From a virus (taxonomy: Duplodnaviria; Caudoviricetes): DNA of 64,000 bases. The notes below the pieces were generated by a model that worked only from the letters and a program-made list of their open reading frames with translations, was not told the DNA's origin and did no database searches. Location of the stretch: IMG/VR virus record IMGVR_UViG_3300009108_000480; one strand, given 5' to 3'. Below are positions 1 through 64,000 of this stretch, piece by piece; within the stretch, counting starts at the first letter, position 1; every line of letters begins with the position of its first letter. The translations under genes were made by a program, and so were the position numbers.

Positions 1-102
1 ATACAAGTACAAATCTTTATATTAACTGGCGAAAGAACAATATTAAGTTACGTTACAACACCATTTCATAATAGTGTAGGACAGGCATTACAGGAAAGGT
101 AA
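1..102 (+). CDS. 3' end of HlyD-family type I secretion membrane-fusion protein (partial)
   Basis: Frame 1 reads IQVQIFILTGERTILSYVTTPFHNSVGQALQER*, matching the typical HlyD C-terminus (..IxTGERTxLSYLxxP....A.RER). Its stop overlaps the next ATG (TAATG). Absent from the ORF track. Confidence 0.7.
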   Translation: MQVQIFILTGERTILSYVTTPFHNSVGQALQER

Positions 103-2027
103 TGAAATTTTTTACAAGCATATGGATGGTTATTATTGTTGCTATTGTATTGTTAGGTGTCAGAGTAAACAATAACGATTCCGTAAAAACTTTAAGATAC
201 AAAACGTGGGATTACTTTCAAACTATACATCCTAGACAAGACATTAGTGATTTAATTACTATTGTTAATATAGGCGAAAAAGATATTGCAAAGTATGGAC
301 AATGGCCATGGCCTAGACATATTATGGCTATGCTTCATGCAAAACTAGGAGACGCAGGAGCAGTTGTAATTAATTACAATATTCTTTTTGCTGAACCAGA
401 TCGTATGGGATCAACGCAATATCTTAATTCTTTTCCTATGTCTAATGAAACTAGAGATGACCTGCAAAAAAAATTAGTAGACACAGATAGAGTTTTTGCT
501 GAAGTTATTAAAGCATCAGGCAATACTATTTTAATGATGAGTGTTAAAAATAATATTGATAACATTTTACCTAGCACAACGCAAATTATAAAAAAAGGAA
601 ATGTAGAACCATGGTTATGGAACTACGCAGGTATAGTACCTCCTTTAACTAAACTTACAGTAGGTGTAGCAGGAAGTGGTGTAAATGTAACAGCACCTGA
701 ACCTGATTCTGTTGTAAGAAAAATGCCAGTACTGATAACAGTAGGCAACAAAATATATCCTAGTATGTTAATTGAAAATGTTAGAGTAATTAACAAATCA
801 AGTAGAATTAAAGTTGTTGCAAAAGAGCACGGTATAGATGAAATCCTTGTTAAAAAGAATGCTGGAATACCTGTAAATCATAATGCAGAAATGTATATAA
901 ATTATGCAAATCCAAAAAAATATAATCACGTATCTGCTGACTATGTTTTAAGTTCTGAATTTGATGCAAATACAGTTAAAGGAAAAATAATAGTTGTAGG
1001 ATTAGATGCCGCAGGATTAAGTGTATTAAAATATACACCTTTTGGATTAACCACAGATCAAGAAATTACTGCTCAAGCATTAGATACATTACTAACAGGA
1101 AAATATTTGACTAGACTTCCACAGGCAGATACATATGAAATTTTGTTTATAGGTTTACTAGGATTATTAATGATAGTATTAATTCCTAGAGTATCAGTAT
1201 TATTTTCTGTTCCACTATTAGTTTTTGTATTAGGTGGAATAAGTTATGCATCATTTATGGCTTATGCAAACAAAGGTTGGTTAATAGATCCTTCATTTGC
1301 AGTATTATACATATTTTTAATTTGGTCGCATAGCACATACAATAATTTTGCAACACAAAGTAGACTAAGAAAACAAATTAAAAGACAATTTGAACATTAT
1401 TTAGATCCAAGCATGGTTAAAAAATTACAGAAAGATCCTTCACTATTAAAACTAGGTGGAGAAACAAAAACAATGACTTTCTTGTTTTCAGACATTAGAG
1501 GATTTACACCTATTAGTGAGAAGTACAAAGGTAATCCAGAAGCACTTACAAAACTTATTAATAGATTTTTAACTAGCATGACCGACATTATAATCAAAAA
1601 TGGTGGAACAATAGATAAGTTTATGGGCGACTGTATAATGGCATTTTGGAATGCTCCATTGGATAATAACAAACACAGACAACTAGCAGTTAAAAGTGCA
1701 ATTGAAATGCAAATAGAATTAGCATTATTAAATGTACAATTAGTTGCTGAAGGACTACCTCAAATTAATATAGGAATTGGTATTAACACAGGTGAAGCAC
1801 TTGTAGGTAATATGGGATCTAGACAAAGATTTGATTACTCTGTAATTGGAGATGCTGTAAATTTAGCAAGTAGACTAGAAAGCTCTAGTAAAACATTAGG
1901 CAAAACACTAGTAATAGGTGAAGACACTAGACACAGCATTGAAACAGTTTATCCTTTTGAATACATAGATAGCATTACAGTTAAAGGCAAAACTGAAAAA
2001 ATTAAAGTTTATACAATTAAAAATTAA
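102..2027 (+). CDS. CHASE2-domain class III adenylate cyclase (copy 1)
   Basis: N-terminal TM, CHASE2 motifs (GQWPWPR, DSVVRKMP), 3 TMs, then cyclase motifs FSDIRGFT, DKFMGD, GINTG, FDYSVIGDAVNLASRLE. K/D specificity residues indicate ATP. Confidence 0.93.
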   Translation: MKFFTSIWMVIIVAIVLLGVRVNNNDSVKTLRYKTWDYFQTIHPRQDISDLITIVNIGEKDIAKYGQWPWPRHIMAMLHAKLGDAGAVVINYNILFAEPDRMGSTQYLNSFPMSNETRDDLQKKLVDTDRVFAEVIKASGNTILMMSVKNNIDNILPSTTQIIKKGNVEPWLWNYAGIVPPLTKLTVGVAGSGVNVTAPEPDSVVRKMPVLITVGNKIYPSMLIENVRVINKSSRIKVVAKEHGIDEILVKKNAGIPVNHNAEMYINYANPKKYNHVSADYVLSSEFDANTVKGKIIVVGLDAAGLSVLKYTPFGLTTDQEITAQALDTLLTGKYLTRLPQADTYEILFIGLLGLLMIVLIPRVSVLFSVPLLVFVLGGISYASFMAYANKGWLIDPSFAVLYIFLIWSHSTYNNFATQSRLRKQIKRQFEHYLDPSMVKKLQKDPSLLKLGGETKTMTFLFSDIRGFTPISEKYKGNPEALTKLINRFLTSMTDIIIKNGGTIDKFMGDCIMAFWNAPLDNNKHRQLAVKSAIEMQIELALLNVQLVAEGLPQINIGIGINTGEALVGNMGSRQRFDYSVIGDAVNLASRLESSSKTLGKTLVIGEDTRHSIETVYPFEYIDSITVKGKTEKIKVYTIKN

Positions 2028-4234
2028 TCTGTTTGAATTATAGTTACTTCAGGTTTAGTAGAATCTGTACCAATTGTTATATTTTGAGTTTCTGAATCTT
2101 GAACTATTTGAATGTCTGCAGAGTCCGCCGTTTCAGATTTTATATATGCAGTATGACCACCATGCGTTCTGTTTACAATTGAATAGTTTCCACTTGTACT
2201 AGCAGTGGCATCGTTTGTATTACTACCAGTTGTATATCTTCCTGTTGCAGTTGATGATGAAGTTGCACCTGTGACACCATCTGTTGTAACTGTTGTTTGA
2301 GTAATATCTCCTGTTTCATAGTTAATAACTTCACCACTTGTTGTTACTGTTGTTCCAGCATCATTGTCAACCCATTCTGTACCGCAGGCTGAATTTGCAG
2401 TGTCCCAATAGTAACCCCAATTAAGACAATCTTCTTCGTTATCAATATCTGCTAACCATAGTTCTAATTCTAAATCTTGATCATAATCATCTTCGTAAGC
2501 ATACTCTTCTTCTAATGTTACTGAACCATCATCTTCTTCATACTCACCATAGTAGTACCAGTTGTAAGTCCAATCATAAAATGTATCCCAATCGTCCCAA
2601 GTCCAATCCGCAATATACTTGTCTTTTAAACTTGGCATATCCCAAGGATAGGGTTGACCTTCACAAAATTCCCAAGTCCAACTGCTTACCCAACACCAGC
2701 CATACCATTTTTTGAAAAGTGATTTAGCTTCTGGTGTCCATGAAGTATAATTTTTAAACAACTTCCAGTCATCTGTATACCAGTCATTTAAGTAATCTAA
2801 ATATTCTTGAGTACACCAATCACTACCATAGCCATTGTAATTACAATAATTTTCTATTGTTAAAGTTGGTGGGCCGCCATTTGCTATGTAATCTGAGTTA
2901 GCATAATATTCGTCATCTAATTTAAAATCTTCCCAAGTATATCCTTCAATTGTAGATGTTGCTTCTTCTTCAACTTCTTCAGATTTATCTTCTACTACGG
3001 CATCATAAGCCGTCAATCCATAATCTTCTAATAAGTCGTTATATTCTTCCATGTATGCAGTCCAATCAACTTCATCCCAATCTATAGAATCCCAATTAAT
3101 TGTGTCCCACGTACAATCTGAACAACCTATTGCGTCAAAGTATGCTTGATCCATTTCTGCATACATCTGTTTAGCATCATCCCAATCCATAGTTTGTTCA
3201 CCTTCAGCGTCCCACACTGATATTTGATTGTCGTCATCAATATAACCCCAATCTTTTAAATCGTCTTCCCATGAATCATAATAAGATGTATCTATGTCTG
3301 ATTCTACTACTTCATCTATTACTATATCTTGAGTAGAACTTGTATCTATTTCACTTGATTGTGTTGTAAAATCTTCAACTGCCACCGTAGTGTCTGATGT
3401 TAATGTGTCTGATTCAATTGTTAATTCCTCTGATACAATTTGTTCTTCCATTTCGTTGGCTTCTTTGGCATCCATTTCTATTTCTAAAGATTCTTGCTCT
3501 AACAACTCGTTAGATTCAAACATTTCTTTTTCGTTTTCTAAAAATTCGTTATTTTCTTTTCTATCAAATTGAAGATCATTTTTATCTTCAATACCGTCTT
3601 CAACACTATCTAAATCAAATAAATTCTTTTTCTGAAGATTATCTAATGGAGATGGTGCTCTAGGTACTAGGCTATCACTAATAACTGTTACTGATGTATA
3701 TACTTGGGTTATTGTTTGAGAACCTGCATCATTAGAAACTGTAACTTTTCCTACTTGCCCAGAAGAATCCGGAAGTAATGTAATTGTTGTAACTCCACTT
3801 GTTGATACTGATCCTGAAAATGCTGTACCTTGTACTGTAATTGTTGCTGTTGGCGTTGCAATTTCTACATCACCATTCATTTTAGAAATTTCGCCAGACT
3901 CGTAAGTAAACGTTCCTACGTTAACCGATACATTCATTGCAATTTCTATTGGCACAACTGTTGTGTCAAAAGCAAATTCATCAATTAAAAATTCTGTGTT
4001 AGGTGCAAGAGTAATTTTTGTTTCATCTACAAACACAATGTTCATAGCACCATCTTCTCCAGTTTGGAGAAAGTCATTCATTTCTAAAAGATAACCTGAT
4101 TCAACTTTATAAGTTTTTCCGCCACGTTCATTAAACGTGGAACCCATTTTGTCTTTAACTTCACCTACAGTTACAGCTAAAGCATTTGTAACAAATAGTA
4201 TCAAAAAGGATACCACAAAGAAGAACTTCTTCAT
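2024..4234 (-). CDS. Secreted FecR-domain protein with long acidic Trp/Tyr/Cys-rich C-terminal region
   Basis: Signal peptide MKKFFFVV..ALA; FecR-like motifs (LQTGEDG, DETKITLAPNT, TPTATITVQGT). ATG at 4234 lies 2 nt after the upstream stop. Confidence 0.8.
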   Translation of the reverse strand: MKKFFFVVSFLILFVTNALAVTVGEVKDKMGSTFNERGGKTYKVESGYLLEMNDFLQTGEDGAMNIVFVDETKITLAPNTEFLIDEFAFDTTVVPIEIAMNVSVNVGTFTYESGEISKMNGDVEIATPTATITVQGTAFSGSVSTSGVTTITLLPDSSGQVGKVTVSNDAGSQTITQVYTSVTVISDSLVPRAPSPLDNLQKKNLFDLDSVEDGIEDKNDLQFDRKENNEFLENEKEMFESNELLEQESLEIEMDAKEANEMEEQIVSEELTIESDTLTSDTTVAVEDFTTQSSEIDTSSTQDIVIDEVVESDIDTSYYDSWEDDLKDWGYIDDDNQISVWDAEGEQTMDWDDAKQMYAEMDQAYFDAIGCSDCTWDTINWDSIDWDEVDWTAYMEEYNDLLEDYGLTAYDAVVEDKSEEVEEEATSTIEGYTWEDFKLDDEYYANSDYIANGGPPTLTIENYCNYNGYGSDWCTQEYLDYLNDWYTDDWKLFKNYTSWTPEAKSLFKKWYGWCWVSSWTWEFCEGQPYPWDMPSLKDKYIADWTWDDWDTFYDWTYNWYYYGEYEEDDGSVTLEEEYAYEDDYDQDLELELWLADIDNEEDCLNWGYYWDTANSACGTEWVDNDAGTTVTTSGEVINYETGDITQTTVTTDGVTGATSSSTATGRYTTGSNTNDATASTSGNYSIVNRTHGGHTAYIKSETADSADIQIVQDSETQNITIGTDSTKPEVTIIQTD

Positions 4235-4236
4235 GA

Positions 4237-5325
4237 TTAACACCCGTTAGATACAGTAGCAGTTACATCAGCTGATTGAGTATTCCTGTTGTATGAATAT
4301 ACGCAAGTGTCTGAACCGTCTTGTGTAAAATTTAATGTATAGTCGTAAATGCTATCACCTGTTATAGTAACCTTACCATCATTACCTCCACCTGTTTGAG
4401 CAAAGTTTATTACTGAATCATCTGTATAAAGAAAAATTTTAGCAGTATTATTACCACCTGCCATGTGAAGTCTTATTGTATTATCATCACCATTTATTAT
4501 TGTTCTCAACCAATTGTTATCGCCTGATATTATTGCTGAATCTCCATAAGGGTCTGTATCAGAACCAGTGTAACTAGAATGAATATCTAAAAGATTTGAA
4601 TTACCTATAAAATCGTGAAGTTGATAGTTGCCTGTACCATATGATGAAGTGTGTATTACATTTGAATTTCCTACTATGTAAATATCTGCACTTGCACCTT
4701 CGCTACCTGAACTATCTGCAAACTGACTATGCGAAGCAGTTTGTGGACCAATTGCCTTATTTGCATTTGTATTAAATCCTTCTGAATCTGTTGAACTGTA
4801 CCATTCTACAGTATTTGAGTCACCTGACATACGAACATATAAGAAATGGTTGTCACCTCTATTCTGAACCCAAAATGTATTTGAATCTCCATAAATGTCT
4901 AAGTCAACATTGAAATTTGTTGTAGAGTCTGACCAAGTATCATAGTCTACTACGTTTGAATCACCTGTAATATCATGATCTAAATAAAAACCTGTAGCAT
5001 TAACGTCATCTATGTCAGGTCTTAATTTATTAGAATTACCAATTGCTGTATAATCAAAGGTCATATTAGTACCTTTAAAAGATAAGTGACCATTATAATC
5101 TGTTACGTTTGTATTACCTATTTGTTTAATAATAATAGTAATTTTATTTCCGTCAATTACAAAAGGATTATCTGTGCTTCTTCCAAACGTATTGTTTAAT
5201 CCGTCTTGTTTTATATAGACTGAACCATTTTCTTGATCAATTTGTGTTATAAAGACTTTATTACTCGCATAACAATTAATCGTTGTTGCTAGTAACAGTA
5301 TTAGACTCAATAATAACGCTCTCAT
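4237..5325 (-). CDS. Curlin-like (CsgA/CsgB-type) repeat protein
   Basis: Signal peptide MRALLLSL.. with GGAGGT SD (5331-5336); about 14 beta-arc units ending G-x-x-N (KQDGLNN, KQIGNTN, AIGNSN, ITGDSN, IYGDSN, MSGDSN, IVGNSN, ISGDNN, INGDDN..); adjacent to csgG. Confidence 0.7.
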   Translation of the reverse strand: MRALLLSLILLLATTINCYASNKVFITQIDQENGSVYIKQDGLNNTFGRSTDNPFVIDGNKITIIIKQIGNTNVTDYNGHLSFKGTNMTFDYTAIGNSNKLRPDIDDVNATGFYLDHDITGDSNVVDYDTWSDSTTNFNVDLDIYGDSNTFWVQNRGDNHFLYVRMSGDSNTVEWYSSTDSEGFNTNANKAIGPQTASHSQFADSSGSEGASADIYIVGNSNVIHTSSYGTGNYQLHDFIGNSNLLDIHSSYTGSDTDPYGDSAIISGDNNWLRTIINGDDNTIRLHMAGGNNTAKIFLYTDDSVINFAQTGGGNDGKVTITGDSIYDYTLNFTQDGSDTCVYSYNRNTQSADVTATVSNGC

Positions 5326-6529
5326 CTGCGACCTCCAATGCGGCTTTCTGATCATTTAAAATTGTTTGAATTTTTGCTTTACGTATTTCTTTTTCTGTTT
5401 CTTTTAAATCAAATGCTACTAACATTTTTAAATGGTCTTGATATTCATCCCAAGTTTTAAAATCTGTACTGTTAGCTTTATTATACCAAGCTAATTCATT
5501 CTTTTGAACTTTCTTTAAATGTTTTTTAGCCAACAATGCTTCTTTTTTAGCTAACTTTTCTGCCTTCAAGGCTTCTTTTTTAGCTTTCTTCTCTTCTAAC
5601 AATGCAAGTTTTTTAGCTTTCTTTTCTGCTAGGTATTCTTCTCTTGTTTTAATTTTTACTACTGTTTGTTCTACTTCTAAATTTACTTTTACTTCTTCTT
5701 CAGTAACAACTTCTGCATCTGACTCTTCAACTGCTTCTGGTAGTACTGGTTCCGGTGGTAGTTTAATTTTCCATATTTCTTTTTTAGCACCTACTTGTAT
5801 AATTTCTGCAACACCGGCTTCAATTGCTTTTCTCACAGCAAAAGTAACTGGTTCGTTTCTTGCTACTCCAATTTCAGTTTCTAATAACATTGTATCAGCA
5901 TCAAAGTACTTGAATATATCTCCACCTGTTCCTGTTGAGAATATTGTTTTTTCAATTGTTGTTGATATAACAACTTCACCTGTTTGCACATTTACTAATC
6001 TTAAAATAACAGTAACTACATCTTGTCTGTATTGTGTATTGGCTTGTACGCCTAAAATTCTTGCACCTATACCACCTGATTTAGTATCTGAATCGTATCC
6101 TACTATACCACCTGTAATATATGCACCTGCAAATAATAATGCTGGTAATGGTTCAGCTTGATCACCATCTGCCATTTGTCTTGTTGATCTAATAAGTTTT
6201 CTTTCTTGTAATAGGCTTGGTAGACTTGCTCTTTCAACAACTCTAAACCATTTGCCTTCTCCAGCATCTTGTAATGCTTTAATTAAAAGTTGATATGAAC
6301 CTTGAGTTACTGCTGTACTCATTGAAGCAAAATTGCCACCTGGCTTCTTTTGCCCTGTCATATCTAAGAAATCATAGACAGCAATTATAATTGGATCGCC
6401 ATCTAACTCAGGAACCTCAATAAATGTTTTTGCCGCAGGCTTTTGAGTTCTGTAATCGAAGTCTGGTTTACCAGCACAACTAGCCAGAAATAAAGTTGCT
6501 AGAAATATAATTGCTAATTTTTTAAACAT
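5276..6529 (-). CDS. csgG: CsgG curli secretion channel lipoprotein with long C-terminal extension
   Basis: Lipobox LASC; motifs AVYDFLDMTGQ, STAVTQG, WFRVVER, LLQERKLIR, GGIVGYDS, QYRQDVVTV, NEPVTFAVRKAIE. Confidence 0.9.
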   Translation of the reverse strand: MFKKLAIIFLATLFLASCAGKPDFDYRTQKPAAKTFIEVPELDGDPIIIAVYDFLDMTGQKKPGGNFASMSTAVTQGSYQLLIKALQDAGEGKWFRVVERASLPSLLQERKLIRSTRQMADGDQAEPLPALLFAGAYITGGIVGYDSDTKSGGIGARILGVQANTQYRQDVVTVILRLVNVQTGEVVISTTIEKTIFSTGTGGDIFKYFDADTMLLETEIGVARNEPVTFAVRKAIEAGVAEIIQVGAKKEIWKIKLPPEPVLPEAVEESDAEVVTEEEVKVNLEVEQTVVKIKTREEYLAEKKAKKLALLEEKKAKKEALKAEKLAKKEALLAKKHLKKVQKNELAWYNKANSTDFKTWDEYQDHLKMLVAFDLKETEKEIRKAKIQTILNDQKAALEVADESVIIESNTVTSNND

Positions 6530-6534
6530 TATTA

Positions 6535-6987
6535 TTAGTCTTCCTTCGGCATAGTAAATGATGTTACAGTTCCGTCTGTTTCAGTAACAGTAATTGTAAC
6601 ATTACCAGTACCTGAAGGCGTTGTCCAAGTTACAACTTCTCCACCAATAGGTGATGTAAATGTTCCTGAATCTTGTTGTAAGCCGTCAGCACCAAATACG
6701 TTTGTTGTAATTTGTTTTGCTAAAGCCGTATAAAATCTTGATTCTAAGTTTGCTTTGAATTTTGCTACCGCAGTATTTTTTGCATCTTGTTCTGCTTTTT
6801 CTTTTGCGGCTTTATCAGCGGCTTTTATAGCATCTTTTCTTGTTTTTTCTATGTTTTCAATGGTCAAATAATGTGAACTTTTGCCCTGTCCACTAAAAGA
6901 TGGACTGTCAAAGTCAAAAGTGATTTCACTGGCGTTTGACCCAGTTATCATGAATAAAAATAGTAATATTGTCGTTAAAATTCGCAT
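6535..6987 (-). CDS. csgF: CsgF-like curli assembly protein
   Basis: Signal peptide, mature start EITFDFDSPSFSGQG, then FKANLESRFYTALAKQI; directly upstream of csgG; AGGAGA SD. Confidence 0.75.
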   Translation of the reverse strand: MRILTTILLFLFMITGSNASEITFDFDSPSFSGQGKSSHYLTIENIEKTRKDAIKAADKAAKEKAEQDAKNTAVAKFKANLESRFYTALAKQITTNVFGADGLQQDSGTFTSPIGGEVVTWTTPSGTGNVTITVTETDGTVTSFTMPKED

Positions 6988-7014
6988 TTTTCTCCTAAAA
7001 TTCTTTTACCATAA

Positions 7015-7021
7015 TATTTAT
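7015..7021 (-). promoter_or_regulatory. Late-type promoter motif ATAAATA for the csgF operon
   Basis: Reverse complement of TATTTAT; followed by an AGGAGA SD and the csgF ATG. Confidence 0.5.
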
Positions 7022-7048
7022 GTAATATCTTAACCAATTTATATGCAC

Positions 7049-7055
7049 TTAAATA
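7049..7055 (+). promoter_or_regulatory. Late-type promoter motif TTAAATA for cyclase copy 2
   Basis: 10 nt upstream of ATG 7066; no SD. Confidence 0.45.
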
Positions 7056-7065
7056 TTGTACTATT

Positions 7066-8712
7066 ATGTCGAAAATTTTAACAAGCACCTGGGCGGTTTG
7101 TGTCACTTTGATGATCCTTTTATTCATAAAATGGGCAGACCCAACACCTATTCAGTCAGCAAAACTGACAACGTTTGATTCCTATCAAAAATTTGGACAA
7201 CACTTTGACTCAAAGAGTTTAATTTTGTTAGATATATCTGACGAAGCTCTAAAAAAACAAGGACAATGGCCATGGAAACGTGATATTTTAGGACGGACAA
7301 TAGTTAATGCTTATCGGAGTGGTGCCGCTCTGGTAGTCTTACAAGTCGTATTTGCACATAAAGATAGACTAGGCGGAGACGAAATGTTTCTTAAAATGAT
7401 TTCAAAATATCCAGTTATTCTTACCGAGACCGACGATGTTAAAAACTTACTCAGCATTGAACGAAAAGCCCGGGCGGTAGGTAATGTAAGTGTACCTATT
7501 GACATAGATGGTACTATAAGAAGACTACCACTTGATAGGTCAATTCCTGCTGTTATATTAGAAACAATTCAATATTACAATAAAGCAAAAAACGAAATAT
7601 GGTTAGATTTTAGACATCATATTCCACGAATAGATTATACAGACAAAAGTAACTGGTCAAAAATGAAGGGCAAAATTGTATTCATTGGAACTACATTTAA
7701 AGGATCAACATTCGTTACTACGCCTAATGGTTTAAAAAACACTCATGAGATTATGGCTATTGGTACAGAAACATTATTATCACAAAATTTTATTAGTAGA
7801 CCGGATTGGCTAGAGAAAGTAGAATGGGCATTTGTTATTATAGGAGGTATAATATTCCTAATTATTATTCCACGACTCGGCGTCCTATGGAGTTTTATAC
7901 CTATCATAGTTTATCTAAGTATTGTACTTGGAGCAAGTGCCTATCTATGGAACACAAAATTATATCTTACAGAATGGTTAACTCCTGTTGTAATTGTTAC
8001 CATAGTTTGGGGACATTTAATATACAATAACTTTGCACGTGAGAACAGACTAAAATTACAAATTAAAAGACAATTTGAACACTACCTAGATCCTAGAATG
8101 GTTAAAAAATTACAAAAAAATCCTTCTTTATTAAAACTAGGAGGCGAAACAAAAATAATGACATTTTTATTTTCAGATATACGTGGCTTTACACCTATAA
8201 GTGAAAAATATAAAGGCAATCCAGAAGGACTTACAAAACTTGTTAATAGATTTTTAACACGCATGACAAACGTTATAATTGCTAATGGTGGAACCGTAGA
8301 TAAGTTTATGGGAGACTGCATTATGGCATTTTGGAATGCACCACTTGATGTAAAAGATCATCAAATGTTAGCAGTAATGTCAGCGTCACAGATGCAAACA
8401 GAACTAGTAAAATTAAATGAAGAATTAACTGCAGAAGGATTACCTGAAATTAACATAGGCATAGGTATTAACACAGGTCAAGCACTTGTAGGTAATATGG
8501 GTTCTGATCAAAGATTTGACTACTCTGTAATTGGTGATGCTGTTAACCTTGCATCACGTTTAGAAAGCTCAAGTAAAACATTAGGCAAAACTTTGGTAAT
8601 TTCAGAGAATACTATGAAAGGTATTGAACATATATTTCCGTTTGAATATATCGACAGCATTACCGTCAAAGGTAAGACCGAACCTATCAAGGTTTATACC
8701 GTGGTAAGATAG
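7066..8712 (+). CDS. CHASE2-domain class III adenylate cyclase (copy 2, shorter sensor)
   Basis: GQWPWKR and DIDGTIRR CHASE2 motifs, TMs, and a catalytic domain with the same intact motifs as copy 1. Confidence 0.92.
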   Translation: MSKILTSTWAVCVTLMILLFIKWADPTPIQSAKLTTFDSYQKFGQHFDSKSLILLDISDEALKKQGQWPWKRDILGRTIVNAYRSGAALVVLQVVFAHKDRLGGDEMFLKMISKYPVILTETDDVKNLLSIERKARAVGNVSVPIDIDGTIRRLPLDRSIPAVILETIQYYNKAKNEIWLDFRHHIPRIDYTDKSNWSKMKGKIVFIGTTFKGSTFVTTPNGLKNTHEIMAIGTETLLSQNFISRPDWLEKVEWAFVIIGGIIFLIIIPRLGVLWSFIPIIVYLSIVLGASAYLWNTKLYLTEWLTPVVIVTIVWGHLIYNNFARENRLKLQIKRQFEHYLDPRMVKKLQKNPSLLKLGGETKIMTFLFSDIRGFTPISEKYKGNPEGLTKLVNRFLTRMTNVIIANGGTVDKFMGDCIMAFWNAPLDVKDHQMLAVMSASQMQTELVKLNEELTAEGLPEINIGIGINTGQALVGNMGSDQRFDYSVIGDAVNLASRLESSSKTLGKTLVISENTMKGIEHIFPFEYIDSITVKGKTEPIKVYTVVR

Positions 8713-8715
8713 AAT

Positions 8716-8723
8716 TATAAATA
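8716..8723 (+). promoter_or_regulatory. T4-late-like promoter TATAAATA
   Basis: Exact T4 late consensus, 6 nt before ATG 8730. Confidence 0.6.
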
Positions 8724-8729
8724 GCTATA

Positions 8730-8891
8730 ATGGACGCAGACACAATAACAATAATATCTAAACTATGGCCCATCTTTGTGGCCTTCATATTGCTCATTGT
8801 GACTTTAGCACAATCGCATTATCGAATTAAAGTGCTTGAAGAAAAAGTCAAAGTTGCGTTCGATCTCATCAATAAGTTGACTAAGAAATAA
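8730..8891 (+). CDS. Small membrane protein (53 aa)
   Basis: MDADTITIISKLWPIFVAFILLIVTLAQSHYRIKVLEEKVKVAFDLINKLTKK*; one TM plus coiled coil; below the ORF-track cutoff. Confidence 0.65.
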   Translation: MDADTITIISKLWPIFVAFILLIVTLAQSHYRIKVLEEKVKVAFDLINKLTKK

Positions 8892-8943
8892 ACTCACTTA
8901 ACTTTTAAATCAACACACTTAAATAAATCGAGCGGGGAAGGAA

Positions 8944-9198
8944 ATGAAATTTATAATGGTAATAATAATATGTTTTGGCATGGATTGTAATGCAATCTGG
9001 GAACAGACATGGTATCCATCTATGAACGACTGCCTTAATGCATCACAAAATGTTAAAAATTTCATGGTGAAACAATATCCAACTTCTGCTGGCGAAATAT
9101 ATTGCATGAATGAACCCGAATTTAACGAATATTACGATTACCTAGAAAATGGTGGTAAACCTACCTTGGAATCTTTACCAAACCCATCAGCCATCTAA
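8944..9198 (+). CDS. Hypothetical small secreted Cys-containing protein
   Basis: Hydrophobic N-terminus, Cys pattern C..C..C..C, purine-rich SD. Confidence 0.6.
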   Translation: MKFIMVIIICFGMDCNAIWEQTWYPSMNDCLNASQNVKNFMVKQYPTSAGEIYCMNEPEFNEYYDYLENGGKPTLESLPNPSAI

Positions 9199-9227
9199 TT
9201 GACAGATCTTGGTTTTCATAGTAAAAT
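9199..9227 (+). promoter_or_regulatory. Sigma70-type promoter
   Basis: TTGACA-17-TAAAAT; ATG 9233 follows 5 nt later. Confidence 0.7.
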
Positions 9228-9232
9228 AAACT

Positions 9233-9520
9233 ATGAGAAGTAAAATCAGAAGAAGTCTGGTAAAAACCTTGACTTGGAGAATCCTTGCGACTACTGATAC
9301 ATTTTTAATCAGTTGGATAATTACAGGTTACCTAACGTTAGCGGGTGCTATTGCAGGTATTGAGGTAATAACAAAAATGTTTTTATATTATGCTCACGAA
9401 AGAGGATGGAGCAAAATTAAATGGGGTTATGACGGACCTGAAGAACATACCCATATATTTCCATTTGCAGAAGATTGGAAACCTATAAAATACGATTTTA
9501 GAACGAAGGAGAAAGAATAA
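9233..9520 (+). CDS. DUF2061-like membrane protein
   Basis: RSLVKTLTWRILAT...KMFLYYAHERGW signature. Confidence 0.75.
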   Translation: MRSKIRRSLVKTLTWRILATTDTFLISWIITGYLTLAGAIAGIEVITKMFLYYAHERGWSKIKWGYDGPEEHTHIFPFAEDWKPIKYDFRTKEKE

Positions 9521-9524
9521 TTGT

Positions 9525-9743
9525 ATGGTTATAAAAACTGCACCAGCTCCTTCAACTCAAAAGGCTTGGGAATTCAATTTAAAGTTAGAAAAGAAAACTA
9601 TAAAAACGTTTGTTTATAGTGATACTGGAAAAGACATTGAAGCAAGATTTCCTAATCACAAAATTACTAATATAAAACAAATTCCAGATCCATTAAAAGA
9701 TGTTGGTGAACCTGGATGGAAACCAAAGGCAAAATACTCATGA
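9525..9743 (+). CDS. Hypothetical protein
   Basis: ORF in a co-oriented run; ATGA overlap with the next gene. Confidence 0.55.
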   Translation: MVIKTAPAPSTQKAWEFNLKLEKKTIKTFVYSDTGKDIEARFPNHKITNIKQIPDPLKDVGEPGWKPKAKYS

Positions 9744-10273
9744 TCCACGCAATGATAGATTTGGAAACATTAAGCACTAACCCTAATGCTGTGATTTTAA
9801 CAGTAGGTGGTGTAAAATTTGATCCATATACACACACAGAACCATCACAAGGTATGTATTTTAAAGTAGATGTGGATTCACAAACTACTACAGGCAGAGA
9901 AGTAATGCAAGAAACAATTGATTGGTGGGCAACACAATCAAAAGAAATACAAGATGAAGCTATGGGTGAAAAAGATCGAATACCTCTTGAAGAAATGGTT
10001 AAAAGAATTAACAAATGGGCAGTAGGTGTGAATGTATTTTGGTGTCAAGGACCTTTATTTGATTATGCTATATTACAAAATTTATATAAACAATTAGGAC
10101 ATCCTGTTCCATGGCAATACTGGCAAATACGAGATTCTCGAACTTTGTTTAGTTTAGTACCACGTGATCTTAACGAAGTAAGAACAGGTATGCATAATGC
10201 ATTAGAAGACTGTTACTTTCAAGCAAGAAAAGTACAAAAAGTATATAAACAGTTAGGGATTAGAAATGTATAA
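9740..10273 (+). CDS. DEDDh 3'-5' exonuclease (DexA/exoribonuclease-like)
   Basis: MIDLETL (ExoI), QGPLFDYAIL, RDSRT, HNALEDC (ExoIII). Confidence 0.85.
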   Translation: MIHAMIDLETLSTNPNAVILTVGGVKFDPYTHTEPSQGMYFKVDVDSQTTTGREVMQETIDWWATQSKEIQDEAMGEKDRIPLEEMVKRINKWAVGVNVFWCQGPLFDYAILQNLYKQLGHPVPWQYWQIRDSRTLFSLVPRDLNEVRTGMHNALEDCYFQARKVQKVYKQLGIRNV

Positions 10274-10586
10274 ACCACTTCCAGATGGAATCACAATTAA
10301 ATATTCTAAAATACAAGGATTAGGATTATATGCTACAAAAGATTTCCCAAAAGATACAGTATTTGGAATTGTACATATTAAAAATAAAAACTTTCCACAC
10401 GGTCATATAAGAACGGCTTTAGGAGCATTTTATAATCATTCAATTAATCCAAATTGTAAAACATATCAAGGATTTTGGCATCAATTACCAGTAGTATACC
10501 TTATGTCAATTAAAAATATTAAAACAGACGAAGAATTAACAGCCAAATATTCATTATACATGGATTTTGATGACAATGGAAACTAA
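10266..10586 (+). CDS. SET-domain protein
   Basis: SKIQGLGLYATKD, FYNHSINPNC, IKTDEELTAKY. Confidence 0.85.
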   Translation: MYKPLPDGITIKYSKIQGLGLYATKDFPKDTVFGIVHIKNKNFPHGHIRTALGAFYNHSINPNCKTYQGFWHQLPVVYLMSIKNIKTDEELTAKYSLYMDFDDNGN

Positions 10587-10845
10587 AACTTATTATAAAA
10601 AACTAACTGATTGTATCCTTCACTATTTTAGACTAGACTTACAACTACATTTCTTATGGTCTTTCTTTTTAACTATGTTTGCAATATTTTGGCTACCATT
10701 AGTATGGTTAGGACTTATTGCAACAATTATTAAAGAAGGACTAGACTTATGGAGTAAAGGTCACTGGAGTTGGGATGACTTTTGGTATGGTTTTGCTGGA
10801 TGGGTTTGTGGAATAATTTTCCTCTACAATTTTATTTGGTATTAA
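10567..10845 (+). CDS. Hypothetical membrane protein
   Basis: Several hydrophobic segments; KEGLD...WSWDDF motif. Confidence 0.6.
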   Translation: MMTMETKTYYKKLTDCILHYFRLDLQLHFLWSFFLTMFAIFWLPLVWLGLIATIIKEGLDLWSKGHWSWDDFWYGFAGWVCGIIFLYNFIWY

Positions 10846-10846
10846 A

Positions 10847-11221
10847 ATGGATATTAAATGGTATTCTATAGAAGATTTATATACTATAAACAAATATAAG
10901 ATACGACATAATAAAAATCCAGTTACCAAATGGATAAAATTACCTTGTGTATATAAAATAAAAATTAACAAAACAATAGTACACATAGGAAGATCTGATA
11001 CTTGCAAAAAACACGGTGGTGCTGAAAAAGTTAGAAAAGCAATAGTTAATTTATTAAATATTACTGATTATAATACATCTGTGCCTAAAACAAAATATTG
11101 GACCGAAATTAGGTTGCAACATCGTCCAAACTCAAGTAATATTAAAATAGGAATAATAAAAACCAATGCCATCAAAAAAACCTACATTCAAGAAACCCAG
11201 AGAAGTAATCAAATATTATGA
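10847..11221 (+). CDS. Hypothetical protein, weakly GIY-YIG-like
   Basis: CVYKI..IVHIGRS resembles GIY-x-YIG; weak. Confidence 0.4.
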   Translation: MDIKWYSIEDLYTINKYKIRHNKNPVTKWIKLPCVYKIKINKTIVHIGRSDTCKKHGGAEKVRKAIVNLLNITDYNTSVPKTKYWTEIRLQHRPNSSNIKIGIIKTNAIKKTYIQETQRSNQIL

Positions 11222-11573
11222 AGAATGTACTTGGTTGGGTAATGCCAAACCAATGTTCCAAAATAAAAAAGTTTCAGTATTCTACGATAAATTTCCGGTC
11301 ACAAAAGGACATTTATTATTTGTACCAAAAAAAAATAATATAGAACATATTACTGAAGCATACAAACTCGCTTTTTATTGTGGAGAAGAATGGATCAAAG
11401 AAGGCAGAATGGATGGATTTAATATAGGACAAAATATTGGATTAGCCGCTGGACAATCTATTATGTGGCCACACGTACATTTAATTCCTCGGCATAACGG
11501 TGATTGTAAACCTAAAAAATCTAATGGAATAAGACTATGTCATCCTAATGGCGATCACAAACGATATTACTAA
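11166..11573 (+). CDS. HIT-family nucleotide hydrolase
   Basis: DKFPVTKGHLLFVPK, GFNIGQNIG..AGQS, WPHVHLIPR. Confidence 0.85.
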   Translation: MPSKKPTFKKPREVIKYYEECTWLGNAKPMFQNKKVSVFYDKFPVTKGHLLFVPKKNNIEHITEAYKLAFYCGEEWIKEGRMDGFNIGQNIGLAAGQSIMWPHVHLIPRHNGDCKPKKSNGIRLCHPNGDHKRYY

Positions 11574-11860
11574 TGAAAAAAAGAAAAAAGAAATTAACTT
11601 GGCCAATGAGTGTTGACGATGTTCCAAAAGGTGTAATTTTTGTTTCTCCTGATGGTGGTGAAACAGTTTTTATACAAAAGAAAAATGGAAAAAGAGGCAA
11701 AATGGTTTCACAATCCCAATTAGCTAAAGATATTGAGGTAGCATATAACGAAAATGATATGGTAGGTGCTGATGCTATTAAATTACGTAGAAAATATCCT
11801 ACTTTACAAAAAGCCTGGAATCGATACAAAACAGTTTGGCATCTGGTTAACGAAGATTAG
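11573..11860 (+). CDS. Hypothetical protein
   Basis: Coupled ORF; FVSPDGGETVF motif. Confidence 0.55.
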   Translation: MKKRKKKLTWPMSVDDVPKGVIFVSPDGGETVFIQKKNGKRGKMVSQSQLAKDIEVAYNENDMVGADAIKLRRKYPTLQKAWNRYKTVWHLVNED

Positions 11861-11875
11861 CATAATTATTGATAT

Positions 11876-13330
11876 ATGTGTGGAATAGTTGGAATATACA
11901 ATGTTCCTGAAGCTTCTAAAATTGCGGCATTAGGCATTCATGCCTTGCAACATCGAGGCCAAGAAGGTGCGGGTATTATTTCATACGATAAAAAATTTCA
12001 TACCCACGGTGACTATGGACGTGTTGATCATATTTTTAGTAAAAATAAAGTTATAGAAAATCTTCCAGGTAGTACAGCAATTGGACACGTTAGATACAGT
12101 ACTACTGGAGGCACTGGAAAAAGTAATGTTCAACCATTATTTTACAATTTAGACTTCGGTGGTTTTGCTATTGCCCATAATGGTGACTTTACTGATTCTG
12201 CATATTGGAGACAAAAGCTATCTGAAGAAGGTGCAATATTTCAAACATCAACTGATACAGAAATTATTCCACATTTAATTGCTCGAACAAAAGGTATTGA
12301 TCCTGTGGATCGTTTACTCACAGTATTGAATAAAGTAAATGGTGCATTTAGCATAATAGCATTAATGGATAATAAATTAGTTGTCGCTCGAGATCCTTAT
12401 GGCTTTCGTCCTTTAGTTATAGGTCAATACAAAGAAGGATATGCAATAGCATCAGAAACCTGTGCTCTTGATTTAATTGGTGCAACAAATATTAGAGATG
12501 TTGAACCTGGAGAAGTAATTATATTTGATAACGAAACAACACTAAAAAATTGGGCCATGGATGTTAATTTCAAATGGTCTCGGTTAGACCAGAAGGAAGA
12601 TTCTATCAGTTCACAGAGAAAAAAAGTAAAAAAAGATAGAGAAACATATTATTTAGATAAAAAAGTTACAAAACATTTTTGTATATTTGAACACATTTAT
12701 TTTTCGAGACCTGATTCTGTTATTGATAACCAATTAGTATATGATGTTCGTAAAAGAATAGGTGAAGAATTAGCAAAAGAAACTTATGTTGATTCTGATA
12801 TGGTTGTTCCAGTACCTGATTCTGGTATGGTATCTGCACTTGGATATGCTAACCAATCAAAAATTCCTTTTGAACTAGGACTTACACGAAGTCATTACAG
12901 AGGAAGAACATTTATTGAACCTACACAAAAAATACGAGACTTGGGTGTAAAATTAAAACATAGTGCTATGCGATTATTTAAAGATAAAACAGTTACCGTT
13001 ATTGATGATTCTATTGTTAGAGGCACAACAGCAAAGAAAATTATAAATTTAATAAGAAATGCAGGCGCTAAAGAAATTCATATGCGTATTTCATCTCCGC
13101 CAGTTACTGGTCCGTGTTGGTATGGTATAGATACACCAAACAGAAAAGAGCTTATAGCCGGAGAAAGTAACGTAAAAGAAATTAAAGAATTTATTGATGC
13201 TGATTCATTAGAATATATATCTATAGAAGGATTACATAAAGCAATGAAAAGTAAAGGCTATTGCGACGCTTGTTTTACTGGAAAATATCCTGTTAAAAAA
13301 AGAAGTTATGCCGAAAATATTGGTGGATAG
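11876..13330 (+). CDS. purF: Amidophosphoribosyltransferase
   Basis: N-terminal MCG nucleophile, LQHRGQE, GHVRYST, IAHNG, VPVPDSG, PRPP motif VIDDSIVRGTT, CDACFTGKYP. Confidence 0.96.
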   Translation: MCGIVGIYNVPEASKIAALGIHALQHRGQEGAGIISYDKKFHTHGDYGRVDHIFSKNKVIENLPGSTAIGHVRYSTTGGTGKSNVQPLFYNLDFGGFAIAHNGDFTDSAYWRQKLSEEGAIFQTSTDTEIIPHLIARTKGIDPVDRLLTVLNKVNGAFSIIALMDNKLVVARDPYGFRPLVIGQYKEGYAIASETCALDLIGATNIRDVEPGEVIIFDNETTLKNWAMDVNFKWSRLDQKEDSISSQRKKVKKDRETYYLDKKVTKHFCIFEHIYFSRPDSVIDNQLVYDVRKRIGEELAKETYVDSDMVVPVPDSGMVSALGYANQSKIPFELGLTRSHYRGRTFIEPTQKIRDLGVKLKHSAMRLFKDKTVTVIDDSIVRGTTAKKIINLIRNAGAKEIHMRISSPPVTGPCWYGIDTPNRKELIAGESNVKEIKEFIDADSLEYISIEGLHKAMKSKGYCDACFTGKYPVKKRSYAENIGG

Positions 13331-13393
13331 TTTGATACTTGACCTGCCTTTACCATGCGTATACGTCGCTCTAATACAGCTTAAAAGGGTGTT

Positions 13394-13399
13394 TAAATA
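13394..13399 (+). promoter_or_regulatory. Late-type motif TAAATA
   Basis: 5 nt before ATG 13405. Confidence 0.45.
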
Positions 13400-13404
13400 G
13401 CAAT

Positions 13405-14037
13405 ATGACTAAATTCGTAAGTGTTGTAGGAAATGGTGAGAGTAGACGGGGGTTTGATATAACTCCACTAAAACTATTTTCAACGGTGGTAGGATGTAAT
13501 GCTATATTCAGAGATTACGTCTGTGAATACCTAGTATGTGCTGATAAACATATGTGTCAAGAAGCAGTAAACACTGTAGGCAAAGGCACCACAATTTACA
13601 CCAGAGATAAATGGGTTAATCAATTTGCCATGTGGCCAAATGTAATAAAAATACCACATTTACCTTATCACGGCGATCAACGAAAAGATGACCCGTTCCA
13701 TTGGGGGACTGGACCATACGCAGGTGTAGTAGCATTAACTTTTAAACCAAAAGCAATTTTTATGTTAGGATTTGATCTTTATCCAATAGGAAAAACAGTC
13801 AATAATATATACAAAAATACTAAAGGATATGAATACATTAAACGACCAGTTGATCCATCTTATTGGGTACATCAATTCCACAAATTAATGGAATTATTTC
13901 CAAATGTTCGTTGGATCGTGGTAAATCAAGAAAAATGGAAAATGCCAGAGGAATGGTCTCAACATAAAAACGTTTTCCAAGAATCTTATGACGGCATGGC
14001 TAAATTTATTAATAAACAGTTGACAAAATCTAAATAA
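13405..14037 (+). CDS. MptE/DUF115-like (sialyltransferase-like Rossmann) protein, paralog 1
   Basis: VVGNGESR..GCNAIFRD..LVCAD..LGFD motif set. Confidence 0.55.
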   Translation: MTKFVSVVGNGESRRGFDITPLKLFSTVVGCNAIFRDYVCEYLVCADKHMCQEAVNTVGKGTTIYTRDKWVNQFAMWPNVIKIPHLPYHGDQRKDDPFHWGTGPYAGVVALTFKPKAIFMLGFDLYPIGKTVNNIYKNTKGYEYIKRPVDPSYWVHQFHKLMELFPNVRWIVVNQEKWKMPEEWSQHKNVFQESYDGMAKFINKQLTKSK

Positions 14038-14047
14038 CGTTTAAAAT
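14020..14047 (+). promoter_or_regulatory. Sigma70-type promoter
   Basis: TTGACA-16-TAAAAT; ATG 14054 follows 6 nt later. Confidence 0.55.
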
Positions 14048-14053
14048 AGTATT

Positions 14054-14359
14054 ATGTTTGACAAATTTAAAGAAGGAAATGTTATTACTCTTAAACTTGC
14101 ATCAGGTGAAGAAGTAATTGCAAATTTTAAATCACTTAATTCTGATTATATCAGTATAGAGAAAGCATTAGTATTAATGCAAGGTCCTAAAGGTTTAGCA
14201 TTTGGAACATTCTTTTCTACTGCTGAACAAAACGAACCTATTAACATTTGTAGAAATAAAATTACATCTATTGCAAATATTAATGATAAAATTAAACAAG
14301 AATACGAAAGAATATTTTCTACAATAAAAACACCTGAGAAACCAAAAATTATAGTATAA
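14054..14359 (+). CDS. Sm-like fold phage protein
   Basis: ITLKLASGEEVIA...IEKALVL pattern typical of phage Sm-like proteins. Confidence 0.45.
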   Translation: MFDKFKEGNVITLKLASGEEVIANFKSLNSDYISIEKALVLMQGPKGLAFGTFFSTAEQNEPINICRNKITSIANINDKIKQEYERIFSTIKTPEKPKIIV

Positions 14360-14616
14360 TGACACATTTTGAAAAACATAGTACAAGTATTAAAGCATTA
14401 GTTGATGTTACAGAAGCTATGTTAGATCAAATGGAAAAATATAACATTGATCCTGAGACAGTAACAAAGAGACCAGAATTTACGGTGTTTATCCACTTTT
14501 TAAAATCTATCCTTGATGGAGAATTAAATATCCCAAACGAGTTAACTGATTCAATTCGTAATAAATCAAATGAACTAGGAATTGACGTTAACGATATTAA
14601 AAAGAGGTTACACTAA
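14359..14616 (+). CDS. Hypothetical protein
   Basis: TAATG-coupled at both ends. Confidence 0.6.
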   Translation: MTHFEKHSTSIKALVDVTEAMLDQMEKYNIDPETVTKRPEFTVFIHFLKSILDGELNIPNELTDSIRNKSNELGIDVNDIKKRLH

Positions 14617-15122
14617 TGGCTGATATAGAAATTAAAGACAACGTAACAGAAGAATGTTTTACTTCCACAAAAAGTTTTTGGAATTTTCCGTGTGCTCATA
14701 GACAATATAGACATGATGGCAACTGCCATTTAATTCACGGATACAGCAGAAGTTTTCATTTTGTATTTGGCATTAAAACATTTACAAAAGAAGGCTTTGC
14801 AGTAGACTATGGTGACTTAAAAGAATTAAAAGCACATTTAGATCATATGTATGACCATACTTTAGTACTTGATGAAGAAGATCCACATATGGATAAATTT
14901 AAAGAATTAGAACAAGCAGGTGTATGCCGAATTAGAACTCATCCAATGGGACCTGGCATGGAAGGTACTGCACATTATCTTTGTGAATGGACAGATAAAT
15001 GGTTACGTGAAAAATCTCGTGGTCGTGCTTGGGTTATTAGTGTTGAAGCTAGAGAGAATGACAAAAATAGCTCAATCTACACAAACCCAAATGCAGGATT
15101 CAAGGGATGGACAAGCAAATAA
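14616..15122 (+). CDS. queD: 6-carboxytetrahydropterin synthase (QueD/PTPS)
   Basis: CAHRQ, CHLIHGY, VDYGDLK, DHT, E...VEARE motifs. Confidence 0.85.
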   Translation: MADIEIKDNVTEECFTSTKSFWNFPCAHRQYRHDGNCHLIHGYSRSFHFVFGIKTFTKEGFAVDYGDLKELKAHLDHMYDHTLVLDEEDPHMDKFKELEQAGVCRIRTHPMGPGMEGTAHYLCEWTDKWLREKSRGRAWVISVEARENDKNSSIYTNPNAGFKGWTSK

Positions 15123-16240
15123 CTCTATTTGAAAATTTAGTAATTCAATACAACAACAAACAAGTAAGAGTACACATTTACGATACTCCTTTAGGAAAAA
15201 GATTTCTTGAAGCACTAAAAGATAATTTAACAGAAAAAAGAATATTAGAAAAAAACTTCTGTTTTTTAGGTTGGGCAGATTCTAAAAGAGATTTAACTTA
15301 TCTTTGCGAAGAATTAAACAAAAATATAGCACAAATAGATTCATTTAAATTTAATCCAGAATATCCTAAATTAAAATCATTTACTCCAGCAGATTTTCAA
15401 CACTCATCTACACTCCCAACAGGACTTTGTCCAAGTGGAAATGAATGGGAGAAACCAGGATTAAGATTAAAACATGATGCTTGTAATTTATTACATAGGT
15501 ATTTTGAAGAACTACAAGGAACTGCATGGAAAATTTCCGATTACTACAAACAAGCAGACACAGAAACAAAATATGCAATAAGACAACTTAATAATCTTTG
15601 TCATGAAATAGAAAATTGGGTATTAAGTTATAGAAAAAGTGTAGTAGACCCTGCATGGATGAGGCCTTCTCAAATTACTACATTTTTAAATGCACCTAGA
15701 CACGATTTACACGAAGAAGATTATGAATTATTCAAACAAAACAGATATAACAGAGAATTAGGTGGTGTATATCTACATTGGTCACAAGTTGGCAAAACTT
15801 TATATGAAGTTTTTAGAGATGAATACGCACCTGTAATGACTGAATCTATGTGTTCCGAAATAAACCATCAAAAATACTATTCTGGTGAGTTTGATATTGA
15901 ATGGGGCGATACTATCACAGAAGAAACACACGCATTTAAGAAAAAAGAAATAGATGAGTTTAAAAAATGGTTAAAGGAAAACAATTACGATTGGGAAGAC
16001 CCAAAATTATCTCTTGGATATATTAAAATCGGCCAAGTAGACATGAAATTAGCATTTCAAAATAAACCATTTCTAGAAGTGTATAATACAATGAAAAACA
16101 ATTTAAATATAAAAAGTATTCACACTATTGGGTTACGAAGTTGGGAAAACGAATATCCATACAGTCTTGAAAGTGATAATTGGAAAAAAATACAAATAGA
16201 AGGATTAAAACAAGGATATGAATCATATAGTATGCGTTAA
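15107..16240 (+). CDS. Hypothetical protein (377 aa)
   Basis: Long ORF with native codon usage; no recognised motif. Confidence 0.7.
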   Translation: MDKQITLFENLVIQYNNKQVRVHIYDTPLGKRFLEALKDNLTEKRILEKNFCFLGWADSKRDLTYLCEELNKNIAQIDSFKFNPEYPKLKSFTPADFQHSSTLPTGLCPSGNEWEKPGLRLKHDACNLLHRYFEELQGTAWKISDYYKQADTETKYAIRQLNNLCHEIENWVLSYRKSVVDPAWMRPSQITTFLNAPRHDLHEEDYELFKQNRYNRELGGVYLHWSQVGKTLYEVFRDEYAPVMTESMCSEINHQKYYSGEFDIEWGDTITEETHAFKKKEIDEFKKWLKENNYDWEDPKLSLGYIKIGQVDMKLAFQNKPFLEVYNTMKNNLNIKSIHTIGLRSWENEYPYSLESDNWKKIQIEGLKQGYESYSMR

Positions 16241-16913
16241 ATGGGGTAACAAGTATATTTCTCAATATGCCAATGTACTTTATAATATGGTTAAAAGAAA
16301 TACTACTGTACCTTATGAATTTCATTGTATTACCGACGACCCAACAGGTTTAGATTCACACATAAAAACTATTAAATTACCAAATGATCCATGGATTAAA
16401 ACTTGGTGGAGTAAATTATGGATGTTTGGCTCTCATCTTCCTTTACAAGGCAATATATTATATTTTGATCTTGATATTATTGTATTTCGTAATATTGATA
16501 ATTTGTTTACACACAATCCAGGCAAATTTATGATTATTCGAGATTTTAACCGATGTAGAATAAAAGATTGGAAATTATGCAACTCAAGTGTAATGCGTTG
16601 GCAAACTGGTACGATGAATTTCCTTTGGGACGATTTTAATAATAATCATACTCAAATTATGCAAAACAACCATGGTGATCAAGATTATATTACAGTAAGA
16701 GCTAAAGATCAAATTAATCATTGGCCCGATGATTGGATTCGCTCATACAAATGGGAAATGATTGGTTTAAAAACTACTAAAATTAGAAAAGGAAAAAAAT
16801 TTATATTTGAACGTCCTGCAAGAATTACAGAACAGAACAACGTAGCAGTATTTCATGGAGAACCTAAACCTTTTAACTGTGGAGATCAATTTGTTATTGA
16901 TAATTGGAAATGA
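16218..16913 (+). CDS. Glycosyltransferase (GT-A, GT8-like)
   Basis: VCVKWG, WWSKL, YFDLD (DxD), NSSVM, GDQDYI, FHGEPKP. Confidence 0.75.
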   Translation: MNHIVCVKWGNKYISQYANVLYNMVKRNTTVPYEFHCITDDPTGLDSHIKTIKLPNDPWIKTWWSKLWMFGSHLPLQGNILYFDLDIIVFRNIDNLFTHNPGKFMIIRDFNRCRIKDWKLCNSSVMRWQTGTMNFLWDDFNNNHTQIMQNNHGDQDYITVRAKDQINHWPDDWIRSYKWEMIGLKTTKIRKGKKFIFERPARITEQNNVAVFHGEPKPFNCGDQFVIDNWK

Positions 16914-17899
16914 AAAATAACCTAAATCAAGCTTCTTGGTTAATTGCTGTATCAGAACACCAAGGTTCTATTAATTATGATTCAAGATTGCATCTAGACA
17001 AACCTACTACCTACGACGATATTAAAAATAGAGCAAAACTTATGTATACTGGAATATATGCACCTAGAGATCCTTCTATTGAGAAATTAATATCTTCTTT
17101 ATCTGTAAAAGAATTAAGAAAAGAAATTAATATCAATAAATTTAGTAACACAATTAAAAATTGGTTTAAAAAATCTAATTTAATATCAATATTAGGTGTT
17201 GATAAATTACAAAATCTTACTCTTGGGAATGGTGCTTCTGATTTTATTTTTTCTCTTATAAATCGATCCAAAAATAAATTTGGCATTTTAAAAAACACCT
17301 ATTATAATACGTTTGATATGCTTGATCAATATCAATTAACTGTTACTCATCCTCTTGATTGTAAAAAAGGACAAACTGTATTAATTGAATACCCCTCACC
17401 GCATTATTCTATTACTGAATTAAAAAATATTATTAAAAAATGTGTTAATAAAGAATGTTATCTTACTATTGACTTAACATTATTACCTATTACTAATCAA
17501 AAGATAGAAATTGACTTAACTCCCTTTAACGAAATATATTTTAGTATGCATAAAGCATTACCAATTGATGATTTTAGATCAGCAATACGATTTTCAAAAA
17601 CAAAAATAAACGATCATTACAGCATAATGCAACAACAAAGATATTATAACCGTGTTGGTGCAAATCTTTTTTTAAAATTCATTAATAACTTTGAATTAGA
17701 TTATGTTTATAACAAACACAATGATAATATAAATTCAATCAATAAAACATTTAAATTAACTAAAACTAACTTATTGTGGTTATCAAAGTCATCAAACTAC
17801 AAAAATCCAATTGACCTTATGCCTTCAAAACATTATAATTTTAATGAGTTGATTAGTATATCGAAATTAATTGAAAATAAAGATAAGTTTTTTTGGTAA
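16904..17899 (+). CDS. Divergent PLP-dependent transferase-like protein
   Basis: LGNGASDFI, EYPSP, IDLT, FSMHK..RSAIRF resemble fold-type I PLP enzymes. Confidence 0.4.
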   Translation: MEMKNNLNQASWLIAVSEHQGSINYDSRLHLDKPTTYDDIKNRAKLMYTGIYAPRDPSIEKLISSLSVKELRKEININKFSNTIKNWFKKSNLISILGVDKLQNLTLGNGASDFIFSLINRSKNKFGILKNTYYNTFDMLDQYQLTVTHPLDCKKGQTVLIEYPSPHYSITELKNIIKKCVNKECYLTIDLTLLPITNQKIEIDLTPFNEIYFSMHKALPIDDFRSAIRFSKTKINDHYSIMQQQRYYNRVGANLFLKFINNFELDYVYNKHNDNINSINKTFKLTKTNLLWLSKSSNYKNPIDLMPSKHYNFNELISISKLIENKDKFFW

Positions 17900-18219
17900 T
17901 GAGAAATAAAAAATTTGGAAAAGTTAAAATTAAAAGTATGAAACCATTAGATGAGATTCCCGAAGATTGTGGTTATGATAAAAGATTCAAATTTGATGTA
18001 GACATGAATTCTAACGGGATTGCTGGAGATTGTATTGAATGGTGCCAAAAACATTGTAAAAGTAAATGGGGTTGGTGGTTCAAAGGACCTCCTGGAGCAA
18101 ACCCATGGGATCATAATTGGGAAGAACAAGACAGCTATATGAGTTTTGAAGATAGACGAGAAGCTATGGCATTCTTTTTAGCAATCGGAGTTGCTAATAT
18201 GGGAGACCATAGCAGATAA
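17893..18219 (+). CDS. Hypothetical protein
   Basis: Trp-rich phage-type ORF (IEWCQKHCKSKWGWWF). Confidence 0.6.
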   Translation: MVMRNKKFGKVKIKSMKPLDEIPEDCGYDKRFKFDVDMNSNGIAGDCIEWCQKHCKSKWGWWFKGPPGANPWDHNWEEQDSYMSFEDRREAMAFFLAIGVANMGDHSR

Positions 18220-18222
18220 GTA
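18216..18222 (+). promoter_or_regulatory. Late-type variant ATAAGTA
   Basis: 5 nt before ATG 18228. Confidence 0.35.
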
Positions 18223-18227
18223 TTGAT

Positions 18228-18560
18228 ATGAAATGGTTTGATATAACAGATAGAGCAAAAAGTCAAATAGAAGGGTTATTATCTAAAAATCCTGACAAAT
18301 ACGCAGTCAGCCTATCTATATTAGGTGGTGGTTGTGCTGGCTTCAAATATGATTGGGGATTTACTGATAAAGACTCAATTAAAGAAAACGATGTTGTAGA
18401 AGATTGGGGTACAGGACGATTTGTTGTTGATGACGCAAGTATGCTTTATATTGCAGGTACTAAAATAGACTGGAAAGAAGAAGTATTTGGTTCTCAATTT
18501 GAAATTATCAATCCCAACTCCAAATCAAGTTGTGGTTGCGGAGACAGTTTTGGTGTCTAA
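18228..18560 (+). CDS. iscA: A-type Fe-S carrier (IscA/ErpA/HesB)
   Basis: GGGCAGFKY and SCGCGDSF motifs. Confidence 0.92.
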   Translation: MKWFDITDRAKSQIEGLLSKNPDKYAVSLSILGGGCAGFKYDWGFTDKDSIKENDVVEDWGTGRFVVDDASMLYIAGTKIDWKEEVFGSQFEIINPNSKSSCGCGDSFGV

Positions 18561-20067
18561 AAGATTAGATTGTGTAATTACATCCTTACCGTTTATGGAA
18601 TATTACTTGCCACCGGCGGCTCCGGCTGTTTTAAAAGGACATTTAGAAAGCAAAGGGTTTACAGTAAGAACACTTGACTTCAACATCACAGTAAAAGAAA
18701 CTTTTGACAGTGACGAGTTACCTTTAGCTTCTGCTTTTTTCCATGAAAACCATGGTATACTAAAATTTGAAAAAAATCTTCATGACAGAATTGATAAACT
18801 AATAAACAGTTGGGTAGATAAACTTCTAGAATTAAATCCACGTTTTATTGCCTTAAGTGTTTTTTCTGTCGACAGCAGAAAAGCCTGTGAAATACTTGTA
18901 GAAAAATTACAAGCAAAAAATCACAATTCAAAAGTGCTTATTGGCGGAATGGGTCTTGGCCACCCAGGTCTTAAAGAAAAATGGATAGACAGTGTCCGTG
19001 ATAAGATTGATTATTACATAATTGGCGAAGGAGAATTAGCTCTGGAAAATCTTTTAAAAGGAAATTACGGTTTCAAAGGCATTAACGGAAAAGTAGAACA
19101 AATAAAAGATTTAAGTAGTTTGGGCGTTGCAGATTATGAAGATTACGATTTGAGTAGGTATGAAACTTTTTACAAAGATAAAAAAGTTGCTCAAATCACA
19201 GGATCACGTGGCTGTATAAGAGCCTGTACATTCTGTGATATTAATACACACTGGCCTTCTTTTACATGGCGTTCAAGTGAAAGTATAGTTTACGAAATTC
19301 AACGTACATATGAAACACACGGTATTACAGATTTTTTCTTTACTGATAGTTTAATAAACGGAAACTTAAAAGTTTATATGCAAATGGTTGAAGCTCTAGC
19401 ACAATTTAACTATAAAACAGATGCTAAAATTACATGGGGTGGACAATGCATTGTTAGAAAAAGTAAAAATTTAAGTAAAGAATATTATCCTTTAACACGA
19501 GACAGTGGTGCATACAATTTAGCACTAGGTATTGAAAGTGGATCAAATGATGTACTTGCACACATGAAAAAAGGTGTTACTAGAGAAGACCTCGATGAAT
19601 ATATGGAAAATTTTGACTTACATGATATAACTTGTTCATACCAAATGATTATAGGCTATCCAACAGAAACTGAAAAAAATTTTCAAGAAACTCTTGATTT
19701 ATTTTATGACCACCAAAAATATGTTGCTTCAGGCACAATACACGGAACATCATTAGGTGCCACTATGGCTATAATTCATACTGGTATTCCGTTGGCGAAG
19801 CACGAAAATGAAATTTTTGTGCGTGATAAAAGTCAAGATTCAAGTTGGGGATGGACTTCAATGGCTGTTCCTAGTTTAGATTGGGAAGAAAGATTAAGAA
19901 GAAGAATGGTTGCACAAGAGGTATGTGATATGTTAAAATGGCCTACTATAAGTGCTGACAGAGAACTTGGACTGATATTAAAAAGACACGAAAACTATCT
20001 ATTATGGAAAAAGGATATTACATTAGAAAATATATTGACGCAACCAGATGTAAGCATACTATCATAA
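18553..20067 (+). CDS. B12-binding radical SAM protein (class B-like)
   Basis: N-terminal cobalamin-binding-like region (PPAAPAVLKGHL, ALSVFS, IGG, GEGE), then GSRGCIRACTFC, GIESGS, IIGYPTET. Likely GTG start at 18553 with GGAGA SD. Confidence 0.88.
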   Translation: MSKRLDCVITSLPFMEYYLPPAAPAVLKGHLESKGFTVRTLDFNITVKETFDSDELPLASAFFHENHGILKFEKNLHDRIDKLINSWVDKLLELNPRFIALSVFSVDSRKACEILVEKLQAKNHNSKVLIGGMGLGHPGLKEKWIDSVRDKIDYYIIGEGELALENLLKGNYGFKGINGKVEQIKDLSSLGVADYEDYDLSRYETFYKDKKVAQITGSRGCIRACTFCDINTHWPSFTWRSSESIVYEIQRTYETHGITDFFFTDSLINGNLKVYMQMVEALAQFNYKTDAKITWGGQCIVRKSKNLSKEYYPLTRDSGAYNLALGIESGSNDVLAHMKKGVTREDLDEYMENFDLHDITCSYQMIIGYPTETEKNFQETLDLFYDHQKYVASGTIHGTSLGATMAIIHTGIPLAKHENEIFVRDKSQDSSWGWTSMAVPSLDWEERLRRRMVAQEVCDMLKWPTISADRELGLILKRHENYLLWKKDITLENILTQPDVSILS

Positions 20068-20567
20068 AATTAAAACTTTTAGGCAGTAAGGGTGCTCGTG
20101 ACTATCCCATGACTAAAATTTGTGTAAATGACAAATCATACTTTCATGACAAGGTTGTAGAAGAACAAATCATTGAATTCACAGTAAATGAATTGCAAAC
20201 CGAGAACATTCTTAGTATTGAGATGACCGACAAATCACCTAAAGACACAGAAGTGAAAAATAGTAAAATTATAAGTGATAAAAAATTACAAATTTGTGAA
20301 ATTAAAATTGACGGCGTGAATATTAGGACTTACATTTTTACAGGAAAACAAAAACCAAAATATCATTACAATAACCAAGGACCTGAAGAAGTTGTTAGCG
20401 AACATTTATTTTTTCAAGGCAAATGGGAATTATATTACGAAAATCCTGCTAGACAATTTTTTGCCAATTTAGTAGGTTCAAAACAAGCAATAAATTCTTC
20501 ATCAAAACAAGCCGTAAAGAACAAATATCTTACAAAATTACAAAATTTATGGACACAGCATTTATAA
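20004..20567 (+). CDS. Hypothetical beta-rich protein (paralog of 51446..52006)
   Basis: TDKSPKDTEVKNSKIISDKKLQICEIKID aligns with TNKTPKQTIVEDGKIVKDQALHIGQITID; start uncertain. Confidence 0.55.
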   Translation: MEKGYYIRKYIDATRCKHTIIKLKLLGSKGARDYPMTKICVNDKSYFHDKVVEEQIIEFTVNELQTENILSIEMTDKSPKDTEVKNSKIISDKKLQICEIKIDGVNIRTYIFTGKQKPKYHYNNQGPEEVVSEHLFFQGKWELYYENPARQFFANLVGSKQAINSSSKQAVKNKYLTKLQNLWTQHL

Positions 20568-21289
20568 TAGGTAATGGCGAGTCACGAAATATATTTCCAA
20601 TTGAAGATTTAAAAAATAAAGGTATTATATACGGATGTAATGCCATATACAGAGATCATCCTAATCTCTGTGATCACATAATAGCCGCTGACAAAGATAT
20701 GTTTGCAGAATTAAAGCAATGGTACGATGAAACAAATCCAAATTTAAAAATATATGGTCCAAATGACCTTAGCAAATGGAGTTATATATGCAAAGACGAC
20801 AAAGAAAGCGATGTACCCAAAGGTTTAAAAATATATAGAATATGGAGAGGTGGTGACATTAAAAAAGGTACAATTCGTACAATGGATTTTTCTCAACAAC
20901 GAGGTTCAGGAATGTCTGCTTTATTATTAGCTACTGAATCAGGAATTAAAAATATTATTATACTTGCTTATGACATACTAGGTGCTCGTCAATGGGAAAT
21001 GGATTCTCCTAGCAGAGAACAAAATAATATATACAAAAATACTTTAAATTATAGTTATAGAATGAGTATGAAAGCATATCTCAAATATGAATGGATGTAT
21101 CAATTAAGACAAATTATTAGACAGTTTCCTAATACTAATTTTCATTTCATTAATCGTAGAGAGTACATCGAAGGTAATCATTTTTTAAGACATTACTTTG
21201 ATCAACCTAATATTAAGGTTGGAATTTATGCTGACTTACGAAGATGGGTAGATGGTTTGCGTGATGATATTCAATGGATGAAATTATAA
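20549..21289 (+). CDS. MptE/DUF115-like protein, paralog 2
   Basis: IIGNGESR..GCNAIYRD..IIAAD..LAYD. Confidence 0.55.
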   Translation: MDTAFIIGNGESRNIFPIEDLKNKGIIYGCNAIYRDHPNLCDHIIAADKDMFAELKQWYDETNPNLKIYGPNDLSKWSYICKDDKESDVPKGLKIYRIWRGGDIKKGTIRTMDFSQQRGSGMSALLLATESGIKNIIILAYDILGARQWEMDSPSREQNNIYKNTLNYSYRMSMKAYLKYEWMYQLRQIIRQFPNTNFHFINRREYIEGNHFLRHYFDQPNIKVGIYADLRRWVDGLRDDIQWMKL

Positions 21290-21562
21290 CGTTTTTGTCG
21301 AACTAGCATCTAACTGATAAATTTTACGCATCTTAAGACCCACTTTTTGAGCAAACTTTTTAGTATCACAATACGAACAAACGTGTTTATAATCATTTGA
21401 TGCTCTTTCTGGATCTACTTGCGATCTAGGTCTTAAAAATGATACTCCACATGAATCACATTTAAAATAATAGATGGTATTTTTACGGTGAAAGGTGTGG
21501 TACATACCCAGTTTAGATTGACGTTCGTATAATCTCATTGTTCTTAAGGTTTCTATGAACAT
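21284..21562 (-). CDS. Small zinc-finger-like protein
   Basis: CDSC...CSYC; has its own TAAATA motif 5 nt upstream (21568-21573, minus strand). Confidence 0.7.
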   Translation of the reverse strand: MFIETLRTMRLYERQSKLGMYHTFHRKNTIYYFKCDSCGVSFLRPRSQVDPERASNDYKHVCSYCDTKKFAQKVGLKMRKIYQLDASSTKTL

Positions 21563-21573
21563 ATAACTATTTA

Positions 21574-21580
21574 ATAAATA
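21574..21580 (+). promoter_or_regulatory. Late-type motif ATAAATA, back-to-back with a minus-strand TAAATA (21568-21573)
   Basis: Upstream of structural gene 21595. Confidence 0.55.
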
Positions 21581-21594
21581 CGTATAAACATAAT

Positions 21595-22446
21595 ATGGCT
21601 AGATTAATAATAGACACAGGAACAGAAGGAAATAGAGCTACAGGCGATACTTTACGTACCGCTATGTCAAAGATCAACGCGAATTTCGTGGAGGTCTACG
21701 ATGATTTAGCCGGGTCTAGTTTGGGTGGATTATTCACAAATAACGCAACAAACGGTGATGTAAAAATACAAGCCAATGGAACGGGTATAGTTGAGATAGA
21801 CAGACTATCAATAAACAACACAACAATTACCTCCATGGACACAAACGCCGACTTAACACTTGCACCAAATGGCACGGGTAGTATTGTAGTATCTGGACCT
21901 TTTCTAGTTGGCACAGGATCAGCGGCAGGCAATATTACATCTAATGGTGCACAAAATATAAAAATTGATACAAACAGTGGAACAAGTTCAAGTTTCATAG
22001 AGATTGTTGATGGCGCCAACGGAAACATTATATTAGAGAATAATGGCTCAGGTGACATTTTGTTAAAAGCAGGTGGTCAAGTGGGTATAGGCGCAGTAAG
22101 TTCACCCGACACTTCATTACACATTAAACAAGCCACTGCAACCATAACACTCCAAAGAACTAACGACAATAACACACCTGGTATAGATTTCCAAAGTAAT
22201 GGCGGTAACGTAAGAGCCAAAATTTTTATGGATGGAAACAATGGAACTAACAAAGAAATAGTTTTCCAAAACATGGATGGAAGTTTAGCAGAAAAATTCA
22301 GAGTTACACTTGGCGGAGCAAAGGTAACAGGACATTTTGCGGCAACTGGTGCCCAAATAGACTTTACAGCACTTCCAACTTCAGATCCGGCAGTAGCAGG
22401 AAGACTTTGGAGAAGTGGTAACGACGTAAAAATTAGCACAGGATAA
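21595..22446 (+). CDS. Baseplate/fibre protein with T4 gp9/gp10-like N-terminus
   Basis: TGDTLRTAMSKINANFVEVY; NGDVKIQANGTG-type repeats. Confidence 0.7.
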   Translation: MARLIIDTGTEGNRATGDTLRTAMSKINANFVEVYDDLAGSSLGGLFTNNATNGDVKIQANGTGIVEIDRLSINNTTITSMDTNADLTLAPNGTGSIVVSGPFLVGTGSAAGNITSNGAQNIKIDTNSGTSSSFIEIVDGANGNIILENNGSGDILLKAGGQVGIGAVSSPDTSLHIKQATATITLQRTNDNNTPGIDFQSNGGNVRAKIFMDGNNGTNKEIVFQNMDGSLAEKFRVTLGGAKVTGHFAATGAQIDFTALPTSDPAVAGRLWRSGNDVKISTG

Positions 22447-22452
22447 TAGATC

Positions 22453-23418
22453 ATGGCAAAATACACAATTAATACAGGTACTAATGCAAATGATGGAACT
22501 GGTGATGATCTAAGAACAGCAATGATCTACATCAATTCTAACTTTACAGAGTTATATGATTCATCTACCCTCGCTTCACAAATTACTATTTCAGGAAATA
22601 AAATTAATGCAAATGCCACTAATGCTGATTTAGTATTAGAACCTTCAGGTACAGGTGCAATTGTTTTACCTGCCATTACTATCGATGATAATGCTATAAC
22701 TGGAACAAGATCAAATGAAAATTTAGTAATTTCTGCATCTGGTACAGGACATATTGTGGTTGGTGCATTAAGAATTAACGGTACAACTATTAGTTCAGAT
22801 GATTCTTCAGCAATTAACTTTGCAGAATCTAATATTACACTAGGTTCAATTAATATTTCAGGTAATGTTATTACTTCTACAGATTCTACAACTATATCTT
22901 TCGGTGGTGAAATTTTAAGCGGTGTTGGAACACCAACTCAAGCTACAGATGTTGCTACAAAAGATTATGTTGATGGTCGAGCAAACAATTTTGGAAATTT
23001 AGAAATAGTAACAGATACTTTACAAAACGTAGTTACAAATAATCACTTAAAATTAGATACACAAGGTACTGGACTTATTCGAATAATGTCAAATGCTTAT
23101 ATAAGTTCAGGTTCTGTTACTGTGACTTCATCAGCCGCTACTGCTATAGATTCTTTTGTAGCGGCAACTTATCGAGGTGCAAAATATGTTGTTTCAGTCA
23201 CTGACACAACAAATTCTAGATACGAAACAGTAGAAATAATAGTAACACACGACGGTTCAACTCCTTACATATCAGTATATGGCAGAGCAGGCAGTACTAC
23301 AACAGATCTTGCAACATTTACAGCAGATGTAAACAGTGGATCTGTTAGAATATTAGTCACAAATGCGGCTGGTAGTTCTACTACCTATAAATTCTTTAGA
23401 ACAATTCTTGCTATATAA
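22453..23418 (+). CDS. Baseplate/fibre protein with T4 gp9/gp10-like N-terminus
   Basis: NDGTGDDLRTAMIYINSNFTELY; NADLVLEPSGTG repeats; C-terminal AKYVVSV domain. Confidence 0.7.
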   Translation: MAKYTINTGTNANDGTGDDLRTAMIYINSNFTELYDSSTLASQITISGNKINANATNADLVLEPSGTGAIVLPAITIDDNAITGTRSNENLVISASGTGHIVVGALRINGTTISSDDSSAINFAESNITLGSINISGNVITSTDSTTISFGGEILSGVGTPTQATDVATKDYVDGRANNFGNLEIVTDTLQNVVTNNHLKLDTQGTGLIRIMSNAYISSGSVTVTSSAATAIDSFVAATYRGAKYVVSVTDTTNSRYETVEIIVTHDGSTPYISVYGRAGSTTTDLATFTADVNSGSVRILVTNAAGSSTTYKFFRTILAI

Positions 23419-23445
23419 ATTTACGTTCGGTTTATAGAATTTCTA

Positions 23446-23452
23446 ATAAATA
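23446..23452 (+). promoter_or_regulatory. Late-type motif ATAAATA with downstream AGGAG SD
   Basis: SD at 23461-23465, ATG 23475. Confidence 0.55.
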
Positions 23453-23474
23453 ATCATATTAGGAGATTTAAAAC

Positions 23475-25094
23475 ATGGCACAACAAACAGTTAGCATAGG
23501 TTCATCAGCAAATGACGGCACCGGTGATCCATTAAGAACAGCATTTACAAAAATTAATGCAAATTTTACAGAATTATACGGCAGTACTGCTGAAGCAAAC
23601 GATTTATTAGAAGATACTTCACCACAATTAGGTGGTAACTTAGATATCAATGGCTGGAATATAACTTCAGCTAGATCAAACGAAAACATTAGAGTTATTC
23701 CTAACGGAACAGGTACAGTAGAACTTGAAGGAAATACTAATGTTACAGGAAATTTAACAGCAACAGGTGATATAGTTGCAAATGGAAATATTAATTTAGG
23801 TAATGCGGCAGGTGACCAAGTTAAAGTAACTGGTGTATTTGAAGCAGACCAATTACAAATTGACGGAACTACATTAACAAGTACAGTTACAAATGGTGAC
23901 ATTACTATTACATCAATGGGTGGAGGTAGTGTTATTGTAGAGGGTATTACTATTCATGATCATACAATTTCTGCAGATCTCACAAACGCAGATTTATTAT
24001 TAGCATCTCAAGGTACTGGCTCAATTTTTGTTGATGCATTAAAAATACGTGGTACAACAATAAATTCAGATGACTCAACAAAAATTACACTAGCAGAAGC
24101 AGTAGATATTACTGGAGCCTTAACTGCGGCAACAAGTTTAACATTGGCAACAGGTGCAACTGTAACAGGTGTACTTGATGAAGATGCTATGGGAACTGAT
24201 TCGGCTACACAATTAGCTACACAACAATCAATCAAAGCATATGCAGACACAAAAGCAGTTCAAACAGGTTCAACTAACAATACTGTCACAACTGTAACAG
24301 GTGCAAATACATTTCAAGGTGAAGCAAACTTAACTTTTGATGGTAGCACACTTGCAGTTACAGGAGCAGGAACATTTAGTACTTCTTTAGGTGTAACAGG
24401 AACACTTACAACGGCAGATATTGCAACAACTGGAACACATACAGTTACAGGCCAATCAGATATTGACTGGGTACGAATTAAAGATAACAAAATTACAACA
24501 AATGCCACAAATGCTAATCTAGAATTTTCAGCAAATGGTACAGGAGTTGTTGATGTACAAAATGCAATGACAACAATTGGCCAAACTGTAACAGGTGTAT
24601 TAACTGTTGATGGTTCGGCGGCTATTGATAATCTTACTATTAATGGAAACACAATTACTGCAACTAGTTCAAATGGTGGTATTGTACTTCAACCAAACGG
24701 TACTGGGACAGTAATGATAAATGGTGATTCGGCTTCAGTGACAGGACGACTAGACGTTTTATCACTAACTATTAATTCTGATATATTCATTGCCGGTGGT
24801 GGTAAAATCCAACCATTGAGCACAAACCAAGATCTTGTTCTTGAAGCAAATGGTACTGGTTCTGTAGTTTTAGATCAAATTTCAATAACAGACAACACAA
24901 TCACAACTCATGTATCAAATGCTGACTTAAAACTTGATACAGACGGTACAGGATATCTTGATATATTAACTGATACACAATCAACAGTAGGTTCGGCAGG
25001 TGGAGCAAGTGCTCTTCCAGGTGCACCAACTGGATATGTTAAAATCAAAATAGGTGGTACATTAAGAGTTATACCATTCTGGGATCAAGCATAA
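23475..25094 (+). CDS. Fibre protein with T4 gp9/gp10-like N-terminus
   Basis: NDGTGDPLRTAFTKINANFTELY; SPQLGGNLD; about 7 N-x-(D/N)-L-x-L-x3-GTG repeats. Confidence 0.72.
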   Translation: MAQQTVSIGSSANDGTGDPLRTAFTKINANFTELYGSTAEANDLLEDTSPQLGGNLDINGWNITSARSNENIRVIPNGTGTVELEGNTNVTGNLTATGDIVANGNINLGNAAGDQVKVTGVFEADQLQIDGTTLTSTVTNGDITITSMGGGSVIVEGITIHDHTISADLTNADLLLASQGTGSIFVDALKIRGTTINSDDSTKITLAEAVDITGALTAATSLTLATGATVTGVLDEDAMGTDSATQLATQQSIKAYADTKAVQTGSTNNTVTTVTGANTFQGEANLTFDGSTLAVTGAGTFSTSLGVTGTLTTADIATTGTHTVTGQSDIDWVRIKDNKITTNATNANLEFSANGTGVVDVQNAMTTIGQTVTGVLTVDGSAAIDNLTINGNTITATSSNGGIVLQPNGTGTVMINGDSASVTGRLDVLSLTINSDIFIAGGGKIQPLSTNQDLVLEANGTGSVVLDQISITDNTITTHVSNADLKLDTDGTGYLDILTDTQSTVGSAGGASALPGAPTGYVKIKIGGTLRVIPFWDQA

Positions 25095-25112
25095 TAACAT
25101 AGCTAAAACTCA

Positions 25113-25119
25113 ATAAATA
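25113..25119 (+). promoter_or_regulatory. Late-type motif ATAAATA with AGGAG SD
   Basis: SD at 25127-25131, ATG 25141. Confidence 0.55.
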
Positions 25120-25140
25120 CTGGTGAAGGAGTAAGTTTTA

Positions 25141-27636
25141 ATGTCAACACCAGTGTGGACAACCACAGCAGGTAAATTAGGTGCTATTAATGAATTAGCA
25201 TCATATTCGCTACAACTAGAAGCGAATACTGCCGATTCTACGGCTGTCACTTACTCCATTATCGCAGGAAGCCTACCAAATGGATTAGAACTTACTTCAA
25301 CAGGTTTACTGCAAGGAACTCCGGTTGAGGTTAGCAAACGAACTTTATATACATTCGTTGTGCGAGCCACAGCCGGAACAAAAATTACAGATAGAACTTT
25401 TAAATTAGACATTAAAGGTGCTGATGCACCAACATTTACAACTGCCACAGGACAATTACAATTAGATGACTCTACATCGGTTGGTTTATACTGGGTAATG
25501 GATGGTTCTAGTATATCTTTTCAAATGCAGGCTACTGATACTGATACAGCGGCAGGACAACAATTAGTTTATGAAGTAATACAAGGTGCATTACCGCCAG
25601 GAGTTACTATGACTAAAACTGGGTTGATATCTGGCGTCGTAGAATTAACAGACGACGAAAGATATGGACCACAAGGTGGATATGCAGAAGATTATGATGA
25701 TTATGTTTATGACAGAACATTATTTTCAAAATCTAGATCAGTAAATTATGATTTTATTATAAGAGTTACTGATGGTGCTTCTTATGTAGAACAAAATAAT
25801 TCAATATTTGTTTATACAGCAGATTATTGGAGAGTATCAAATACAGAAATTCGAGCAGACATGAATACTATCGGAGGAGCAACACTTTCCGTTGATTTTT
25901 CAGCACATAGAAGACCAATATTTAAAACAGCATCTGACCTTGGTACATTTAGACATGATAACGCAGTAGTTATAAAAATTGATGTTGAAGATGTTGATCC
26001 GTTACTAGCAGATTTAACTTATACAATACAATCGGGTTCATTACCATCAGGATTATCAGTTGATAGTAGCAGTGGAGAAATTTACGGAACGTTATCAAGA
26101 CAAGTTGCTACCGAAACCAACTACCAATTTACAATAAGAGCAAATAGAGTTGTTGCAACAGGAACAAATGTGTATACCGATCAAATTTTTATAATGAAAG
26201 TGGTTGGTGAAATTGATATCGGTATTACATTTACCACACCTTCTAATATTGGAACTCTTACAGCAGATATTCCTAGCATATTATCGGTTAGAGCAATAAG
26301 TGACAAAACTGATAGAGTATTATCTTATACAGTTACATCAGGATCATTGCCAACAGGTATAACACTTTCAGAACAAGGAAATTTAATTGGTACAATAGAT
26401 CAAAACAACTTTACAGATTCAACAATAACATATACATTTACAGTAACGGTTAGTGATCAATATCAATCACAAGCAACATCAAAAGAATTTACATTAAACA
26501 TTAATATTCCATTTACTACTATCGAATACGGTAACATGACTGGACATTCTACATCATTTGTTGATCAAAATCTTTTTTATGCAATAGCACAAGATCCAAG
26601 TATTAACTCACCTGCGTATATCTATAGACCAGAGGATACAAATTTTGGAATGAAACAATCTCCGTCAATGTTATTAATGGCTGGACTACAAGCACAAACA
26701 TTAACGGCGTTCCAACAACAAATGGAACAAAATCATGCACCAAAAACTTTATATTTTGGAGATTTAAAAACTGCTGTGGCAAAAGAAGATGGAAAAGTTA
26801 TATATGAGGTTGTATATCTTGATATTAAAGATCCATTAGAAAACAATTCCGGAGAATCAATAGCATCATCAGTTACATTAAGAGATGTAGTAGCAAAACC
26901 TATGTTAGGTCCTCGAGCATCTACAACAGAAGCAACTACTGATATGAATGAATACGAAATTACAACAAATAATGGATTAGCATTTTCAACATCGGGTTCT
27001 AAAGTACGATATGCAAATCAATTATCAGCAGACTTAGATTATATGTCAACTTTATATCCAAATGCTGTGGCAAATATGAGAAGCAGAATGAAATCATTAG
27101 GACATAAAGAATGGACACATTTACCACTTTGGATGAGAACAGCACAAACATCTTCTGGCGTTCCGTTAGGATATGTAAAAGCAGTACCAATTTGTTATTG
27201 TATGCCAGGTATATCAGCATTAATCAAAAAAAGAATTACAGATAAAAATATAAATTTTAAAAACATACATTTTATTGTTGATAGATATCAAATTTCTAAA
27301 AGTAAAATTACCATAAATTCATTTATAGCCGATGGCTCTTCTAGTAGCTTTGATTTAGGAGAAATTGTACACGATGAAGATATTTTAGTAAAAAAAGATG
27401 GTGTTATTGTATATGTTGGTGATAATGTCACAGCAGACAATAATGCATCGCCTACATATCTATCAGCAGATACACAATTAAGATCAGCTGACTTTGAAAA
27501 TGAACTTACATTAACCCATGACACAACAAATATAAAAACTACTGTAATTTTTAACACAGCACCATCAAACGGTACTATAATTACAGTGGATAGAGTAAGC
27601 GATAAATATCTTATATTTAGAAACAAAGGAATTTAA
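25141..27636 (+). CDS. Baseplate wedge-like protein with putative Ig (He_PIG) domains
   Basis: Repeated GSLPNGLELTSTGLLQGTP / GALPPGVTMTKTGLISG / GSLPSGLSVDSSSGEIYG / GSLPTGITLSEQGNLIG units. Confidence 0.7.
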   Translation: MSTPVWTTTAGKLGAINELASYSLQLEANTADSTAVTYSIIAGSLPNGLELTSTGLLQGTPVEVSKRTLYTFVVRATAGTKITDRTFKLDIKGADAPTFTTATGQLQLDDSTSVGLYWVMDGSSISFQMQATDTDTAAGQQLVYEVIQGALPPGVTMTKTGLISGVVELTDDERYGPQGGYAEDYDDYVYDRTLFSKSRSVNYDFIIRVTDGASYVEQNNSIFVYTADYWRVSNTEIRADMNTIGGATLSVDFSAHRRPIFKTASDLGTFRHDNAVVIKIDVEDVDPLLADLTYTIQSGSLPSGLSVDSSSGEIYGTLSRQVATETNYQFTIRANRVVATGTNVYTDQIFIMKVVGEIDIGITFTTPSNIGTLTADIPSILSVRAISDKTDRVLSYTVTSGSLPTGITLSEQGNLIGTIDQNNFTDSTITYTFTVTVSDQYQSQATSKEFTLNINIPFTTIEYGNMTGHSTSFVDQNLFYAIAQDPSINSPAYIYRPEDTNFGMKQSPSMLLMAGLQAQTLTAFQQQMEQNHAPKTLYFGDLKTAVAKEDGKVIYEVVYLDIKDPLENNSGESIASSVTLRDVVAKPMLGPRASTTEATTDMNEYEITTNNGLAFSTSGSKVRYANQLSADLDYMSTLYPNAVANMRSRMKSLGHKEWTHLPLWMRTAQTSSGVPLGYVKAVPICYCMPGISALIKKRITDKNINFKNIHFIVDRYQISKSKITINSFIADGSSSSFDLGEIVHDEDILVKKDGVIVYVGDNVTADNNASPTYLSADTQLRSADFENELTLTHDTTNIKTTVIFNTAPSNGTIITVDRVSDKYLIFRNKGI

Positions 27637-27639
27637 TAA

Positions 27640-28203
27640 ATGGCAAGTAAAATAGTACCAGGTAATGTAGATGGAACTTATCCTACAGCAGGAAAAGACA
27701 ATTCGTCTCAAGGTTTTAGAGACAATTTTACTGCAATTAAAAATAATTTTACTGAAGCAAAAAGTGAAATTGAAGCATTACAAACAAACAAAGCATCACT
27801 AAACGGTTCAAGTGATTTTTCGGACAATGAAGTTCTAAGAGCTAAATTTAAAGACACATCAGAATCGGTATATGCACATGGCACAGCAGGTGGTGACATT
27901 GTTTTAAATCATACAAATGGACATTACCAAACAATAACGTCTAATGCTTCAATTACACTATCTTTTACAAATTGGCCAGCGGCGGCAACAGTAGGAAGAA
28001 TTATTTTAGATATTACATACGGTTCGGTTGCACATACTATTACCATTCCGTCTGCTGTCATAGTAGCTGATAATGTTACAGGTGGTGACGGATCATCAGA
28101 CACAATAACAGCTCCACAAACTGGAAGATACTTGTATGAGTTTCTAAGTTCAGATAATGGAACAACTGTGTTAATGCATCAAGTAGGTAAATTATATACC
28201 TAA
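27640..28203 (+). CDS. Probable virion structural protein
   Basis: YPTAGKDNSSQGFRDNF coiled N-terminus, beta-rich C-terminus; structural gene context. Confidence 0.55.
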   Translation: MASKIVPGNVDGTYPTAGKDNSSQGFRDNFTAIKNNFTEAKSEIEALQTNKASLNGSSDFSDNEVLRAKFKDTSESVYAHGTAGGDIVLNHTNGHYQTITSNASITLSFTNWPAAATVGRIILDITYGSVAHTITIPSAVIVADNVTGGDGSSDTITAPQTGRYLYEFLSSDNGTTVLMHQVGKLYT

Positions 28204-28215
28204 TAGGAGGTAATA

Positions 28216-28470
28216 ATGTATTTTCATCCTTTACAAGAAGATCTCTTAAAACTGTCTGATATTGATATTAATAAACGAATAAAAGAACTTTCACGAAAAG
28301 TTGGAATAGCTAGACGAGTTGGCCGCAATCCTGATATCCTGTATAAACTTCAAGAAGCACTTGATACCTATAAAACCGAAATCCGAAACCGAAGACTTGA
28401 ACAATGGCATAAAAATCATAAAAAAGCTAGAGGTGAACCAGATTTAGGAGACTTGGTCAACATTGAGTAG
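28216..28470 (+). CDS. Hypothetical protein
   Basis: Strong AGGAGG SD. Confidence 0.65.
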   Translation: MYFHPLQEDLLKLSDIDINKRIKELSRKVGIARRVGRNPDILYKLQEALDTYKTEIRNRRLEQWHKNHKKARGEPDLGDLVNIE

Positions 28471-28482
28471 TAAGTATGTTTA

Positions 28483-29115
28483 ATGCCAAATTCTTTTAGT
28501 TGGAATACAAAATTTAAATCAATAATAATTGTCGACGGTGAATTATTTCAAAATGAATATACTGTTAAACTTTTTATAACTCCACACACAGCAAATTTAA
28601 AAGAACAAACAGAATATTTCGACAGATTAAAAAATCTTTATGAATTAGTTTTTGCAAATACAATTACCACATGGAGAGACGAACCTCTTTACCATATTTT
28701 AAAAAAAAACAGCAATAATCGATTTATTGAATTACCAAAACCTCCTTACGATCAAATTATGTCAGCAGTATGTTTTTGTAAAGCAAATGCAGTTTTAGAT
28801 TCTATAATCACTATTAATCATATTGAGCTTTCCAGTTGGCAAGGAGACGGAATTACATATTCAGTTGACAAAAATAGTCCAGAACTGTTATTATTAGATA
28901 CAAAGGATTGGTTTTCAAAAAAATATGAAAAGTTTCATCCATGGTGGTTAAGAGCCGATACGGCAACATATGACGAAGAACTTGACAAAGGCATTTATAC
29001 AGGACATTTTAGTTGGAACAACAAAATACCAGTTGACAAAAGCCACGAAACTCATGCTAAACTATTTGAATTCAATCCAAAGGTTTTAGATGGCGGAAAA
29101 GATAAAAATAAATGA
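28483..29115 (+). CDS. Hypothetical protein
   Basis: TAAGTA motif (28471-28476) 6 nt upstream; overlaps the next gene. Confidence 0.65.
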   Translation: MPNSFSWNTKFKSIIIVDGELFQNEYTVKLFITPHTANLKEQTEYFDRLKNLYELVFANTITTWRDEPLYHILKKNSNNRFIELPKPPYDQIMSAVCFCKANAVLDSIITINHIELSSWQGDGITYSVDKNSPELLLLDTKDWFSKKYEKFHPWWLRADTATYDEELDKGIYTGHFSWNNKIPVDKSHETHAKLFEFNPKVLDGGKDKNK

Positions 29116-29611
29116 AACGGGTGACTGCATCTATACAGAACAAGATGCAATAGAGTTATTATATTCTAATCCAGAATTAGATATATCAAAATTATTTTTC
29201 GAAGACCCTACACAATATAATTCAAGCATAAAGAATACAGGTACAAACTTATCTACATTATCAAAGGTTCCAAAAAGACCAAATCCTATTCATTTTGACG
29301 AACAAATGATTAACAAATGGTATATGCCAGACGAATATTACCAAATAGATGTTAAAAAATATCTTTTAGACAAATGTCAAACACAAGAAGAACGAGATAG
29401 AATAGAACAAGAATATATATTATTTGAAAAGAAAAAATTTATTCGTGTACTACAATTTTTAATCTATTTTATAGATACACTACGAGCAAAAAATGTAGTA
29501 TGGGGTGTAGGTAGAGGTAGTAGTGTAGCAAGTTTTTGTTTATTTTTAATTGGAGTACATAAAATTAATCCATTATTATATAATTTAGATATTACTGAAT
29601 TTTTAAGATGA
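29090..29611 (+). CDS. Stand-alone fragment homologous to DNA polymerase III alpha (DnaE)
   Basis: VVWGVGRGSSVASFCLFLIGVHKINPLLYNL matches DnaE GPGRGSAAGSLVAYxLGITxxDP; only 173 aa. Confidence 0.7.
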   Translation: MAEKIKINETGDCIYTEQDAIELLYSNPELDISKLFFEDPTQYNSSIKNTGTNLSTLSKVPKRPNPIHFDEQMINKWYMPDEYYQIDVKKYLLDKCQTQEERDRIEQEYILFEKKKFIRVLQFLIYFIDTLRAKNVVWGVGRGSSVASFCLFLIGVHKINPLLYNLDITEFLR

Positions 29612-29617
29612 TAAGTA
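29611..29617 (+). promoter_or_regulatory. Late-type variant ATAAGTA with AGGAG SD
   Basis: SD at 29627-29631, ATG 29638. Confidence 0.45.
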
Positions 29618-29637
29618 AAGTGTAATAGGAGCATATT

Positions 29638-30027
29638 ATGGTAGGAAGACCAGTAAGAAAAAGAATGTATAGAACCATGCAGGGTCGTATGGTTGATATT
29701 GAAAAACTACGAGCGGCAAACGAAAGTGTTAGAGCCATTGGTAATATGAACGTTAATGCTAGAGGTGATGTATTAGGTCCAGGCGGAACAATTATCACAC
29801 CTAAATCAGAAGTAATGTCAAAATACTATGAACAACCAAGAGGTAAAGTAGACGAAACTCCATCAAGATCAAAGCCTACTGCACCTAGAAGAGTTGCACC
29901 TGTATCTAAAACACAAACAATGACTCCAGTTGCTAAACCAACTTTAGAAAAACAAACAGAAGTTTTTAAACCAAAAACTGAGACTGCTAAAAAAGGTATC
30001 GACGCGGCATTAGACGGTATAGAGTAA
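29638..30027 (+). CDS. Hypothetical protein
   Basis: SD present; AIGNMNVNARGDVLG motif. Confidence 0.65.
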   Translation: MVGRPVRKRMYRTMQGRMVDIEKLRAANESVRAIGNMNVNARGDVLGPGGTIITPKSEVMSKYYEQPRGKVDETPSRSKPTAPRRVAPVSKTQTMTPVAKPTLEKQTEVFKPKTETAKKGIDAALDGIE

Positions 30028-30030
30028 ACA

Positions 30031-30756
30031 ATGCCGGGACACCGGAACTGTATTGTTCAGTATTTTATAGATCCATTTAAATATAGCCAACCAAAATATA
30101 ATAAGTTGTTAACAAACCAACAAGAATTGGCTGACCTTTCCGCTAAATCTTTTAAAAATTATGCAGAAAAATACAACTGTGATTTTATTAGAATTACAGA
30201 ACCTAAATTAAACCATGTACATCCTACATTTGAAAGATTCGATCTTTGGTTAAATCTAAAGTGGTGGGACAAGTACGATCAAATAATGTATATAGATAGT
30301 GATGTATTTGCTTTACCAAATGCACCTAATATTTTTGAAGAATATCCTGATACAGAATCTTTTAAAGTATGTAAGTATCCTACGTTTGAAGACGCAAAAC
30401 TTGGAGAACAAACTGATGTTTTTTATAAAGGATTATTATTACAATGTAAACTTCGACACGTAATTAAAAAAGGTTTCCAACCTGGTGTGTTTATTCTTAC
30501 AAAAAAAGCCGTTGACATAATGAAAACGTGGATTGAATTATATAAAAAATTAGATCACCACGATGGAGAAATATTAATATGGGCTACAATTAAAAGTAAT
30601 GTAAAAATTACTAAAATGAATGAATATTACAATTATAAAAATGCTCATATGAGAGGACATCCAAAGGTTTATTTTTTTCATGCCGCTGGTCATAAAAAAG
30701 GTTCTATGCAAAAGGAAAGCATTTTAAACTTCCTAGCTAAAAATGGAATTAAATGA
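30031..30756 (+). CDS. Glycosyltransferase (GT-A, GT8-like)
   Basis: ERFDLW, MYIDSDV (DxD), FQPGVF, FFHAAG. Confidence 0.7.
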   Translation: MPGHRNCIVQYFIDPFKYSQPKYNKLLTNQQELADLSAKSFKNYAEKYNCDFIRITEPKLNHVHPTFERFDLWLNLKWWDKYDQIMYIDSDVFALPNAPNIFEEYPDTESFKVCKYPTFEDAKLGEQTDVFYKGLLLQCKLRHVIKKGFQPGVFILTKKAVDIMKTWIELYKKLDHHDGEILIWATIKSNVKITKMNEYYNYKNAHMRGHPKVYFFHAAGHKKGSMQKESILNFLAKNGIK

Positions 30757-30807
30757 AAAAAACAAAAAAGATCATATACTAATTTCGTCCAATTAAATAG
30801 TCACATA

Positions 30808-31284
30808 ATGATTCTTATATCACACCGTGGTAATATAAATGGTAAATTACCTAATAGAGAAAATACTATCAGCTATATTGAAGAAGCAATAACAAAAGGC
30901 TTTGACGTAGAAATTGACATTTGCAAATGGGATGGCAAAAACTTTTTTCTTGGGCATGACGAACCTCAAGAAGCAATATCACCAGAGTGGTTAAAAAATA
31001 ATCCTGTATGGTGCCATGCAAAAAATTACAAAGCATTAGAACAATTAATAAAATATGACATACATTGTTTTTGGCATCAAAATGACAATTACACAATAAC
31101 ATCTCATGGATACATATGGGCATACCCAGGACAAACAGGTGGTAATAGAACAATAGCAGTACATCCACATGAAATATCTGAAGAAGAAGTTAAAAAATGT
31201 GACGGTGTATGTTCTGATAATATAGAAAAATATAAAAAAAATGAACTGTTTAAAGATGGTTACTATGAAGGTTGGCTGATTTAG
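30808..31284 (+). CDS. GDPD/PI-PLC-like phosphodiesterase
   Basis: ISHRGN..EN...GFDVEIDI..LGHD..WCHAKN; TTAAATA at 30793-30799. Confidence 0.7.
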   Translation: MILISHRGNINGKLPNRENTISYIEEAITKGFDVEIDICKWDGKNFFLGHDEPQEAISPEWLKNNPVWCHAKNYKALEQLIKYDIHCFWHQNDNYTITSHGYIWAYPGQTGGNRTIAVHPHEISEEEVKKCDGVCSDNIEKYKKNELFKDGYYEGWLI

Positions 31285-31286
31285 AA

Positions 31287-31823
31287 ATGATTAAACTATT
31301 AATTTTAGACGTCGATGGAATTCTTACAGATGGGAAAAAATATTATAATAATAAAGGTGATGTTGTTATGAAAACTTTTTGTGATAAAGATTGGACAGCA
31401 ATTAAAAGATTTAAAGCATTAGGAACCAATGTTGTATTTTTAACTGGTGATCCATTTAATGAAGCAATAGCAAAAAATAGAAACATTGATGTTTATATTA
31501 ATAGAAAAGGTGGCAAACACACAGACAAATCAAAATACGTTGACGAATTATGTAAAAAATATAAAGTTTCTTTAAAAGAAACTGCTTTTGCTGGTGACGA
31601 TATATTTGATATTGAAATAATGAAAAAAATTAAATGGAGTTTTTGTCCAATGAATTCTCCTTCTATTGTACAACAATATGCAGATATAATAGATGCTGAT
31701 AGTGGTGAAAATTTTATAATGACATTATTTGATCTTATGTTAGATTACAAATTAATTCCAAAACATAATTTTGACGAACATCTAAAAAAAGTTTATACAC
31801 TAGACGAAAAGGAAAAATTTTAA
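31287..31823 (+). CDS. KdsC-like HAD phosphatase
   Basis: LILDVDGILTDG, FLTG, AFAGDDIFD. Confidence 0.85.
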   Translation: MIKLLILDVDGILTDGKKYYNNKGDVVMKTFCDKDWTAIKRFKALGTNVVFLTGDPFNEAIAKNRNIDVYINRKGGKHTDKSKYVDELCKKYKVSLKETAFAGDDIFDIEIMKKIKWSFCPMNSPSIVQQYADIIDADSGENFIMTLFDLMLDYKLIPKHNFDEHLKKVYTLDEKEKF

Positions 31824-32500
31824 TGCACGATATTACTCTATATGGCCATTTAACAGTTGATAGAATATTTGATGGGCTGACAGAACGTCAAACATTAGGT
31901 GCTATGGCTAATATGTGGAGAACATTTAAAAGTATATCTTCTAATTTAAATGTAGGACTATGTCCAACATCTATTGGAGAAGCATTAATTTACGTTGACA
32001 GAGATTCGTGTACAAGATATTCAAATGCTGTATTGGATATAAAAACTAAACCCCCTATTATTAAAGAATCAAAAATATCACACGCACTTTATATTAATAA
32101 ATTACCAGATACAACTTTTTTAAGCAAATTACCTGGCATAATATCAGCTGACGTATGTGCAGGTAAAAAAGTCGACGAAAATTTATTACAATACTTAGAT
32201 TATTTTTTTATTTCCGACGAAGATGCATTTGCTGATATTACTACAATGGCTAAACTTACAAAAGGTTGGATAATATTACATACAAATAAAAGTAGTGTAA
32301 TTTCAGACGGAACAACTGAAAAAAAATATAAACTAGACAACTCTTTATTTGTACCAAATAGTAATATACTTGGTGCTGGCGATATGTTTGCTAGTTGTTT
32401 TTTATACGCCATACATACAAATAGAGAAGTTGTTGAAGCTGTGTCATATGCACACGAAACAACAAGTAAATTAATAAAAAAAGAAAATGAAAAAATATAA
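31823..32500 (+). CDS. PfkB-family carbohydrate kinase
   Basis: ILGAGDMFASCF C-terminal signature; FISDED. Confidence 0.7.
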   Translation: MHDITLYGHLTVDRIFDGLTERQTLGAMANMWRTFKSISSNLNVGLCPTSIGEALIYVDRDSCTRYSNAVLDIKTKPPIIKESKISHALYINKLPDTTFLSKLPGIISADVCAGKKVDENLLQYLDYFFISDEDAFADITTMAKLTKGWIILHTNKSSVISDGTTEKKYKLDNSLFVPNSNILGAGDMFASCFLYAIHTNREVVEAVSYAHETTSKLIKKENEKI

Positions 32501-33641
32501 TTTATTATTACCAATCGCAGGCAAGGCTCAAAGATTTATTGATGCTGGTTATAGAATGCCCAAACCTTTAATACTTGCTAAAAACAAACACGTAATTGAT
32601 TGGGCATTAGATTCAGTTGATTTATCTCAATGTAATTTAATTTTTATAGTAAGAGTAGATCATATCTATAACTTTTCAATTGATAAAATTTTAAAACAAA
32701 AGTTTGGAAATGATATTACAATAGTTACAATAGATAAAGTAACTCGAGGTGCTCTTGAAACTTGTACACTTGCTAAAGAACATATTAGTAACGATTTACC
32801 TTTAATAATATACACACCGGATGTTCATTTTGGACCACAATTTAATCCAAATAGTATAGACAAAGATGCCGATGGATTCCTTTTAACATTTACAGCTAAC
32901 AGTCCTGATCACAGTTATTCTGATTACAACGAAGATGGTATAGTAACAAAAGTGGTTGAAAAAGAAGTCATATCTAAAGAAGCCAACGTAGGTTTATACT
33001 ATTTCCGTACAGGAAAAATGTTTTTACAATATGCAAAAGAAATGATTGACAATAATATTTTAGTTAGAAATGAATTTTATATTGCACCTATATATAACTT
33101 AATGATACGAGATGAATTAAAAGTTACAGCACACAATACAGAAAAAATGCACGTACTTGGAACACCTGCACAATTTGAATTCTTTGTAGACAAAGTTATA
33201 AACAGATTTGGTTCTAAACCAATTGCATTAGCAAGTGATCACTCAGGTTTTGACGCTAAAGCCATTACTATAAAAATATTACAAGAAAAAGGAATTCCTG
33301 TTATTGACGTTGGAACTTTTACAGACAAGGCTTGTGACTATGCTGATTATGTTTCACAAGTAACAGCATTAATTAATAAAAATGATTGCAGTCATGGTAT
33401 ATCTTTCTGTCGCTCAGGACAAGGTGCTAATATTGCCGCTAATAAAGTTAAGGGCATAATTTCTGGTTTAACTTTTGATGAATATACTGCGGAATATGCC
33501 GTAAAACATAATTGTTGTAATCACTTTTCAGTTCCATCAAAATATGTTAATAAGAGAATGCTTACAAAAATGATAGAAATTTGGTTAAACACTTCTTTTG
33601 ATGGTGGAAGACACTTTACAAGACTTAATAAGTTATTATGA
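32487..33641 (+). CDS. Sugar-phosphate nucleotidyltransferase fused to RpiB/LacAB isomerase
   Basis: N-terminal LPIAGKAQRF..YRMPKPLI; C-terminal ALASDHSGF, CDYADY, FCRSGQG..AANKVKG, HNCCN, FDGGRH. Confidence 0.85.
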   Translation: MKKYNLLLPIAGKAQRFIDAGYRMPKPLILAKNKHVIDWALDSVDLSQCNLIFIVRVDHIYNFSIDKILKQKFGNDITIVTIDKVTRGALETCTLAKEHISNDLPLIIYTPDVHFGPQFNPNSIDKDADGFLLTFTANSPDHSYSDYNEDGIVTKVVEKEVISKEANVGLYYFRTGKMFLQYAKEMIDNNILVRNEFYIAPIYNLMIRDELKVTAHNTEKMHVLGTPAQFEFFVDKVINRFGSKPIALASDHSGFDAKAITIKILQEKGIPVIDVGTFTDKACDYADYVSQVTALINKNDCSHGISFCRSGQGANIAANKVKGIISGLTFDEYTAEYAVKHNCCNHFSVPSKYVNKRMLTKMIEIWLNTSFDGGRHFTRLNKLL

Positions 33642-34270
33642 TCATAAACTCAGATAAAAAATATGTTTTTGTCTGCGTTCCAAAAACTGCAACAACTTCT
33701 CTACACAAATTTTTAGTAAAAGCTGACAATATGCCAATAAAAAAAGTTAAAAACGAATGGGCTGGCGATAAATGGCATTGGCCAATGTCAAATATAATCA
33801 ACGAATATCAAAATTTAAATTTTAAAGAGTATTATAAATTTGCTTTTCATAGAAATCCATGGGACAGACTTGTATCATCATTAATAGAATTTACATCCGA
33901 TAAAGGACACATAACAACATGGGCAAAAGAGTTATGTAATTATAAAAATTTTGAAGAATTTATATTAGATTTACCAAATAGTCAATGGAAAGACGAAATA
34001 CATTTTCAACCAACAACATATTATACGTATAGCAATGGCAAAAAGATTGTAGATTTTATAGGACGATACGATAATATGCAAACAGACTTACAAAAAGTGT
34101 TTAAAAAAATTGAGTGTAGCATTCAAGCATTTAATTCAGGACGAAAATGGAGAAAGGCTAACAGAGACAAAAATTATAAAAAATATTATACTAACGACAA
34201 AATGATTAACATCGTAGGCGATTTATTTCATGAAGATATAGTAACATTTGGAGATAAATTTGATGACTGA
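33638..34270 (+). CDS. Sulfotransferase (family 2)
   Basis: FVCVPKTATTSL (5'-PSB), RNPWDRLVS (3'-PB), HFQP, FIGRYD. Confidence 0.8.
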   Translation: MIINSDKKYVFVCVPKTATTSLHKFLVKADNMPIKKVKNEWAGDKWHWPMSNIINEYQNLNFKEYYKFAFHRNPWDRLVSSLIEFTSDKGHITTWAKELCNYKNFEEFILDLPNSQWKDEIHFQPTTYYTYSNGKKIVDFIGRYDNMQTDLQKVFKKIECSIQAFNSGRKWRKANRDKNYKKYYTNDKMINIVGDLFHEDIVTFGDKFDD

Positions 34271-35036
34271 TTGTATTTTACTATCTCACGTGTTTATTAA
34301 CAAAGATGAACAGCATAAAATTGATGCTGTTAATTTTACTGTACAACATTGGCGTAGACATAACCCTAATGCATATATTATACTAGTAGGACATGGTGAA
34401 ATTCCAAAAGAAAGCAAAGAATATGTTGATTGTTTTATTTGGAGACAACAAATAGAAGAAAAAGATATTAATGTTGGACATCCTTACTGTATTAATCTTG
34501 GATTGGATCATGCTAAAGAAAAAGGATTTGAAAAAATATTAAAATCGAGAGCAGATACAATACATTTAATAGAAGATATCTCTATATTCAGTAATAATCT
34601 TTTAAAAGATAAAAAAATATTAATAACACAACAAACTAATATTGATCGTATGGAAATGGGAGACCTTTTTATGTATGGCAATTTAAAATTTCTTAAAAAA
34701 TGTTGGAACATTAACACATGGTACCCAACTAAAACAGGATTAACTAGTTTAGCAAAAAACTTTTTCAATTTATGCAAAGAAGATAATTGGCGAGATGCAT
34801 TAATTAACAATACATCTTTTGTTAACATTTTTAATCTTAAATGGATTGATTTTAGAGCAAATTGGACAGAATTAAAAGATATGCAAGAACAAATGTTACA
34901 AAATAAATTAATAAACTTTGAAAAGTATTTGTGGGGATCAAAAGAACAATGGCACGTATGGAATAAAGAAGGAAATCTAATTTATACACATCCTAAAATA
35001 GGTAAAATAACTACAGAAAAGGATTGGCCTATATGA
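34263..35036 (+). CDS. Hypothetical glycan-related protein (WavE/GT-like)
   Basis: KILKSRAD, MGDLFMYG; glycan cluster context. Confidence 0.5.
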   Translation: MTDCILLSHVFINKDEQHKIDAVNFTVQHWRRHNPNAYIILVGHGEIPKESKEYVDCFIWRQQIEEKDINVGHPYCINLGLDHAKEKGFEKILKSRADTIHLIEDISIFSNNLLKDKKILITQQTNIDRMEMGDLFMYGNLKFLKKCWNINTWYPTKTGLTSLAKNFFNLCKEDNWRDALINNTSFVNIFNLKWIDFRANWTELKDMQEQMLQNKLINFEKYLWGSKEQWHVWNKEGNLIYTHPKIGKITTEKDWPI

Positions 35037-35758
35037 TAGCAGTTTGCGTTTCTGGAATATCAAGTTTTACACCAGAATATGAAAAGGTTATAGAATTACA
35101 AAGAAAAGTTTTTCCTTACGACTTCTTCTTTCAACAATGGGAAGGTTATCCAAAGCCTAATGTTCCTAATTGTTTATTTGTTCCTGAGCCTAAATGGGAT
35201 TATCATGTTATGGAAGACGTAAAAGTAAAGCCTGACTGTAATATTTTTAGAAGATATACTAAAAAGCCTGACGGGAAAATGTATAGAAAAAAAAGATTAT
35301 ATACACAATTTAAACACTCTGCAAATCAACAACTTGCACACGCACATTTAGTTGCAAGTTTACCTGAAAAATATAAAACAATAATAAGATTAAGATTTGA
35401 TACACTAGTTTCTACAAAAGTTGACTTTGCTCCTTATATTAAATTAGCAGAAGAAGGCTGGGTTATAGGTTTTGATTGTGGACAAGCACCAGGTGGTAAT
35501 CCTGGTCCTGGTCATAAACTAGAAGAACAACCACAGAATTTACAACCATGGAGAATATGGGATCATATTCAATTCCACCCAAGAGATCGATTAAAAAATG
35601 TTTTAGAAATGAAAGAAAAGCAAGAATTAAATGGGTCTGAATGGGGTTGGTATCAAATATATGCTTATCAATTTAATAATATGAAATATAAAAATGTATT
35701 TGGTGGTGAATCAATTGTTAAATGGACCAAACAACCATTGCAATGGAATACATTTTAA
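35033..35758 (+). CDS. Hypothetical glycan-related protein
   Basis: IAVCVSG, IIRLRFD, IWDH; ATGA overlap. Confidence 0.5.
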   Translation: MIAVCVSGISSFTPEYEKVIELQRKVFPYDFFFQQWEGYPKPNVPNCLFVPEPKWDYHVMEDVKVKPDCNIFRRYTKKPDGKMYRKKRLYTQFKHSANQQLAHAHLVASLPEKYKTIIRLRFDTLVSTKVDFAPYIKLAEEGWVIGFDCGQAPGGNPGPGHKLEEQPQNLQPWRIWDHIQFHPRDRLKNVLEMKEKQELNGSEWGWYQIYAYQFNNMKYKNVFGGESIVKWTKQPLQWNTF

Positions 35759-35766
35759 GTTATAAT
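35738..35766 (+). promoter_or_regulatory. Sigma70-type promoter for groES
   Basis: TTGCAA-17-TATAAT; ATG 35772 follows 5 nt later. Confidence 0.7.
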
Positions 35767-35771
35767 AAATC

Positions 35772-36176
35772 ATGGGACAAATAGAAGATTTACAAACAAA
35801 AGGTTTTGGCTCTCATGGTGGCTTGGTAAACATATACCATGGAGAAATAGAACCGTTAGGTAAAAGAGTCCTTGTAGAAGGTATGCAATTTGGAGAAACT
35901 AAAACTAAAGGTGGACTTATTTTAGTTGATGACGATGGAGCGACTCGAGGCATACACCCACGATGGGCTAAAGTTTATGCTATTGGAAAAAGACAAGAAG
36001 ATGTTAAAGTAGGTGAATGGATTTTAATATCTCATGGCAGATGGTCCCGTGCTCTTATACTTGTTGACAAAAATAATATTAAACATGAAATAAGAATGAT
36101 TGATGAAGACGACATTCTTATGATATCAGATGATGAGCCAGAACATAACACAAAATTTTCCGAATATTCCAAATAA
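35772..36176 (+). CDS. groES: Co-chaperonin GroES
   Basis: IEPLGKRVLV, ETKTKGGLIL, VYAIG, VKVGEWILI, IDEDDILMI. Confidence 0.85.
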   Translation: MGQIEDLQTKGFGSHGGLVNIYHGEIEPLGKRVLVEGMQFGETKTKGGLILVDDDGATRGIHPRWAKVYAIGKRQEDVKVGEWILISHGRWSRALILVDKNNIKHEIRMIDEDDILMISDDEPEHNTKFSEYSK

Positions 36177-36399
36177 ATTTGAATGTGGACAATGTGGTAT
36201 ACACTTTGACAAAGCTACATATTGGTTTGATTCCTTATACGCCGCCAATTGGCCTATAAGAGAAATAATTCCTTTTTGTAGTCCTAAATGTGTACAAGAA
36301 TGGTATGAAAAAACAGGTGCAATTGATTGGCCTTTACGTGAACCAAAAGATTATCCTAAAGAACAAAGCTGGAAACCTACACAACAAATATTTCCATGA
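36130..36399 (+). CDS. Small Cys-rich zinc-binding protein
   Basis: CGQC...FCSPKC. Confidence 0.55.
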   Translation: MMSQNITQNFPNIPNKFECGQCGIHFDKATYWFDSLYAANWPIREIIPFCSPKCVQEWYEKTGAIDWPLREPKDYPKEQSWKPTQQIFP

Positions 36400-36767
36400 A
36401 AAGTATTATAATTGATGTTAAAAAAATTGTTACTCTAGCTGAAATAGGACTAGGTGCTGAACGTCCATTAAACAAAGAAAAACGTTATTGGATTAAAAAA
36501 CTTTCCAAACAAAAAAACCAAAAACCTATCCTAGTATCACAAATTAAAGATTCAAACTATTATATATTATGTGATGGTTGGCATAGACTACAAGCAGTTT
36601 TAAAACAAAAGAAACGAATAATTAGAGGTATTCCTATACCAATTAAAGCAGGATTACAACTTGCAAGAGCAAACAAGATTCTCCGAGACGTTGATAAGGA
36701 TTTTAACTACAAATTAAAGGTATCTGGTATTATTAACGACTGGGCTCAAGATCAAATTGACAAATAA
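36396..36767 (+). CDS. ParB/sulfiredoxin N-terminal-like protein
   Basis: PILV...YILCDGWHRLQA. Confidence 0.6.
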   Translation: MKSIIIDVKKIVTLAEIGLGAERPLNKEKRYWIKKLSKQKNQKPILVSQIKDSNYYILCDGWHRLQAVLKQKKRIIRGIPIPIKAGLQLARANKILRDVDKDFNYKLKVSGIINDWAQDQIDK

Positions 36768-36785
36768 CAATAACTTGTATATTAT
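36757..36785 (+). promoter_or_regulatory. Sigma70-type promoter for the clamp loader
   Basis: TTGACA-17-TATTAT; ATG 36792 follows 6 nt later. Confidence 0.7.
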
Positions 36786-36791
36786 TAGTAA

Positions 36792-37721
36792 ATGAAAGAA
36801 CTTTGGGTAGAAAAGTATAGACCAAAAACATTAAAAGAATATGTAGTTCGTGACGATGCACAACGACAACAAATACAATCTTGGATTACTGACAAAGCAA
36901 TTCCACATTTATTATTAAGTGGTGCTCCGGGTGTAGGTAAAACTACATTAGCAAAAGTATTGTTTAACGAACTTGAAGTAAGTGGTTATGATATATTAGA
37001 AATAAATGCTTCAAGAGAAAATAGTGTGGATACTGTTAGAGAAAAAATTAATAACTTTGTACAAATTATGCCATTTGGTGCATACAAATATGTATTACTA
37101 GATGAAGCAGATTATATGAGTCCAAATGGACAAGCGGCATTACGTGGTGTAATGGAAACATATCACACATCAGCAAGATTTATAATAACTTGCAATTATC
37201 CAAATAGAATTATTCCAGCATTACATAGTAGATGTCAAGGTTTCCATATGGAAGTAATTGATAAAACAGAATTTACAGCAAGAGTGGCAGAAATATTAAT
37301 TGCAGAACAAATGGAACCAGATTTAGAAACACTAGACACGTATGTTAAAGCAACATATCCAGATTTAAGAAAATGTATTAATATGATACAACAAAATTGC
37401 AGAGATGGCAAACTTATGCCACCAGCAAGTGGTGATAGTGGACAACAAGATTATAGATTACAAATGGTTGAATTGTTTAAAGCAGGTAAAATTAATGAGG
37501 CACGAAAACTTGTATGTGCTCAAGCAAGACCAGAAGAGTGTGAAGAGATATATAGATGGTTATATGACAATTTAGATATTATATCCAAAGACGAAGATCA
37601 ACAAGATAAAGCAGTACTAATTATTAAACAAGGATTAGTAGATCATTCATTTGTTGCAGACCCAGAAATTAATTTAGCAAGTGTTATGATTAAACTAGCA
37701 AGATTAAACAATGGGCAGTAA
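36792..37721 (+). CDS. Clamp-loader ATPase (RFC small / T4 gp44-like)
   Basis: WVEKYRP, GAPGVGKTT, LLDEAD, SRC motif. Confidence 0.93.
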   Translation: MKELWVEKYRPKTLKEYVVRDDAQRQQIQSWITDKAIPHLLLSGAPGVGKTTLAKVLFNELEVSGYDILEINASRENSVDTVREKINNFVQIMPFGAYKYVLLDEADYMSPNGQAALRGVMETYHTSARFIITCNYPNRIIPALHSRCQGFHMEVIDKTEFTARVAEILIAEQMEPDLETLDTYVKATYPDLRKCINMIQQNCRDGKLMPPASGDSGQQDYRLQMVELFKAGKINEARKLVCAQARPEECEEIYRWLYDNLDIISKDEDQQDKAVLIIKQGLVDHSFVADPEINLASVMIKLARLNNGQ

Positions 37722-37989
37722 ACATAACAAAAAACGATTTTTTTGCGTAAAATACAACATTAAACCCGATAAAAAGTTTGACGAATTTGTTGAACTATCA
37801 AAAAAGAAACTTGGTACAGGAAAAATGCTAGAATATACTGTAATATTAGATCTAGTAAATGAAAAGGTATTAAAGTGTGAACTTCCTGGTATACCTTTAT
37901 CCGAGAGGGATAATATTCCTTATGAAAAAGTAATTAATTACTACCGCAAGTACTATTCCGAAGCTATTAATCAGTTTTTAGCATCTTAG
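37711..37989 (+). CDS. Hypothetical protein
   Basis: Coupled ORF. Confidence 0.6.
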   Translation: MGSKHNKKRFFCVKYNIKPDKKFDEFVELSKKKLGTGKMLEYTVILDLVNEKVLKCELPGIPLSERDNIPYEKVINYYRKYYSEAINQFLAS

Positions 37990-38012
37990 TTTAATCGCTA
38001 AATAATAACATT

Positions 38013-38492
38013 ATGCATGATGTACTCGATATAATCAAAAATATACAATCTTTGTACGCCGTAGGCCCTACTTTGGGCATATTGAAGGACTTTGAACGAG
38101 TTATAGACGAATTAGACGTTTATGTTTTTAAGAACTGGCAAGACGGAGAATTACTTACAGGACCAGTAGATCACAGACATTTTGTTGAATGTTCTTTTAT
38201 GTGGCCTGAAGATCAAATGCCTGATCCATCAGGAGGTAAACGATTATTAGATAGAGGTTGTAAAGTTACATTTGAAAAAGATACATTATTTAAACCAAGA
38301 GAAATTAAAGGACCAGAAGATTATCGACCAGGCACAGTAAAAGGTAAAATTGATGGACACGGAATTTGGGTCGTGAATATTAAAATGCCAAAAGAATTAA
38401 TTGGCAATTTAAAACATGGTAAAGATGACGTAGAAAGCCAAGACGAAACAGACATTATGCCTGATAATCTAAATACAGCAGATGCACTTTAA
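38013..38492 (+). CDS. Hypothetical protein
   Basis: TAAATA at 37999-38004; MPDPSGGKRL motif. Confidence 0.65.
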   Translation: MHDVLDIIKNIQSLYAVGPTLGILKDFERVIDELDVYVFKNWQDGELLTGPVDHRHFVECSFMWPEDQMPDPSGGKRLLDRGCKVTFEKDTLFKPREIKGPEDYRPGTVKGKIDGHGIWVVNIKMPKELIGNLKHGKDDVESQDETDIMPDNLNTADAL

Positions 38493-39222
38493 CGAAGGAT
38501 TAAAAGCCGGTGATTTAGAAGGCGTTGTAGATAAACGTTTTTCAGTAGATCAATATAAATCAAAAATGGGTGATGACAGGAACATTATGGTTCTTGCCTT
38601 CTCTGTTAGTGGCCTAGAACCTGCGAAAGATTTAGAACGTTTTGCAGAAACAGGATACAAAGAAATATTAGATGCAGACGCTACACCTGGAACAGTAATG
38701 GATGGCAAACATAGAGTATTTGTAGAATTTGCAAGAGTAGAAACAGTTGATCAACATATTATAAAATTTTTAGAAGATTTAAAAAAATTAACAAACATAG
38801 AAACATTTGAATTTACATATCATAAAAGATCAGTACCATTTGAAGCATCTGCAAAAAATTTAGCAGATGTATTACCAAGAACACCTATAGCATATACAAA
38901 AAAAGTTAATTCACTAAGATTAGGCGAAGTAAAAGATTTCTTTGACAAATTTGCTATGATGGAATTTAAATTAGACAACAATATTATTTCGATTAAAAAA
39001 CACGGAACAAAAGATACATTAAAATTTGAATTACATTCATATGGTGAGTCACAAATGATACTAAAAGAAGTTAAAGCATTTACTATTGATCAAGATGCCA
39101 TGGCAGAATGCATACACCTAACCAAATACTTTGGACCATATAATATTACCAAAACTACTGAGGACAGATTCGTTTTTTCTAAAGGACAAAACTCTGTTCT
39201 GTTAAGTAAGTACAAATGGTAA
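38482..39222 (+). CDS. Hypothetical protein
   Basis: Long coupled ORF (SVDQYKSKMGDD, YRVFVE-like motifs). Confidence 0.65.
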   Translation: MHFNEGLKAGDLEGVVDKRFSVDQYKSKMGDDRNIMVLAFSVSGLEPAKDLERFAETGYKEILDADATPGTVMDGKHRVFVEFARVETVDQHIIKFLEDLKKLTNIETFEFTYHKRSVPFEASAKNLADVLPRTPIAYTKKVNSLRLGEVKDFFDKFAMMEFKLDNNIISIKKHGTKDTLKFELHSYGESQMILKEVKAFTIDQDAMAECIHLTKYFGPYNITKTTEDRFVFSKGQNSVLLSKYKW

Positions 39223-39680
39223 GATTAAGCACAAATTTCACACTGGAAGAATTTACAAGAAGTCAAACCGCAATACGACAAAACATCGACAACACACCTA
39301 CCGAAGAACATATAGAAAATATGCAACTTCTATGTGAAATGGTCCTTCAGCCAGTTAGAAATCATTTTGGTCCAATAGCAATCAATTCGGGTTATAGAGG
39401 AGTAGTATTAAACAAAGCAATTGGAGGCTCTTGGAAATCTCAACATTGTGAAGGTAAAGCAGTTGATATTGAATGTCCAGGTACAGGTAATCGTTATGTA
39501 GCTGATTGGATTTCGGATAATTGTACCTTCGACCAAGTAATTCTTGAATTTCACACCCCAGGAATACCAGATTCGGGTTGGGTTCACGTTAGTTATAATC
39601 GTGGAGCAAACCGTATGCAACGTCTTAGAGCTGTAAAAGAGGACGGTAAAACAGTTTATAAAAACGGGCTCACAGAGTAG
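39216..39680 (+). CDS. Peptidase M15A endolysin
   Basis: LSTNFTLEEF, INSGYR, SQHCEGKAVDI, GWVHVSY. Confidence 0.88.
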   Translation: MVRLSTNFTLEEFTRSQTAIRQNIDNTPTEEHIENMQLLCEMVLQPVRNHFGPIAINSGYRGVVLNKAIGGSWKSQHCEGKAVDIECPGTGNRYVADWISDNCTFDQVILEFHTPGIPDSGWVHVSYNRGANRMQRLRAVKEDGKTVYKNGLTE

Positions 39681-39695
39681 TTAAATACATACATT

Positions 39696-40169
39696 ATGTT
39701 TGGACAAATAAGAATGGTTATTACCCTGGTTATGATCATGGGTATCGCAGGTGCAGGTATGTATGTTTTCAAATTGAGAGCAGACAACGCCGTTCTTAAA
39801 ACAAATCAAATAAAACTAGAACAAAGTATTGAGTCGCAAACTAAACTATTAGAACAACAAAAAGCAGATTTTGAAGCAATCCTTGAAAGCAATAAAAAAT
39901 TAAACGAATTAATACAAACATTTAAAAAAGATTTAGAAGATTTAGATAAAAGATTTACCAAAAAGAACAGAGATGTTGGAAAACTAGCAATAGACAGAAC
40001 AAAAGCAGTTGAAAGAATTATAAACAAAGGTGCCAAAAATGCTCAAAGATGTATTGAGTTGGCTTCAGGCGCCGAACACACAGAAGCAGAATTAAAAGCA
40101 ACTTTAAAATCGGAGATAAACCCGGAATGCCCGGCGTTAGCAAACCCAAGTTATGTACCATATCAATAA
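39696..40169 (+). CDS. Inner-membrane spanin (Rz-like)
   Basis: N-terminal TM plus long coiled coil, right after the endolysin; TTAAATA at 39681-39687. Confidence 0.6.
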   Translation: MFGQIRMVITLVMIMGIAGAGMYVFKLRADNAVLKTNQIKLEQSIESQTKLLEQQKADFEAILESNKKLNELIQTFKKDLEDLDKRFTKKNRDVGKLAIDRTKAVERIINKGAKNAQRCIELASGAEHTEAELKATLKSEINPECPALANPSYVPYQ

Positions 40170-40518
40170 AATATTTGCAGTAGCACTAATTATTTTCCTT
40201 ACTAGTTGCAGTATTGGTGGTGAAAAGAAAATTAAAATATTTCAAGTAGAAGAACCTAGAAAAAATCTAGATTATCCAATGCCAACTGCATTACAACTTG
40301 AAGAAATTAAATGGATTATTATTACAAGTGAAAATGCAGAAGAAGTATTTGCTAAACTAGAAGCGGCAGGAATTGATCCTGTACTATTTGGAGTAACAGA
40401 TAAAGATTTTCAAGTACTTGCTAAAAACTTTGCACAGATAAGACAAAAATTACAAGAAACAACTAACTTACTAGAAGAATACAAAAAATATTACGAGACA
40501 GATGAGAATTCTAACTAA
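40153..40518 (+). CDS. Outer-membrane spanin lipoprotein (Rz1-like)
   Basis: Lipobox LTSC; overlaps the i-spanin end. Confidence 0.6.
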   Translation: MYHINKIFAVALIIFLTSCSIGGEKKIKIFQVEEPRKNLDYPMPTALQLEEIKWIIITSENAEEVFAKLEAAGIDPVLFGVTDKDFQVLAKNFAQIRQKLQETTNLLEEYKKYYETDENSN

Positions 40519-40708
40519 CATATGGTATTGGATTGTAGGTTATCCTGCAGAACTGACTTATTGGTTTGAAGGAAGTGAAACTACATTACAAGTTCGTAAA
40601 TTTAAAGAAGTTAAACCTAACCATATTACATTTAAAAATATGGAAACTGAAAAATACGTTGTTGTTAAATCAGATCAACCAATCAAATATATTATAAGAG
40701 AAGAATAA
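40502..40708 (+). CDS. Hypothetical protein
   Basis: Coupled ORF. Confidence 0.55.
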   Translation: MRILTNIWYWIVGYPAELTYWFEGSETTLQVRKFKEVKPNHITFKNMETEKYVVVKSDQPIKYIIREE

Positions 40709-41145
40709 TGTACGAATACAGATGTAAAGTATTAAAAGTAATAGACGGAGATACTGTTGATATTGATATCGACTTAGGTTTTGGTACGTGGATACGCAAT
40801 GAACGTGTTAGAATCATGGGCATAGACACACCCGAATCTAGAACAAGCAATGACATAGAAAAGAAGTTTGGATTAGCGGCTAAAAGTAGATTACAAGAGT
40901 TATTAGGTGAGACTGCTATTCTAAAAACACAGGTAAACAAAAAAGGCGAAGACATGAAGGGTAAGTTTGGACGAATCTTAGGAAATTTTGCAACTGAAGA
41001 CGGTCATAGTTGTGCAGATATACTTTGTGAAGAAGGCCATGCAGTAGCTTATTTTGGTGGTGCTAAAGAAGATGTACAGAAACAACACATTAAAAATAGA
41101 AAAAAACTTGTTAAACAAGGTATTGTAGAAGGCGCAATAGAATAA
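40708..41145 (+). CDS. Thermonuclease (SNase-like)
   Basis: KVIDGDTV, RIMGIDTPE, GKFGRILG. Confidence 0.88.
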   Translation: MYEYRCKVLKVIDGDTVDIDIDLGFGTWIRNERVRIMGIDTPESRTSNDIEKKFGLAAKSRLQELLGETAILKTQVNKKGEDMKGKFGRILGNFATEDGHSCADILCEEGHAVAYFGGAKEDVQKQHIKNRKKLVKQGIVEGAIE

Positions 41146-41176
41146 ATATACGCATATAACTTAAAAAGGAAAAAAA

Positions 41177-41767
41177 ATGGAATTTATAATAGCACTTGCA
41201 ATGAAATTTTGGCAATGGACGTTAGTGATTGTTTTTATTCTAATAGGTTGGCTTATAAACGTATTAGATAAAAGAAAGCCACCTAAAGTAGAATTTACAT
41301 ATAAAGAATTTCCGCATATGCAACCATTAAAAATATCTACAAAAGGTATAGGATTTTTTAAAGGTATATTAATGTGGATATTATCAACAAGAAACTGGAC
41401 TGTCACAAAAGATTGGAACTACAACATAAACGGAACTGATTACGTGATACCTGCAGGATTTACATTTGATGGTGCAAGTATTCCAAAATTCCTAAGAACT
41501 TTTTTCTCTCCGGTTGGAGTATTATTAATGGGTGGACTTGTACACGACTACGGTTACAAGTATGCAACACTATTAAAGAAAAATAAAAAAGATACTATTG
41601 GCATTAAAGATCAAAAATGGATGGATAAAACATTCAGAGATATTAACATTTATGTTAACGGATTTTATACTATGAACTACTTGTCATATTGGTCATTAAG
41701 ACTTGGCGGTTTTATGGCATGGAACGGTCATAGAAAAAGAAATGCTAAAATCGAGAGCTTAAAATAA
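41177..41767 (+). CDS. DUF1353-like protein with N-terminal TM
   Basis: IPAGFTFDGASIP, VHDYGY; ATAAATA at 41142-41148. Confidence 0.75.
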   Translation: MEFIIALAMKFWQWTLVIVFILIGWLINVLDKRKPPKVEFTYKEFPHMQPLKISTKGIGFFKGILMWILSTRNWTVTKDWNYNINGTDYVIPAGFTFDGASIPKFLRTFFSPVGVLLMGGLVHDYGYKYATLLKKNKKDTIGIKDQKWMDKTFRDINIYVNGFYTMNYLSYWSLRLGGFMAWNGHRKRNAKIESLK

Positions 41768-42090
41768 TGGCTGATGATTTAATTAAAGTTAAAAAAACAA
41801 CAGAAGAATACGAAGTACAAAAAAGCGACCTTATTCCTGATACTGGTGAAGACGCACCTACATGGTATAATAAATTAGCAGGTCTTATTGACAAGTTTAG
41901 AGTTATTCCTCGAATGGTGATGTTGGCTTACATCTTTGCTTTTTACACATCAGTAAAATGGTTTATGGGACTAACAGATCCAACCAATGCTCAAGCTATG
42001 TTTATATCAACAATAGTTGGTGCCGGCGCGGCATTCTTTGGACTATATGTCGGTAAACCGGGTGCAACACTTCCAAAAAACAAAAAATAA
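41767..42090 (+). CDS. Holin-like two-TM membrane protein
   Basis: Two TMs, basic C-terminus, near lysis genes. Confidence 0.45.
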   Translation: MADDLIKVKKTTEEYEVQKSDLIPDTGEDAPTWYNKLAGLIDKFRVIPRMVMLAYIFAFYTSVKWFMGLTDPTNAQAMFISTIVGAGAAFFGLYVGKPGATLPKNKK

Positions 42091-42100
42091 TTACCAAAAG

Positions 42101-42128
42101 TTGACAATTCACAGATCCGTAATATAAT
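42101..42128 (+). promoter_or_regulatory. Sigma70-type promoter for dnaJ-def-clpA
   Basis: TTGACA-16-TATAAT. Confidence 0.65.
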
Positions 42129-42139
42129 AATTACTATAA

Positions 42140-42985
42140 ATGAAGAATTATTATAATATACTAGGTGTGTCAGAAAATGCATCTGACAAACAAATTAAAC
42201 AGGCTTTTAAAAAATTAGCAAAAGAACATCACCCAGATCGTGGAGGGGATACAACAAAATTTAAAGAAGCTAATGAAGCCTACGACACATTAAAAAATTC
42301 TAGTAAAAAACAAGAATATGATACTATAAGAAAATACGGCCAAAATAGTGGTGGACAAGGAGGAAACTTTCATTTTACTTCTGGTGACTTCTTTGGTGAA
42401 GATATGTTTGAGAATTTCTTTTCTGGTTTTGGTGGACCTAATGTACGAACAAGAACTTTTAGAACACGACAACAACATAATAAAAGTATAAACGTAAGAA
42501 TGTCTATATCAATTAAAGAAGCAATGAACACCTTAGAAAAAACTATATCATATAGACTACCTTCAAACAAAGAAGAATTTGCCACAGTAAAAATTCCAGC
42601 TGGTGTACAACATGGTATAACATTCAAATACAAAGGTATGGGAGATGATTCAATAAAAAATATGCCACGTGGTGATTTATTAGTACAAATGAGTGTTCTT
42701 GATTCTGATGGCTATACAAGAAAAGGAAACGATTTATATACAGATAAAACTATAAATTGTTTTCAAGCAATACGAGGACTTGAATTAAAATTAAAAACAT
42801 TAACTGATACTATTATTAAAATACAAGTACCACCTGCTACACAACCCGGAACTTTGATCCTTTGTAAAGGACAAGGTATGCCCATACACAAGACGTTAAA
42901 TATTAGAGGAAATCTATATGTGAGAATAAACATTATAATACCGGAACTTTCACAAACAGATTTAAACAAAATAAAAAATTTATGA
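42140..42985 (+). CDS. dnaJ: DnaJ class II (CbpA-like) co-chaperone
   Basis: J-domain with HPD, G/F linker, C-terminal domain (KIPAGV, RGDL, GQGMP); no Zn finger. Confidence 0.93.
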   Translation: MKNYYNILGVSENASDKQIKQAFKKLAKEHHPDRGGDTTKFKEANEAYDTLKNSSKKQEYDTIRKYGQNSGGQGGNFHFTSGDFFGEDMFENFFSGFGGPNVRTRTFRTRQQHNKSINVRMSISIKEAMNTLEKTISYRLPSNKEEFATVKIPAGVQHGITFKYKGMGDDSIKNMPRGDLLVQMSVLDSDGYTRKGNDLYTDKTINCFQAIRGLELKLKTLTDTIIKIQVPPATQPGTLILCKGQGMPIHKTLNIRGNLYVRINIIIPELSQTDLNKIKNL

Positions 42986-43512
42986 TTTCAATATTGCAAT
43001 ATCCACATAAAGCATTAACGGAAGTAAGTACTCCGTTTGACATTAAAAACGATAAACTTCTTGATTACGATGATATTGAAAAATTTGAAAACGATATGAT
43101 TAATTTAATGATAAATGCTCGAGGTTTGGGATTAGCGGCAAATCAAATAGGCGTTACCAAGCGATTCTTTGCATTTGGACACGAGTCGTTTGACAAAATG
43201 CAAAAACCTGTTATAATATGGAATCCATCGATAGTTCGAGAAAGTGAAGAAAAAACGTTGGATGAAGAAGGATGTTTAAGTTTTTTAGGAGTATTTGTAA
43301 AAATAGAAAGACCTAAAAGAGTTACAGTAAAATGGGAGAACAAAAAAGGAGAAACTTTAATGCAACATTTAGATGGTATGGAAAGTAAATGCTTTCAACA
43401 TGAACTTGATCATCTAAACGGTATTACATTTAATACTAAAGTATCTAAACTTCGATGGGATATGGCAGTTAAAAAATTAGAAAAAAAAATTAATGCAACG
43501 CAAAGAGTATAA
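42982..43512 (+). CDS. def: Peptide deformylase
   Basis: GLGLAANQIG, EGCLS, QHELDH. Confidence 0.95.
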   Translation: MISILQYPHKALTEVSTPFDIKNDKLLDYDDIEKFENDMINLMINARGLGLAANQIGVTKRFFAFGHESFDKMQKPVIIWNPSIVRESEEKTLDEEGCLSFLGVFVKIERPKRVTVKWENKKGETLMQHLDGMESKCFQHELDHLNGITFNTKVSKLRWDMAVKKLEKKINATQRV

Positions 43513-43711
43513 TGCTATGGAAGATGAATTTGGATTTAACGATATAAGTGAAGCAGACTATAACAAATTGAGAGCTAAAGAACAAAAGAAAAGTATGCCA
43601 CAAACAAGGAAAGTAAAAAGAAGAAAAAAGAAAAAGAAAATTAATCACTTTAAAGGATTAGGTGGCGGTGGTAGCAGAGGACCTTGGCCAAAAATTGGAG
43701 GAACAGACTAA
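43493..43711 (+). CDS. Hypothetical basic protein
   Basis: Acidic N-terminus, K/R-rich middle; contains the clpA SD; TAATG coupling. Confidence 0.5.
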   Translation: MQRKEYNAMEDEFGFNDISEADYNKLRAKEQKKSMPQTRKVKRRKKKKKINHFKGLGGGGSRGPWPKIGGTD

Positions 43712-46053
43712 TGCTTGAAGCTAATGAATCATTAGAAAACATATTTACAAATTCTGTAAACGAAGCAGAAAAACGAAAACACGAATACGTTACAATTGAA
43801 CACGTACTATTAGCATTAATCAAGGACAAAGATATTGGTACCACATTATCAGAATTTAAAATTAATGTTGGACAAATGATTAAAGACGTTGAAGATTATC
43901 TTGATACAAAATGTACAGACATTATTTCAAAATCAACTAAACCTATAGCACCACGAAAAACTGCATCATTAGAAAGATTAATGAACAGAGCATTTACTCA
44001 AGCATTATTTCAAGGTAGACAAGATGTTACTTCTGTAGATATATTAATCAGTATATTTGCTGAAAAGAAAAGTTATGGTTCATTTTTCTTAAAAAAACAC
44101 AAAGTTAATAAACAAGACTTAATGGATCTAGTATCTACCGAAACTATATTAGACGAAGGTATGGCGGCTATGGGTGGACCTGGCCCTGGAATGATTGGCG
44201 TTGAACAAAAACTACGACCAAACCAAGCAGATAGAATATTAAAAAACTATACTGAGAATTTAAATCAAAAATATTTTGATAAAAAAATTGATCCTGTAAT
44301 AGGACGAATAGAAGAAACTAATCAACTAAAACAAATTCTAGCAAGAAGAAATAAAAATAATGTATTAATAGTAGGTGACCCTGGTGTAGGTAAAACGGCA
44401 CTAATCGAAGGACTTGCAAGACGTATCGCTAAAAATAAAGAAGATATTCCAGAATATTTAAAAAATCATATCGTATATAGTTTAGATGTAAACTCTTTAA
44501 TAGCAGGATCTAAATTTAGAGGAGACTTTGAAGAAAGATTAAAACTTGTTTTAAATGCATTAGATCAAAAAGGCAAAACAGTATTACACATCGATGAAGC
44601 ACATATGATGGTAGGTGCTGGTGCTACTGGAAGTGGTAACAGTATGGATATGGCTAATATGATTAAACCTGCACTAATGAAGGGTAATATAAAAGTAATT
44701 GCATCTACTACTTGGGAAGAGTATAGAAAATTCTTTGAAAAAGATAGAGCATTAATGAGAAGATTCCAAAGATTACAAATAGGTGAACCTTCAAATGAAA
44801 CTGCGGTTAAAATATTAAAAGGTGTTAAACAATACTATGAACAATTTCATAAATGTACTATAACCGATGATGCTTGTGAAGACGCAGTAGAATATACATC
44901 AAAATTTGTTACAGATAAAAAATTGCCTGATAAAGCAATTGACATTATTGACGTGGCGTGTGCAAGATTAAGATTAAACGGAATTAAAGATGGCAAAATA
45001 GACCATGAAGAAATAATACATGAAATATCTGCTACAACAGGTATATCAATTGAGCAACTGTCACAAAAACAAGCAACAAGTTTAAAAACATTAGAAGAAA
45101 AAATGAAACTGCAAATATTTGGACAAGATAAAGCACTTAATACTATTATCGATAGAATATTAGTTGCAAGAGCAGGATTAAAAACTTTAAACAAACCTGT
45201 TGGATCATTTTTATTTTTAGGACCTACGGGTTGTGGTAAAACTGAAACTGCAAAACAATTAGCAAAAACTTTAGGTGTTGAACTATTAAGATTTGATATG
45301 TCAGAATATCAAGAGAAACATTCTATTGCAAAACTAATTGGCTCACCTCCAGGTTATGTAGGCTACGAAGATACTACAATGGGTGGTGGTATGTTTATAA
45401 ATGAAATAGAAAAAAATCCACACGCGGTTGTATTATTTGATGAAGTAGAAAAAGCACATCGTGATGTATCCAATATGCTATTACAAGTTATGGATTATGG
45501 AAGTGTTACTGGTTCCAACGGTAAAAAAGCAGATTGTAGAAATATTACACTTATCATGACTTCAAATTTAGGTGCAGAAGAAATGGAAAGAGAAAGTATT
45601 GGTTTTGGACCAAGCGAAAGAACCGGCGAAGATGATACCGCTTTGAAAAAATTCTTTCCTCCAGAATTTAGAAATAGACTAGATGCAACAGTTAAATTTG
45701 TTAAACTAGCAAAAGAAACAATGAAATTAATTGTTAAGAAATTCTTACTAGAATTAAATGCAATGACCGTAGAGAAAAATGTAGAAGTTAATGCTAATGA
45801 TGAAGCTATTGAATTTTTAATTAAAAAAGGATTTAATGCTAAAATGGGAGCAAGACCTTTACAAAGAGTTATAGACGAAGAAATTAAGAAACCTTTATCT
45901 AGAATGATACTATTTGGTGAATTAACAGAAGGTGGTAGAGTTGCCGTTAGTTTATCTAACGATGTCGTACCAAAACTAAAAGTACAATTTAAAGCACCGA
46001 TTATAACAAATCAATTTAAACCAAAAAAAGAAAATGCGAAAACATCACAATAA
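43711..46053 (+). CDS. clpA: ATP-dependent Clp protease ATPase subunit ClpA
   Basis: HEYVTIEH N-domain, GDPGVGKT, IDEAH, GPTGCGKT, FDEVEKAH, IGF loop, GARPL; GGAGG SD before ATG 43711. Confidence 0.95.
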   Translation: MLEANESLENIFTNSVNEAEKRKHEYVTIEHVLLALIKDKDIGTTLSEFKINVGQMIKDVEDYLDTKCTDIISKSTKPIAPRKTASLERLMNRAFTQALFQGRQDVTSVDILISIFAEKKSYGSFFLKKHKVNKQDLMDLVSTETILDEGMAAMGGPGPGMIGVEQKLRPNQADRILKNYTENLNQKYFDKKIDPVIGRIEETNQLKQILARRNKNNVLIVGDPGVGKTALIEGLARRIAKNKEDIPEYLKNHIVYSLDVNSLIAGSKFRGDFEERLKLVLNALDQKGKTVLHIDEAHMMVGAGATGSGNSMDMANMIKPALMKGNIKVIASTTWEEYRKFFEKDRALMRRFQRLQIGEPSNETAVKILKGVKQYYEQFHKCTITDDACEDAVEYTSKFVTDKKLPDKAIDIIDVACARLRLNGIKDGKIDHEEIIHEISATTGISIEQLSQKQATSLKTLEEKMKLQIFGQDKALNTIIDRILVARAGLKTLNKPVGSFLFLGPTGCGKTETAKQLAKTLGVELLRFDMSEYQEKHSIAKLIGSPPGYVGYEDTTMGGGMFINEIEKNPHAVVLFDEVEKAHRDVSNMLLQVMDYGSVTGSNGKKADCRNITLIMTSNLGAEEMERESIGFGPSERTGEDDTALKKFFPPEFRNRLDATVKFVKLAKETMKLIVKKFLLELNAMTVEKNVEVNANDEAIEFLIKKGFNAKMGARPLQRVIDEEIKKPLSRMILFGELTEGGRVAVSLSNDVVPKLKVQFKAPIITNQFKPKKENAKTSQ

Positions 46054-46693
46054 ATTATACTATCAAAAATACGGATTTAAAAGCATATTCAAAATGCCTT
46101 ATGCAAGTAAACTATATCCTACTACTGATGAAAACTTATATCGTTTAGTAAAAATGTATAAAATATCTGCAACCGATTTTGATATGAATATAGCCAAAAT
46201 AGCAAAATTTATTTTAGATTATAGAACACAAATGAAATTTAGAATACAACAAAAATATGTAATTTTTTATACAAGCGAACCTTTAGCAAAAAAAATTGTA
46301 AATGAATTTTGGAATGACTGGTATGGGTCTGAATCTGTTAATCCAAAATATAATAAATTAGGCAAAAACTCAGTAGGTTGTAAAAGATTACCTCATGGTA
46401 AATTTCAATATCAAATACATCTTAAAAAAGATGTGCATCAACACATTACAGATTCAGAAAAACAAAGTTTATGGAGACTATTAGAAAATAATGAAAACGA
46501 CTGTTTAGTATCAAACAAATATGTATTAGATTATTTAATTGGCAAATATCCTCATTGTTACCATGGATATTTTTATGTGAGCGAAGAAAAAATGCTAACT
46601 CCTATCTATATGATAGCACAAAAAGGTATTGACAAAGTAATAAAATTTGTCGCAATAAAAAATGGACGCAATAAGAAAACTAAAAAAACATAA
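46034..46693 (+). CDS. Hypothetical protein
   Basis: Coupled ORF. Confidence 0.65.
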   Translation: MRKHHNKLYYQKYGFKSIFKMPYASKLYPTTDENLYRLVKMYKISATDFDMNIAKIAKFILDYRTQMKFRIQQKYVIFYTSEPLAKKIVNEFWNDWYGSESVNPKYNKLGKNSVGCKRLPHGKFQYQIHLKKDVHQHITDSEKQSLWRLLENNENDCLVSNKYVLDYLIGKYPHCYHGYFYVSEEKMLTPIYMIAQKGIDKVIKFVAIKNGRNKKTKKT

Positions 46694-46958
46694 TATATTC
46701 AAACAAAATTCGATTGTATTATCTACTATAGAAAAATCCTGGATGGGAGAACCTATCCAAGTAAAAGCACATCTTATTGTCAAGCAATTAAGAAAAAATG
46801 ATTGTATTTGCGAAGAATATAATGAAGCAGATGGTAAAGCATACAAAATTAAATACCTTGATATTACTACAATAGATGGAATGAATCCTAATGAATTAGC
46901 CGCTGTATATGGGTTGGTTCCTAAAACTGAAAGATTCGGCAAACGCAAAAACCAATAA
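46662..46958 (+). CDS. Hypothetical protein
   Basis: Coupled ORF (ITTIDGMNPNELAAVY). Confidence 0.6.
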   Translation: MDAIRKLKKHNIFKQNSIVLSTIEKSWMGEPIQVKAHLIVKQLRKNDCICEEYNEADGKAYKIKYLDITTIDGMNPNELAAVYGLVPKTERFGKRKNQ

Positions 46959-46961
46959 ATA
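46955..46961 (+). promoter_or_regulatory. Late-type motif ATAAATA
   Basis: 6 nt before ATG 46968. Confidence 0.6.
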
Positions 46962-46967
46962 ACAATA

Positions 46968-47546
46968 ATGGCACAGACAAGCACAACATTATTATCAAAT
47001 AAAACGCATAAAGCGGATATTACAGGCACAGATATCAGTTTTACTGCAACAGGTACTGAATATAAAATTAGTGCAACTAGCACTAGTCTTGGCAATCTTG
47101 CACAATACGATTTAATTACAGTAACCGGTACTACAAATAATAATTCAACTTTTACTGTAAAAAGTGTTGCAAGTGACGGTTTATCAATTATTGTTGAAGA
47201 AATTGTTACAACAGAAACAGCCGATGGCTCAACAACGTATACTATTGATAATACAGGATTTGTTAGTGCTAAAGCAAAAGGTGATGGCTATTATTCACAA
47301 GTAGATGGTGTACATACTGTGGCATACAAAGTAGATGCTACACTTACAGGATCAATTAAAATGCAAGGTACACTTGCTTCTACTCCTACTGAAGAAGATT
47401 GGTTTGATATTTCAGGCACTACATTTACAACAGATCAAAGCACTTTAATTAGCTCAAATAATTTTACAGGAAATTTTGTATATGTTAGAGCTAAAGCAAC
47501 ATCAACTACTGCTGGTTCTATTACATCAATTCAGTTAAATTCTTAA
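46968..47546 (+). CDS. Probable virion structural protein
   Basis: Thr/Ser/Gly-rich beta protein; KGDGYY, EEDWFDI, FTGNFVYVRA; late motif upstream. Confidence 0.55.
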   Translation: MAQTSTTLLSNKTHKADITGTDISFTATGTEYKISATSTSLGNLAQYDLITVTGTTNNNSTFTVKSVASDGLSIIVEEIVTTETADGSTTYTIDNTGFVSAKAKGDGYYSQVDGVHTVAYKVDATLTGSIKMQGTLASTPTEEDWFDISGTTFTTDQSTLISSNNFTGNFVYVRAKATSTTAGSITSIQLNS

Positions 47547-47595
47547 TTTTTACCCACAATTACCAAAAACACCAGACGTAAGTCATTGAATTACA

Positions 47596-47614
47596 TAGGT
47601 CTTTTTAAGACCTA
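47596..47614. other. Inverted repeat (8-bp stem, 3-nt loop)
   Basis: TAGGTCTT-TTT-AAGACCTA in the intergenic region, just before a -35 box; terminator or operator. Confidence 0.5.
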
Positions 47615-47620
47615 CTTTGG

Positions 47621-47648
47621 TTGACTTCTACCAAAAGTATAGTATTAT
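47621..47648 (+). promoter_or_regulatory. Sigma70-type promoter for the subtilase gene
   Basis: TTGACT-16-TATTAT; ATG 47657. Confidence 0.5.
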
Positions 47649-47656
47649 TATACTAT

Positions 47657-50600
47657 ATGATTAACGCAAAGTTAAGGAAGATTTTATTAAGCACAGCTCT
47701 TGCTACGACTCTATCAGCTTGTGGAGGCGGTGGCGGTGGTTCTGGTGCTGGTGTTGTAAATGATTTTGTTCAAGGTGATTTATCTAATTTATCAGGATCA
47801 AGTTCTATTGTAAGTTCTTATTCAAGTTTATTATCAAATTTCCAATCAACTATTTCAAGTGGAAACTATTCTAGTTTACAAGCAGTATTAACAGGACCCG
47901 ATGCAGATGATATAGAGACAGCAAATACACTATTATCAATGTTAAACCAAGCAGAAACACTTTGGTCTCAAACAGAAGATTTAATATCAAGTAAAGACGA
48001 TTCAACAAAATATACAATATATAATTCTAATTCATATAAAGAAGCATACGCGGCCATGATTTATTTGAGAGATCATGTTAAACCTATTATACAAAAAGTA
48101 TCAAATGGTAATGCAGTATCTCTAACAGAATACAATTTGGTTGCAAAAGAAGATAAAGCACAAGAAATTATTAATACAGAAAAAGATACAACTGCAACAA
48201 GTTATGCTGAAACTAAAAAAATTAAAAGTACAGAAACAGTAAGTGGTACATCTACAGTTTCAACAGTTGATACAGTAGGTACTGCTGAAGCATCAACTTC
48301 AACAAGTGACTGGACAACTGTAAATGCTGGTGGTGGACAAGAAACAAGAACAATTACAATTACTACTCCAAATTACCGAACTACTACAACAACACCTTGT
48401 ACAATAGTTAGAAAAACTTTATTAAATGGTACAACAGTTGATAGTGCCTGTACATATGGAACACCGGTTGTTTCTACAATAGCTTTAGATCCAACAGTAG
48501 AAACTTCAACAGAAACTAGAGAAGGTGACAATCCAGTAATAACATCAGAAACTCTTGAAGCTACGGTTAATACAGTTACTGAAACCAACGATCAATATGT
48601 TGTGACAAATTATGCAGATGCAGAAGATACAAATACAACTACTGCAAACGGAACTGCGGTTACTACAACTGCAAACAGAGATGTTGTTACAGATGTTGAT
48701 AATGGTGACAACACTACGACAAGAACAACCGTAAGATATGTTGATACTACAATTACTACACCAGTCACAACTACGGTAACAAGAACAAGAACTTACACAG
48801 ATATTACAAAACAAAATTCTAGAACAATTACAACTACAACACCACAAACAAAGGTTACATATAAAGACGGTACATCAGAAACTATTTCAGGTACTGCAAC
48901 AGTAGTGACAAGTGATTGGACAGTTAATACAATTAGTACTGCTACAAGAACAGAAGAACTACCAGTTAGTGAAACAACTGCTAATACAGTTTCTACTTCA
49001 AGTAATTCAGGTACACAAATTGCACAGGTTACAATTTCAAACGCATACACAGATCAAGATACAACACTAGGTACAAAAACAGAAAATATGTCTACAGTTG
49101 TAAATGATCACAAAACAACTGAATACAATACAAACCACGGATTGAATACTATAAATGCCGCAGATGCTTATGCAAAAGGATGGACAGGTAAAGGTGCAGT
49201 ATTAGGAATAATTGATACATACCAACAAACTGATCACCCAGAATTAAGTGGCAAATATAAATGGTACAATGATTATACAAGATATGATAATACAGTATCT
49301 ACATCAGGCAATACACAAGTTCACGGTACACACGTTGCAGGTATTATAGCAGGTAAAAAAAATAATACAGGAAATCACGGTGTGGCGTTTGATGCCGAAT
49401 TAGTTGGTGCCAACGTTGACTATTATGGATATGGTGGTATTTCAAAAAGTTATGCTCAACAGGCATTACATGATTTTGCAAAATTAAAAGATCCAAATGG
49501 CGAAAATTTAAACATTGTCGCAGTTAATATGAGTTGGAATACTCCAACATTGTTTACTAATGGACAAGGTAGTACAGTAACTCAATTAGGAGATGGCACA
49601 TATAACGCATCAGAAATTACTTCAAAAATGGACAATGGTGATGGAAATGCAAAATATTATAAAGTAGCAACTGACAACGATATTATTTTAGTAAACTCTG
49701 CAGGTAACTATGGATTCAATCACTCAGGTGATCCCGGTATTTGGGCAGTAGAAGTAGATGCAAGTGGAAACCTTATATTAGGTGGCAAAATGATTATTGT
49801 AGGTAACTGGGATAACGGAACAATTGCAGGTAATAAAGCAGGTCACGTATGTTTAGACATTTCTAATAATGCTTGTAATGACCAATACAAAGTTTCAGAC
49901 TTTTATATTTTAGCACCAGGTAATCTTATCAATAGTTCTGTTCCAACTCATTTAGGTGGCAATGGATATATGAATATGTCTGGTACTAGTATGGCGGCAC
50001 CACACGTAACTGGAGCATTTGGTGTAATAAATCAAATGTGGCCACACATGAAAGGTGACAATCTTGTTAAACTTATATTGTCTACTGCAAATAAAAATAT
50101 ATATGGTTATAATGTAAACACACACGGACAAGGTTTATTAGATTTAAGTGAAGCAACAAAACCACAAGGTGCAACAGGTATTCCAACAACAGGTAGAACA
50201 AACGGACCAATTATAAATGTATATGGAACATATTTTGCAACTGGTACTGCGTTGCCAAGTAATTTAGCAAATTTAAAAGTAATGATATTGGATGAATATG
50301 AAAGAGATTATTATCTAAATTTAGGATCAAGTTTTTCAGTTAAAGATATGAGAAAAGTATCTGATATAGATATGATGATGAATGGACACACATATCTTCC
50401 AATTCAATCTATGTACGGAAATTTTGCACAAGGTGGCAATTATGATTTAGGATATATGAACTTTGGTATATACTCAGGTGAAAATGGAAATGGAGACTTT
50501 TCAGCAAATATAGGTAAAAACTTTATGTTAAGTAATAAATTTAAATTAAAAACATCAATTGGACAAATGAATGAACAAGACAACTGGTTAGGTAACTCTT

Positions 50601-51268
50601 CAAGTGGTGCATTAGCAGTTGGTGATAATAACATTACAAATTTTGGACAAATAGGTATTGAATATCAATTAGGTAACAATGTGTTAAGTTTTGATTATTC
50701 AAAAGGTTATACAGATGTTAATACAACTGATAATAGTTTAATAACAGGATTTGATAACATTGAAACAGAATCTATGAAACTAGCATATGAAGTACACAAG
50801 GATCAAAATAATTCTTGGGGATTCTCATTATCAACACCAAGTCATATTACAAATGGTACAATGAATTTAACGGTTCCTGAATCAAGAACATTAGATGGTG
50901 ATGTTAATTATACAACTATCGAATCTGATATGAGTCCTTCTAAAATTGAAAAAGATATTGGATTCTTTTATAATCACACACCAACAAATGATATGGATGC
51001 ATCTTGGAACTTTAAAGCAGAATACAGACAAGATATTGCTGGACAAGATGGACACGATGGTGTTAGTTTAGGATTTAACTATGTTAAAAAATTACACACA
51101 AATTGTAAATTTTTATGGATGAAAAATCCAAAATGTTACGAAAAAGATGGCAAAACTTTAAAAGCAAATTTATACGGTGACAGCAGAAATAATAATTCAA
51201 TAGCATTAACACACGGATTAGTTTACGATTTAGAAACAGACAAATTCGTTCCAATTAAAAAGAAATAA
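47657..51268 (+). CDS. Lipoprotein S8 subtilase with Thr-rich stalk and probable C-terminal beta-barrel
   Basis: Lipobox LSAC-GGGG; triad GIIDT, HGTHVAG, GTSMAAPHV; oxyanion NSAGN; HGQGLLDL; amphipathic beta-strand C-terminus. Confidence 0.9.
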   Translation: MINAKLRKILLSTALATTLSACGGGGGGSGAGVVNDFVQGDLSNLSGSSSIVSSYSSLLSNFQSTISSGNYSSLQAVLTGPDADDIETANTLLSMLNQAETLWSQTEDLISSKDDSTKYTIYNSNSYKEAYAAMIYLRDHVKPIIQKVSNGNAVSLTEYNLVAKEDKAQEIINTEKDTTATSYAETKKIKSTETVSGTSTVSTVDTVGTAEASTSTSDWTTVNAGGGQETRTITITTPNYRTTTTTPCTIVRKTLLNGTTVDSACTYGTPVVSTIALDPTVETSTETREGDNPVITSETLEATVNTVTETNDQYVVTNYADAEDTNTTTANGTAVTTTANRDVVTDVDNGDNTTTRTTVRYVDTTITTPVTTTVTRTRTYTDITKQNSRTITTTTPQTKVTYKDGTSETISGTATVVTSDWTVNTISTATRTEELPVSETTANTVSTSSNSGTQIAQVTISNAYTDQDTTLGTKTENMSTVVNDHKTTEYNTNHGLNTINAADAYAKGWTGKGAVLGIIDTYQQTDHPELSGKYKWYNDYTRYDNTVSTSGNTQVHGTHVAGIIAGKKNNTGNHGVAFDAELVGANVDYYGYGGISKSYAQQALHDFAKLKDPNGENLNIVAVNMSWNTPTLFTNGQGSTVTQLGDGTYNASEITSKMDNGDGNAKYYKVATDNDIILVNSAGNYGFNHSGDPGIWAVEVDASGNLILGGKMIIVGNWDNGTIAGNKAGHVCLDISNNACNDQYKVSDFYILAPGNLINSSVPTHLGGNGYMNMSGTSMAAPHVTGAFGVINQMWPHMKGDNLVKLILSTANKNIYGYNVNTHGQGLLDLSEATKPQGATGIPTTGRTNGPIINVYGTYFATGTALPSNLANLKVMILDEYERDYYLNLGSSFSVKDMRKVSDIDMMMNGHTYLPIQSMYGNFAQGGNYDLGYMNFGIYSGENGNGDFSANIGKNFMLSNKFKLKTSIGQMNEQDNWLGNSSSGALAVGDNNITNFGQIGIEYQLGNNVLSFDYSKGYTDVNTTDNSLITGFDNIETESMKLAYEVHKDQNNSWGFSLSTPSHITNGTMNLTVPESRTLDGDVNYTTIESDMSPSKIEKDIGFFYNHTPTNDMDASWNFKAEYRQDIAGQDGHDGVSLGFNYVKKLHTNCKFLWMKNPKCYEKDGKTLKANLYGDSRNNNSIALTHGLVYDLETDKFVPIKKK

Positions 51269-51269
51269 C

Positions 51270-51464
51270 ATGGATCAAGTTGAAATCGTTTGCACAGAGA
51301 ATGGTAAAATCAAAACTGCAGACGTATTATCACATACTGACAAATATTTAAAAGTAGTTGTAGAAGGTACTCAAATAACTATAGAACTATTCAGAAACGA
51401 TGTAAATAAATCATATATAGGACATAAGTCCGGATTGGAATTTACATGGAAACCGAAAAATTAA
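51270..51464 (+). CDS. Hypothetical protein
   Basis: Coupled small ORF. Confidence 0.6.
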   Translation: MDQVEIVCTENGKIKTADVLSHTDKYLKVVVEGTQITIELFRNDVNKSYIGHKSGLEFTWKPKN

Positions 51465-52006
51465 CATTTAAAATTGAATTGTCTTCAACATATTGGGACA
51501 CACCCCCAATAGCAGAAATAAAACTTAATAAATCAAGCGATAAAACAATCACCGATGTTGATAATAAAAATCTCTTTGATTATGATTCTAACAAACCTAT
51601 ACTTAACATTGATAATTCATATTTCAAAAATGAAATTACTAGTACAAAAAATAAACCAACTATAATTACATTTGAACACGAACTTGAACACAATAAATCA
51701 TACGATTTTATTATAAAGAGAACTAACAAAACTCCCAAGCAAACTATTGTTGAAGATGGCAAAATTGTTAAAGACCAAGCATTACATATCGGTCAAATAA
51801 CAATTGATGAAATTGATATAGGAGCATTAGTATACGAAGGTATATATAGACCAGAATATCCTGAACCATGGGCATCACAACAAGCAAAAGCAGGTAACAA
51901 ATTGCCTGAGACCTTTAAAAATGTAACTGAAATGGGTCATAACGGATCTTGGACATTCACATTCACTTCTCCCTTTTATATGTGGTTACTTGAGAACCTT
52001 TACTAA
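51446..52006 (+). CDS. Hypothetical beta-rich protein (paralog of 20004..20567)
   Basis: Shared TxKxPKxTxVxxxKIxxD and GxWxxxxxxP segments. Confidence 0.65.
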   Translation: METEKLTFKIELSSTYWDTPPIAEIKLNKSSDKTITDVDNKNLFDYDSNKPILNIDNSYFKNEITSTKNKPTIITFEHELEHNKSYDFIIKRTNKTPKQTIVEDGKIVKDQALHIGQITIDEIDIGALVYEGIYRPEYPEPWASQQAKAGNKLPETFKNVTEMGHNGSWTFTFTSPFYMWLLENLY

Positions 52007-52012
52007 TAAATA
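52006..52012 (+). promoter_or_regulatory. Late-type motif ATAAATA
   Basis: 6 nt before ATG 52019. Confidence 0.6.
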
Positions 52013-52018
52013 TGCTTA

Positions 52019-52387
52019 ATGAGAGCATATCAATTCATAACAGAAGCACAAGACTCTGACGCAGTAAACGAGCTAGACTCGTACATAATGAATAACGAAG
52101 ATTTATATCGTAGACGTTTTATGCCTATTATTGAAAACATTAAAAGAAAAATGAGAAGAGGTATATACGACCATGAAAAAGTAATTAAATTATGGATGTA
52201 CCTTGTAGATGATGCGGCCAGAGAATATGTTAAAGAATTTGGCACACCAGATCAAGATGTTAAAGATATGTTTCCAAAAGAAACTAGATTAAAAGTTGCT
52301 CAAGTAATAGCAGATAGAGAAAAGGAAAATATAGAAAAAGGCGAATACGATGTTGTTAAAGGAACTGTTTCTCAAAGAGGACGGTAG
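52019..52387 (+). CDS. Hypothetical protein with CTS-like N-terminus
   Basis: Starts MRAYQFITE. Confidence 0.65.
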   Translation: MRAYQFITEAQDSDAVNELDSYIMNNEDLYRRRFMPIIENIKRKMRRGIYDHEKVIKLWMYLVDDAAREYVKEFGTPDQDVKDMFPKETRLKVAQVIADREKENIEKGEYDVVKGTVSQRGR

Positions 52388-53519
52388 GGCAACAGCCGTT
52401 TTTGCTTTTGGCCGATTTAATCCTCCCACAATAGGACACCAAAAATTAATTGAACTGGTCCAAGCCCAGGCTAAAAAAGTTAATGGCAAAGGATTTATTT
52501 TTCTATCTCATACACAAAACGCAAAAAAAGATCCACTTTCTTTTAATCAAAAGTTAGCATATCTACGAACTTTAATAAATGATCCAGATTTAGAAATTGG
52601 ACATAGTGAAGCAAATACAGTCATAAAAGCATTACAAGTTATTGAAGCACAAGGCAGAACAAGAGTTATAATGGTTGCTGGTAGTGATAGAGTAATGGAA
52701 TTTGATAAACTGTTAAAACAATATAATGGCAAACCAGATCAAAAAGGCAACGAACTTTATAATTTTGATTTTGTAGATGTTATAAGTGCTGGAGAAAGAG
52801 ATCCAGACGCAGAAGGTATATCAGGTGCTTCGGCATCTAAGGCAAGAGAGTTTGCACAAAACGATGATTTTGCAAATTTTTCTAAAATTGTAATGGGCGG
52901 TACAAAAAGTAAAACAATTTACCAAATGATTCAAAATGCTATGGGTGTAAAAGTTGCAATGAACAACGAAAAGTTGTACAATGAACAAATGGAAAATAAA
53001 CCTATAGTGTATATAGATATGGATGGAGTATTAGCTGATTTCTTTGGAGGCGTGGAAAAACTATATGGCGTAGAACATTGGAAACAATTAACATCAGATA
53101 AAACAAAAGATTTAAAACAAGAAGTAATTAATCGAATTACTGGCACTGACTTTTTTGCAACACTCCCAGAATTTCCAAATGCTGATCAATTAATTACTTT
53201 GGTTAAAAAATTTACTGGAGGTTCGTTTTCTATTCTAACATCACCACTACGGGGTGATCATGAAGTTTCGTCAAAATACAAAAAACTATGGATTGAACAA
53301 CATATTGAAAAACCAGATGAAACTATTATTACTGGAAGAAAAGAATCATACGCAAAAGACAAAGCATCAGGTACACCAAATATACTAATTGACGACAGAC
53401 CAGTTAATATTGAACGTTGGCAAGGGGCAGGCGGATATGGAATTTTATACCAAGCGAATAGAGATCCATTAAGTAAAGTACAACAAGCACTTGACAACTA
53501 TGGACAAAACGATCAATAA
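52350..53519 (+). CDS. HIGH-family nucleotidyltransferase fused to 5'(3')-deoxyribonucleotidase-like HAD domain
   Basis: FGRFNPPTIGH, MVAGSDR, SASKAR; then IVYIDMDGVLADF, ILTSP, LIDD. Confidence 0.82.
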   Translation: MLLKELFLKEDGRATAVFAFGRFNPPTIGHQKLIELVQAQAKKVNGKGFIFLSHTQNAKKDPLSFNQKLAYLRTLINDPDLEIGHSEANTVIKALQVIEAQGRTRVIMVAGSDRVMEFDKLLKQYNGKPDQKGNELYNFDFVDVISAGERDPDAEGISGASASKAREFAQNDDFANFSKIVMGGTKSKTIYQMIQNAMGVKVAMNNEKLYNEQMENKPIVYIDMDGVLADFFGGVEKLYGVEHWKQLTSDKTKDLKQEVINRITGTDFFATLPEFPNADQLITLVKKFTGGSFSILTSPLRGDHEVSSKYKKLWIEQHIEKPDETIITGRKESYAKDKASGTPNILIDDRPVNIERWQGAGGYGILYQANRDPLSKVQQALDNYGQNDQ

Positions 53520-54693
53520 ACATTTCTGCATTCAGCCCTTTATAAACGTAACTACAAGAATTACCGGAAATCACAACGTCTGTTGTAATACTACATTTAA
53601 AGACAGCAATATAAAAAAACAAACTTCATACGATTTTTTTAATTCCGATAAAGTTAAAAAAATGAGAAATGACTTGTTAAATGGTAAAAGATTAGCTGAT
53701 TGCCGTTTATGTCAATATCAAGAAAAAAGTGGACATCATAGTCATAGACAAAAATATAATGAATACTATTTTATTAAAAACAAACAATCCTCTGATTATT
53801 ATAAAAATATTGTAGAAAAATTACATATTAATACTTTGCAAAGACCTTTATATGTTGATATACATATTAGTAACCTATGCAATTTAAAATGTTTAACTTG
53901 CAACGAACGTGATAGCAGTATGTTTCATGCTGAAAACAAAATATTAGGTATTAGTGAGGCTCCTAACACAAATTATACAAAATTTGTAGTAGATACTGTT
54001 GATGCAATTAAGGAAATAATACATCCAAGATTATTGTTTTTAGATATACGAGGTGGAGAAACTTTAATGGTTCCCGAAATAAAAAAAGTCTTATCTACTA
54101 TTCCTAACGATATTGCAAAAAATATTACTTTAAAAATACAAACAAATGGAACAATCTTTCCTGATAAAACCTGGGTATCAATATTCAAAAAATTTAAAAA
54201 TACCAAAGTAAATGTAAGTATCGATGCATATAAAGATGCTAACACTTACATAAGATATCCTTCCGATTGGCAAAAAATATTAAACACAATAGAATATTTA
54301 AAACAACAAAATATTAAATTTATTATAAACACAGTAGTATCTAATCTTAATATATTAAAACTAGACAAATTGCTTAACTGGATAAAAGAAAAAAAATATT
54401 TAAATTACTTCTATATACTAGATGCTCCATTACATTATAGACCTACAAATTTACCAAAACAAATCTTAAAATTAGCAGGTAAACGATTATCTAATATAAG
54501 CAAAGACTTTACTAACAAAGAAATAACTAAAGCAATTGATCAATTAATAGATATGTGCTATAACACAAATAACTTTAACATTAAAAATTGGCAAACATTT
54601 TGCAAAGAAGTACATATAAGAGATAAACATCGAAACAATAATATATTAAATACATTACCCGAACTAGAAGGACATCTTAATGCCAAAATTTGA
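53491..54693 (+). CDS. Radical SAM protein with SPASM/twitch-type Cys clusters
   Basis: FCIQPF..VCC, CRLC, SNLCNLKCLTC, GGETL, TNGT, VSID. Confidence 0.85.
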   Translation: MTTMDKTINKHFCIQPFINVTTRITGNHNVCCNTTFKDSNIKKQTSYDFFNSDKVKKMRNDLLNGKRLADCRLCQYQEKSGHHSHRQKYNEYYFIKNKQSSDYYKNIVEKLHINTLQRPLYVDIHISNLCNLKCLTCNERDSSMFHAENKILGISEAPNTNYTKFVVDTVDAIKEIIHPRLLFLDIRGGETLMVPEIKKVLSTIPNDIAKNITLKIQTNGTIFPDKTWVSIFKKFKNTKVNVSIDAYKDANTYIRYPSDWQKILNTIEYLKQQNIKFIINTVVSNLNILKLDKLLNWIKEKKYLNYFYILDAPLHYRPTNLPKQILKLAGKRLSNISKDFTNKEITKAIDQLIDMCYNTNNFNIKNWQTFCKEVHIRDKHRNNNILNTLPELEGHLNAKI

Positions 54694-54850
54694 AGGAATC
54701 AATAAAAATTATTCATCCGATAAAGAATATAAAAAATCAACACAAGAAGAACGTGATCGTATGATGAAAGAATTTCTTGCCAAAGGTGGCAAAATACAAA
54801 AAATACCTTCTAAAGTAACAAAACAAATGATAGAAAAGGGTAAGTTTTAA
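54680..54850 (+). CDS. Small protein (56 aa) with SutA-like RNAP-binding motif
   Basis: MPKFEGINKNYSSDKEYKKSTQEERDRMMKEFLAKGGKIQKIPSKVTKQMIEKGKF*; not in the ORF track. Confidence 0.6.
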   Translation: MPKFEGINKNYSSDKEYKKSTQEERDRMMKEFLAKGGKIQKIPSKVTKQMIEKGKF

Positions 54851-54866
54851 AAGCATCTACCTAAAA

Positions 54867-54873
54867 ATAAATA
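54867..54873 (+). promoter_or_regulatory. Late-type motif ATAAATA
   Basis: 8 nt before ATG 54882. Confidence 0.55.
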
Positions 54874-54881
54874 CTGATATA

Positions 54882-55427
54882 ATGAATATCAGGAACCTAA
54901 TTAACCAAATTGACCAAATAGAAGAGACTAAAGCACACTATATACAGTCTAAACTACCCTATGGTCTTACAGATCTAGTGCCTGTAATGAGTAAGGACAC
55001 ACTAGACTATCATTATGGCAAACTATATAAAGGCTATGTAGATAAAGCTAACAAAAGTGAGGGCGGTGACTTCCAAATAGCAGGTGCATTCTTACACAGT
55101 TTATATTTTCCTCAATTTAAAGCTCCTGCAGGAGCTAACAGGCCAACTGGTGTTTCTAACGAATTTATAAATGATTTTGACAAGTTTAAAGAAGAATTTA
55201 CAAAAGCGGCAATGGGCATCCAAGGTTCAGGTTGGATCTATATGGATACAAGTGGTACAATTAAAACAATTAAAAATCATAAAGTTGTAAAAAATATTGC
55301 ACTATTAGTCGACTGGTGGGAACACGCATGGGCACTTGACTATCAAGCTGACAAGACAAAGTACCTAGTAAATACTTGGAAGATAATAAATTGGGACGTA
55401 GTTAACGATAGGATTAACGCAAAATGA
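54882..55427 (+). CDS. sod: Fe/Mn superoxide dismutase with N-terminal extension
   Basis: LPY..L.PVMS..TLDYHYGK, FLHSLYF, QGSGW, DWWEHAW (ligands H, H, D, H). Confidence 0.88.
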   Translation: MNIRNLINQIDQIEETKAHYIQSKLPYGLTDLVPVMSKDTLDYHYGKLYKGYVDKANKSEGGDFQIAGAFLHSLYFPQFKAPAGANRPTGVSNEFINDFDKFKEEFTKAAMGIQGSGWIYMDTSGTIKTIKNHKVVKNIALLVDWWEHAWALDYQADKTKYLVNTWKIINWDVVNDRINAK

Positions 55428-56032
55428 GAGCAAATGAATTTTTAGAAGGTCCACATGATCCTTATCAGTATAAAGCAATATTTTTTGCTGGCTCCCCAGG
55501 TGCAGGTAAAACATATGTTGCTAGAAAATTAGCAGGTGTATTCCAAGGATTAAAACAAGTGAACATGGATATTATTTTTAAACATCTTATGACAAGAAAA
55601 AACTTATCATGGAAAATGCCTCCAGAAGAAGAACCTGAACGAGAAAAACAAAGACAAAGATCAAAAGAATTAGTTACTAAACAACAACAATCATTATCTG
55701 ACAGTGGATTGGGTTTGCTAATAGATTCTACAGGTAGAATAGCTGGAACTGTTAGACGTATTAAAGACGAGTTAGAAGATAAAGGATATGAAACAACAAT
55801 GATATTTGTAACCACAGATTTACAAACTGCTTTACGCAGAAATAAAGAAAGAGAACGTACACTACCAGATAAACTTATACATCAAAATTTTGATATTATA
55901 GACCAAAGGTTGGGAGAATATCAACGTATGTTTAATGACGTACACGTTATTAATAATTCTGATATTGAACAAGATTCAATGCCTAAACAACTTGTACAAG
56001 TTGAAAAAAATATAAGGAAATTTTTACAATGA
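55424..56032 (+). CDS. P-loop kinase (zeta toxin/AAA_33-like)
   Basis: AIFFAGSPGAGKT, LIDSTG, ALRRNKERERTLP; starts MRANEFLE. Confidence 0.75.
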   Translation: MRANEFLEGPHDPYQYKAIFFAGSPGAGKTYVARKLAGVFQGLKQVNMDIIFKHLMTRKNLSWKMPPEEEPEREKQRQRSKELVTKQQQSLSDSGLGLLIDSTGRIAGTVRRIKDELEDKGYETTMIFVTTDLQTALRRNKERERTLPDKLIHQNFDIIDQRLGEYQRMFNDVHVINNSDIEQDSMPKQLVQVEKNIRKFLQ

Positions 56033-56277
56033 AAAAACTATTATGGCCATTAATAATGTTAAAGAATATAGTAGATCCTAATTACTGGGCAAATAAAATA
56101 GGCAATAAAACAGGTGCATATGATAAAGCACATAACAGTAAACTTGCACAATGGTCGCGTAGCCTTACAGGATGGAAATGGTGGGCATGGCAAATAGGTG
56201 GTGGTTTAGTATTTGTTGTTGTAATAGAGATGTTATTAAATTTTATAGGCCTTAGTATGTTGCCATGGAGATGGTAG
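56029..56277 (+). CDS. Hypothetical membrane protein
   Basis: Trp-rich, C-terminal TM. Confidence 0.6.
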   Translation: MKKLLWPLIMLKNIVDPNYWANKIGNKTGAYDKAHNSKLAQWSRSLTGWKWWAWQIGGGLVFVVVIEMLLNFIGLSMLPWRW

Positions 56278-56649
56278 ATGAAAAAACTGTTACTAACTTT
56301 ATTTTTTATATTATTTGCGTTTCCAGTATACGCATTAGAATTATTAATGGCACATAATCCTGCTTGTCATATTTGTGAAAGATTTATTAACGAAGTTGCA
56401 GTAGACTACAATGATTCTGATATAGCTAAAAAGCTACCATTGATAATTATTAGTGTATATGCACAACCCGAGTGGTTTAAACAAGCATATGCTGAAAATA
56501 GAATTAAAAAAATTAGAGGAACACCTACGTTTATAATATGGAATGGTAGAAAAGAATTAGGTAGAATTGTAGGATATCAAAGTAAAGGAAGATTTTACAG
56601 TAGACTTACAGAATTATTTCCTAAAGACTACTTTGAGGAGAAACAATGA
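56278..56649 (+). CDS. Exported thioredoxin-fold protein (SoxS-like)
   Basis: Signal peptide, CHIC, IRGTPTF..ELGRIVGY. Confidence 0.75.
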   Translation: MKKLLLTLFFILFAFPVYALELLMAHNPACHICERFINEVAVDYNDSDIAKKLPLIIISVYAQPEWFKQAYAENRIKKIRGTPTFIIWNGRKELGRIVGYQSKGRFYSRLTELFPKDYFEEKQ

Positions 56650-56894
56650 AAATAAATGAAATCATGGGTGAATGGGTAATAATGCCTCAGTCAATTAAAC
56701 CTATGGGTTTAATACGCAAAAAAGGTACTGGTCCAAATAATAGATTTGATTTTAAAAACAAATACAACAACAAAGCAAACGAAGTTGAAAAAGAAGATGC
56801 CATGGGCGTCGGTACTATTACAAAACAAAACACTACAAAAGATGTTAAACCGGGCGAAACACAACGACAATTAAAAAAATTACACCTTAGATAA
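56646..56894 (+). CDS. Hypothetical protein with CTS-like N-terminus
   Basis: Starts MKINEIMGE. Confidence 0.6.
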   Translation: MKINEIMGEWVIMPQSIKPMGLIRKKGTGPNNRFDFKNKYNNKANEVEKEDAMGVGTITKQNTTKDVKPGETQRQLKKLHLR

Positions 56895-56911
56895 TCCAAA
56901 TAATTACACAT

Positions 56912-57598
56912 ATGCGATATATTTTATGCGTTAGTTTTAAATATAAACCTTATAAAAAAACTTGTAATGTCCAAATATTTTCAAATAATTGTATGTTAGA
57001 TGACTTTGAATTACAAAACAAAAAAGTACATCTAAGATATATTGAATTAGACGAAAATGCAATTGGTAACGACTTAACTTTTAAAATTTATAACGATGAT
57101 AACAACTACTCAAATGGCTTCATGACAAAATGGGCCAAAATAAAAATACATAATGTTGTATTACTACCTAAAGCTCTGTTTAATGTAAACAAAATGAAAT
57201 TAATTAAAAATAGATTAAAATTAAAATGGCGTAGAATTATGGGAGAAGAAACGTGGCATCAAATTAATTGGCAAACCGATTCAAAAATATTTCCTCTACC
57301 TGATAGGGAAAAATCACATAAATTACAAAAGTCACATAAATGGCAAATTTATTGGCCCGGTTGTAGATACCCTTATATTAAAAGCAAACTACATGATAAA
57401 GTATTTGAAAATTACTATAATAAATGGATTGGAGAATCTTGCCAAATTATAATGAAAGTAATTAAAAAACACAATTTGCTTATTTTTGTGCCTCCAGCTA
57501 CAAAACGTTTAATAGGTTATTTTTCTATTGCTAGTCTATTAGGCATCACTCCATACATAAATATATATAATGAAAATAAACGAAGTCATAATGCGTGA
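56912..57598 (+). CDS. Hypothetical protein
   Basis: ORF; DDNNYSNGFMTK motif. Confidence 0.6.
   Translation: MRYILCVSFKYKPYKKTCNVQIFSNNCMLDDFELQNKKVHLRYIELDENAIGNDLTFKIYNDDNNYSNGFMTKWAKIKIHNVVLLPKALFNVNKMKLIKNRLKLKWRRIMGEETWHQINWQTDSKIFPLPDREKSHKLQKSHKWQIYWPGCRYPYIKSKLHDKVFENYYNKWIGESCQIIMKVIKKHNLLIFVPPATKRLIGYFSIASLLGITPYINIYNENKRSHNA
57557..57563 (+). promoter_or_regulatory. Late-type motif ATAAATA
   Basis: 6 nt before ATG 57570. Confidence 0.6.
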
Positions 57599-57851
57599 AT
57601 ATGCAACTGCGGGCGCCACTTCGGCTGGCAATATAGCGGCAGTTGTAAGTCCACATATAGCTATAGGTAAAGACCGTGGCAATAAAGCATATACAGGTAC
57701 ACCAGGACGTTCAGGTACTAAAGCACCAAGACTACCTAAAATAGTACAACCCAAAAATCCAGACGGTTCAGCCAAAGGTGCACAAACAGGCAAACTAGGA
57801 AAAGATGTTAGCTTGTTTGGTGGACCATTGGTTAAGAGGAGTTACCCATAA
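57570..57851 (+). CDS. Hypothetical protein with CTS-like N-terminus
   Basis: MKINEVIMRE followed by ATAGATSAGNIA. Confidence 0.65.
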   Translation: MKINEVIMREYATAGATSAGNIAAVVSPHIAIGKDRGNKAYTGTPGRSGTKAPRLPKIVQPKNPDGSAKGAQTGKLGKDVSLFGGPLVKRSYP

Positions 57852-58258
57852 TGAGAGCACAAGAATTTACAGAAGGTGCAGATTTTTTAGGATACAAATA
57901 TAATGCTCCTACAAGAACATGGGAATTTCCAGATGGTTTTGAAACGCAAACTGGACATTTAAGTAATCATAGTGTAAGGGAAATTCTAGACGCATTAGGA
58001 TTAGATTCAAATTTTGAGGACGCAGGTCCAATTGAAGTAGACAAATTTATAAACATATCTACTGCATGGTTAAAGAAAAATCTTGACAAACCATCAGCAG
58101 ATGTTCCAACAACAGTTGATAAATCCGGAGGCGGAGCAACTATGATAAGTGGTGGCAGACCTGAGGGTTGGATAAACAAAATGGTTATGACATTTAATAA
58201 AGAAGCAAGAAGAATTAAACAAGCACACCCAGATTTAACACACGTGGCATTTGCATAA
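57851..58258 (+). CDS. Hypothetical protein with CTS-like N-terminus
   Basis: Starts MRAQEFTE; TAATG coupling. Confidence 0.65.
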   Translation: MRAQEFTEGADFLGYKYNAPTRTWEFPDGFETQTGHLSNHSVREILDALGLDSNFEDAGPIEVDKFINISTAWLKKNLDKPSADVPTTVDKSGGGATMISGGRPEGWINKMVMTFNKEARRIKQAHPDLTHVAFA

Positions 58259-60201
58259 TGAGATTAAAAGAAATTAACAAACCTATAAAAGAATATCGAA
58301 ACGTAGTTATTCCAAAAGATGAGGCACATTATAGAGAACTGATGAAACATCTCCAAGACATGGAATTAGATCCTGTGAATAGACGTGATGAAAAACTTAT
58401 GGCAGAAATACGAAGAAGAAGAATGGAACTAAGAAACTGGGCAGAAAAAAATATAAAAAGAGAATCACAACCTGATGTAGGTGCCGAAAGAGCAGATGCG
58501 GCTAGAGGTATGTGGGCATCAAGTAAAGAAATACAATCAAGATTTAAAACTTGGCAAGACTTTATGAATTCAGAAGATTTTGATGAATGGTTAGATGACA
58601 AGTTTAGAGAAGACATGATTCCAAATAATATGCCGGGTAATATTGGTGACTATGCTCATGAAAAATCTACAGGTAAACTTGTAAGAATAGTTGACTATAC
58701 AGATGACGATGAAGGCATTTACACAATATCTTACGGTGAGGGTCAAGGCGAAACAGATGTGACTGCAGGAGATTTAGAATTTATAGATCCAACTGTACAT
58801 CAAGACTTAGATGACAAAATATTAGACAAAGAAGTTGATGAAGGCTTTATAGGAAAGAAACCAGAATACACTGATTTTTTACAAAACAAATTAGAAAAAG
58901 CTATGCAAGAATACGATACCCCAGAAAAAAAAGCACAACGTGATGCGTTGATGAAACAATATCTTGCTAAAGGTGGTTCAGTTGAAAAAATACCAGCTGG
59001 TCAAAAAGCATTTGTTGGTAAAAAGTTAAAACCAGCATATAGAAAAGATAACGGAACACCTATTACAAGTCCAGGAAGTGATGAATCAGTAAAAGAATTA
59101 GATGACAAAGAAAGAACTATCTCTACTATCAAACACAGTTCTGATAAGGATGTTGCGTTTTTTGACAAGATGATGAAACGATATGGACCTAAACTGATGG
59201 AACTGATAATCGATTATAGTCATATCAACAATGATCAAAAAAAGGCAGAAAAATTAAAAAAATGGGGTAGGGAGGATGATGTATACTTGTCAGACTACTA
59301 CAATCAACTGTTTCATGTAGACGAAGACCTTATTAGTATGCTCATGTCAGCGGCAGATAACAATCCTAAATTAATAGATTTCTTCTATGACAAAGTGGAA
59401 CAGGCCAAAAAGGCAGGACAGTTTGCAAAAACTTCAAGGTTACCAGATCCTGACCAGACAGAAGAATCAGCAGTACAAGAAGACGCACCATTTGATGGAA
59501 AAGGTATATTACAAAGAGCAGTTTTTAATAAATGGATATCAGCAGAAGAATGGTATCATTTAAAAGATGAATGGCAAGATGCGGCTCGAGAATTAGAACA
59601 AAGATATAGTGATTGGCCAGACGGAGAAGGGTTTGGATCATCGGATCATAATTTTGCAATTAGAGATTTAATGAGTATAGTAGGATACGAATTTGATGAC
59701 CAAGACACTAGTGGTAAATTTGTTGTAACTAAAATGCCAGAGAAATTAGAAAAATTAGGTATAACAAACGTAAGAATGAAAGGCGAACCTGTTGCAACAG
59801 AGGCAGAGCAAAATGAAGATACAGAAGCAACTTTATTAGGTAAAGCTGAAGCTTCTTTAATGCACGGATTAGAAATGGCCCAGGCTGTACTTAAAAAAAA
59901 TTATGGCATGGCAGAAGTTCAGGCTAAAGTTATTTCAGAAAATTGGCCACCTTTAATTGATAAAATTAAAAATGTATACAAAACAACCGAACAAAATCAA
60001 GATGGTTTACAACCAGTTGATTTAAAAAGATTAGGTCAAACAGAACCTAAAATATATGTTCATAAAGATGGCAAAACAATAATGATACCAAAAAGAAAGC
60101 ACAACGAGTATCTTGCGAAAGGATGGAAAAAATCGGCATTAAGGGCTGAGACTTCATACGAGTCAAAACTTGCCGAAATGTTAAAACAACGTCTTAAATA
60201 A
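58258..60201 (+). CDS. Modular acidic protein (647 aa), probable internal head protein
   Basis: Starts MRLKEI; patchwork of short modules; internal SutA-like motif. Confidence 0.6.
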   Translation: MRLKEINKPIKEYRNVVIPKDEAHYRELMKHLQDMELDPVNRRDEKLMAEIRRRRMELRNWAEKNIKRESQPDVGAERADAARGMWASSKEIQSRFKTWQDFMNSEDFDEWLDDKFREDMIPNNMPGNIGDYAHEKSTGKLVRIVDYTDDDEGIYTISYGEGQGETDVTAGDLEFIDPTVHQDLDDKILDKEVDEGFIGKKPEYTDFLQNKLEKAMQEYDTPEKKAQRDALMKQYLAKGGSVEKIPAGQKAFVGKKLKPAYRKDNGTPITSPGSDESVKELDDKERTISTIKHSSDKDVAFFDKMMKRYGPKLMELIIDYSHINNDQKKAEKLKKWGREDDVYLSDYYNQLFHVDEDLISMLMSAADNNPKLIDFFYDKVEQAKKAGQFAKTSRLPDPDQTEESAVQEDAPFDGKGILQRAVFNKWISAEEWYHLKDEWQDAARELEQRYSDWPDGEGFGSSDHNFAIRDLMSIVGYEFDDQDTSGKFVVTKMPEKLEKLGITNVRMKGEPVATEAEQNEDTEATLLGKAEASLMHGLEMAQAVLKKNYGMAEVQAKVISENWPPLIDKIKNVYKTTEQNQDGLQPVDLKRLGQTEPKIYVHKDGKTIMIPKRKHNEYLAKGWKKSALRAETSYESKLAEMLKQRLK

Positions 60202-60213
60202 TCACGAATCTAT

Positions 60214-60221
60214 TATAAATA
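60214..60221 (+). promoter_or_regulatory. T4-late-like promoter TATAAATA
   Basis: Exact consensus, 6 nt before ATG 60228. Confidence 0.65.
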
Positions 60222-60227
60222 TTCAAT

Positions 60228-61061
60228 ATGGCACGTAAAAAACCTTACACAGATAATTTTGCAGACTTGGTTGCTCGTTTGAACGCAATGAGCAATATGA
60301 CTCCTGAACAAGAACGAAAATCTTTGTTGGAATCCGCTAGTGCTGAACCAAGACTATTAGATGAAAAAGATGTTAGCCTAGCAGATATTGCCAAATTAGC
60401 TGGAATTAAAGAATACGTTGATCCAGTAAAAGTTTCTAAAAAAGCAAAAAAATTAGTTGAGGAAATTACCAAACCAGAACCAACATCTAGTATTACTAAA
60501 GCAATAAAAGAATCCGATGCTGATGATTCAATATCAGCAGGTATTAAAAAAGCAGTAACAGAAGAAACTAAAAGATTAGACAAAATTACAGAGCTTGAAT
60601 CACAATTGGCAGAATTAAAAGCACAAGAAAAAGAAGATGCAACTTTAGATGATAAAACATTTAGAGAAAGATTTGTTTCAGAAATAACTGAGTACGTAAA
60701 AAAAGCCGAAGGAACTGAATTAGCAGAACTTTACAATAAGTTTTCAATGAATGAAGTAGAGTTACAAGAAAAAAACTTCTTAATTAAAACACCAGAAACA
60801 AAAGAAGTTATTGCTGATGCAGAGGCAAAAGAAGCAGAAGCTAACGCAGAAGTTGTACAAGAAAAAGAACCTAAAGCAGAAGAACCAGCAATCGAAGAAC
60901 CAGCAATCGAAGAACCAGCAATCGAAGAACCAGCAATCGAAGAACCAGCTGTGGAAATGGATGCTGTTCAACCAGAAGTAGAAATTCCAACAAAAGACAA
61001 ATTTACAAACGACTTGGATCCTGCACCAAAGGCTCCAAAAACTGAATCTACGAAAAAATAA
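60228..61061 (+). CDS. Acidic helical protein (scaffold/core-like) with EEPAI repeats
   Basis: E/K/A-rich; late promoter upstream. Confidence 0.6.
   Translation: MARKKPYTDNFADLVARLNAMSNMTPEQERKSLLESASAEPRLLDEKDVSLADIAKLAGIKEYVDPVKVSKKAKKLVEEITKPEPTSSITKAIKESDADDSISAGIKKAVTEETKRLDKITELESQLAELKAQEKEDATLDDKTFRERFVSEITEYVKKAEGTELAELYNKFSMNEVELQEKNFLIKTPETKEVIADAEAKEAEANAEVVQEKEPKAEEPAIEEPAIEEPAIEEPAIEEPAVEMDAVQPEVEIPTKDKFTNDLDPAPKAPKTESTKK
60879..60949 (+). repeat. 15-bp tandem repeat, 4 full copies plus a partial
   Basis: GAAGAACCAGCAATC x4 plus GAAGAACCAGC; encodes (EEPAI)4EEPA. Confidence 0.95.
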
Positions 61062-61067
61062 TTTCCA

Positions 61068-61074
61068 ATAAATA
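61068..61074 (+). promoter_or_regulatory. Late-type motif ATAAATA
   Basis: 6 nt before ATG 61081. Confidence 0.6.
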
Positions 61075-61080
61075 CCTAGT

Positions 61081-61326
61081 ATGTCTGAACTAGAACAACA
61101 TTTACCTTACAACTATAAACAATATCTCGATGATGTTACCAAAATGCGTCAAAGAGGACATATTGCTACAGGTGAACAAACAGCACATCCACAATCAGCA
61201 GGTTCTAGAGGATTAGCAAAGGCTGAAGATTTTATAAATTCTCCAAATCAAATAATGAAGGATAACGACATTACTGAAGTAAATCCTGAATTAGCACGTA
61301 TCAAAAAATTATCTGGTTTAATCTAA
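61081..61326 (+). CDS. Hypothetical late protein
   Basis: Ends ELARIKKLSGLI, echoing DIAKLAGI in 60228..61061. Confidence 0.6.
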   Translation: MSELEQHLPYNYKQYLDDVTKMRQRGHIATGEQTAHPQSAGSRGLAKAEDFINSPNQIMKDNDITEVNPELARIKKLSGLI

Positions 61327-61336
61327 AAAAAACCAT

Positions 61337-61365
61337 TTGCTCTACTCTTAAAACTGTTATATACT
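61337..61365 (+). promoter_or_regulatory. Sigma70-type promoter for the polB unit
   Basis: TTGCTC-17-TATACT, AAGGA SD, ATG 61389. Confidence 0.55.
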
Positions 61366-61388
61366 ACTATTAACAACAAAGGAAATAT

Positions 61389-61646
61389 ATGGCAGTAAGA
61401 AACTTTAACGACGGCGAAAAACAAAAGCTAATCCAAATCATTTCTCAAGGATCACAAGTCCTAGGAGAAGTAGACGATCTTAAATCAGGATTAAGAGATA
61501 CAGTTAAATCAATAGCAGAGGAACTAGAATTAAAACCCGCATTGATTAACAAAGCGATTTCAATTGCTCATAAAGGAAATTATCAGAACTTGTCAGATGA
61601 TATGGACACTTTAGATTCCATATTAACGGCGGCAGGTAAGATATAG
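61389..61646 (+). CDS. T4 DsbA-like dsDNA-binding protein
   Basis: Helical pattern LKSGLRDTVKSIAEELELKPALINKAISIAHK resembles the DsbA/GapR-like family. Confidence 0.5.
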   Translation: MAVRNFNDGEKQKLIQIISQGSQVLGEVDDLKSGLRDTVKSIAEELELKPALINKAISIAHKGNYQNLSDDMDTLDSILTAAGKI

Positions 61647-61927
61647 TGTATCGTTTACTCAAAGAATTTTGGGTAAACAGTTATAAAACGGACCAAGTTG
61701 CTTTTTGGAATGAGCTGTTATCTGTAATTGTAACAATTATGGGTTCCTGTATTTTAACATTTACCTCACCACACCCAACAATGCATTATGTATTTCCATT
61801 GTACTTGCTAGGCTCTAGTACTTTGTGTTATGCTAGTTGGAGAAGAAGAAGCATTTGGATTGTAACTTTATCCGGATGGTTTACATTAATGAATATAATA
61901 GGAAATTATAGAGTATTTTTACTATGA
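61646..61927 (+). CDS. Small three-TM membrane protein
   Basis: GTG start coupled to the upstream stop; hydrophobic helices. Confidence 0.6.
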   Translation: MYRLLKEFWVNSYKTDQVAFWNELLSVIVTIMGSCILTFTSPHPTMHYVFPLYLLGSSTLCYASWRRRSIWIVTLSGWFTLMNIIGNYRVFLL

Positions 61928-64000
61928 GTTACATAGACGCTTTATATAAAAAAGATGAAGACAAAGTATATGTAGTTGAAAGAAACTCTAAAGGTAAAAG
62001 AATTTTTGTAGACTATGATGCTAGATATGTATTCTATTATCCAGACTCTAGAGGTAAGCATAGATCTATGACTGGACTATCATTACAAAAAGTACAATGT
62101 AGAACTTCAAAAGAATTCATTAAAGAGCAACGGATAAGATCCAATAAAACTCTTTATGAACAAGATATCAATCCAGTGTTTAGATGTTTGGAAGAAAATT
62201 ATCTAGGCAAGGAAACTCCTAAACTGAACACTATGTTTTTTGATATCGAGGTGGATTTTGATCCTGAAAAGGGTTATGCCACAACTGACGATCCGTTTAT
62301 GCCCATTACTGCCATTAGTTGTTATATGAGCTGGACGGATCAGTTAGTTACTTTTGCACTAGTACCTAAAACACTATCTACACAAGATGCTAAAATGCAA
62401 ACAGAACGATTCTCTAACTGTATGTTATTTCAAAAAGAAAAAGATATGTTAGATGCATTTCTTACACTAGTTGAAGAAGCAGATGTTATATCAGGTTGGA
62501 ACTCTGAAGGATATGATATTCCATACACAGTAGGTAGAATACAAAAAGTATTAAGTTCCGATGATACAAGACGTTTATGTTTTTGGGGTGAGAAGCCCAA
62601 GAAAAGAACATTTGAAAAATATGGTAGAGAACAATTAAGTTATGATTTAGTTGGACGAGTACACTTAGACTTATTAGAATTATATAGAAAATACACATAT
62701 GAGGAAAGACATTCATTTAGATTAGATGCAATTGGTGAACACGAACTAGGTGAGAAAAAAACTGTTTACGAAGGATCATTAGATTCACTTTATAAAAATG
62801 ACTTCGGATTGTTTATAGAATACAACAGACAAGACTGTAATCTACTTGCTAAACTAGAAAAAAAATTAAAATTTATTGAACTTGCCAACGAAATTGCACA
62901 CCAAAATACTGTGTTGCTACAAACAACAATGGGTGCAGTTGCAGTAACTGAACAAGCAATAGTTAATGAAGCACATAGACGTGGCATGATTGTTCAAGGT
63001 AGACGTTATAGAAAAGAAGGAGAAGAAGTACAAACGGCGGCAGGTGCTTATGTGGCAACTCCAAAAAAAGGAATGCATAATTGGATAGGATCAATGGATA
63101 TTAATTCACTATATCCTTCAGTTATTAGAGCATTGAATATGGGACCTGAAACTATTGTGGGACAAATAAGACCTGTAATAACATCAGCAGAAATAAACAG
63201 AGCTAAATTTCAAAAAAAATCATTTGCGGCGGCTTGGGAAGGACAATTTGGTAGTTGGGAATATCAAGCAGTAATGAAACAAGATAAAGGTACTGAACTT
63301 ATTGTAGATTGGGCTGATGATACATCTGTAAGAATGTCAGCGGCACAATTATATGATATTATATTTGATGGCAAAAACAAATGGATGTTAAGTGCTAATG
63401 GTACAATATTTACATATGAGTTTGAAGCAATTATTCCAGGCTTATTAAAACGTTGGTATACTGAAAGACAAGAAATGCAACGTAAAATGGATGCTTGTGG
63501 TGAAAACGAAATTGAAAGATCATTTTGGGATAAAAGACAACTTGTTAAAAAAATTAATTTAAACAGTTTATATGGAGCACTTTTAAATCCAGGTTGTAGA
63601 TTTTTTGACATAAGAATTGGACAATCAGTAACATTAACAGGTCGATGCATTACAAAACATATGGCGGCAAAAGTAAATGACATTGTTGCGGGCAAATATG
63701 ATCATTCTGGCCAATCTATAATATATGGAGATACAGATTCAGTTTATTTTACTGCACATAAAACTTTAAAAAATGATATTGACGCAGGCAAAATTACTTG
63801 GAATAAAGATTCAGTAATTGCTTTATATGATAAAATTGCAGAGGAAATGAATACAACATTTACAGGTTATATGACTAAAGCATTTCATTGCCCAAATACT
63901 CGTGGCTCTATTATTAAAGCAGGTAGAGAACTTGTAGCAATTAAAGGTTTGTTTATTACAAAGAAAAGATATGCAGTACTGTATTATGATAGAGAAGGTG
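61924..64000 (+). CDS. polB: Family B DNA polymerase (T4 gp43-like), 3'-truncated by the window edge
   Basis: MSYIDAL start (ATGA overlap); FDIEVD (ExoI), GWNSEGYDIPY (ExoII), YNRQD (ExoIII), DINSLYPS, KINLNSLYG, YGDTDS in frame. Omitted by the ORF track because there is no stop. Confidence 0.95.
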   Translation, partial: MSYIDALYKKDEDKVYVVERNSKGKRIFVDYDARYVFYYPDSRGKHRSMTGLSLQKVQCRTSKEFIKEQRIRSNKTLYEQDINPVFRCLEENYLGKETPKLNTMFFDIEVDFDPEKGYATTDDPFMPITAISCYMSWTDQLVTFALVPKTLSTQDAKMQTERFSNCMLFQKEKDMLDAFLTLVEEADVISGWNSEGYDIPYTVGRIQKVLSSDDTRRLCFWGEKPKKRTFEKYGREQLSYDLVGRVHLDLLELYRKYTYEERHSFRLDAIGEHELGEKKTVYEGSLDSLYKNDFGLFIEYNRQDCNLLAKLEKKLKFIELANEIAHQNTVLLQTTMGAVAVTEQAIVNEAHRRGMIVQGRRYRKEGEEVQTAAGAYVATPKKGMHNWIGSMDINSLYPSVIRALNMGPETIVGQIRPVITSAEINRAKFQKKSFAAAWEGQFGSWEYQAVMKQDKGTELIVDWADDTSVRMSAAQLYDIIFDGKNKWMLSANGTIFTYEFEAIIPGLLKRWYTERQEMQRKMDACGENEIERSFWDKRQLVKKINLNSLYGALLNPGCRFFDIRIGQSVTLTGRCITKHMAAKVNDIVAGKYDHSGQSIIYGDTDSVYFTAHKTLKNDIDAGKITWNKDSVIALYDKIAEEMNTTFTGYMTKAFHCPNTRGSIIKAGRELVAIKGLFITKKRYAVLYYDREG

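Follow-up and report, generated by a model that had tools for sequence, protein, structure and literature searches.

Two secretion cassettes of one design

Positions 1-8712 of the window (the whole 64,000-nt stretch of DNA that was analysed) are the junction of two separable envelope cassettes that share one design, each joining secretion genes to a FecR-domain protein and a CHASE2-sensor cyclase. The best explanation, to which we give a probability of about 0.5, is that the cognate CHASE2 domains read periplasmic FecR-fold domains and pass the signal on as cAMP. A first-pass annotation of the sequence had described six genes, and ORFs and Pfam domains agree that 6/6 are present in the order and on the strands claimed. 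They are also as tightly packed as described: cyclase a and FecR-long meet tail to tail with a 4-nt overlap of their stops, the curlin start and the CsgG end share ~50 nt, and a 78-nt gap separates the divergent csgF and cyclase b. This intergenic region (6988..7065, no strand), between csgF (-) and cyclase b (+), presumably holds promoters; a scan of it for sigma-70-type sites does not rise above shuffles, and it has no T4 late motif. The annotation's interpretation is only partly supported. Its "twin cyclase module" is not one unit. The cyclases are one per cassette, with the cassettes side by side.

The curli module already published from pelagiphages, a type VIII secretion system, makes up cassette B (2024-8712): it encodes the lipoprotein channel CsgG with CsgF, a beta-solenoid subunit like CsgA, FecR-long and cyclase b. 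Cassette A is a type-I-secretion-like operon that enters the window from the left; only the closing gene, cyclase a (102-2027), and 99 nt of the HlyD-like gene before it fall inside. Its true left flank was read from an independent ENA scaffold (L085), 99.85% identical to window positions 1-12027, where a giant FecR-cadherin protein, a TolC-like protein, an ABC-membrane-like protein and the full HlyD-like gene follow in that order; with the CHASE2 cyclase, these make up the cassette. The fragment at 1..99 (+) is the 3' end of the second-to-last gene, encoding a HlyD-like membrane-fusion protein (periplasmic adaptor), and its product is 78% identical to the C-terminus of the HlyD_3 protein of locus L086 (tblastn, Pfam). 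The adaptor is short. The giant protein (1,759 aa) is signal-less and is headed by an N-terminal FecR domain, with a Glu-rich coiled coil and cadherin repeats. The ABC-membrane-domain-like protein lacks an ATPase, and no ABC ATPase is found in the cassette. The layout of cassette A is conserved, and at 13 IMG/VR and 3 ENA loci the cassette stands without curli genes, its own cyclase being kept at every cassette A locus. The FecR domains of the two cassettes are homologous by alignment.

A csgF-csgG-curlin-FecR-adenylate cyclase module has been described for pelagiphages (Wittmers 2022, PMC9599517; Zaragoza-Solas 2020, PMC7029224; Buchholz 2022, PMC9004378) and annotated in Pelagibacter phage HTVC008M and Methylophilales phage Melnitz (PMC9004378). 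The first-pass annotation was right that csgF and csgG were already reported from marine myophages (PMC7029224, PMC9004378, PMC9599517), but it rated the novelty too highly, as the whole curli-FecR-cyclase combination was published in 2022 (PMC9599517). As the module was published earlier, the core finding is not new. CHASE2 goes unmentioned in the three pelagiphage module papers (Wittmers 2022, Zaragoza-Solas 2020, Buchholz 2022); the CHASE2 sensors on both cyclases are an addition to the published module, and the cassette A adhesin-secretion operon with its cyclase is undescribed.

The window also encodes a T4-type DNA polymerase, baseplate and tail-fibre genes and a clamp loader, bearing out the claim that the cluster is phage-borne. 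The source is a T4-like marine myophage, probably a large one because the contig is 200 kb. The module is found in >150 IMG/VR loci, and cassette B occurs by itself in two complete genomes that have terminal repeats (G004, G005).

Curlin-like subunit, CsgG and CsgF

The curlin (CsgA/B-like) beta-solenoid subunit (4237..5325, -) lies in an ORF spanning 4237-5355, with the start likely at 5325. A signal peptide is present, and G-x-[SN]-N arcs recur at intervals of 22-28 residues. The ORF product has no Pfam hit, failing the Curlin_rpt model; however, the "curlin-like" label is upheld by structure and profile comparison. In the AlphaFold model (pLDDT 75) all strands are paired, and the top match among 48,161 PDB representatives is Pontibacter korlensis CsgA (8c50_A, Z 24.7, 281 residues aligned, 21% identity, rmsd 8.9; runner-up Z 18.6), so that the CsgA-like fold is that of a predicted model. 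At 98.2% hhalign probability, the subunit's family matches the curlin-1 family of HTVC008M and Melnitz, whose Melnitz member passes Curlin_rpt.

CsgG (5276..6529, -; Pfam CsgG 8e-49, core residues 1-262) is an outer-membrane lipoprotein channel with an L-A-S-C lipobox visible in the translation. Residues 8-256 match E. coli CsgG structures (3x2r/6l7a, 1.4e-43), but the constriction loop is unlike that of E. coli. The C-terminal tail of ~155 aa is helical and Lys/Glu/Ala-rich, and varies in length among relatives of 305 to 474 aa. CsgF (6535..6987, -; Pfam CsgF 1e-12, phrog_35372 8e-35), the secretion/nucleation factor bound to CsgG, carries a signal peptide, and csgF is directly upstream of csgG in all relatives. 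No csgE, csgC or csgD is found in the module by ORF and Pfam searches.

FecR-long

FecR-long (2024..4234, -) is a secreted protein of 736-739 aa, in an ORF spanning 2024-4243 of which the ATG at 4234 is the likelier start. Pfam FecR matches residues 59-155 above the Pfam cut-off (2.5e-07). Behind the signal peptide lies a FecR-fold beta domain (~24-195); an acidic, disordered linker leads from it to a conserved helical domain rich in Trp and Cys (~313-566), and the C-terminal ~110 aa are rich in beta structure. The FecR fold is predicted from a model, which matches the PupR signalling domain (6ovk_R, Z 15.4, residues 51-195) and 4m0n (Z 14.6). It also matches the periplasmic plug of MpIBP (5ix9, Z 7.8, residues 20-117, 74/76 residues), at a level where a common beta-sandwich arrangement is possible. 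Its 34 non-redundant relatives likewise consist of a single ORF, of 710-850 aa, and share invariant Cys and Trp residues.

Two cyclases with unlike sensors

Cyclase a (102..2027, +; 641 aa) is a membrane CHASE2-sensor class III adenylate cyclase (Pfam CHASE2 1e-42, Guanylate_cyc 1e-22). It is the terminal gene of cassette A, outside the curli operon, always follows the giant-FecR/OEP/X251/HlyD genes (13 IMG/VR and 4 ENA loci), and is represented by >120 protein clusters at >=85% identity in marine metagenomes. Cyclase b (7066..8712, +; 548 aa), of the same class (Pfam CHASE2 2e-28, cyclase 8e-22), is the cyclase of the curli cassette. The nearest solved structures are adenylate cyclases, and the catalytic domain of cyclase b aligns to CyaB (3r5g, 4e-37) and 6fht (9e-41). 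In the translations the metal-binding Asp, the Lys/Thr and the Asn/Arg motifs can be made out, and the adenylate-cyclase motifs are intact.

The catalytic parts of a and b are 83% identical, versus ~25% for the sensors. In the CHASE2 tree, the a-clade and the b-clade are each supported at 1.0, while in the catalytic-domain tree the a-types fall together with b-types, in a clade of 17 with support 1.0. Distances between a and b are 0.37 for the catalytic domain and 3.4 for CHASE2. Sensor type thus tracks cassette type.

Linkage in viral and cellular genomes

A neighbourhood survey, as proposed in the first-pass annotation, finds both curlin and FecR in 52/53 testable curli-cassette loci. Exactly one CHASE2 cyclase, the orthologue of cyclase b, is present in 35/35 testable loci of the window's clade, either divergent upstream of csgF (n = 23) or downstream of FecR (n = 12). 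In the HTVC008M clade, FecR is found in 41/41 loci and CHASE2 in 19/20; the HTVC008M-type locus L170 has no cyclase within 6 kb. The curli block is inverted in one locus (L014). The cyclase thus moves and switches strand with respect to the curli genes, a pattern compatible with either a loose or a tight functional link.

When cellular loci are anchored on the FecR homologue, 32/74 have a CHASE2 gene 0-2.9 kb away, with outputs that include cyclases and a PAS-kinase. None of these loci has CsgG, CsgF or curli genes, and thus the FecR-CHASE2 pair needs no curli channel. One cellular locus (L194) has FecR-barrel, TolC-like and giant FecR proteins. A FecR-domain protein encoded near a CHASE2 sensor is a general genomic pattern. 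The FecR-to-CHASE2 link first suggested is thus truly backed by gene association: the linkage is near-universal at the viral loci and present at 32/74 cellular loci, and FecR/CHASE2-kinase operons are known from the literature (PMC5192318). Binding, cAMP output and the direction of signalling are predictions.

Comparison with known systems

The window shares with the pelagiphage module the csgF-csgG-curlin-FecR-...-cyclase order, a place in the variable region of T4-like marine myophages and the absence of csgE, csgC and csgD. CsgG is 50% identical to that of HTVC008M and 42% to that of Melnitz; against the same phages, identity is 32-34% for the FecR domain and 33-37% for the cyclase. The clades differ in that FecR is one 710-850-aa protein in the window clade, with the extra Trp/Cys-rich domain and beta-rich C-terminus, whereas in pelagiphages it is ~370 aa and followed by a separate curlin/PA14 gene. 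In the window clade the cyclase is also often divergent upstream of csgF and CsgG has the ~155-aa helical tail, and in the window a type-I-secretion-like second cassette with its own CHASE2 cyclase adjoins the module. E. coli curli have in common with it the CsgG core and lipobox, the Pfam CsgF family and, as modelled, a CsgA-like subunit. However, the window lacks CsgE, CsgC and CsgD and has an altered constriction loop, its subunit has ~14 arcs of longer period and fails Curlin_rpt, and the module is encoded by a lytic phage. Pelagibacter, host of related phages, is reported to have no curli genes (Wittmers et al., PMC9599517).

The Sinorhizobium CHASE2 cyclases, brought in by the first-pass annotation, are an apt comparison: the outer-membrane barrel NsrA relays an external protein signal to them (PMC13001267). 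S. meliloti CyaD1, CyaD2 and CyaK likewise have CHASE2 between membrane helices and a class III catalytic domain, and CyaD1 becomes constitutive when CHASE2 is deleted. The partner there is NsrA, whereas the candidate partner in the phage combines a secretion conduit with a secreted protein headed by FecR. S. meliloti also has the Clr receptor, whereas no Clr-like receptor was found in 118 kb of phage. The FecR-domain gene SMc02177 is among the Clr (cAMP) targets and is dispensable for plant-signal perception.

LapA (Pseudomonas fluorescens) and MpIBP (Marinomonas primoryensis) are adhesins exported by type I secretion in two steps, with an N-terminal module that retains them in the periplasm. 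Similarly, the giant signal-less repeat adhesin of cassette A adjoins TolC-like and HlyD-like genes, and in the model the homologous FecR domain is similar, in its N-terminal part, to the MpIBP plug (5ix9, above). However, no ABC ATPase, RTX repeats, LapG or LapD were detected at cassette A, and LapD reads c-di-GMP, whereas the enzyme linked to the phage-borne cassette is predicted to make cAMP. FecR/PupR anti-sigma regulators share the periplasmic beta-domain fold (6ovk_R, 4m0n) and the Pfam FecR match, but FecR-long has a signal peptide where they have a cytoplasmic anti-sigma domain and membrane anchor, and the phage domain is fused to long secreted regions, with no transducer or ECF sigma partner. 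FecR/CHASE2-kinase operons control biofilm (PMC5192318). In Burkholderia "BiofilmReg", a FecR(LysM)/CHASE2 histidine-kinase system, and in P. aeruginosa PA4035-PA4036, a gene for a secreted FecR-domain protein adjoins a CHASE2 gene, and interrupting the response-regulator gene of the operon abolishes biofilm formation (PMC5192318). Their output is a kinase and response regulator rather than a cyclase, with no secretion conduit or fibre gene.

Proposed mechanism and alternatives

In the mechanism proposed here, each cassette would build an outer-membrane conduit in the infected cell and export a fibre or adhesin, and the FecR-fold domain would stay periplasmic, like the N-terminal plug of LapA/MpIBP adhesins. 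The cognate CHASE2 domain would read it, two unlike sensors thereby feeding near-identical catalytic domains that may make cAMP. Gene association is the ground on which this fibre to FecR to CHASE2 to cAMP route is suggested. The signal might serve aggregation, superinfection status or lysis timing, and the two-cassette layout offers a testable idea of the way in which such phages might sense the surface of the infected cell. Host factors would read the cAMP, since no cAMP receptor or cNMP-binding protein was found in the 118 kb of the phage that were searched. That absence counts against the proposal, as do Melnitz-infected cultures, which do not clump and for which the authors favour a pore or lysis role (PMC9004378). 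Also counted against it are cassette A without an ABC ATPase, L170 without a cyclase, the variable cyclase position and strand, the weak curlin likeness of the FecR-long C-terminus (8% hhalign probability) and the modest 5ix9 match.

The least improbable alternative, though still unlikely, is that proposed by Wittmers et al. (PMC9599517), in which the FecR protein and cyclases are upstream regulators and cAMP (a histidine kinase in podophages) switches on or tunes curli secretion. FecR would then serve the channel as a periplasmic accessory, perhaps replacing the gate CsgE, which is missing, rather than signal to the cyclase. Both the lack of csgE, csgC and csgD and a Sec-exported FecR-long encoded directly after the curlin gene fit this. 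However, FecR-CHASE2 pairs are common in cells without CsgG or CsgF and recur with another secretion system in cassette A, cAMP control of a lytic phage's own genes is not obvious, and the 118 kb yielded no cNMP-binding regulator. Somewhat less probable again are cyclases that act as independent host-takeover enzymes, flooding the cell with cAMP or another cyclic nucleotide and adjoining curli and adhesin genes only through a shared island of auxiliary genes. The region is indeed a hypervariable island known from the literature, the cyclase changes place and strand, L014 has the block inverted and the cassettes occur apart; but exactly one CHASE2 cyclase is kept at nearly all testable curli loci (35/35 and 19/20) and at every cassette A locus, sensor clades match cassette type, FecR-CHASE2 adjacency extends to unrelated cellular genomes, and a constitutive enzyme would need no periplasmic sensor domain. 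It is more doubtful still that CsgG/CsgF are a repurposed plain outer-membrane pore that makes no fibre, whether for lysis timing, pinholin or secretin-like (Buchholz 2022, PMC9004378), or for uptake of larger molecules (Zaragoza-Solas 2020, PMC7029224). Such published versions agree with the unclumped Melnitz cultures, the absent csgE and the altered constriction loop, but leave FecR and CHASE2 unexplained. Moreover, the signal-peptide-bearing beta-solenoid, whose model best matches a solved CsgA, is kept in 52/53 loci, and CsgF, needed for nucleation and not for a pore, is always retained.

A Fec-type iron (ferric citrate) cell-surface signalling regulator, tying the module to iron status, is suggested by the Pfam name, in the literature and by the fold match to the periplasmic domain of the anti-sigma regulator PupR. 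It is very improbable, and close to refuted by domain architecture: the match is limited to the PF04773 part, a cleavable signal peptide starts FecR-long in place of a cytoplasmic anti-sigma domain and membrane anchor, neither cassette has a TonB-dependent transducer or ECF sigma gene, and a FecR domain also heads the cadherin protein. Misassembly of host DNA onto phage DNA, the chimera that the first-pass annotation had named as fatal to its reading, is refuted for practical purposes. The IMG/VR record of the phage does stop within cyclase a (window position 871), and some homologous loci are filed as bacterial MAGs; but L085 is nearly identical across the whole junction, the layout is common to >150 viral loci, and the curli block is part of the complete genomes G004 and G005. 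A T4-like DNA polymerase is encoded on the "bacterial" MAG contig L186, and one such MAG contains at least 8 phage polymerases, which shows that phage contigs were placed in these bins.

Source phage and integrity of the locus

The window is AT-rich (G+C ~32%), and nearly all of its genes apart from the cluster at 102-8712 are on the + strand. They encode a T4-type family B DNA polymerase, a clamp loader, baseplate and tail-fibre-like proteins and an ATP-dependent protease, and auxiliary metabolic genes are numerous. The polymerase, clamp loader and baseplate/tail-fibre-like genes thus identify the source as a T4-like myophage. Completeness of the 117.8 kb IMG/VR record was estimated at 33% with CheckV, and the window's own contig is 200.6 kb long in its protein database record; therefore the phage may be a large or jumbo myophage. 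Related fragments (G001-G003, 67-148 kb) have CheckV completeness estimates of 16-41%, and the complete genomes of relatives with the curli block alone measure 171-177 kb. Two gene cassettes are distinguished in what follows: cassette A, a type-I-secretion-like operon that lies mostly to the left of the window and ends in cyclase a, and cassette B, the curli (T8SS) module. The lineage that carries both may be a jumbo phage of about 350 kb.

The 9-kb region had no match to deposited phages with Megablast. The first-pass annotation had named as a risk that the contig is a chimera with host DNA, in which case the cluster would be an artifact of assembly. This is contradicted by independent assemblies, as the ENA scaffold L085 is 99.85% identical to positions 1-12027 of the window.

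Three other large genes of the window are at 25141-27636, 43684-46053 and 47621-51268. The first follows the baseplate and tail-fibre-like gene and encodes 831 aa with He_PIG/cadherin-type Ig repeats, the second encodes a 789-aa ATP-dependent protease (phrog_4871), and the product of the third is 1,215 aa long and includes a subtilase S8 domain.

Six genes and the curli module

The six ORFs reported at first pass proved to be real and to carry the domains assigned to them, as judged from ORF and Pfam checks. Cyclase a (102-2027, +) and cyclase b (7066-8712, +) each have a CHASE2 domain and a class III cyclase domain. The - strand carries the genes for a protein recognised by Pfam FecR (2024-4234/4243), a 362-aa protein with no Pfam match (4237-5325), CsgG (5276-6529; Pfam CsgG, 8e-49) and CsgF (6535-6987; Pfam CsgF, 1e-12, exceeding the cut-off). 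The gene identities and the architecture of two cassettes are near certain. As in the curli T8SS of E. coli, a CsgG-family channel, CsgF and a predicted curlin-type beta-solenoid subunit are all present in the window.

CsgG residues 8-256 align to E. coli CsgG structures at 1.4e-43 and the protein has a lipobox (L-A-S-C), although its constriction loop is unlike that of E. coli. It ends in a helical, Lys/Glu/Ala-rich C-terminal tail of ~155 aa, which varies in length among relatives. Charge complementarity between this tail and the acidic linker of the FecR-domain protein was considered and set aside, as the tail (window 5276-5743) is net neutral and its single basic stretch covers just 46 residues. 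The csgF gene is immediately upstream of csgG in every relative, and the CsgF of the window has no sequence match to solved CsgF.

The 362-aa protein has a signal peptide and G-x-[SN]-N arcs at a spacing of 22-28 residues. Pfam Curlin_rpt matches neither this protein nor the C-terminal 540 aa of the FecR-domain protein, even at E = 5, and a Foldseek search of its model against the PDB and the Swiss-Prot AlphaFold models gave nothing significant. The match to CsgA came solely from an exhaustive VIA search of 48,161 PDB representatives. In this search the AlphaFold model (pLDDT 75) is closest to the CsgA structure from Pontibacter korlensis (8c50_A; Z 24.7 and rmsd 8.9 over 281 aligned residues, with 21% identity); the matches after it are generic beta-helices, from Z 18.6 and hence six Z units lower. 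At the family level, hhalign gives a probability of 98.2% with the curlin-1 family of HTVC008M and Melnitz, the Melnitz member of which passes Pfam Curlin_rpt. The hhalign result and the best match of the model identify the 362-aa protein as a curlin, and the earlier label "curlin-like" is upheld by both. The gate CsgE, the chaperone CsgC and the regulator CsgD of the gammaproteobacterial system had no Pfam match, and there is no further ORF of at least 60 aa within the module. These three have been reported as absent in phages and Alphaproteobacteria (PMC9599517).

Distribution, linkage and mobility of the curli block

With tblastn, the same gene set was found in Pelagibacter phage HTVC008M and four Melnitz isolates, where it is annotated as CsgF, CsgG, a curlin-repeat protein, a FecR-domain protein, a curlin-repeat protein and an adenylate/guanylate cyclase, and PHROGs families exist for five of the six proteins. 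It has been described as a "curli operon" of pelagimyophages, for which "sibling capture" was proposed (Zaragoza-Solas et al. 2020, PMC7029224), and a pore or lysis-timing role has been proposed (Buchholz et al. 2022, PMC9004378). The full module of Wittmers et al. (2022, PMC9599517) consists of histidine kinase(s), CsgF, CsgG, CsgA/B, FecR, a second CsgA/B and an adenylate cyclase, and was reported from podo- and myoviruses, all 65 GOV2.0 stations and metatranscriptomes. The function of the module is called a mystery in all three papers, and the word CHASE2 is absent from them. Like the module of Wittmers et al., the window brings together csgF, csgG, csgA/B-like, FecR and adenylate cyclase genes in one marine phage. 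In the podophage form, however, histidine kinase gene(s) precede csgF, whereas in the window this place is taken by the divergent cyclase b and the module has no kinase. As the module is in three papers and annotated in HTVC008M and Melnitz, the core of the finding is a rediscovery; the statement at first pass that csgF and csgG were already reported from marine myophages is true, and extends to FecR and the cyclase (PMC9599517). What is new here is that the cyclase sensor is identified as CHASE2, that FecR is generally paired with CHASE2, and that phages carry a second cassette with this design.

To describe linkage, 80 IMG/VR loci of the window's clade and 80 of the HTVC008M clade were surveyed. 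Curlin and FecR are present in 52 of the 53 window-clade loci with enough downstream sequence, and exactly one CHASE2 cyclase is present in all 35 that are testable on both sides (23 upstream of csgF, the divergent form, and 12 downstream of FecR, the co-directional form). The HTVC008M clade has FecR in 41/41 loci and a CHASE2 cyclase in 19/20. The neighbourhood check suggested at first pass thus finds the linkage conserved in viral loci. Two genomes, complete with terminal repeats (177 and 171 kb), have the curli block and one b-type cyclase, with no a-type. In a homologous locus (L014:1-4383, aligned to window 735-8875 at 85-89% nt identity), the site is the same but the whole curli block, with cyclase b in it, has the opposite orientation with respect to cyclase a; the block acts as a movable unit.

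The FecR-domain protein of the curli block

The FecR-domain protein of cassette B (736-739 aa, here FecR-long) is a single ORF, conserved at 710-850 aa within the window's clade, and scores 31.5 bits with Pfam FecR (cut-off 24). A short hydrophobic, signal-peptide-like helix (residues 2-18) is directly followed by the FecR domain. The model divides into a beta domain, a linker that is acidic and disordered, a helical domain and a beta-rich C-terminus. The beta domain (~24-195) superposes on 6ovk_R, the periplasmic signalling domain of PupR, an anti-sigma regulator (Z 15.4, rmsd 2.0, 126 residues). Residues 20-117 superpose on 5ix9 (Z 7.8, 74/76 residues), the periplasmic plug domain that was used as template for the retention module of LapA and that keeps MpIBP, an adhesin exported by type I secretion, in its TolC pore.

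A role of FecR-long in Fec-type iron signalling is contradicted by its domain architecture: it is without the cytoplasmic anti-sigma domain and the single membrane anchor of FecR/PupR-type regulators. Neither a TonB-dependent transducer nor an ECF sigma factor was found in cassette A or B. By its architecture, FecR-long is a secreted protein, not a Fec-type regulator.

The helical middle domain (residues ~313-566, pLDDT 80-90) is strongly acidic and contains ~24 Trp as well as 6-8 Cys that are invariant; no relative of it could be recognised outside the phage family. The C-terminal ~110 residues are beta-rich in the model and may or may not be curlin-like. An origin of FecR-long by fusion of FecR with the second curlin/PA14 gene of HTVC008M-type phages was also considered; BLASTP gave nothing significant and the hhalign match covers just 40 C-terminal residues at a probability of 8%, so that such a fusion is a lead only.

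Two CHASE2 cyclases

In both cyclases, Pfam and the translations place CHASE2 between hydrophobic segments and before the class III catalytic domain, as in CyaD1-type cyclases, where CHASE2 is flanked by membrane helices. The motifs F-S-D-I-R-G-F-T, D-K-F-M-G-D, G-I-N-T-G and N-L-A-S-R-L-E are found in both and contain what we take to be the two metal-binding Asp, the adenine-specifying Lys with Thr/Asp, and the transition-state Asn and Arg. The closest solved relatives of both are the adenylate cyclases 3r5g (CyaB) and 6fht, and the motifs of class III enzymes for metal, substrate and transition state are intact in each.

Cyclases a and b are 83% identical over the catalytic 220 residues and ~25% identical in the sensor, with tree distances of 0.37 substitutions per site for the catalytic domain and 3.4 for CHASE2. 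Recent or ongoing gene conversion between the catalytic domains was rejected, since their third codon positions are merely 62% identical; the catalytic similarity is therefore an old domain swap or shared origin, maintained by selection. In the CHASE2 tree there is an a clade and a b clade (support 1.0 each), the split follows the cassette, and the b clade groups with the HTVC008M/Melnitz cyclases. In the catalytic tree, every a-type falls in one clade with window-like b-types (17 tips, support 1.0).

A second cassette with a type-I-secretion-like conduit

An exact-sequence look-up of cyclase a found nothing. It has >2,000 metagenomic homologues in all; the close ones form >120 clusters in marine metagenomes at at least 85% identity, and their contexts show that cyclase a is the last gene of the co-directional cassette A operon. 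The "twin cyclase module" of the first-pass annotation thus holds for the presence of two CHASE2 cyclases and fails as a single module. Window positions 1-99 are the end of a HlyD-like gene, and scaffold L085 gives the true left flank (L085:3-6466), which is the cassette A operon. The gene order is a giant FecR/cadherin protein, a TolC-like OEP, a 251-aa protein, a short adaptor of the HlyD type and then the cyclase, which in some loci is preceded by a small membrane protein.

On L086, a contig with the full cassette A (L086:838-11926), the giant protein is 1,759 aa long and has neither a signal peptide nor any hydrophobic segment. Its N-terminal domain is recognised as FecR at 28 bits, which exceeds the cut-off, and it also contains cadherin repeats and a run of 440 residues of which 36% are Glu. 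The same contig has Pfam matches to OEP (1e-48) and HlyD_3 (9e-17), and the same genes are present in L085. The 251-aa protein has 4-5 membrane helices and is not matched by Pfam; in its Atlas language-model features it is similar to ABC membrane domains. There is no ABC ATPase gene within the cassette. The TolC-like outer-membrane and HlyD-type membrane-fusion proteins are like those of LapA/MpIBP systems, whereas a CHASE2 cyclase stands where the linked signalling protein would be, and neither LapG protease nor the LapD c-di-GMP receptor is among the cassette A genes. The resemblance to the plug 5ix9 (Z 7.8) comes from the homologous domain of FecR-long rather than from the giant protein.

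The layout is kept in 13 IMG/VR loci and several ENA scaffolds, and cassette A is without adjoining curli genes everywhere but in the window's own lineage. The TolC-like protein had no tblastn match in 50,697 deposited phage records, and no paper describing the cassette in phages was found in the literature.

Both conduits carry long, charged helical extensions that are absent in cellular homologues (in CsgG the tail of ~155 aa; in the TolC-like protein the first 200 aa, L086:6173-6770), and a strongly acidic segment directly follows the FecR domain in both FecR-headed proteins. The conduit extensions and the acidic segments could be a docking arrangement.

FecR and CHASE2 in cellular genomes

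The FecR domains of the two cassettes are homologous (alignment A4), and a scan with this alignment of one genome per prokaryote species returned 80 loci, six of which have CsgF or CsgG. Loci L183, L199 (genome G007), L186 (G006) and L189 (G008) are from species-representative MAGs labelled Rhodobacteraceae, Luteolibacter and Pelagibacter. L186 has a T4-like DNA polymerase on the same contig. Among the MAGs of these loci, one has at least eight such polymerases, all different and each on its own contig, and in another a polymerase lies on a contig other than that of the locus. Thus, the six CsgF/CsgG loci are probably phage contigs binned into MAGs.

CsgG and CsgF are absent from the remaining 74 cellular loci. 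In 32 of these, a CHASE2 gene lies 0-2.9 kb from the FecR gene, and the same holds for 23 of the 43 with at least 5 kb on both sides. Pfam identifies CHASE2-cyclases there, together with a protein that combines CHASE2 with PAS, kinase and receiver domains, and long proteins headed by FecR, one of which has collagen repeats. In a single Rhodospirillaceae locus it identifies a FecR-barrel protein alongside TolC-like and giant FecR proteins. This agrees with published cases: a CHASE2 kinase is encoded next to FecR(LysM) both in PA4035-PA4036 and in a biofilm operon of Burkholderia (PMC5192318), and the targets of Clr, the cAMP regulator of S. meliloti, include SMc02177, which encodes a FecR domain. 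Regardless of the secretion system, genes for FecR-domain proteins recur as a pair with genes for CHASE2 sensors in both cells and phages.

Proposed mechanism and alternatives

Established here are the gene content of both cassettes and its conservation, the folds at the level of models, and the association of FecR with CHASE2. Beyond these, we put at roughly 0.5 the probability of a composite reading, as follows. Each cassette would install an outer-membrane conduit in the infected cell and export a fibre (curlin, cassette B) or an adhesin (the cadherin giant, cassette A). The FecR-fold domain would stay periplasmic, and the cognate CHASE2 domain would sense its presence or mechanical state and so control cAMP synthesis. 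No cNMP-binding domain was found in the 118 kb of the partial phage record, so the receiver of cAMP would be a host factor or something else. In a comparable manner, the only characterised CHASE2 cyclases receive an external protein signal via an outer-membrane barrel (PMC13001267) and are constitutive once CHASE2 is deleted; what CHASE2 senses is so far known in Sinorhizobium meliloti alone.

The idea that a fibre is reported through FecR to cAMP had been put forward at first pass. It is reasonable, with the FecR-CHASE2 association in its favour; it is less original than it seemed, being partly anticipated in print, and its functional link is a proposal. For a functional contact between FecR and CHASE2 the chances appear evenly balanced, and the complex prediction of the periplasmic domain of cyclase b (CHASE2-b, 24-250) with the FecR domain (21-200) scored 0.02, which speaks neither for nor against binding. 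It is also possible that FecR and the cyclases are regulators upstream of secretion, following the suggestion of Wittmers et al. (2022) that FecR and the cyclase regulate the T8SS (PMC9599517), or that the cyclases are independent host-takeover enzymes, or that the module is a pore only. The association of FecR with CHASE2 is the observation that counts towards the composite reading of conduit, exported fibre or adhesin, and periplasmic FecR read by CHASE2.

A stricter version, which we regard as rather unlikely, is that FecR-fold N-terminal domains are periplasmic "plug-and-report" modules under a conduit (CsgG/CsgF or TolC-like) with the rest of the protein outside, that their state (present, pulled or released) is read by CHASE2 and passed to cAMP, and that marine phages captured two versions. 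If so, the infected cell would report surface contact, aggregation or a second phage attack and adjust the infection, for example the timing of lysis, and many FecR/CHASE2 pairs of unknown function in cellular genomes would be explained.

The question of function is narrowed, not solved, by a sensor that is CHASE2, a recurrent FecR-CHASE2 pair and a second, type-I-secretion-like adhesin cassette. The concrete hypothesis, that a secreted fibre is coupled to cAMP via FecR-CHASE2 contact, is testable in E. coli or with two phage-host pairs in culture (HTVC008M with Pelagibacter, Melnitz with OM43), and if true would give a first handle on what CHASE2 domains sense.

Transcription and promoter motifs

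Short contigs from three marine RNA libraries, each of a different study, are 90-99% identical to parts of FecR, curlin, csgG and csgF and to small parts of the cyclases; they give neither strand nor level, DNA carry-over is possible, and uncovered parts mean nothing. At most weakly, they agree with the published metatranscriptome evidence and with transcription of the modules of relatives. A scan of the module for sigma-70 promoters and terminators was not above shuffles, and no T4 late-promoter motif is present inside it. This motif, TATAAATA, has 2 copies in the 64 kb, against 15.4 +/- 3.8 expected from shuffles. One (8716-8723) is 4 nt past the stop of cyclase b, and the other (60214-60221) shortly precedes the ORF at 60228. 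Outside its sites of use, this motif seems to be avoided.

Follow-up and report, generated by a model that had tools for sequence, protein, structure and literature searches.

An N-Terminal Tag Is Shared by Eight Genes of the Locus

Eight ORFs lying close together in the window (the whole 64,000-nt stretch of phage DNA analyzed here) begin with similar short peptides that end in Glu. The question raised by this locus is whether these peptides are address tags by which proteins, several of them enzymes, are loaded into the phage head, as the initial annotation had proposed on the model of the T4 capsid-targeting sequence (CTS). The source contig (117.8 kb, about 33% complete) belongs to a marine T4-like giant phage. 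The claimed N-termini were confirmed in 8/8 ORFs, all on the + strand and at the expected starts (Table 1). The genes said to be interspersed without a tag, namely the radical SAM gene 53500, the thioredoxin-like gene (starting at 56278) and the small hydrophobic ORFs, were indeed untagged.

The pattern M-[KR]-x-x-[EQ]-hydrophobic (regular expression ^M[KR]..[EQ][FILVM]), derived post hoc from the source window, headed 6 of the 13 locus ORFs and was far from equally frequent on other genes, with 0/142 elsewhere on the contig (Fisher p = 1e-7). When the same expression was applied to a syntenic 197-kb relative (G001), it was found in 8/16 locus ORFs versus 2/204 others (p = 4.5e-9); this test is independent in part, several of the tagged G001 ORFs not being orthologues. 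Of the two G001 outliers, one was an 80-aa ORF flanked by portal and protease, at the place that gp67/gp68 occupy in T4. A bare hydrophobic-x-Glu within the first 16 residues was only weakly enriched (8/13 locus ORFs versus 26/142 elsewhere), and hence the signal resides in the whole tag. These results indicated that the tag pattern is real and far beyond chance.

Table 1. Features of the locus, with tag sequences (a slash marks the predicted cleavage position)
Feature	Coordinates	Strand	Tag or remark
ATAAATA late-type promoter box	52006..52012	+	6 nt before the ATG of ORF 52019
122-aa protein, no assigned function	52019..52387	+	MRAYQFITE/A (52019-52045)
Cytidylyltransferase-like (NMNAT-type) and NT5C 5'-nucleotidase fusion	52350..53519	+	MLLKELFLKE/D (52350-52379)
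Radical SAM enzyme, untagged	53500..54693	+	Pfam Radical_SAM 1.3e-12; N-terminus MDKTINKHFC
56-aa untagged ORF, SutA/PFL_1563-like motif	54680..54850	+	NCBIfam matches far below cut-off
ATAAATA late-type promoter box	54867..54873	+	8 nt before the SOD start (54882)
Fe/Mn superoxide dismutase (SOD)	54882..55427	+	MNIRNLINQIDQIEE/T (54882-54926); core starts near residue 18
P-loop kinase	55424..56032	+	MRANEFLE/G (55424-55447); Pfam best Zeta_toxin, also AAA_18/AAA_33
Two untagged ORFs (82-aa hydrophobic; 123-aa thioredoxin-like with signal-like N-terminus)	56029..56649	+	
82-aa basic protein, mature pI ~10.2	56646..56894	+	MKINEIMGE/W; alternative site INE/I
228-aa untagged ORF, no assigned function	56912..57598	+	
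ATAAATA late-type promoter box	57557..57563	+	6 nt before ORF 57570
93-aa basic protein, pI ~10.5, T4 gp61.1 counterpart	57570..57851	+	MKINEVIMRE/Y
135-aa protein, no assigned function	57851..58258	+	MRAQEFTE/G (57851-57874)
647-aa mosaic protein	58258..60201	+	MRLKEINKPIKE/Y; SutA-like motif at residues 227-247

The Tags Resemble Head-Protein N-Termini of T4

For T4, the gp21 cleavage motif L/I-x-E and a 10-residue CTS are established (PMC9026906; PMC3012670), and residues near positions 4 and 7 determine targeting (PMC9026906). The model CTS was verified in the T4 record (NC_000866), from which the N-termini of IPII/IPIII (MKTYQEFIAE/A), IPI (MKTFKEF), Alt (MELITELFDE/D), gp24 (MAKINELLRE/S), gp22 (MLKEQLIAE/A) and gp61.1 (MKTFKEFIKE/D), together with the gp23 site FLTE/A, were read. 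The locus tags resembled all of these N-termini. The main difference between the ORF 52019 tag and the T4 CTS was the deletion of one residue, and the remaining tags, compared with the T4 sequences, had M-[KR]-x-x-[EQ]-[FIV] in common.

Most of the tags finished in the T4 prohead-protease motif hydrophobic-x-Glu. The stricter L/I-x-E was fitted by ITE, LKE and IEE, by INE (56646 and 57570) and by LKE and IKE (58258). Phe occupied P3 in the tags of 55424 (FLE) and 57851 (FTE), and Met did so at the tag ends given for 56646 (MGE) and 57570 (MRE); Phe or Met in place of Leu or Ile in FLE, FTE and MGE counts against the capsid-targeting reading. Homologues without a clean tag were also found, since the cytidylyltransferase of HTVC008M starts MKTLKELLRKK, with no Glu, and the L006 nucleotidyltransferase begins directly at its first strand.

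No protease, scaffold or capsid gene was present on the source contig, which is about 33% complete. A T4-type prohead protease (Peptidase_S77) was encoded by the syntenic relatives G001 and G002 and by the SOD-bearing G005, and a prohead protease was present in S-CREM2, S-SM1 and PA5oct as well. Among five long SOD-bearing contigs, all of them fragments, Peptidase_S77 was found in one.

The Tagged Genes Lie Behind Late-Type Promoters

The contig contains 16 copies of ATAAATA, where base composition would predict about 124 (about 8-fold depleted), and 15 of the 16 copies were followed by a start codon within 40 nt. They preceded ORFs 52019, 54882 and 57570, the adjacent 60228 and 61081, and tail-fibre-like genes. 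The late-type promoters claimed for several tagged ORFs were recovered as the three boxes of Table 1, 6-8 nt before their genes, by which the tagged cluster would be driven late in infection. The untagged radical SAM ORF 53500 shared a late operon with tagged genes.

Enzymes and Other Proteins Behind the Tags

ORF 54882 matched Sod_Fe_N (4.4e-10) and Sod_Fe_C (1.4e-19) in Pfam, with a best PDB match of 1.6e-27, and its residue 24 aligned to residue 7 of 1ues. The His, His, Asp and His metal ligands were kept (YHYG, LHSLYF, DWWEHAW), as judged by eye against the E. coli SodB sequence. An Fe/Mn SOD relative was encoded by 490 IMG/VR stretches, and most of the 80 loci listed from these 490 showed a 12-25 aa extension ending in [LIV]-x-E/[AGS], with an ATAAATA-type box upstream. 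The slot of this enzyme was occupied in G001 by an unrelated Cu/Zn SOD with a similar tag, and most of 37 Cu/Zn-SOD loci started MRA.EFTE or a near variant. Two giant-virus Cu/Zn SOD homologues had no extension at all, the SOD core being at the very start. The expectation that cellular homologues would lack the tag was borne out for SOD, cellular (and giant-virus) enzymes having no N-terminal extension. If the tags act as address tags, the twofold selection of SOD, from unrelated folds and in one slot, would point to superoxide, at infection or in the particle, as a real selective pressure at sea.

ORF 52350 joined CTP_transf_like and NT5C domains (in Pfam and likewise in PHROGs) behind a tag comparable to that of T4 Alt, and was homologous to the S-SM1 virion protein T4-GC190 (E 2e-39). 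ORF 55424 had been called a zeta-like kinase. Its best Pfam match was indeed Zeta_toxin (50.7 bits, above cut-off); nevertheless, AAA_18, AAA_33, KTI12 and polynucleotide-kinase PHROGs scored similarly. Of the traits that set zeta toxins apart from the generic fold, UNAG kinase specificity and a paired antitoxin, the second was looked for, and no antitoxin-like partner was seen among its annotated neighbors. It is best named a generic P-loop kinase with no substrate assigned. Its orthologues (75-80% identity) carried MRINEILE/G or MKIKDITE/G, and its HTVC008M homologue MIPFILKE/G.

ORF 52019 matched no Pfam or PHROG family. It had more than 1100 metagenomic homologues, was 83% identical to its G001 orthologue, whose tag is MRASEFLNE/A, and its N-terminus was identical to that of T4 gp22 at 11 of 21 positions (E 0.018). 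The C-terminus of ORF 56646 matched the C-terminus of an 805-aa L006 protein, and its relatives started MKIKEFIIMPH and MRINEIIGEW. After its tag, ORF 57570 carried a copy of the post-cleavage N-terminus of the capsid protein (ATAGATSAGNIAAV), and was identical at 12 of 18 positions to the G001 major capsid protein across the predicted maturation site, YLSE/Q, which aligns with the T4 gp23 site.

A tagged G001 protein of 594 aa ended in 135 aa that corresponded to the body of ORF 57851, and the tag of this ORF also headed Cu/Zn SODs in other phage contigs. ORF 58258 matched no family in Pfam, PHROGs or NCBIfam, while its segments matched four different G001 and L006 proteins. As regards its description as a SutA-motif protein, only a weak 21-residue motif, shared with ORF 54680, stood, and family membership did not: ORF 54680, the sole ORF matching NF041490, scored 25 bits against a cut-off of 145 bits, and ORF 58258 shared just the motif.

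Unrelated mature proteins with only the tag in common were thus gathered at a variable locus. Split modules (separate ORFs) each had their own tag, and the kinase orthologues exchanged tag flavor. By these comparisons the tag is portable between unrelated proteins and between phages. The locus is best explained as a putative hypervariable cargo cassette, in which only the tag is constant and the bodies are exchanged, divided and joined from one related phage to another.

Tagged Homologues in Virion Proteomes

The virion proteome of S-CREM2 has been published, and its authors raise contamination by abundant late proteins (PMC10665884). Its virion proteins gp6, gp13, gp14, gp15, gp136 and gp154 were all tagged, and gp160, a member of the ORF 57570 family, was detected in virions. 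A general tag pattern, written after the tagged virion proteins had been seen, was found in 4/51 virion ORFs versus 0/161 other called ORFs (p = 0.003), and a pattern set from T4 alone in 2/51 versus 0/161 (p = 0.057). Every tagged S-CREM2 ORF belonged to the virion proteome. The cytidylyltransferase T4-GC190 is a virion protein in S-SM1 (PMC3037559), and its homologue was virion-associated in S-CREM2 too. Furthermore, the SOD homologue of PA5oct, gp223, started MNDSIKKYISIAE/A and was flagged ESI-MS/MS in the record annotation. The PA5oct virion list also included a thymidylate synthase, a ligase and FtsH without obvious tags. Given these untagged enzymes and the contamination caveat in S-CREM2, virion mass spectrometry is not specific for cargo.

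Proposed Function of the Tags and Alternative Explanations

Since the tags sit on late enzymes and are like the head-loading tags of T4, the phage probably packs these enzymes with its DNA. The eight peptides are likely to be T4-type capsid-targeting propeptides on cargo, with the tagged proteins packaged in the head and trimmed by the protease. The likeness to T4, the protease motif, the late operons, the portability of the tags, the proteases of relatives and the virion homologues all support this central idea; packaging and cleavage in the source phage itself are what we infer. The tagged proteins would be made late in infection from three late operons, the tag would direct them to the scaffolding core as the prohead assembles, and a gp21-type (Peptidase_S77) prohead protease would cut after the Glu of hydrophobic-x-Glu, so that the mature proteins would remain in the head with the DNA. 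The predicted cargo would comprise the Fe/Mn SOD, the fusion of an NMNAT-like nucleotidyltransferase with a 5'-nucleotidase, the P-loop kinase, two small basic proteins (one of them the gp61.1-like copy of the capsid cleavage region) and three proteins without assigned function.

Ejection into the cell and early action, extrapolated from T4, would be the least certain step, with the chances about evenly balanced. Tentatively, and with somewhat more doubt than trust, it may be suggested that marine T4-like phages (cyanophages, pelagiphages and giant relatives) use interchangeable tags of 8-15 residues to load a fast-evolving enzyme kit that enters the cell together with the DNA as a first strike. 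Such a kit would hold SODs of two unrelated folds, NAD/nucleotide enzymes, kinases and SAM hydrolase, and would be aimed at host redox state, nucleotide pools and defence signaling before any phage gene is read.

An unlikely alternative is that the tagged proteins are loaded and trimmed, yet act in the particle or during assembly instead of being delivered, for instance as core or scaffold accessories, as basic DNA-condensing proteins or, in the case of SOD, as a guard of packaged DNA in sunlit water. The two small, very basic cargo proteins, which are like DNA-associated internal proteins, the N-terminal arm of the capsid protein in ORF 57570 and the gp22-like start of ORF 52019 would fit such roles, and T4 gp67, gp68 and gp22, with similar sites, are degraded and not injected (PMC9026906). 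Nevertheless, T4 CTS-tagged proteins and CTS fusions reach the cell (PMC9026906), a capsid offers no evident substrate to the kinase or the nucleotidyltransferase-nucleotidase, and the packaged SOD of the algal virus PBCV-1 reduces superoxide early in infection (PMC7019647).

It is quite improbable that the shared N-termini are a feature of expression (such as the initiation context of coupled late genes) or a recombination scar or handle, with the virion homologues being contamination. The tagged genes are late, many begin at ATGA or TAATG overlaps, and ORFs 55424 and 57851 are identical at 24 of their first 30 nucleotides; the contamination caveat for S-CREM2 and the untagged enzymes of PA5oct also agree with such an origin. 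However, the untagged radical SAM, thioredoxin-like and membrane ORFs occupy the same late operons, T4, cyanophages and pelagiphages, with their different sequences, all keep the pattern in the protein, where it always finishes in the protease motif and then a small residue, and the same local sequence is the maturation site of the capsid protein. The lack of an extension on cellular and giant-virus SODs and of the tag on any non-virion S-CREM2 ORF argues against it as well. Finally, a role of the tag as the recognition sequence of a nearby enzyme such as the radical SAM protein, in the way that leader peptides recruit a maturase, is very improbable, because, although the cassette contains gene 53500 here and its orthologue in G001, 53500 is one of several paralogues scattered over the genome, the same type of tag is found in T4, no annotated radical SAM gene was seen among the genes inspected beside tagged ORFs in S-CREM2, S-SM1 and P-SSM2, and the tags agree with the sites at which capsid and scaffold proteins are cleaved.

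The T4 CTS has mostly been regarded as a peculiarity of T-even phages and as a tool for engineering. If, as we propose, capsid-targeting tags span abundant marine T4-like phages, they would provide a mechanism for the "non-structural" enzymes in cyanophage virion proteomes, so that the cytidylyltransferase, kinases and SAM hydrolase in virions would be cargo and not contamination. For uncultured phages, N-termini alone would then suffice to predict which proteins are packaged and probably injected, and a phage-packaged SOD is predicted. Cultured relatives exist (HTVC008M, S-CREM2, S-SM1 and PA5oct) in which these predictions are testable.

Comparison with Known Systems

Large protein cargo is ejected by the phiKZ-like giants (phiKZ, 201phi2-1 and SPN3US), in which the propeptides of many head proteins are also cut after Glu, by a distant gp21 homologue (PMC9026906); they differ in an S/A/G-x-E motif, in long propeptides and in having no short shared address tag. 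In the chlorovirus PBCV-1, the Cu/Zn SOD A245R is likewise made late, packaged and credited with early lowering of superoxide (PMC7019647), but this is a eukaryotic giant virus and the enzyme has no N-terminal tag.

Among the cyanophage virion proteins, T4-GC190 of S-SM1 is the homologue of ORF 52350. Virion-associated proteins of S-CREM2 (gp6, gp12, gp14 and gp154) and S-SM1 bear MK.F..FL.E tags and were found in purified virions (PMC3037559, PMC10665884). The cargo sets differ, with SAM hydrolase and an APH/ChoK kinase in the cyanophages and SOD and a P-loop kinase here. These papers report detection and speculate on encapsidation (PMC3037559, PMC10665884), and a full-text literature search found no paper connecting cyanophages with a capsid targeting sequence.

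T4 gp61.1, which the T4 record lists only as hypothetical, has the same build as ORF 57570, namely a CTS-like tag, a copy of the capsid post-cleavage N-terminus and a basic tail, and ORF 57570 tracks the capsid protein of its own lineage. T4 61.1 adjoins the primase gene, whereas ORF 57570 sits in the cargo cassette.

The T4 CTS system (IPI, IPII, IPIII and Alt, with gp21) shares with this locus a short peptide with an aromatic or hydrophobic residue at about positions 4-7 and a hydrophobic-x-Glu end, late genes, unrelated bodies with the tag alone in common, a hypervariable cassette and at least one enzyme cargo (Alt). Here, in contrast, several tag flavors of 8-15 residues occur (MRA.EF.E, MKINE.., MLLKELFLKE and M.IR.LI....IE), P3 is sometimes Phe or Met, and the tags belong to a giant, marine T4-like lineage. 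The predicted cargo here consists mostly of recognizable metabolic or redox enzymes instead of small basic anti-restriction proteins.

Tagged Open Reading Frames of the Locus

The eight open reading frames (ORFs) at 52019-60201, all on the plus strand and named here by their start coordinates, began exactly where the initial annotation had placed them, with the short N-terminal peptides that it had likened to the capsid targeting sequence (CTS) of phage T4. The enzymes proposed for ORF 52350 (a fusion of a cytidylyltransferase-like domain with an NT5C nucleotidase) and ORF 54882 (an Fe/Mn superoxide dismutase, SOD) were recovered, and the supposed zeta-like kinase 55424 was indeed a P-loop kinase, Zeta_toxin being just its best Pfam hit. 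No family was assigned to the five other tagged ORFs (52019, 56646, 57570, 57851, and 58258), neither PHROGs nor NCBIfam suggested a function for 52019, 56646, 57851, and 58258, and ORFs 57851 and 52019 matched phage-only clusters alone in the protein atlas. A contig of 200 kb carried ORF 52019 in identical form. The interspersed genes described as tagless all lacked the tag, whether for the radical SAM enzyme, the thioredoxin-like protein or the small hydrophobic products.

Features of the tagged locus and of related loci (a slash marks the predicted cleavage point after Glu)
Feature	Position	N-terminus	Observation
ORF 52019	52019	MRAYQFITE/AQDSDAVNELDS	Like T4 IPIII; 11/21 identical to T4 gp22 N-terminus
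ORF 52350	52350	MLLKELFLKE/D	Like T4 Alt
ORF 54882	54882-55427	MNIRNLINQIDQIEE	Fe/Mn SOD
ORF 55424	55424	MRANEFLE/G	Like T4 IPI and gp61.1
ORF 56646	56646		
ORF 57570	57570	MKINEVIMRE/Y	Like T4 gp24
ORF 57851	57851	MRAQEFTE/G	Like T4 IPI and gp61.1
ORF 58258	58258		
Window start	1-870		Absent from contig G000, though these bases contain no N; the window stems from another or longer record for this phage
Subtilase gene	47657-51268		Just upstream of the cassette; 1203 aa, lipoprotein-like signal, long Thr-rich region, subtilase domain (Peptidase_S8, 2.7e-33)
Gene 60228	60228-61061		Untagged, directly behind its own late box; four tandem PAIEE repeats; conserved in G001, L001, L002
Gene 61081	61081-61326		Untagged, directly behind its own late box
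Cu/Zn SOD of G001	L010:5019-5591	MRDLIDKINYIES	Sod_Cu 4.5e-44
Ligase-like/kinase fusion	L163:280-2112	MLIEDVLLE	610 aa; ligase-like domain (KWDG motif) with own tag; kinase tag retained internally (..MMRIDELVE/GPYDPY)
T4 gene 61.1	L157:2967-3131	MKTFKEFIKE/D	54 aa; full CTS-like tag and copy of gp23 post-cleavage N-terminus; annotated in the record only as hypothetical protein
HTVC008M locus	L013, 104.8-116.4 kb		Comparable locus of a cultured pelagiphage; tag-like N-termini on gp127, gp129 (kinase), gp130 (cytidylyltransferase), gp139, gp142, gp143

In a simple gene call over the whole of G000, the contig of the window, the pattern ^M[KR]..[EQ][FILVM] matched 6/13 ORFs of the locus versus 0/142 elsewhere (p = 1e-7). 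Since this pattern had been composed after seeing the data of the window, it was checked on the relative G001, a 196.6-kb contig whose locus L010 is syntenic with the window, and matched 8/16 locus ORFs versus 2/204 others (p = 4.5e-9). Along the lines of the genome-wide motif search proposed in the initial annotation, the pattern was concentrated in the locus on both contigs. Several of the G001 matches had no orthologue in the window (MKIYEITEG, MRVYEVAKLD, MKINEVTGITEEE, and MKINEIVNK), and one of the two outside the locus was an 80-aa ORF (MKLMEFF...) lying between the genes for portal and protease, a slot occupied in T4 by the core proteins gp67 and gp68. Some homologues of the tagged proteins were without a clean tag. 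An all-against-all comparison of residues 2-9 of the contig ORFs placed the pair 57851/55424 in third position after two pairs of paralogues, with 57570/56646 in tenth; this test was weak (14 pairs at threshold versus 12 and 7 in control windows), so the argument rests on the pattern and the cross-genome data.

Late-Type Promoters

The motif ATAAATA was present in 16 copies on the two strands of G000, versus ~124 expected from base composition, and 15 of them were correctly oriented and lay at most 40 nt ahead of a start codon. Late-type promoters had been claimed for several tagged genes, and the motif was found upstream of 52019, 54882, and 57570, as well as of tail-fibre-like genes and of the locus neighbours 60228 and 61081. 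G001 carried 39 copies; 25 preceded genes, four of these being in its tagged locus. The motif was rarer than base composition predicts (~8-fold in G000, ~5-fold in G001) and nearly confined in both contigs to 5-30 nt before start codons, a spacing that would leave many late mRNAs with very short leaders or none.

The three boxes would arrange the eight tagged genes in three late-type operons, which also include genes without a tag: radical SAM, thioredoxin-like and membrane ones. Because untagged genes share these operons, the tag appears not to be simply a marker of expression class.

Portability of the Tag

In the slot of the Fe/Mn SOD, G001 has a Cu/Zn SOD of unrelated fold with a similar tag, a non-orthologous replacement that kept both function and tag. 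The closest structures to the G001 enzyme were eukaryote-type SOD1. As anticipated for cellular homologues, solved cellular SODs begin past the tags, at residue 18 of 54882 and residue 36 of the G001 SOD, so both extensions are add-ons. Relatives of the Fe/Mn SOD were found in 490 IMG/VR stretches, and most of the 80 loci listed had a 12-25-residue extension ending in [LIV]-x-E with A, G or S as the next residue, such as MYNFIRYVSLNE/G, MKVNDFLTE/A, MKNFSHFIE/S, MKDIKTYINLIE/V, and MEIRNTIDLVE/A, with ~10 residues between the cut site and the conserved LPY and usually an ATAAATA-type box just upstream. Most of the 37 Cu/Zn-SOD loci started with MRAQEFTE (the tag of ORF 57851), MRALEFTE, MRAMEFTE or a close variant and had a second site, ITE/A, directly in front of the SOD core. 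Two homologues from giant viruses had no extension at all; the Cu/Zn SOD had no match among cultured phage records. Between the tag and this second site, a conserved Cys motif, CPRTKAKECSC, was observed (L110-L143, residues ~9-35), which might form a small metal knuckle or belong to a longer propeptide.

Orthologues 75-80% identical to the kinase 55424 carried the tags MRINEILE/G or MKIKDITE/G, and the HTVC008M homologue MIPFILKE/G; the tag changes faster than the kinase itself while its pattern is kept. The body of ORF 57851 corresponded to the last 135 residues of a tagged G001 protein of 594 aa, ORF 58258 was a mosaic whose pieces occur in four other proteins, and tagged G001 ORFs of 61 and 131 aa matched the C-terminus of gp160 of cyanophage S-CREM2. 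A standalone module always came with its own tag. The tag is a portable module. The fusion in L163 may represent a polyprotein that the head protease cleaves.

Lineage, Head Protease and Capsid Site

G000 is a 117.8-kb IMG/VR viral contig (~32% G+C, ~33% complete by CheckV). Its DNA polymerase was of the T4 type and nearest to those of giant phages (44-50% identity), including Sinorhizobium phage Phosso, Agrobacterium phage Atu_ph07 and Pseudomonas phage PA5oct, and short DNA matches led to pelagiphage HTVC008M and cyanophages. Pfam searches of this partial contig found neither a prohead protease nor a major capsid gene, and the head biology was therefore read from relatives.

Peptidase_S77 was encoded by the relatives G001 and G002 (E ~1e-27), and the gene order in G001 was portal, small ORFs, protease, scaffold-like coiled coil and capsid protein. 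Among five long SOD-bearing contigs the protease search was positive in one, an uninformative result since all five were 28-67% complete. In the capsid alignment, G001 ...KKYLSE/QATAGATSAGNVATL fell on the maturation site of T4 and on ...GLLTE/APTQ of S-CREM2, so the L-x-E specificity appears conserved in the lineage; three tags of the window had Phe or Met at the third residue before the cut.

ORF 57570 read MKINEVIMRE/YATAGATSAGNIAAV, followed by a Lys/Gly/Pro-rich basic tail, and was identical to the G001 capsid protein at 12/18 positions across the predicted maturation site (E 7e-5). T4 gp61.1 is built alike, with a tag, then GTTSGAVVNKGP mirroring QTSGAVTQIGP of gp23, then a basic tail. 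Through this shared copy of the capsid site, the locus is linked directly to head maturation. The repeat-bearing gene 60228 may encode a further structural or scaffold-like protein.

Virion Proteomes of Cultured Relatives

The cytidylyltransferase domain of 52350 was homologous (E 2e-39) to SSM1_190 of phage S-SM1, a member of cyanophage core cluster T4-GC190 and reportedly an experimentally determined virion protein (PMC3037559). Its N-terminus was MKKFSAFLNE/A, and that of P-SSM2 was MKSFSQFLTE/T. For S-CREM2, 52 virion proteins have been reported, six of them "non-structural", whose encapsidation or contamination was left undecided by the authors (PMC10665884). All 52 were translated from the genome and their N-termini read; several carried tags, gp12 had ...RFASFMAE/A after 16 residues, and gp160 had a copy of the N-terminal arm of its own capsid protein.

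N-termini and processing sites in T4 (read directly from record NC_000866) and S-CREM2
Protein	Sequence
T4 IPII, IPIII	MKTYQEFIAE/A
T4 IPI	MKTFKEFTS...ITE/A
T4 Alt	MELITELFDE/D
T4 gp24	MAKINELLRE/S
T4 gp22	MLKEQLIAE/AQKIDASVALDS
T4 gp21	...LLIE/T
T4 gp23 maturation site	...SFLTE/AEIGG
T4 gp61.1	MKTFKEFIKE/D
S-CREM2 gp6, SAM hydrolase	MKDFDSFLEE
S-CREM2 gp14, kinase	VKRFDAFLTE
S-CREM2 gp154, cytidylyltransferase	MKNFSSFLTE/ADEK...
S-CREM2 gp13	MKDLHSFLTE
S-CREM2 gp136	MQTFSMFFSE
S-CREM2 gp15	MNFSEFNE

Across the S-CREM2 genome, a general tag pattern, composed after these N-termini were known, matched 4/51 virion ORFs versus 0/161 others (p = 0.003), and a T4-only pattern 2/51 versus 0/161 (p = 0.057). 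The GTG-started kinase gp14 went unscored because only ATG starts were called. The window-derived pattern had no match in S-CREM2, since the cyanophage tags follow the T4 register and are longer by one residue.

In PA5oct, the SOD homologue gp223 (41% identity) begins with MNDSIKKYISIAE/AASS, a loose form of the tag, and carries an ESI-MS/MS flag in its record; the same virion list includes untagged enzymes, and gp223 is not mentioned in the PA5oct paper. A full-text literature search, which covered few subscription journals, found no paper linking the CTS to virion enzymes of cyanophages or pelagiphages.

Proposed Course and Cargo Roles

The most likely course is that the tagged proteins are made from late operons, that these are docked in the scaffolding core by the tag, which the S77 protease then cuts off after Glu, and that the mature proteins remain with the DNA in the head. 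They would then enter the cell with it, by analogy with T4 internal proteins, Alt and CTS fusions. Entry being the step argued from analogy, the proteins might instead be packaged but not injected, which is considered unlikely. The reading of the tag as an expression feature, in which the proteome finds are contaminants, draws on the imperfect specificity of virion mass spectrometry; it is quite improbable given the untagged genes in the same operons, the conservation of the pattern at the protein level, ending in a protease motif, and its identity with the capsid maturation site. Recognition of the tag by the neighbouring radical SAM enzyme is very improbable, because the tag is present in T4 and no such enzyme was annotated among the cyanophage neighbour genes inspected.

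The SOD could scavenge superoxide upon entry, a role suggested for the SOD packaged by chlorovirus PBCV-1 (PMC7019647), or protect the particle. The NMNAT-like enzyme, the nucleotidase and the kinase suggest, tentatively, NAD or nucleotide targets. The HTVC008M locus offers an experimental model.

Comparison With T4

The tags of the window match T4 N-termini closely. In T4, L/I-x-E is the established cut site of gp21, after Glu, the 10-residue CTS suffices for loading foreign proteins into the head and delivering them, and the tag is the sole common feature of the T-even internal proteins (PMC9026906; PMC3012670). The proposed mechanism is T4-type and thus of a known kind. The tagged locus is a new member in a marine giant T4-like lineage, in which the tags come in several flavours and recognisable enzymes make up most of the cargo.
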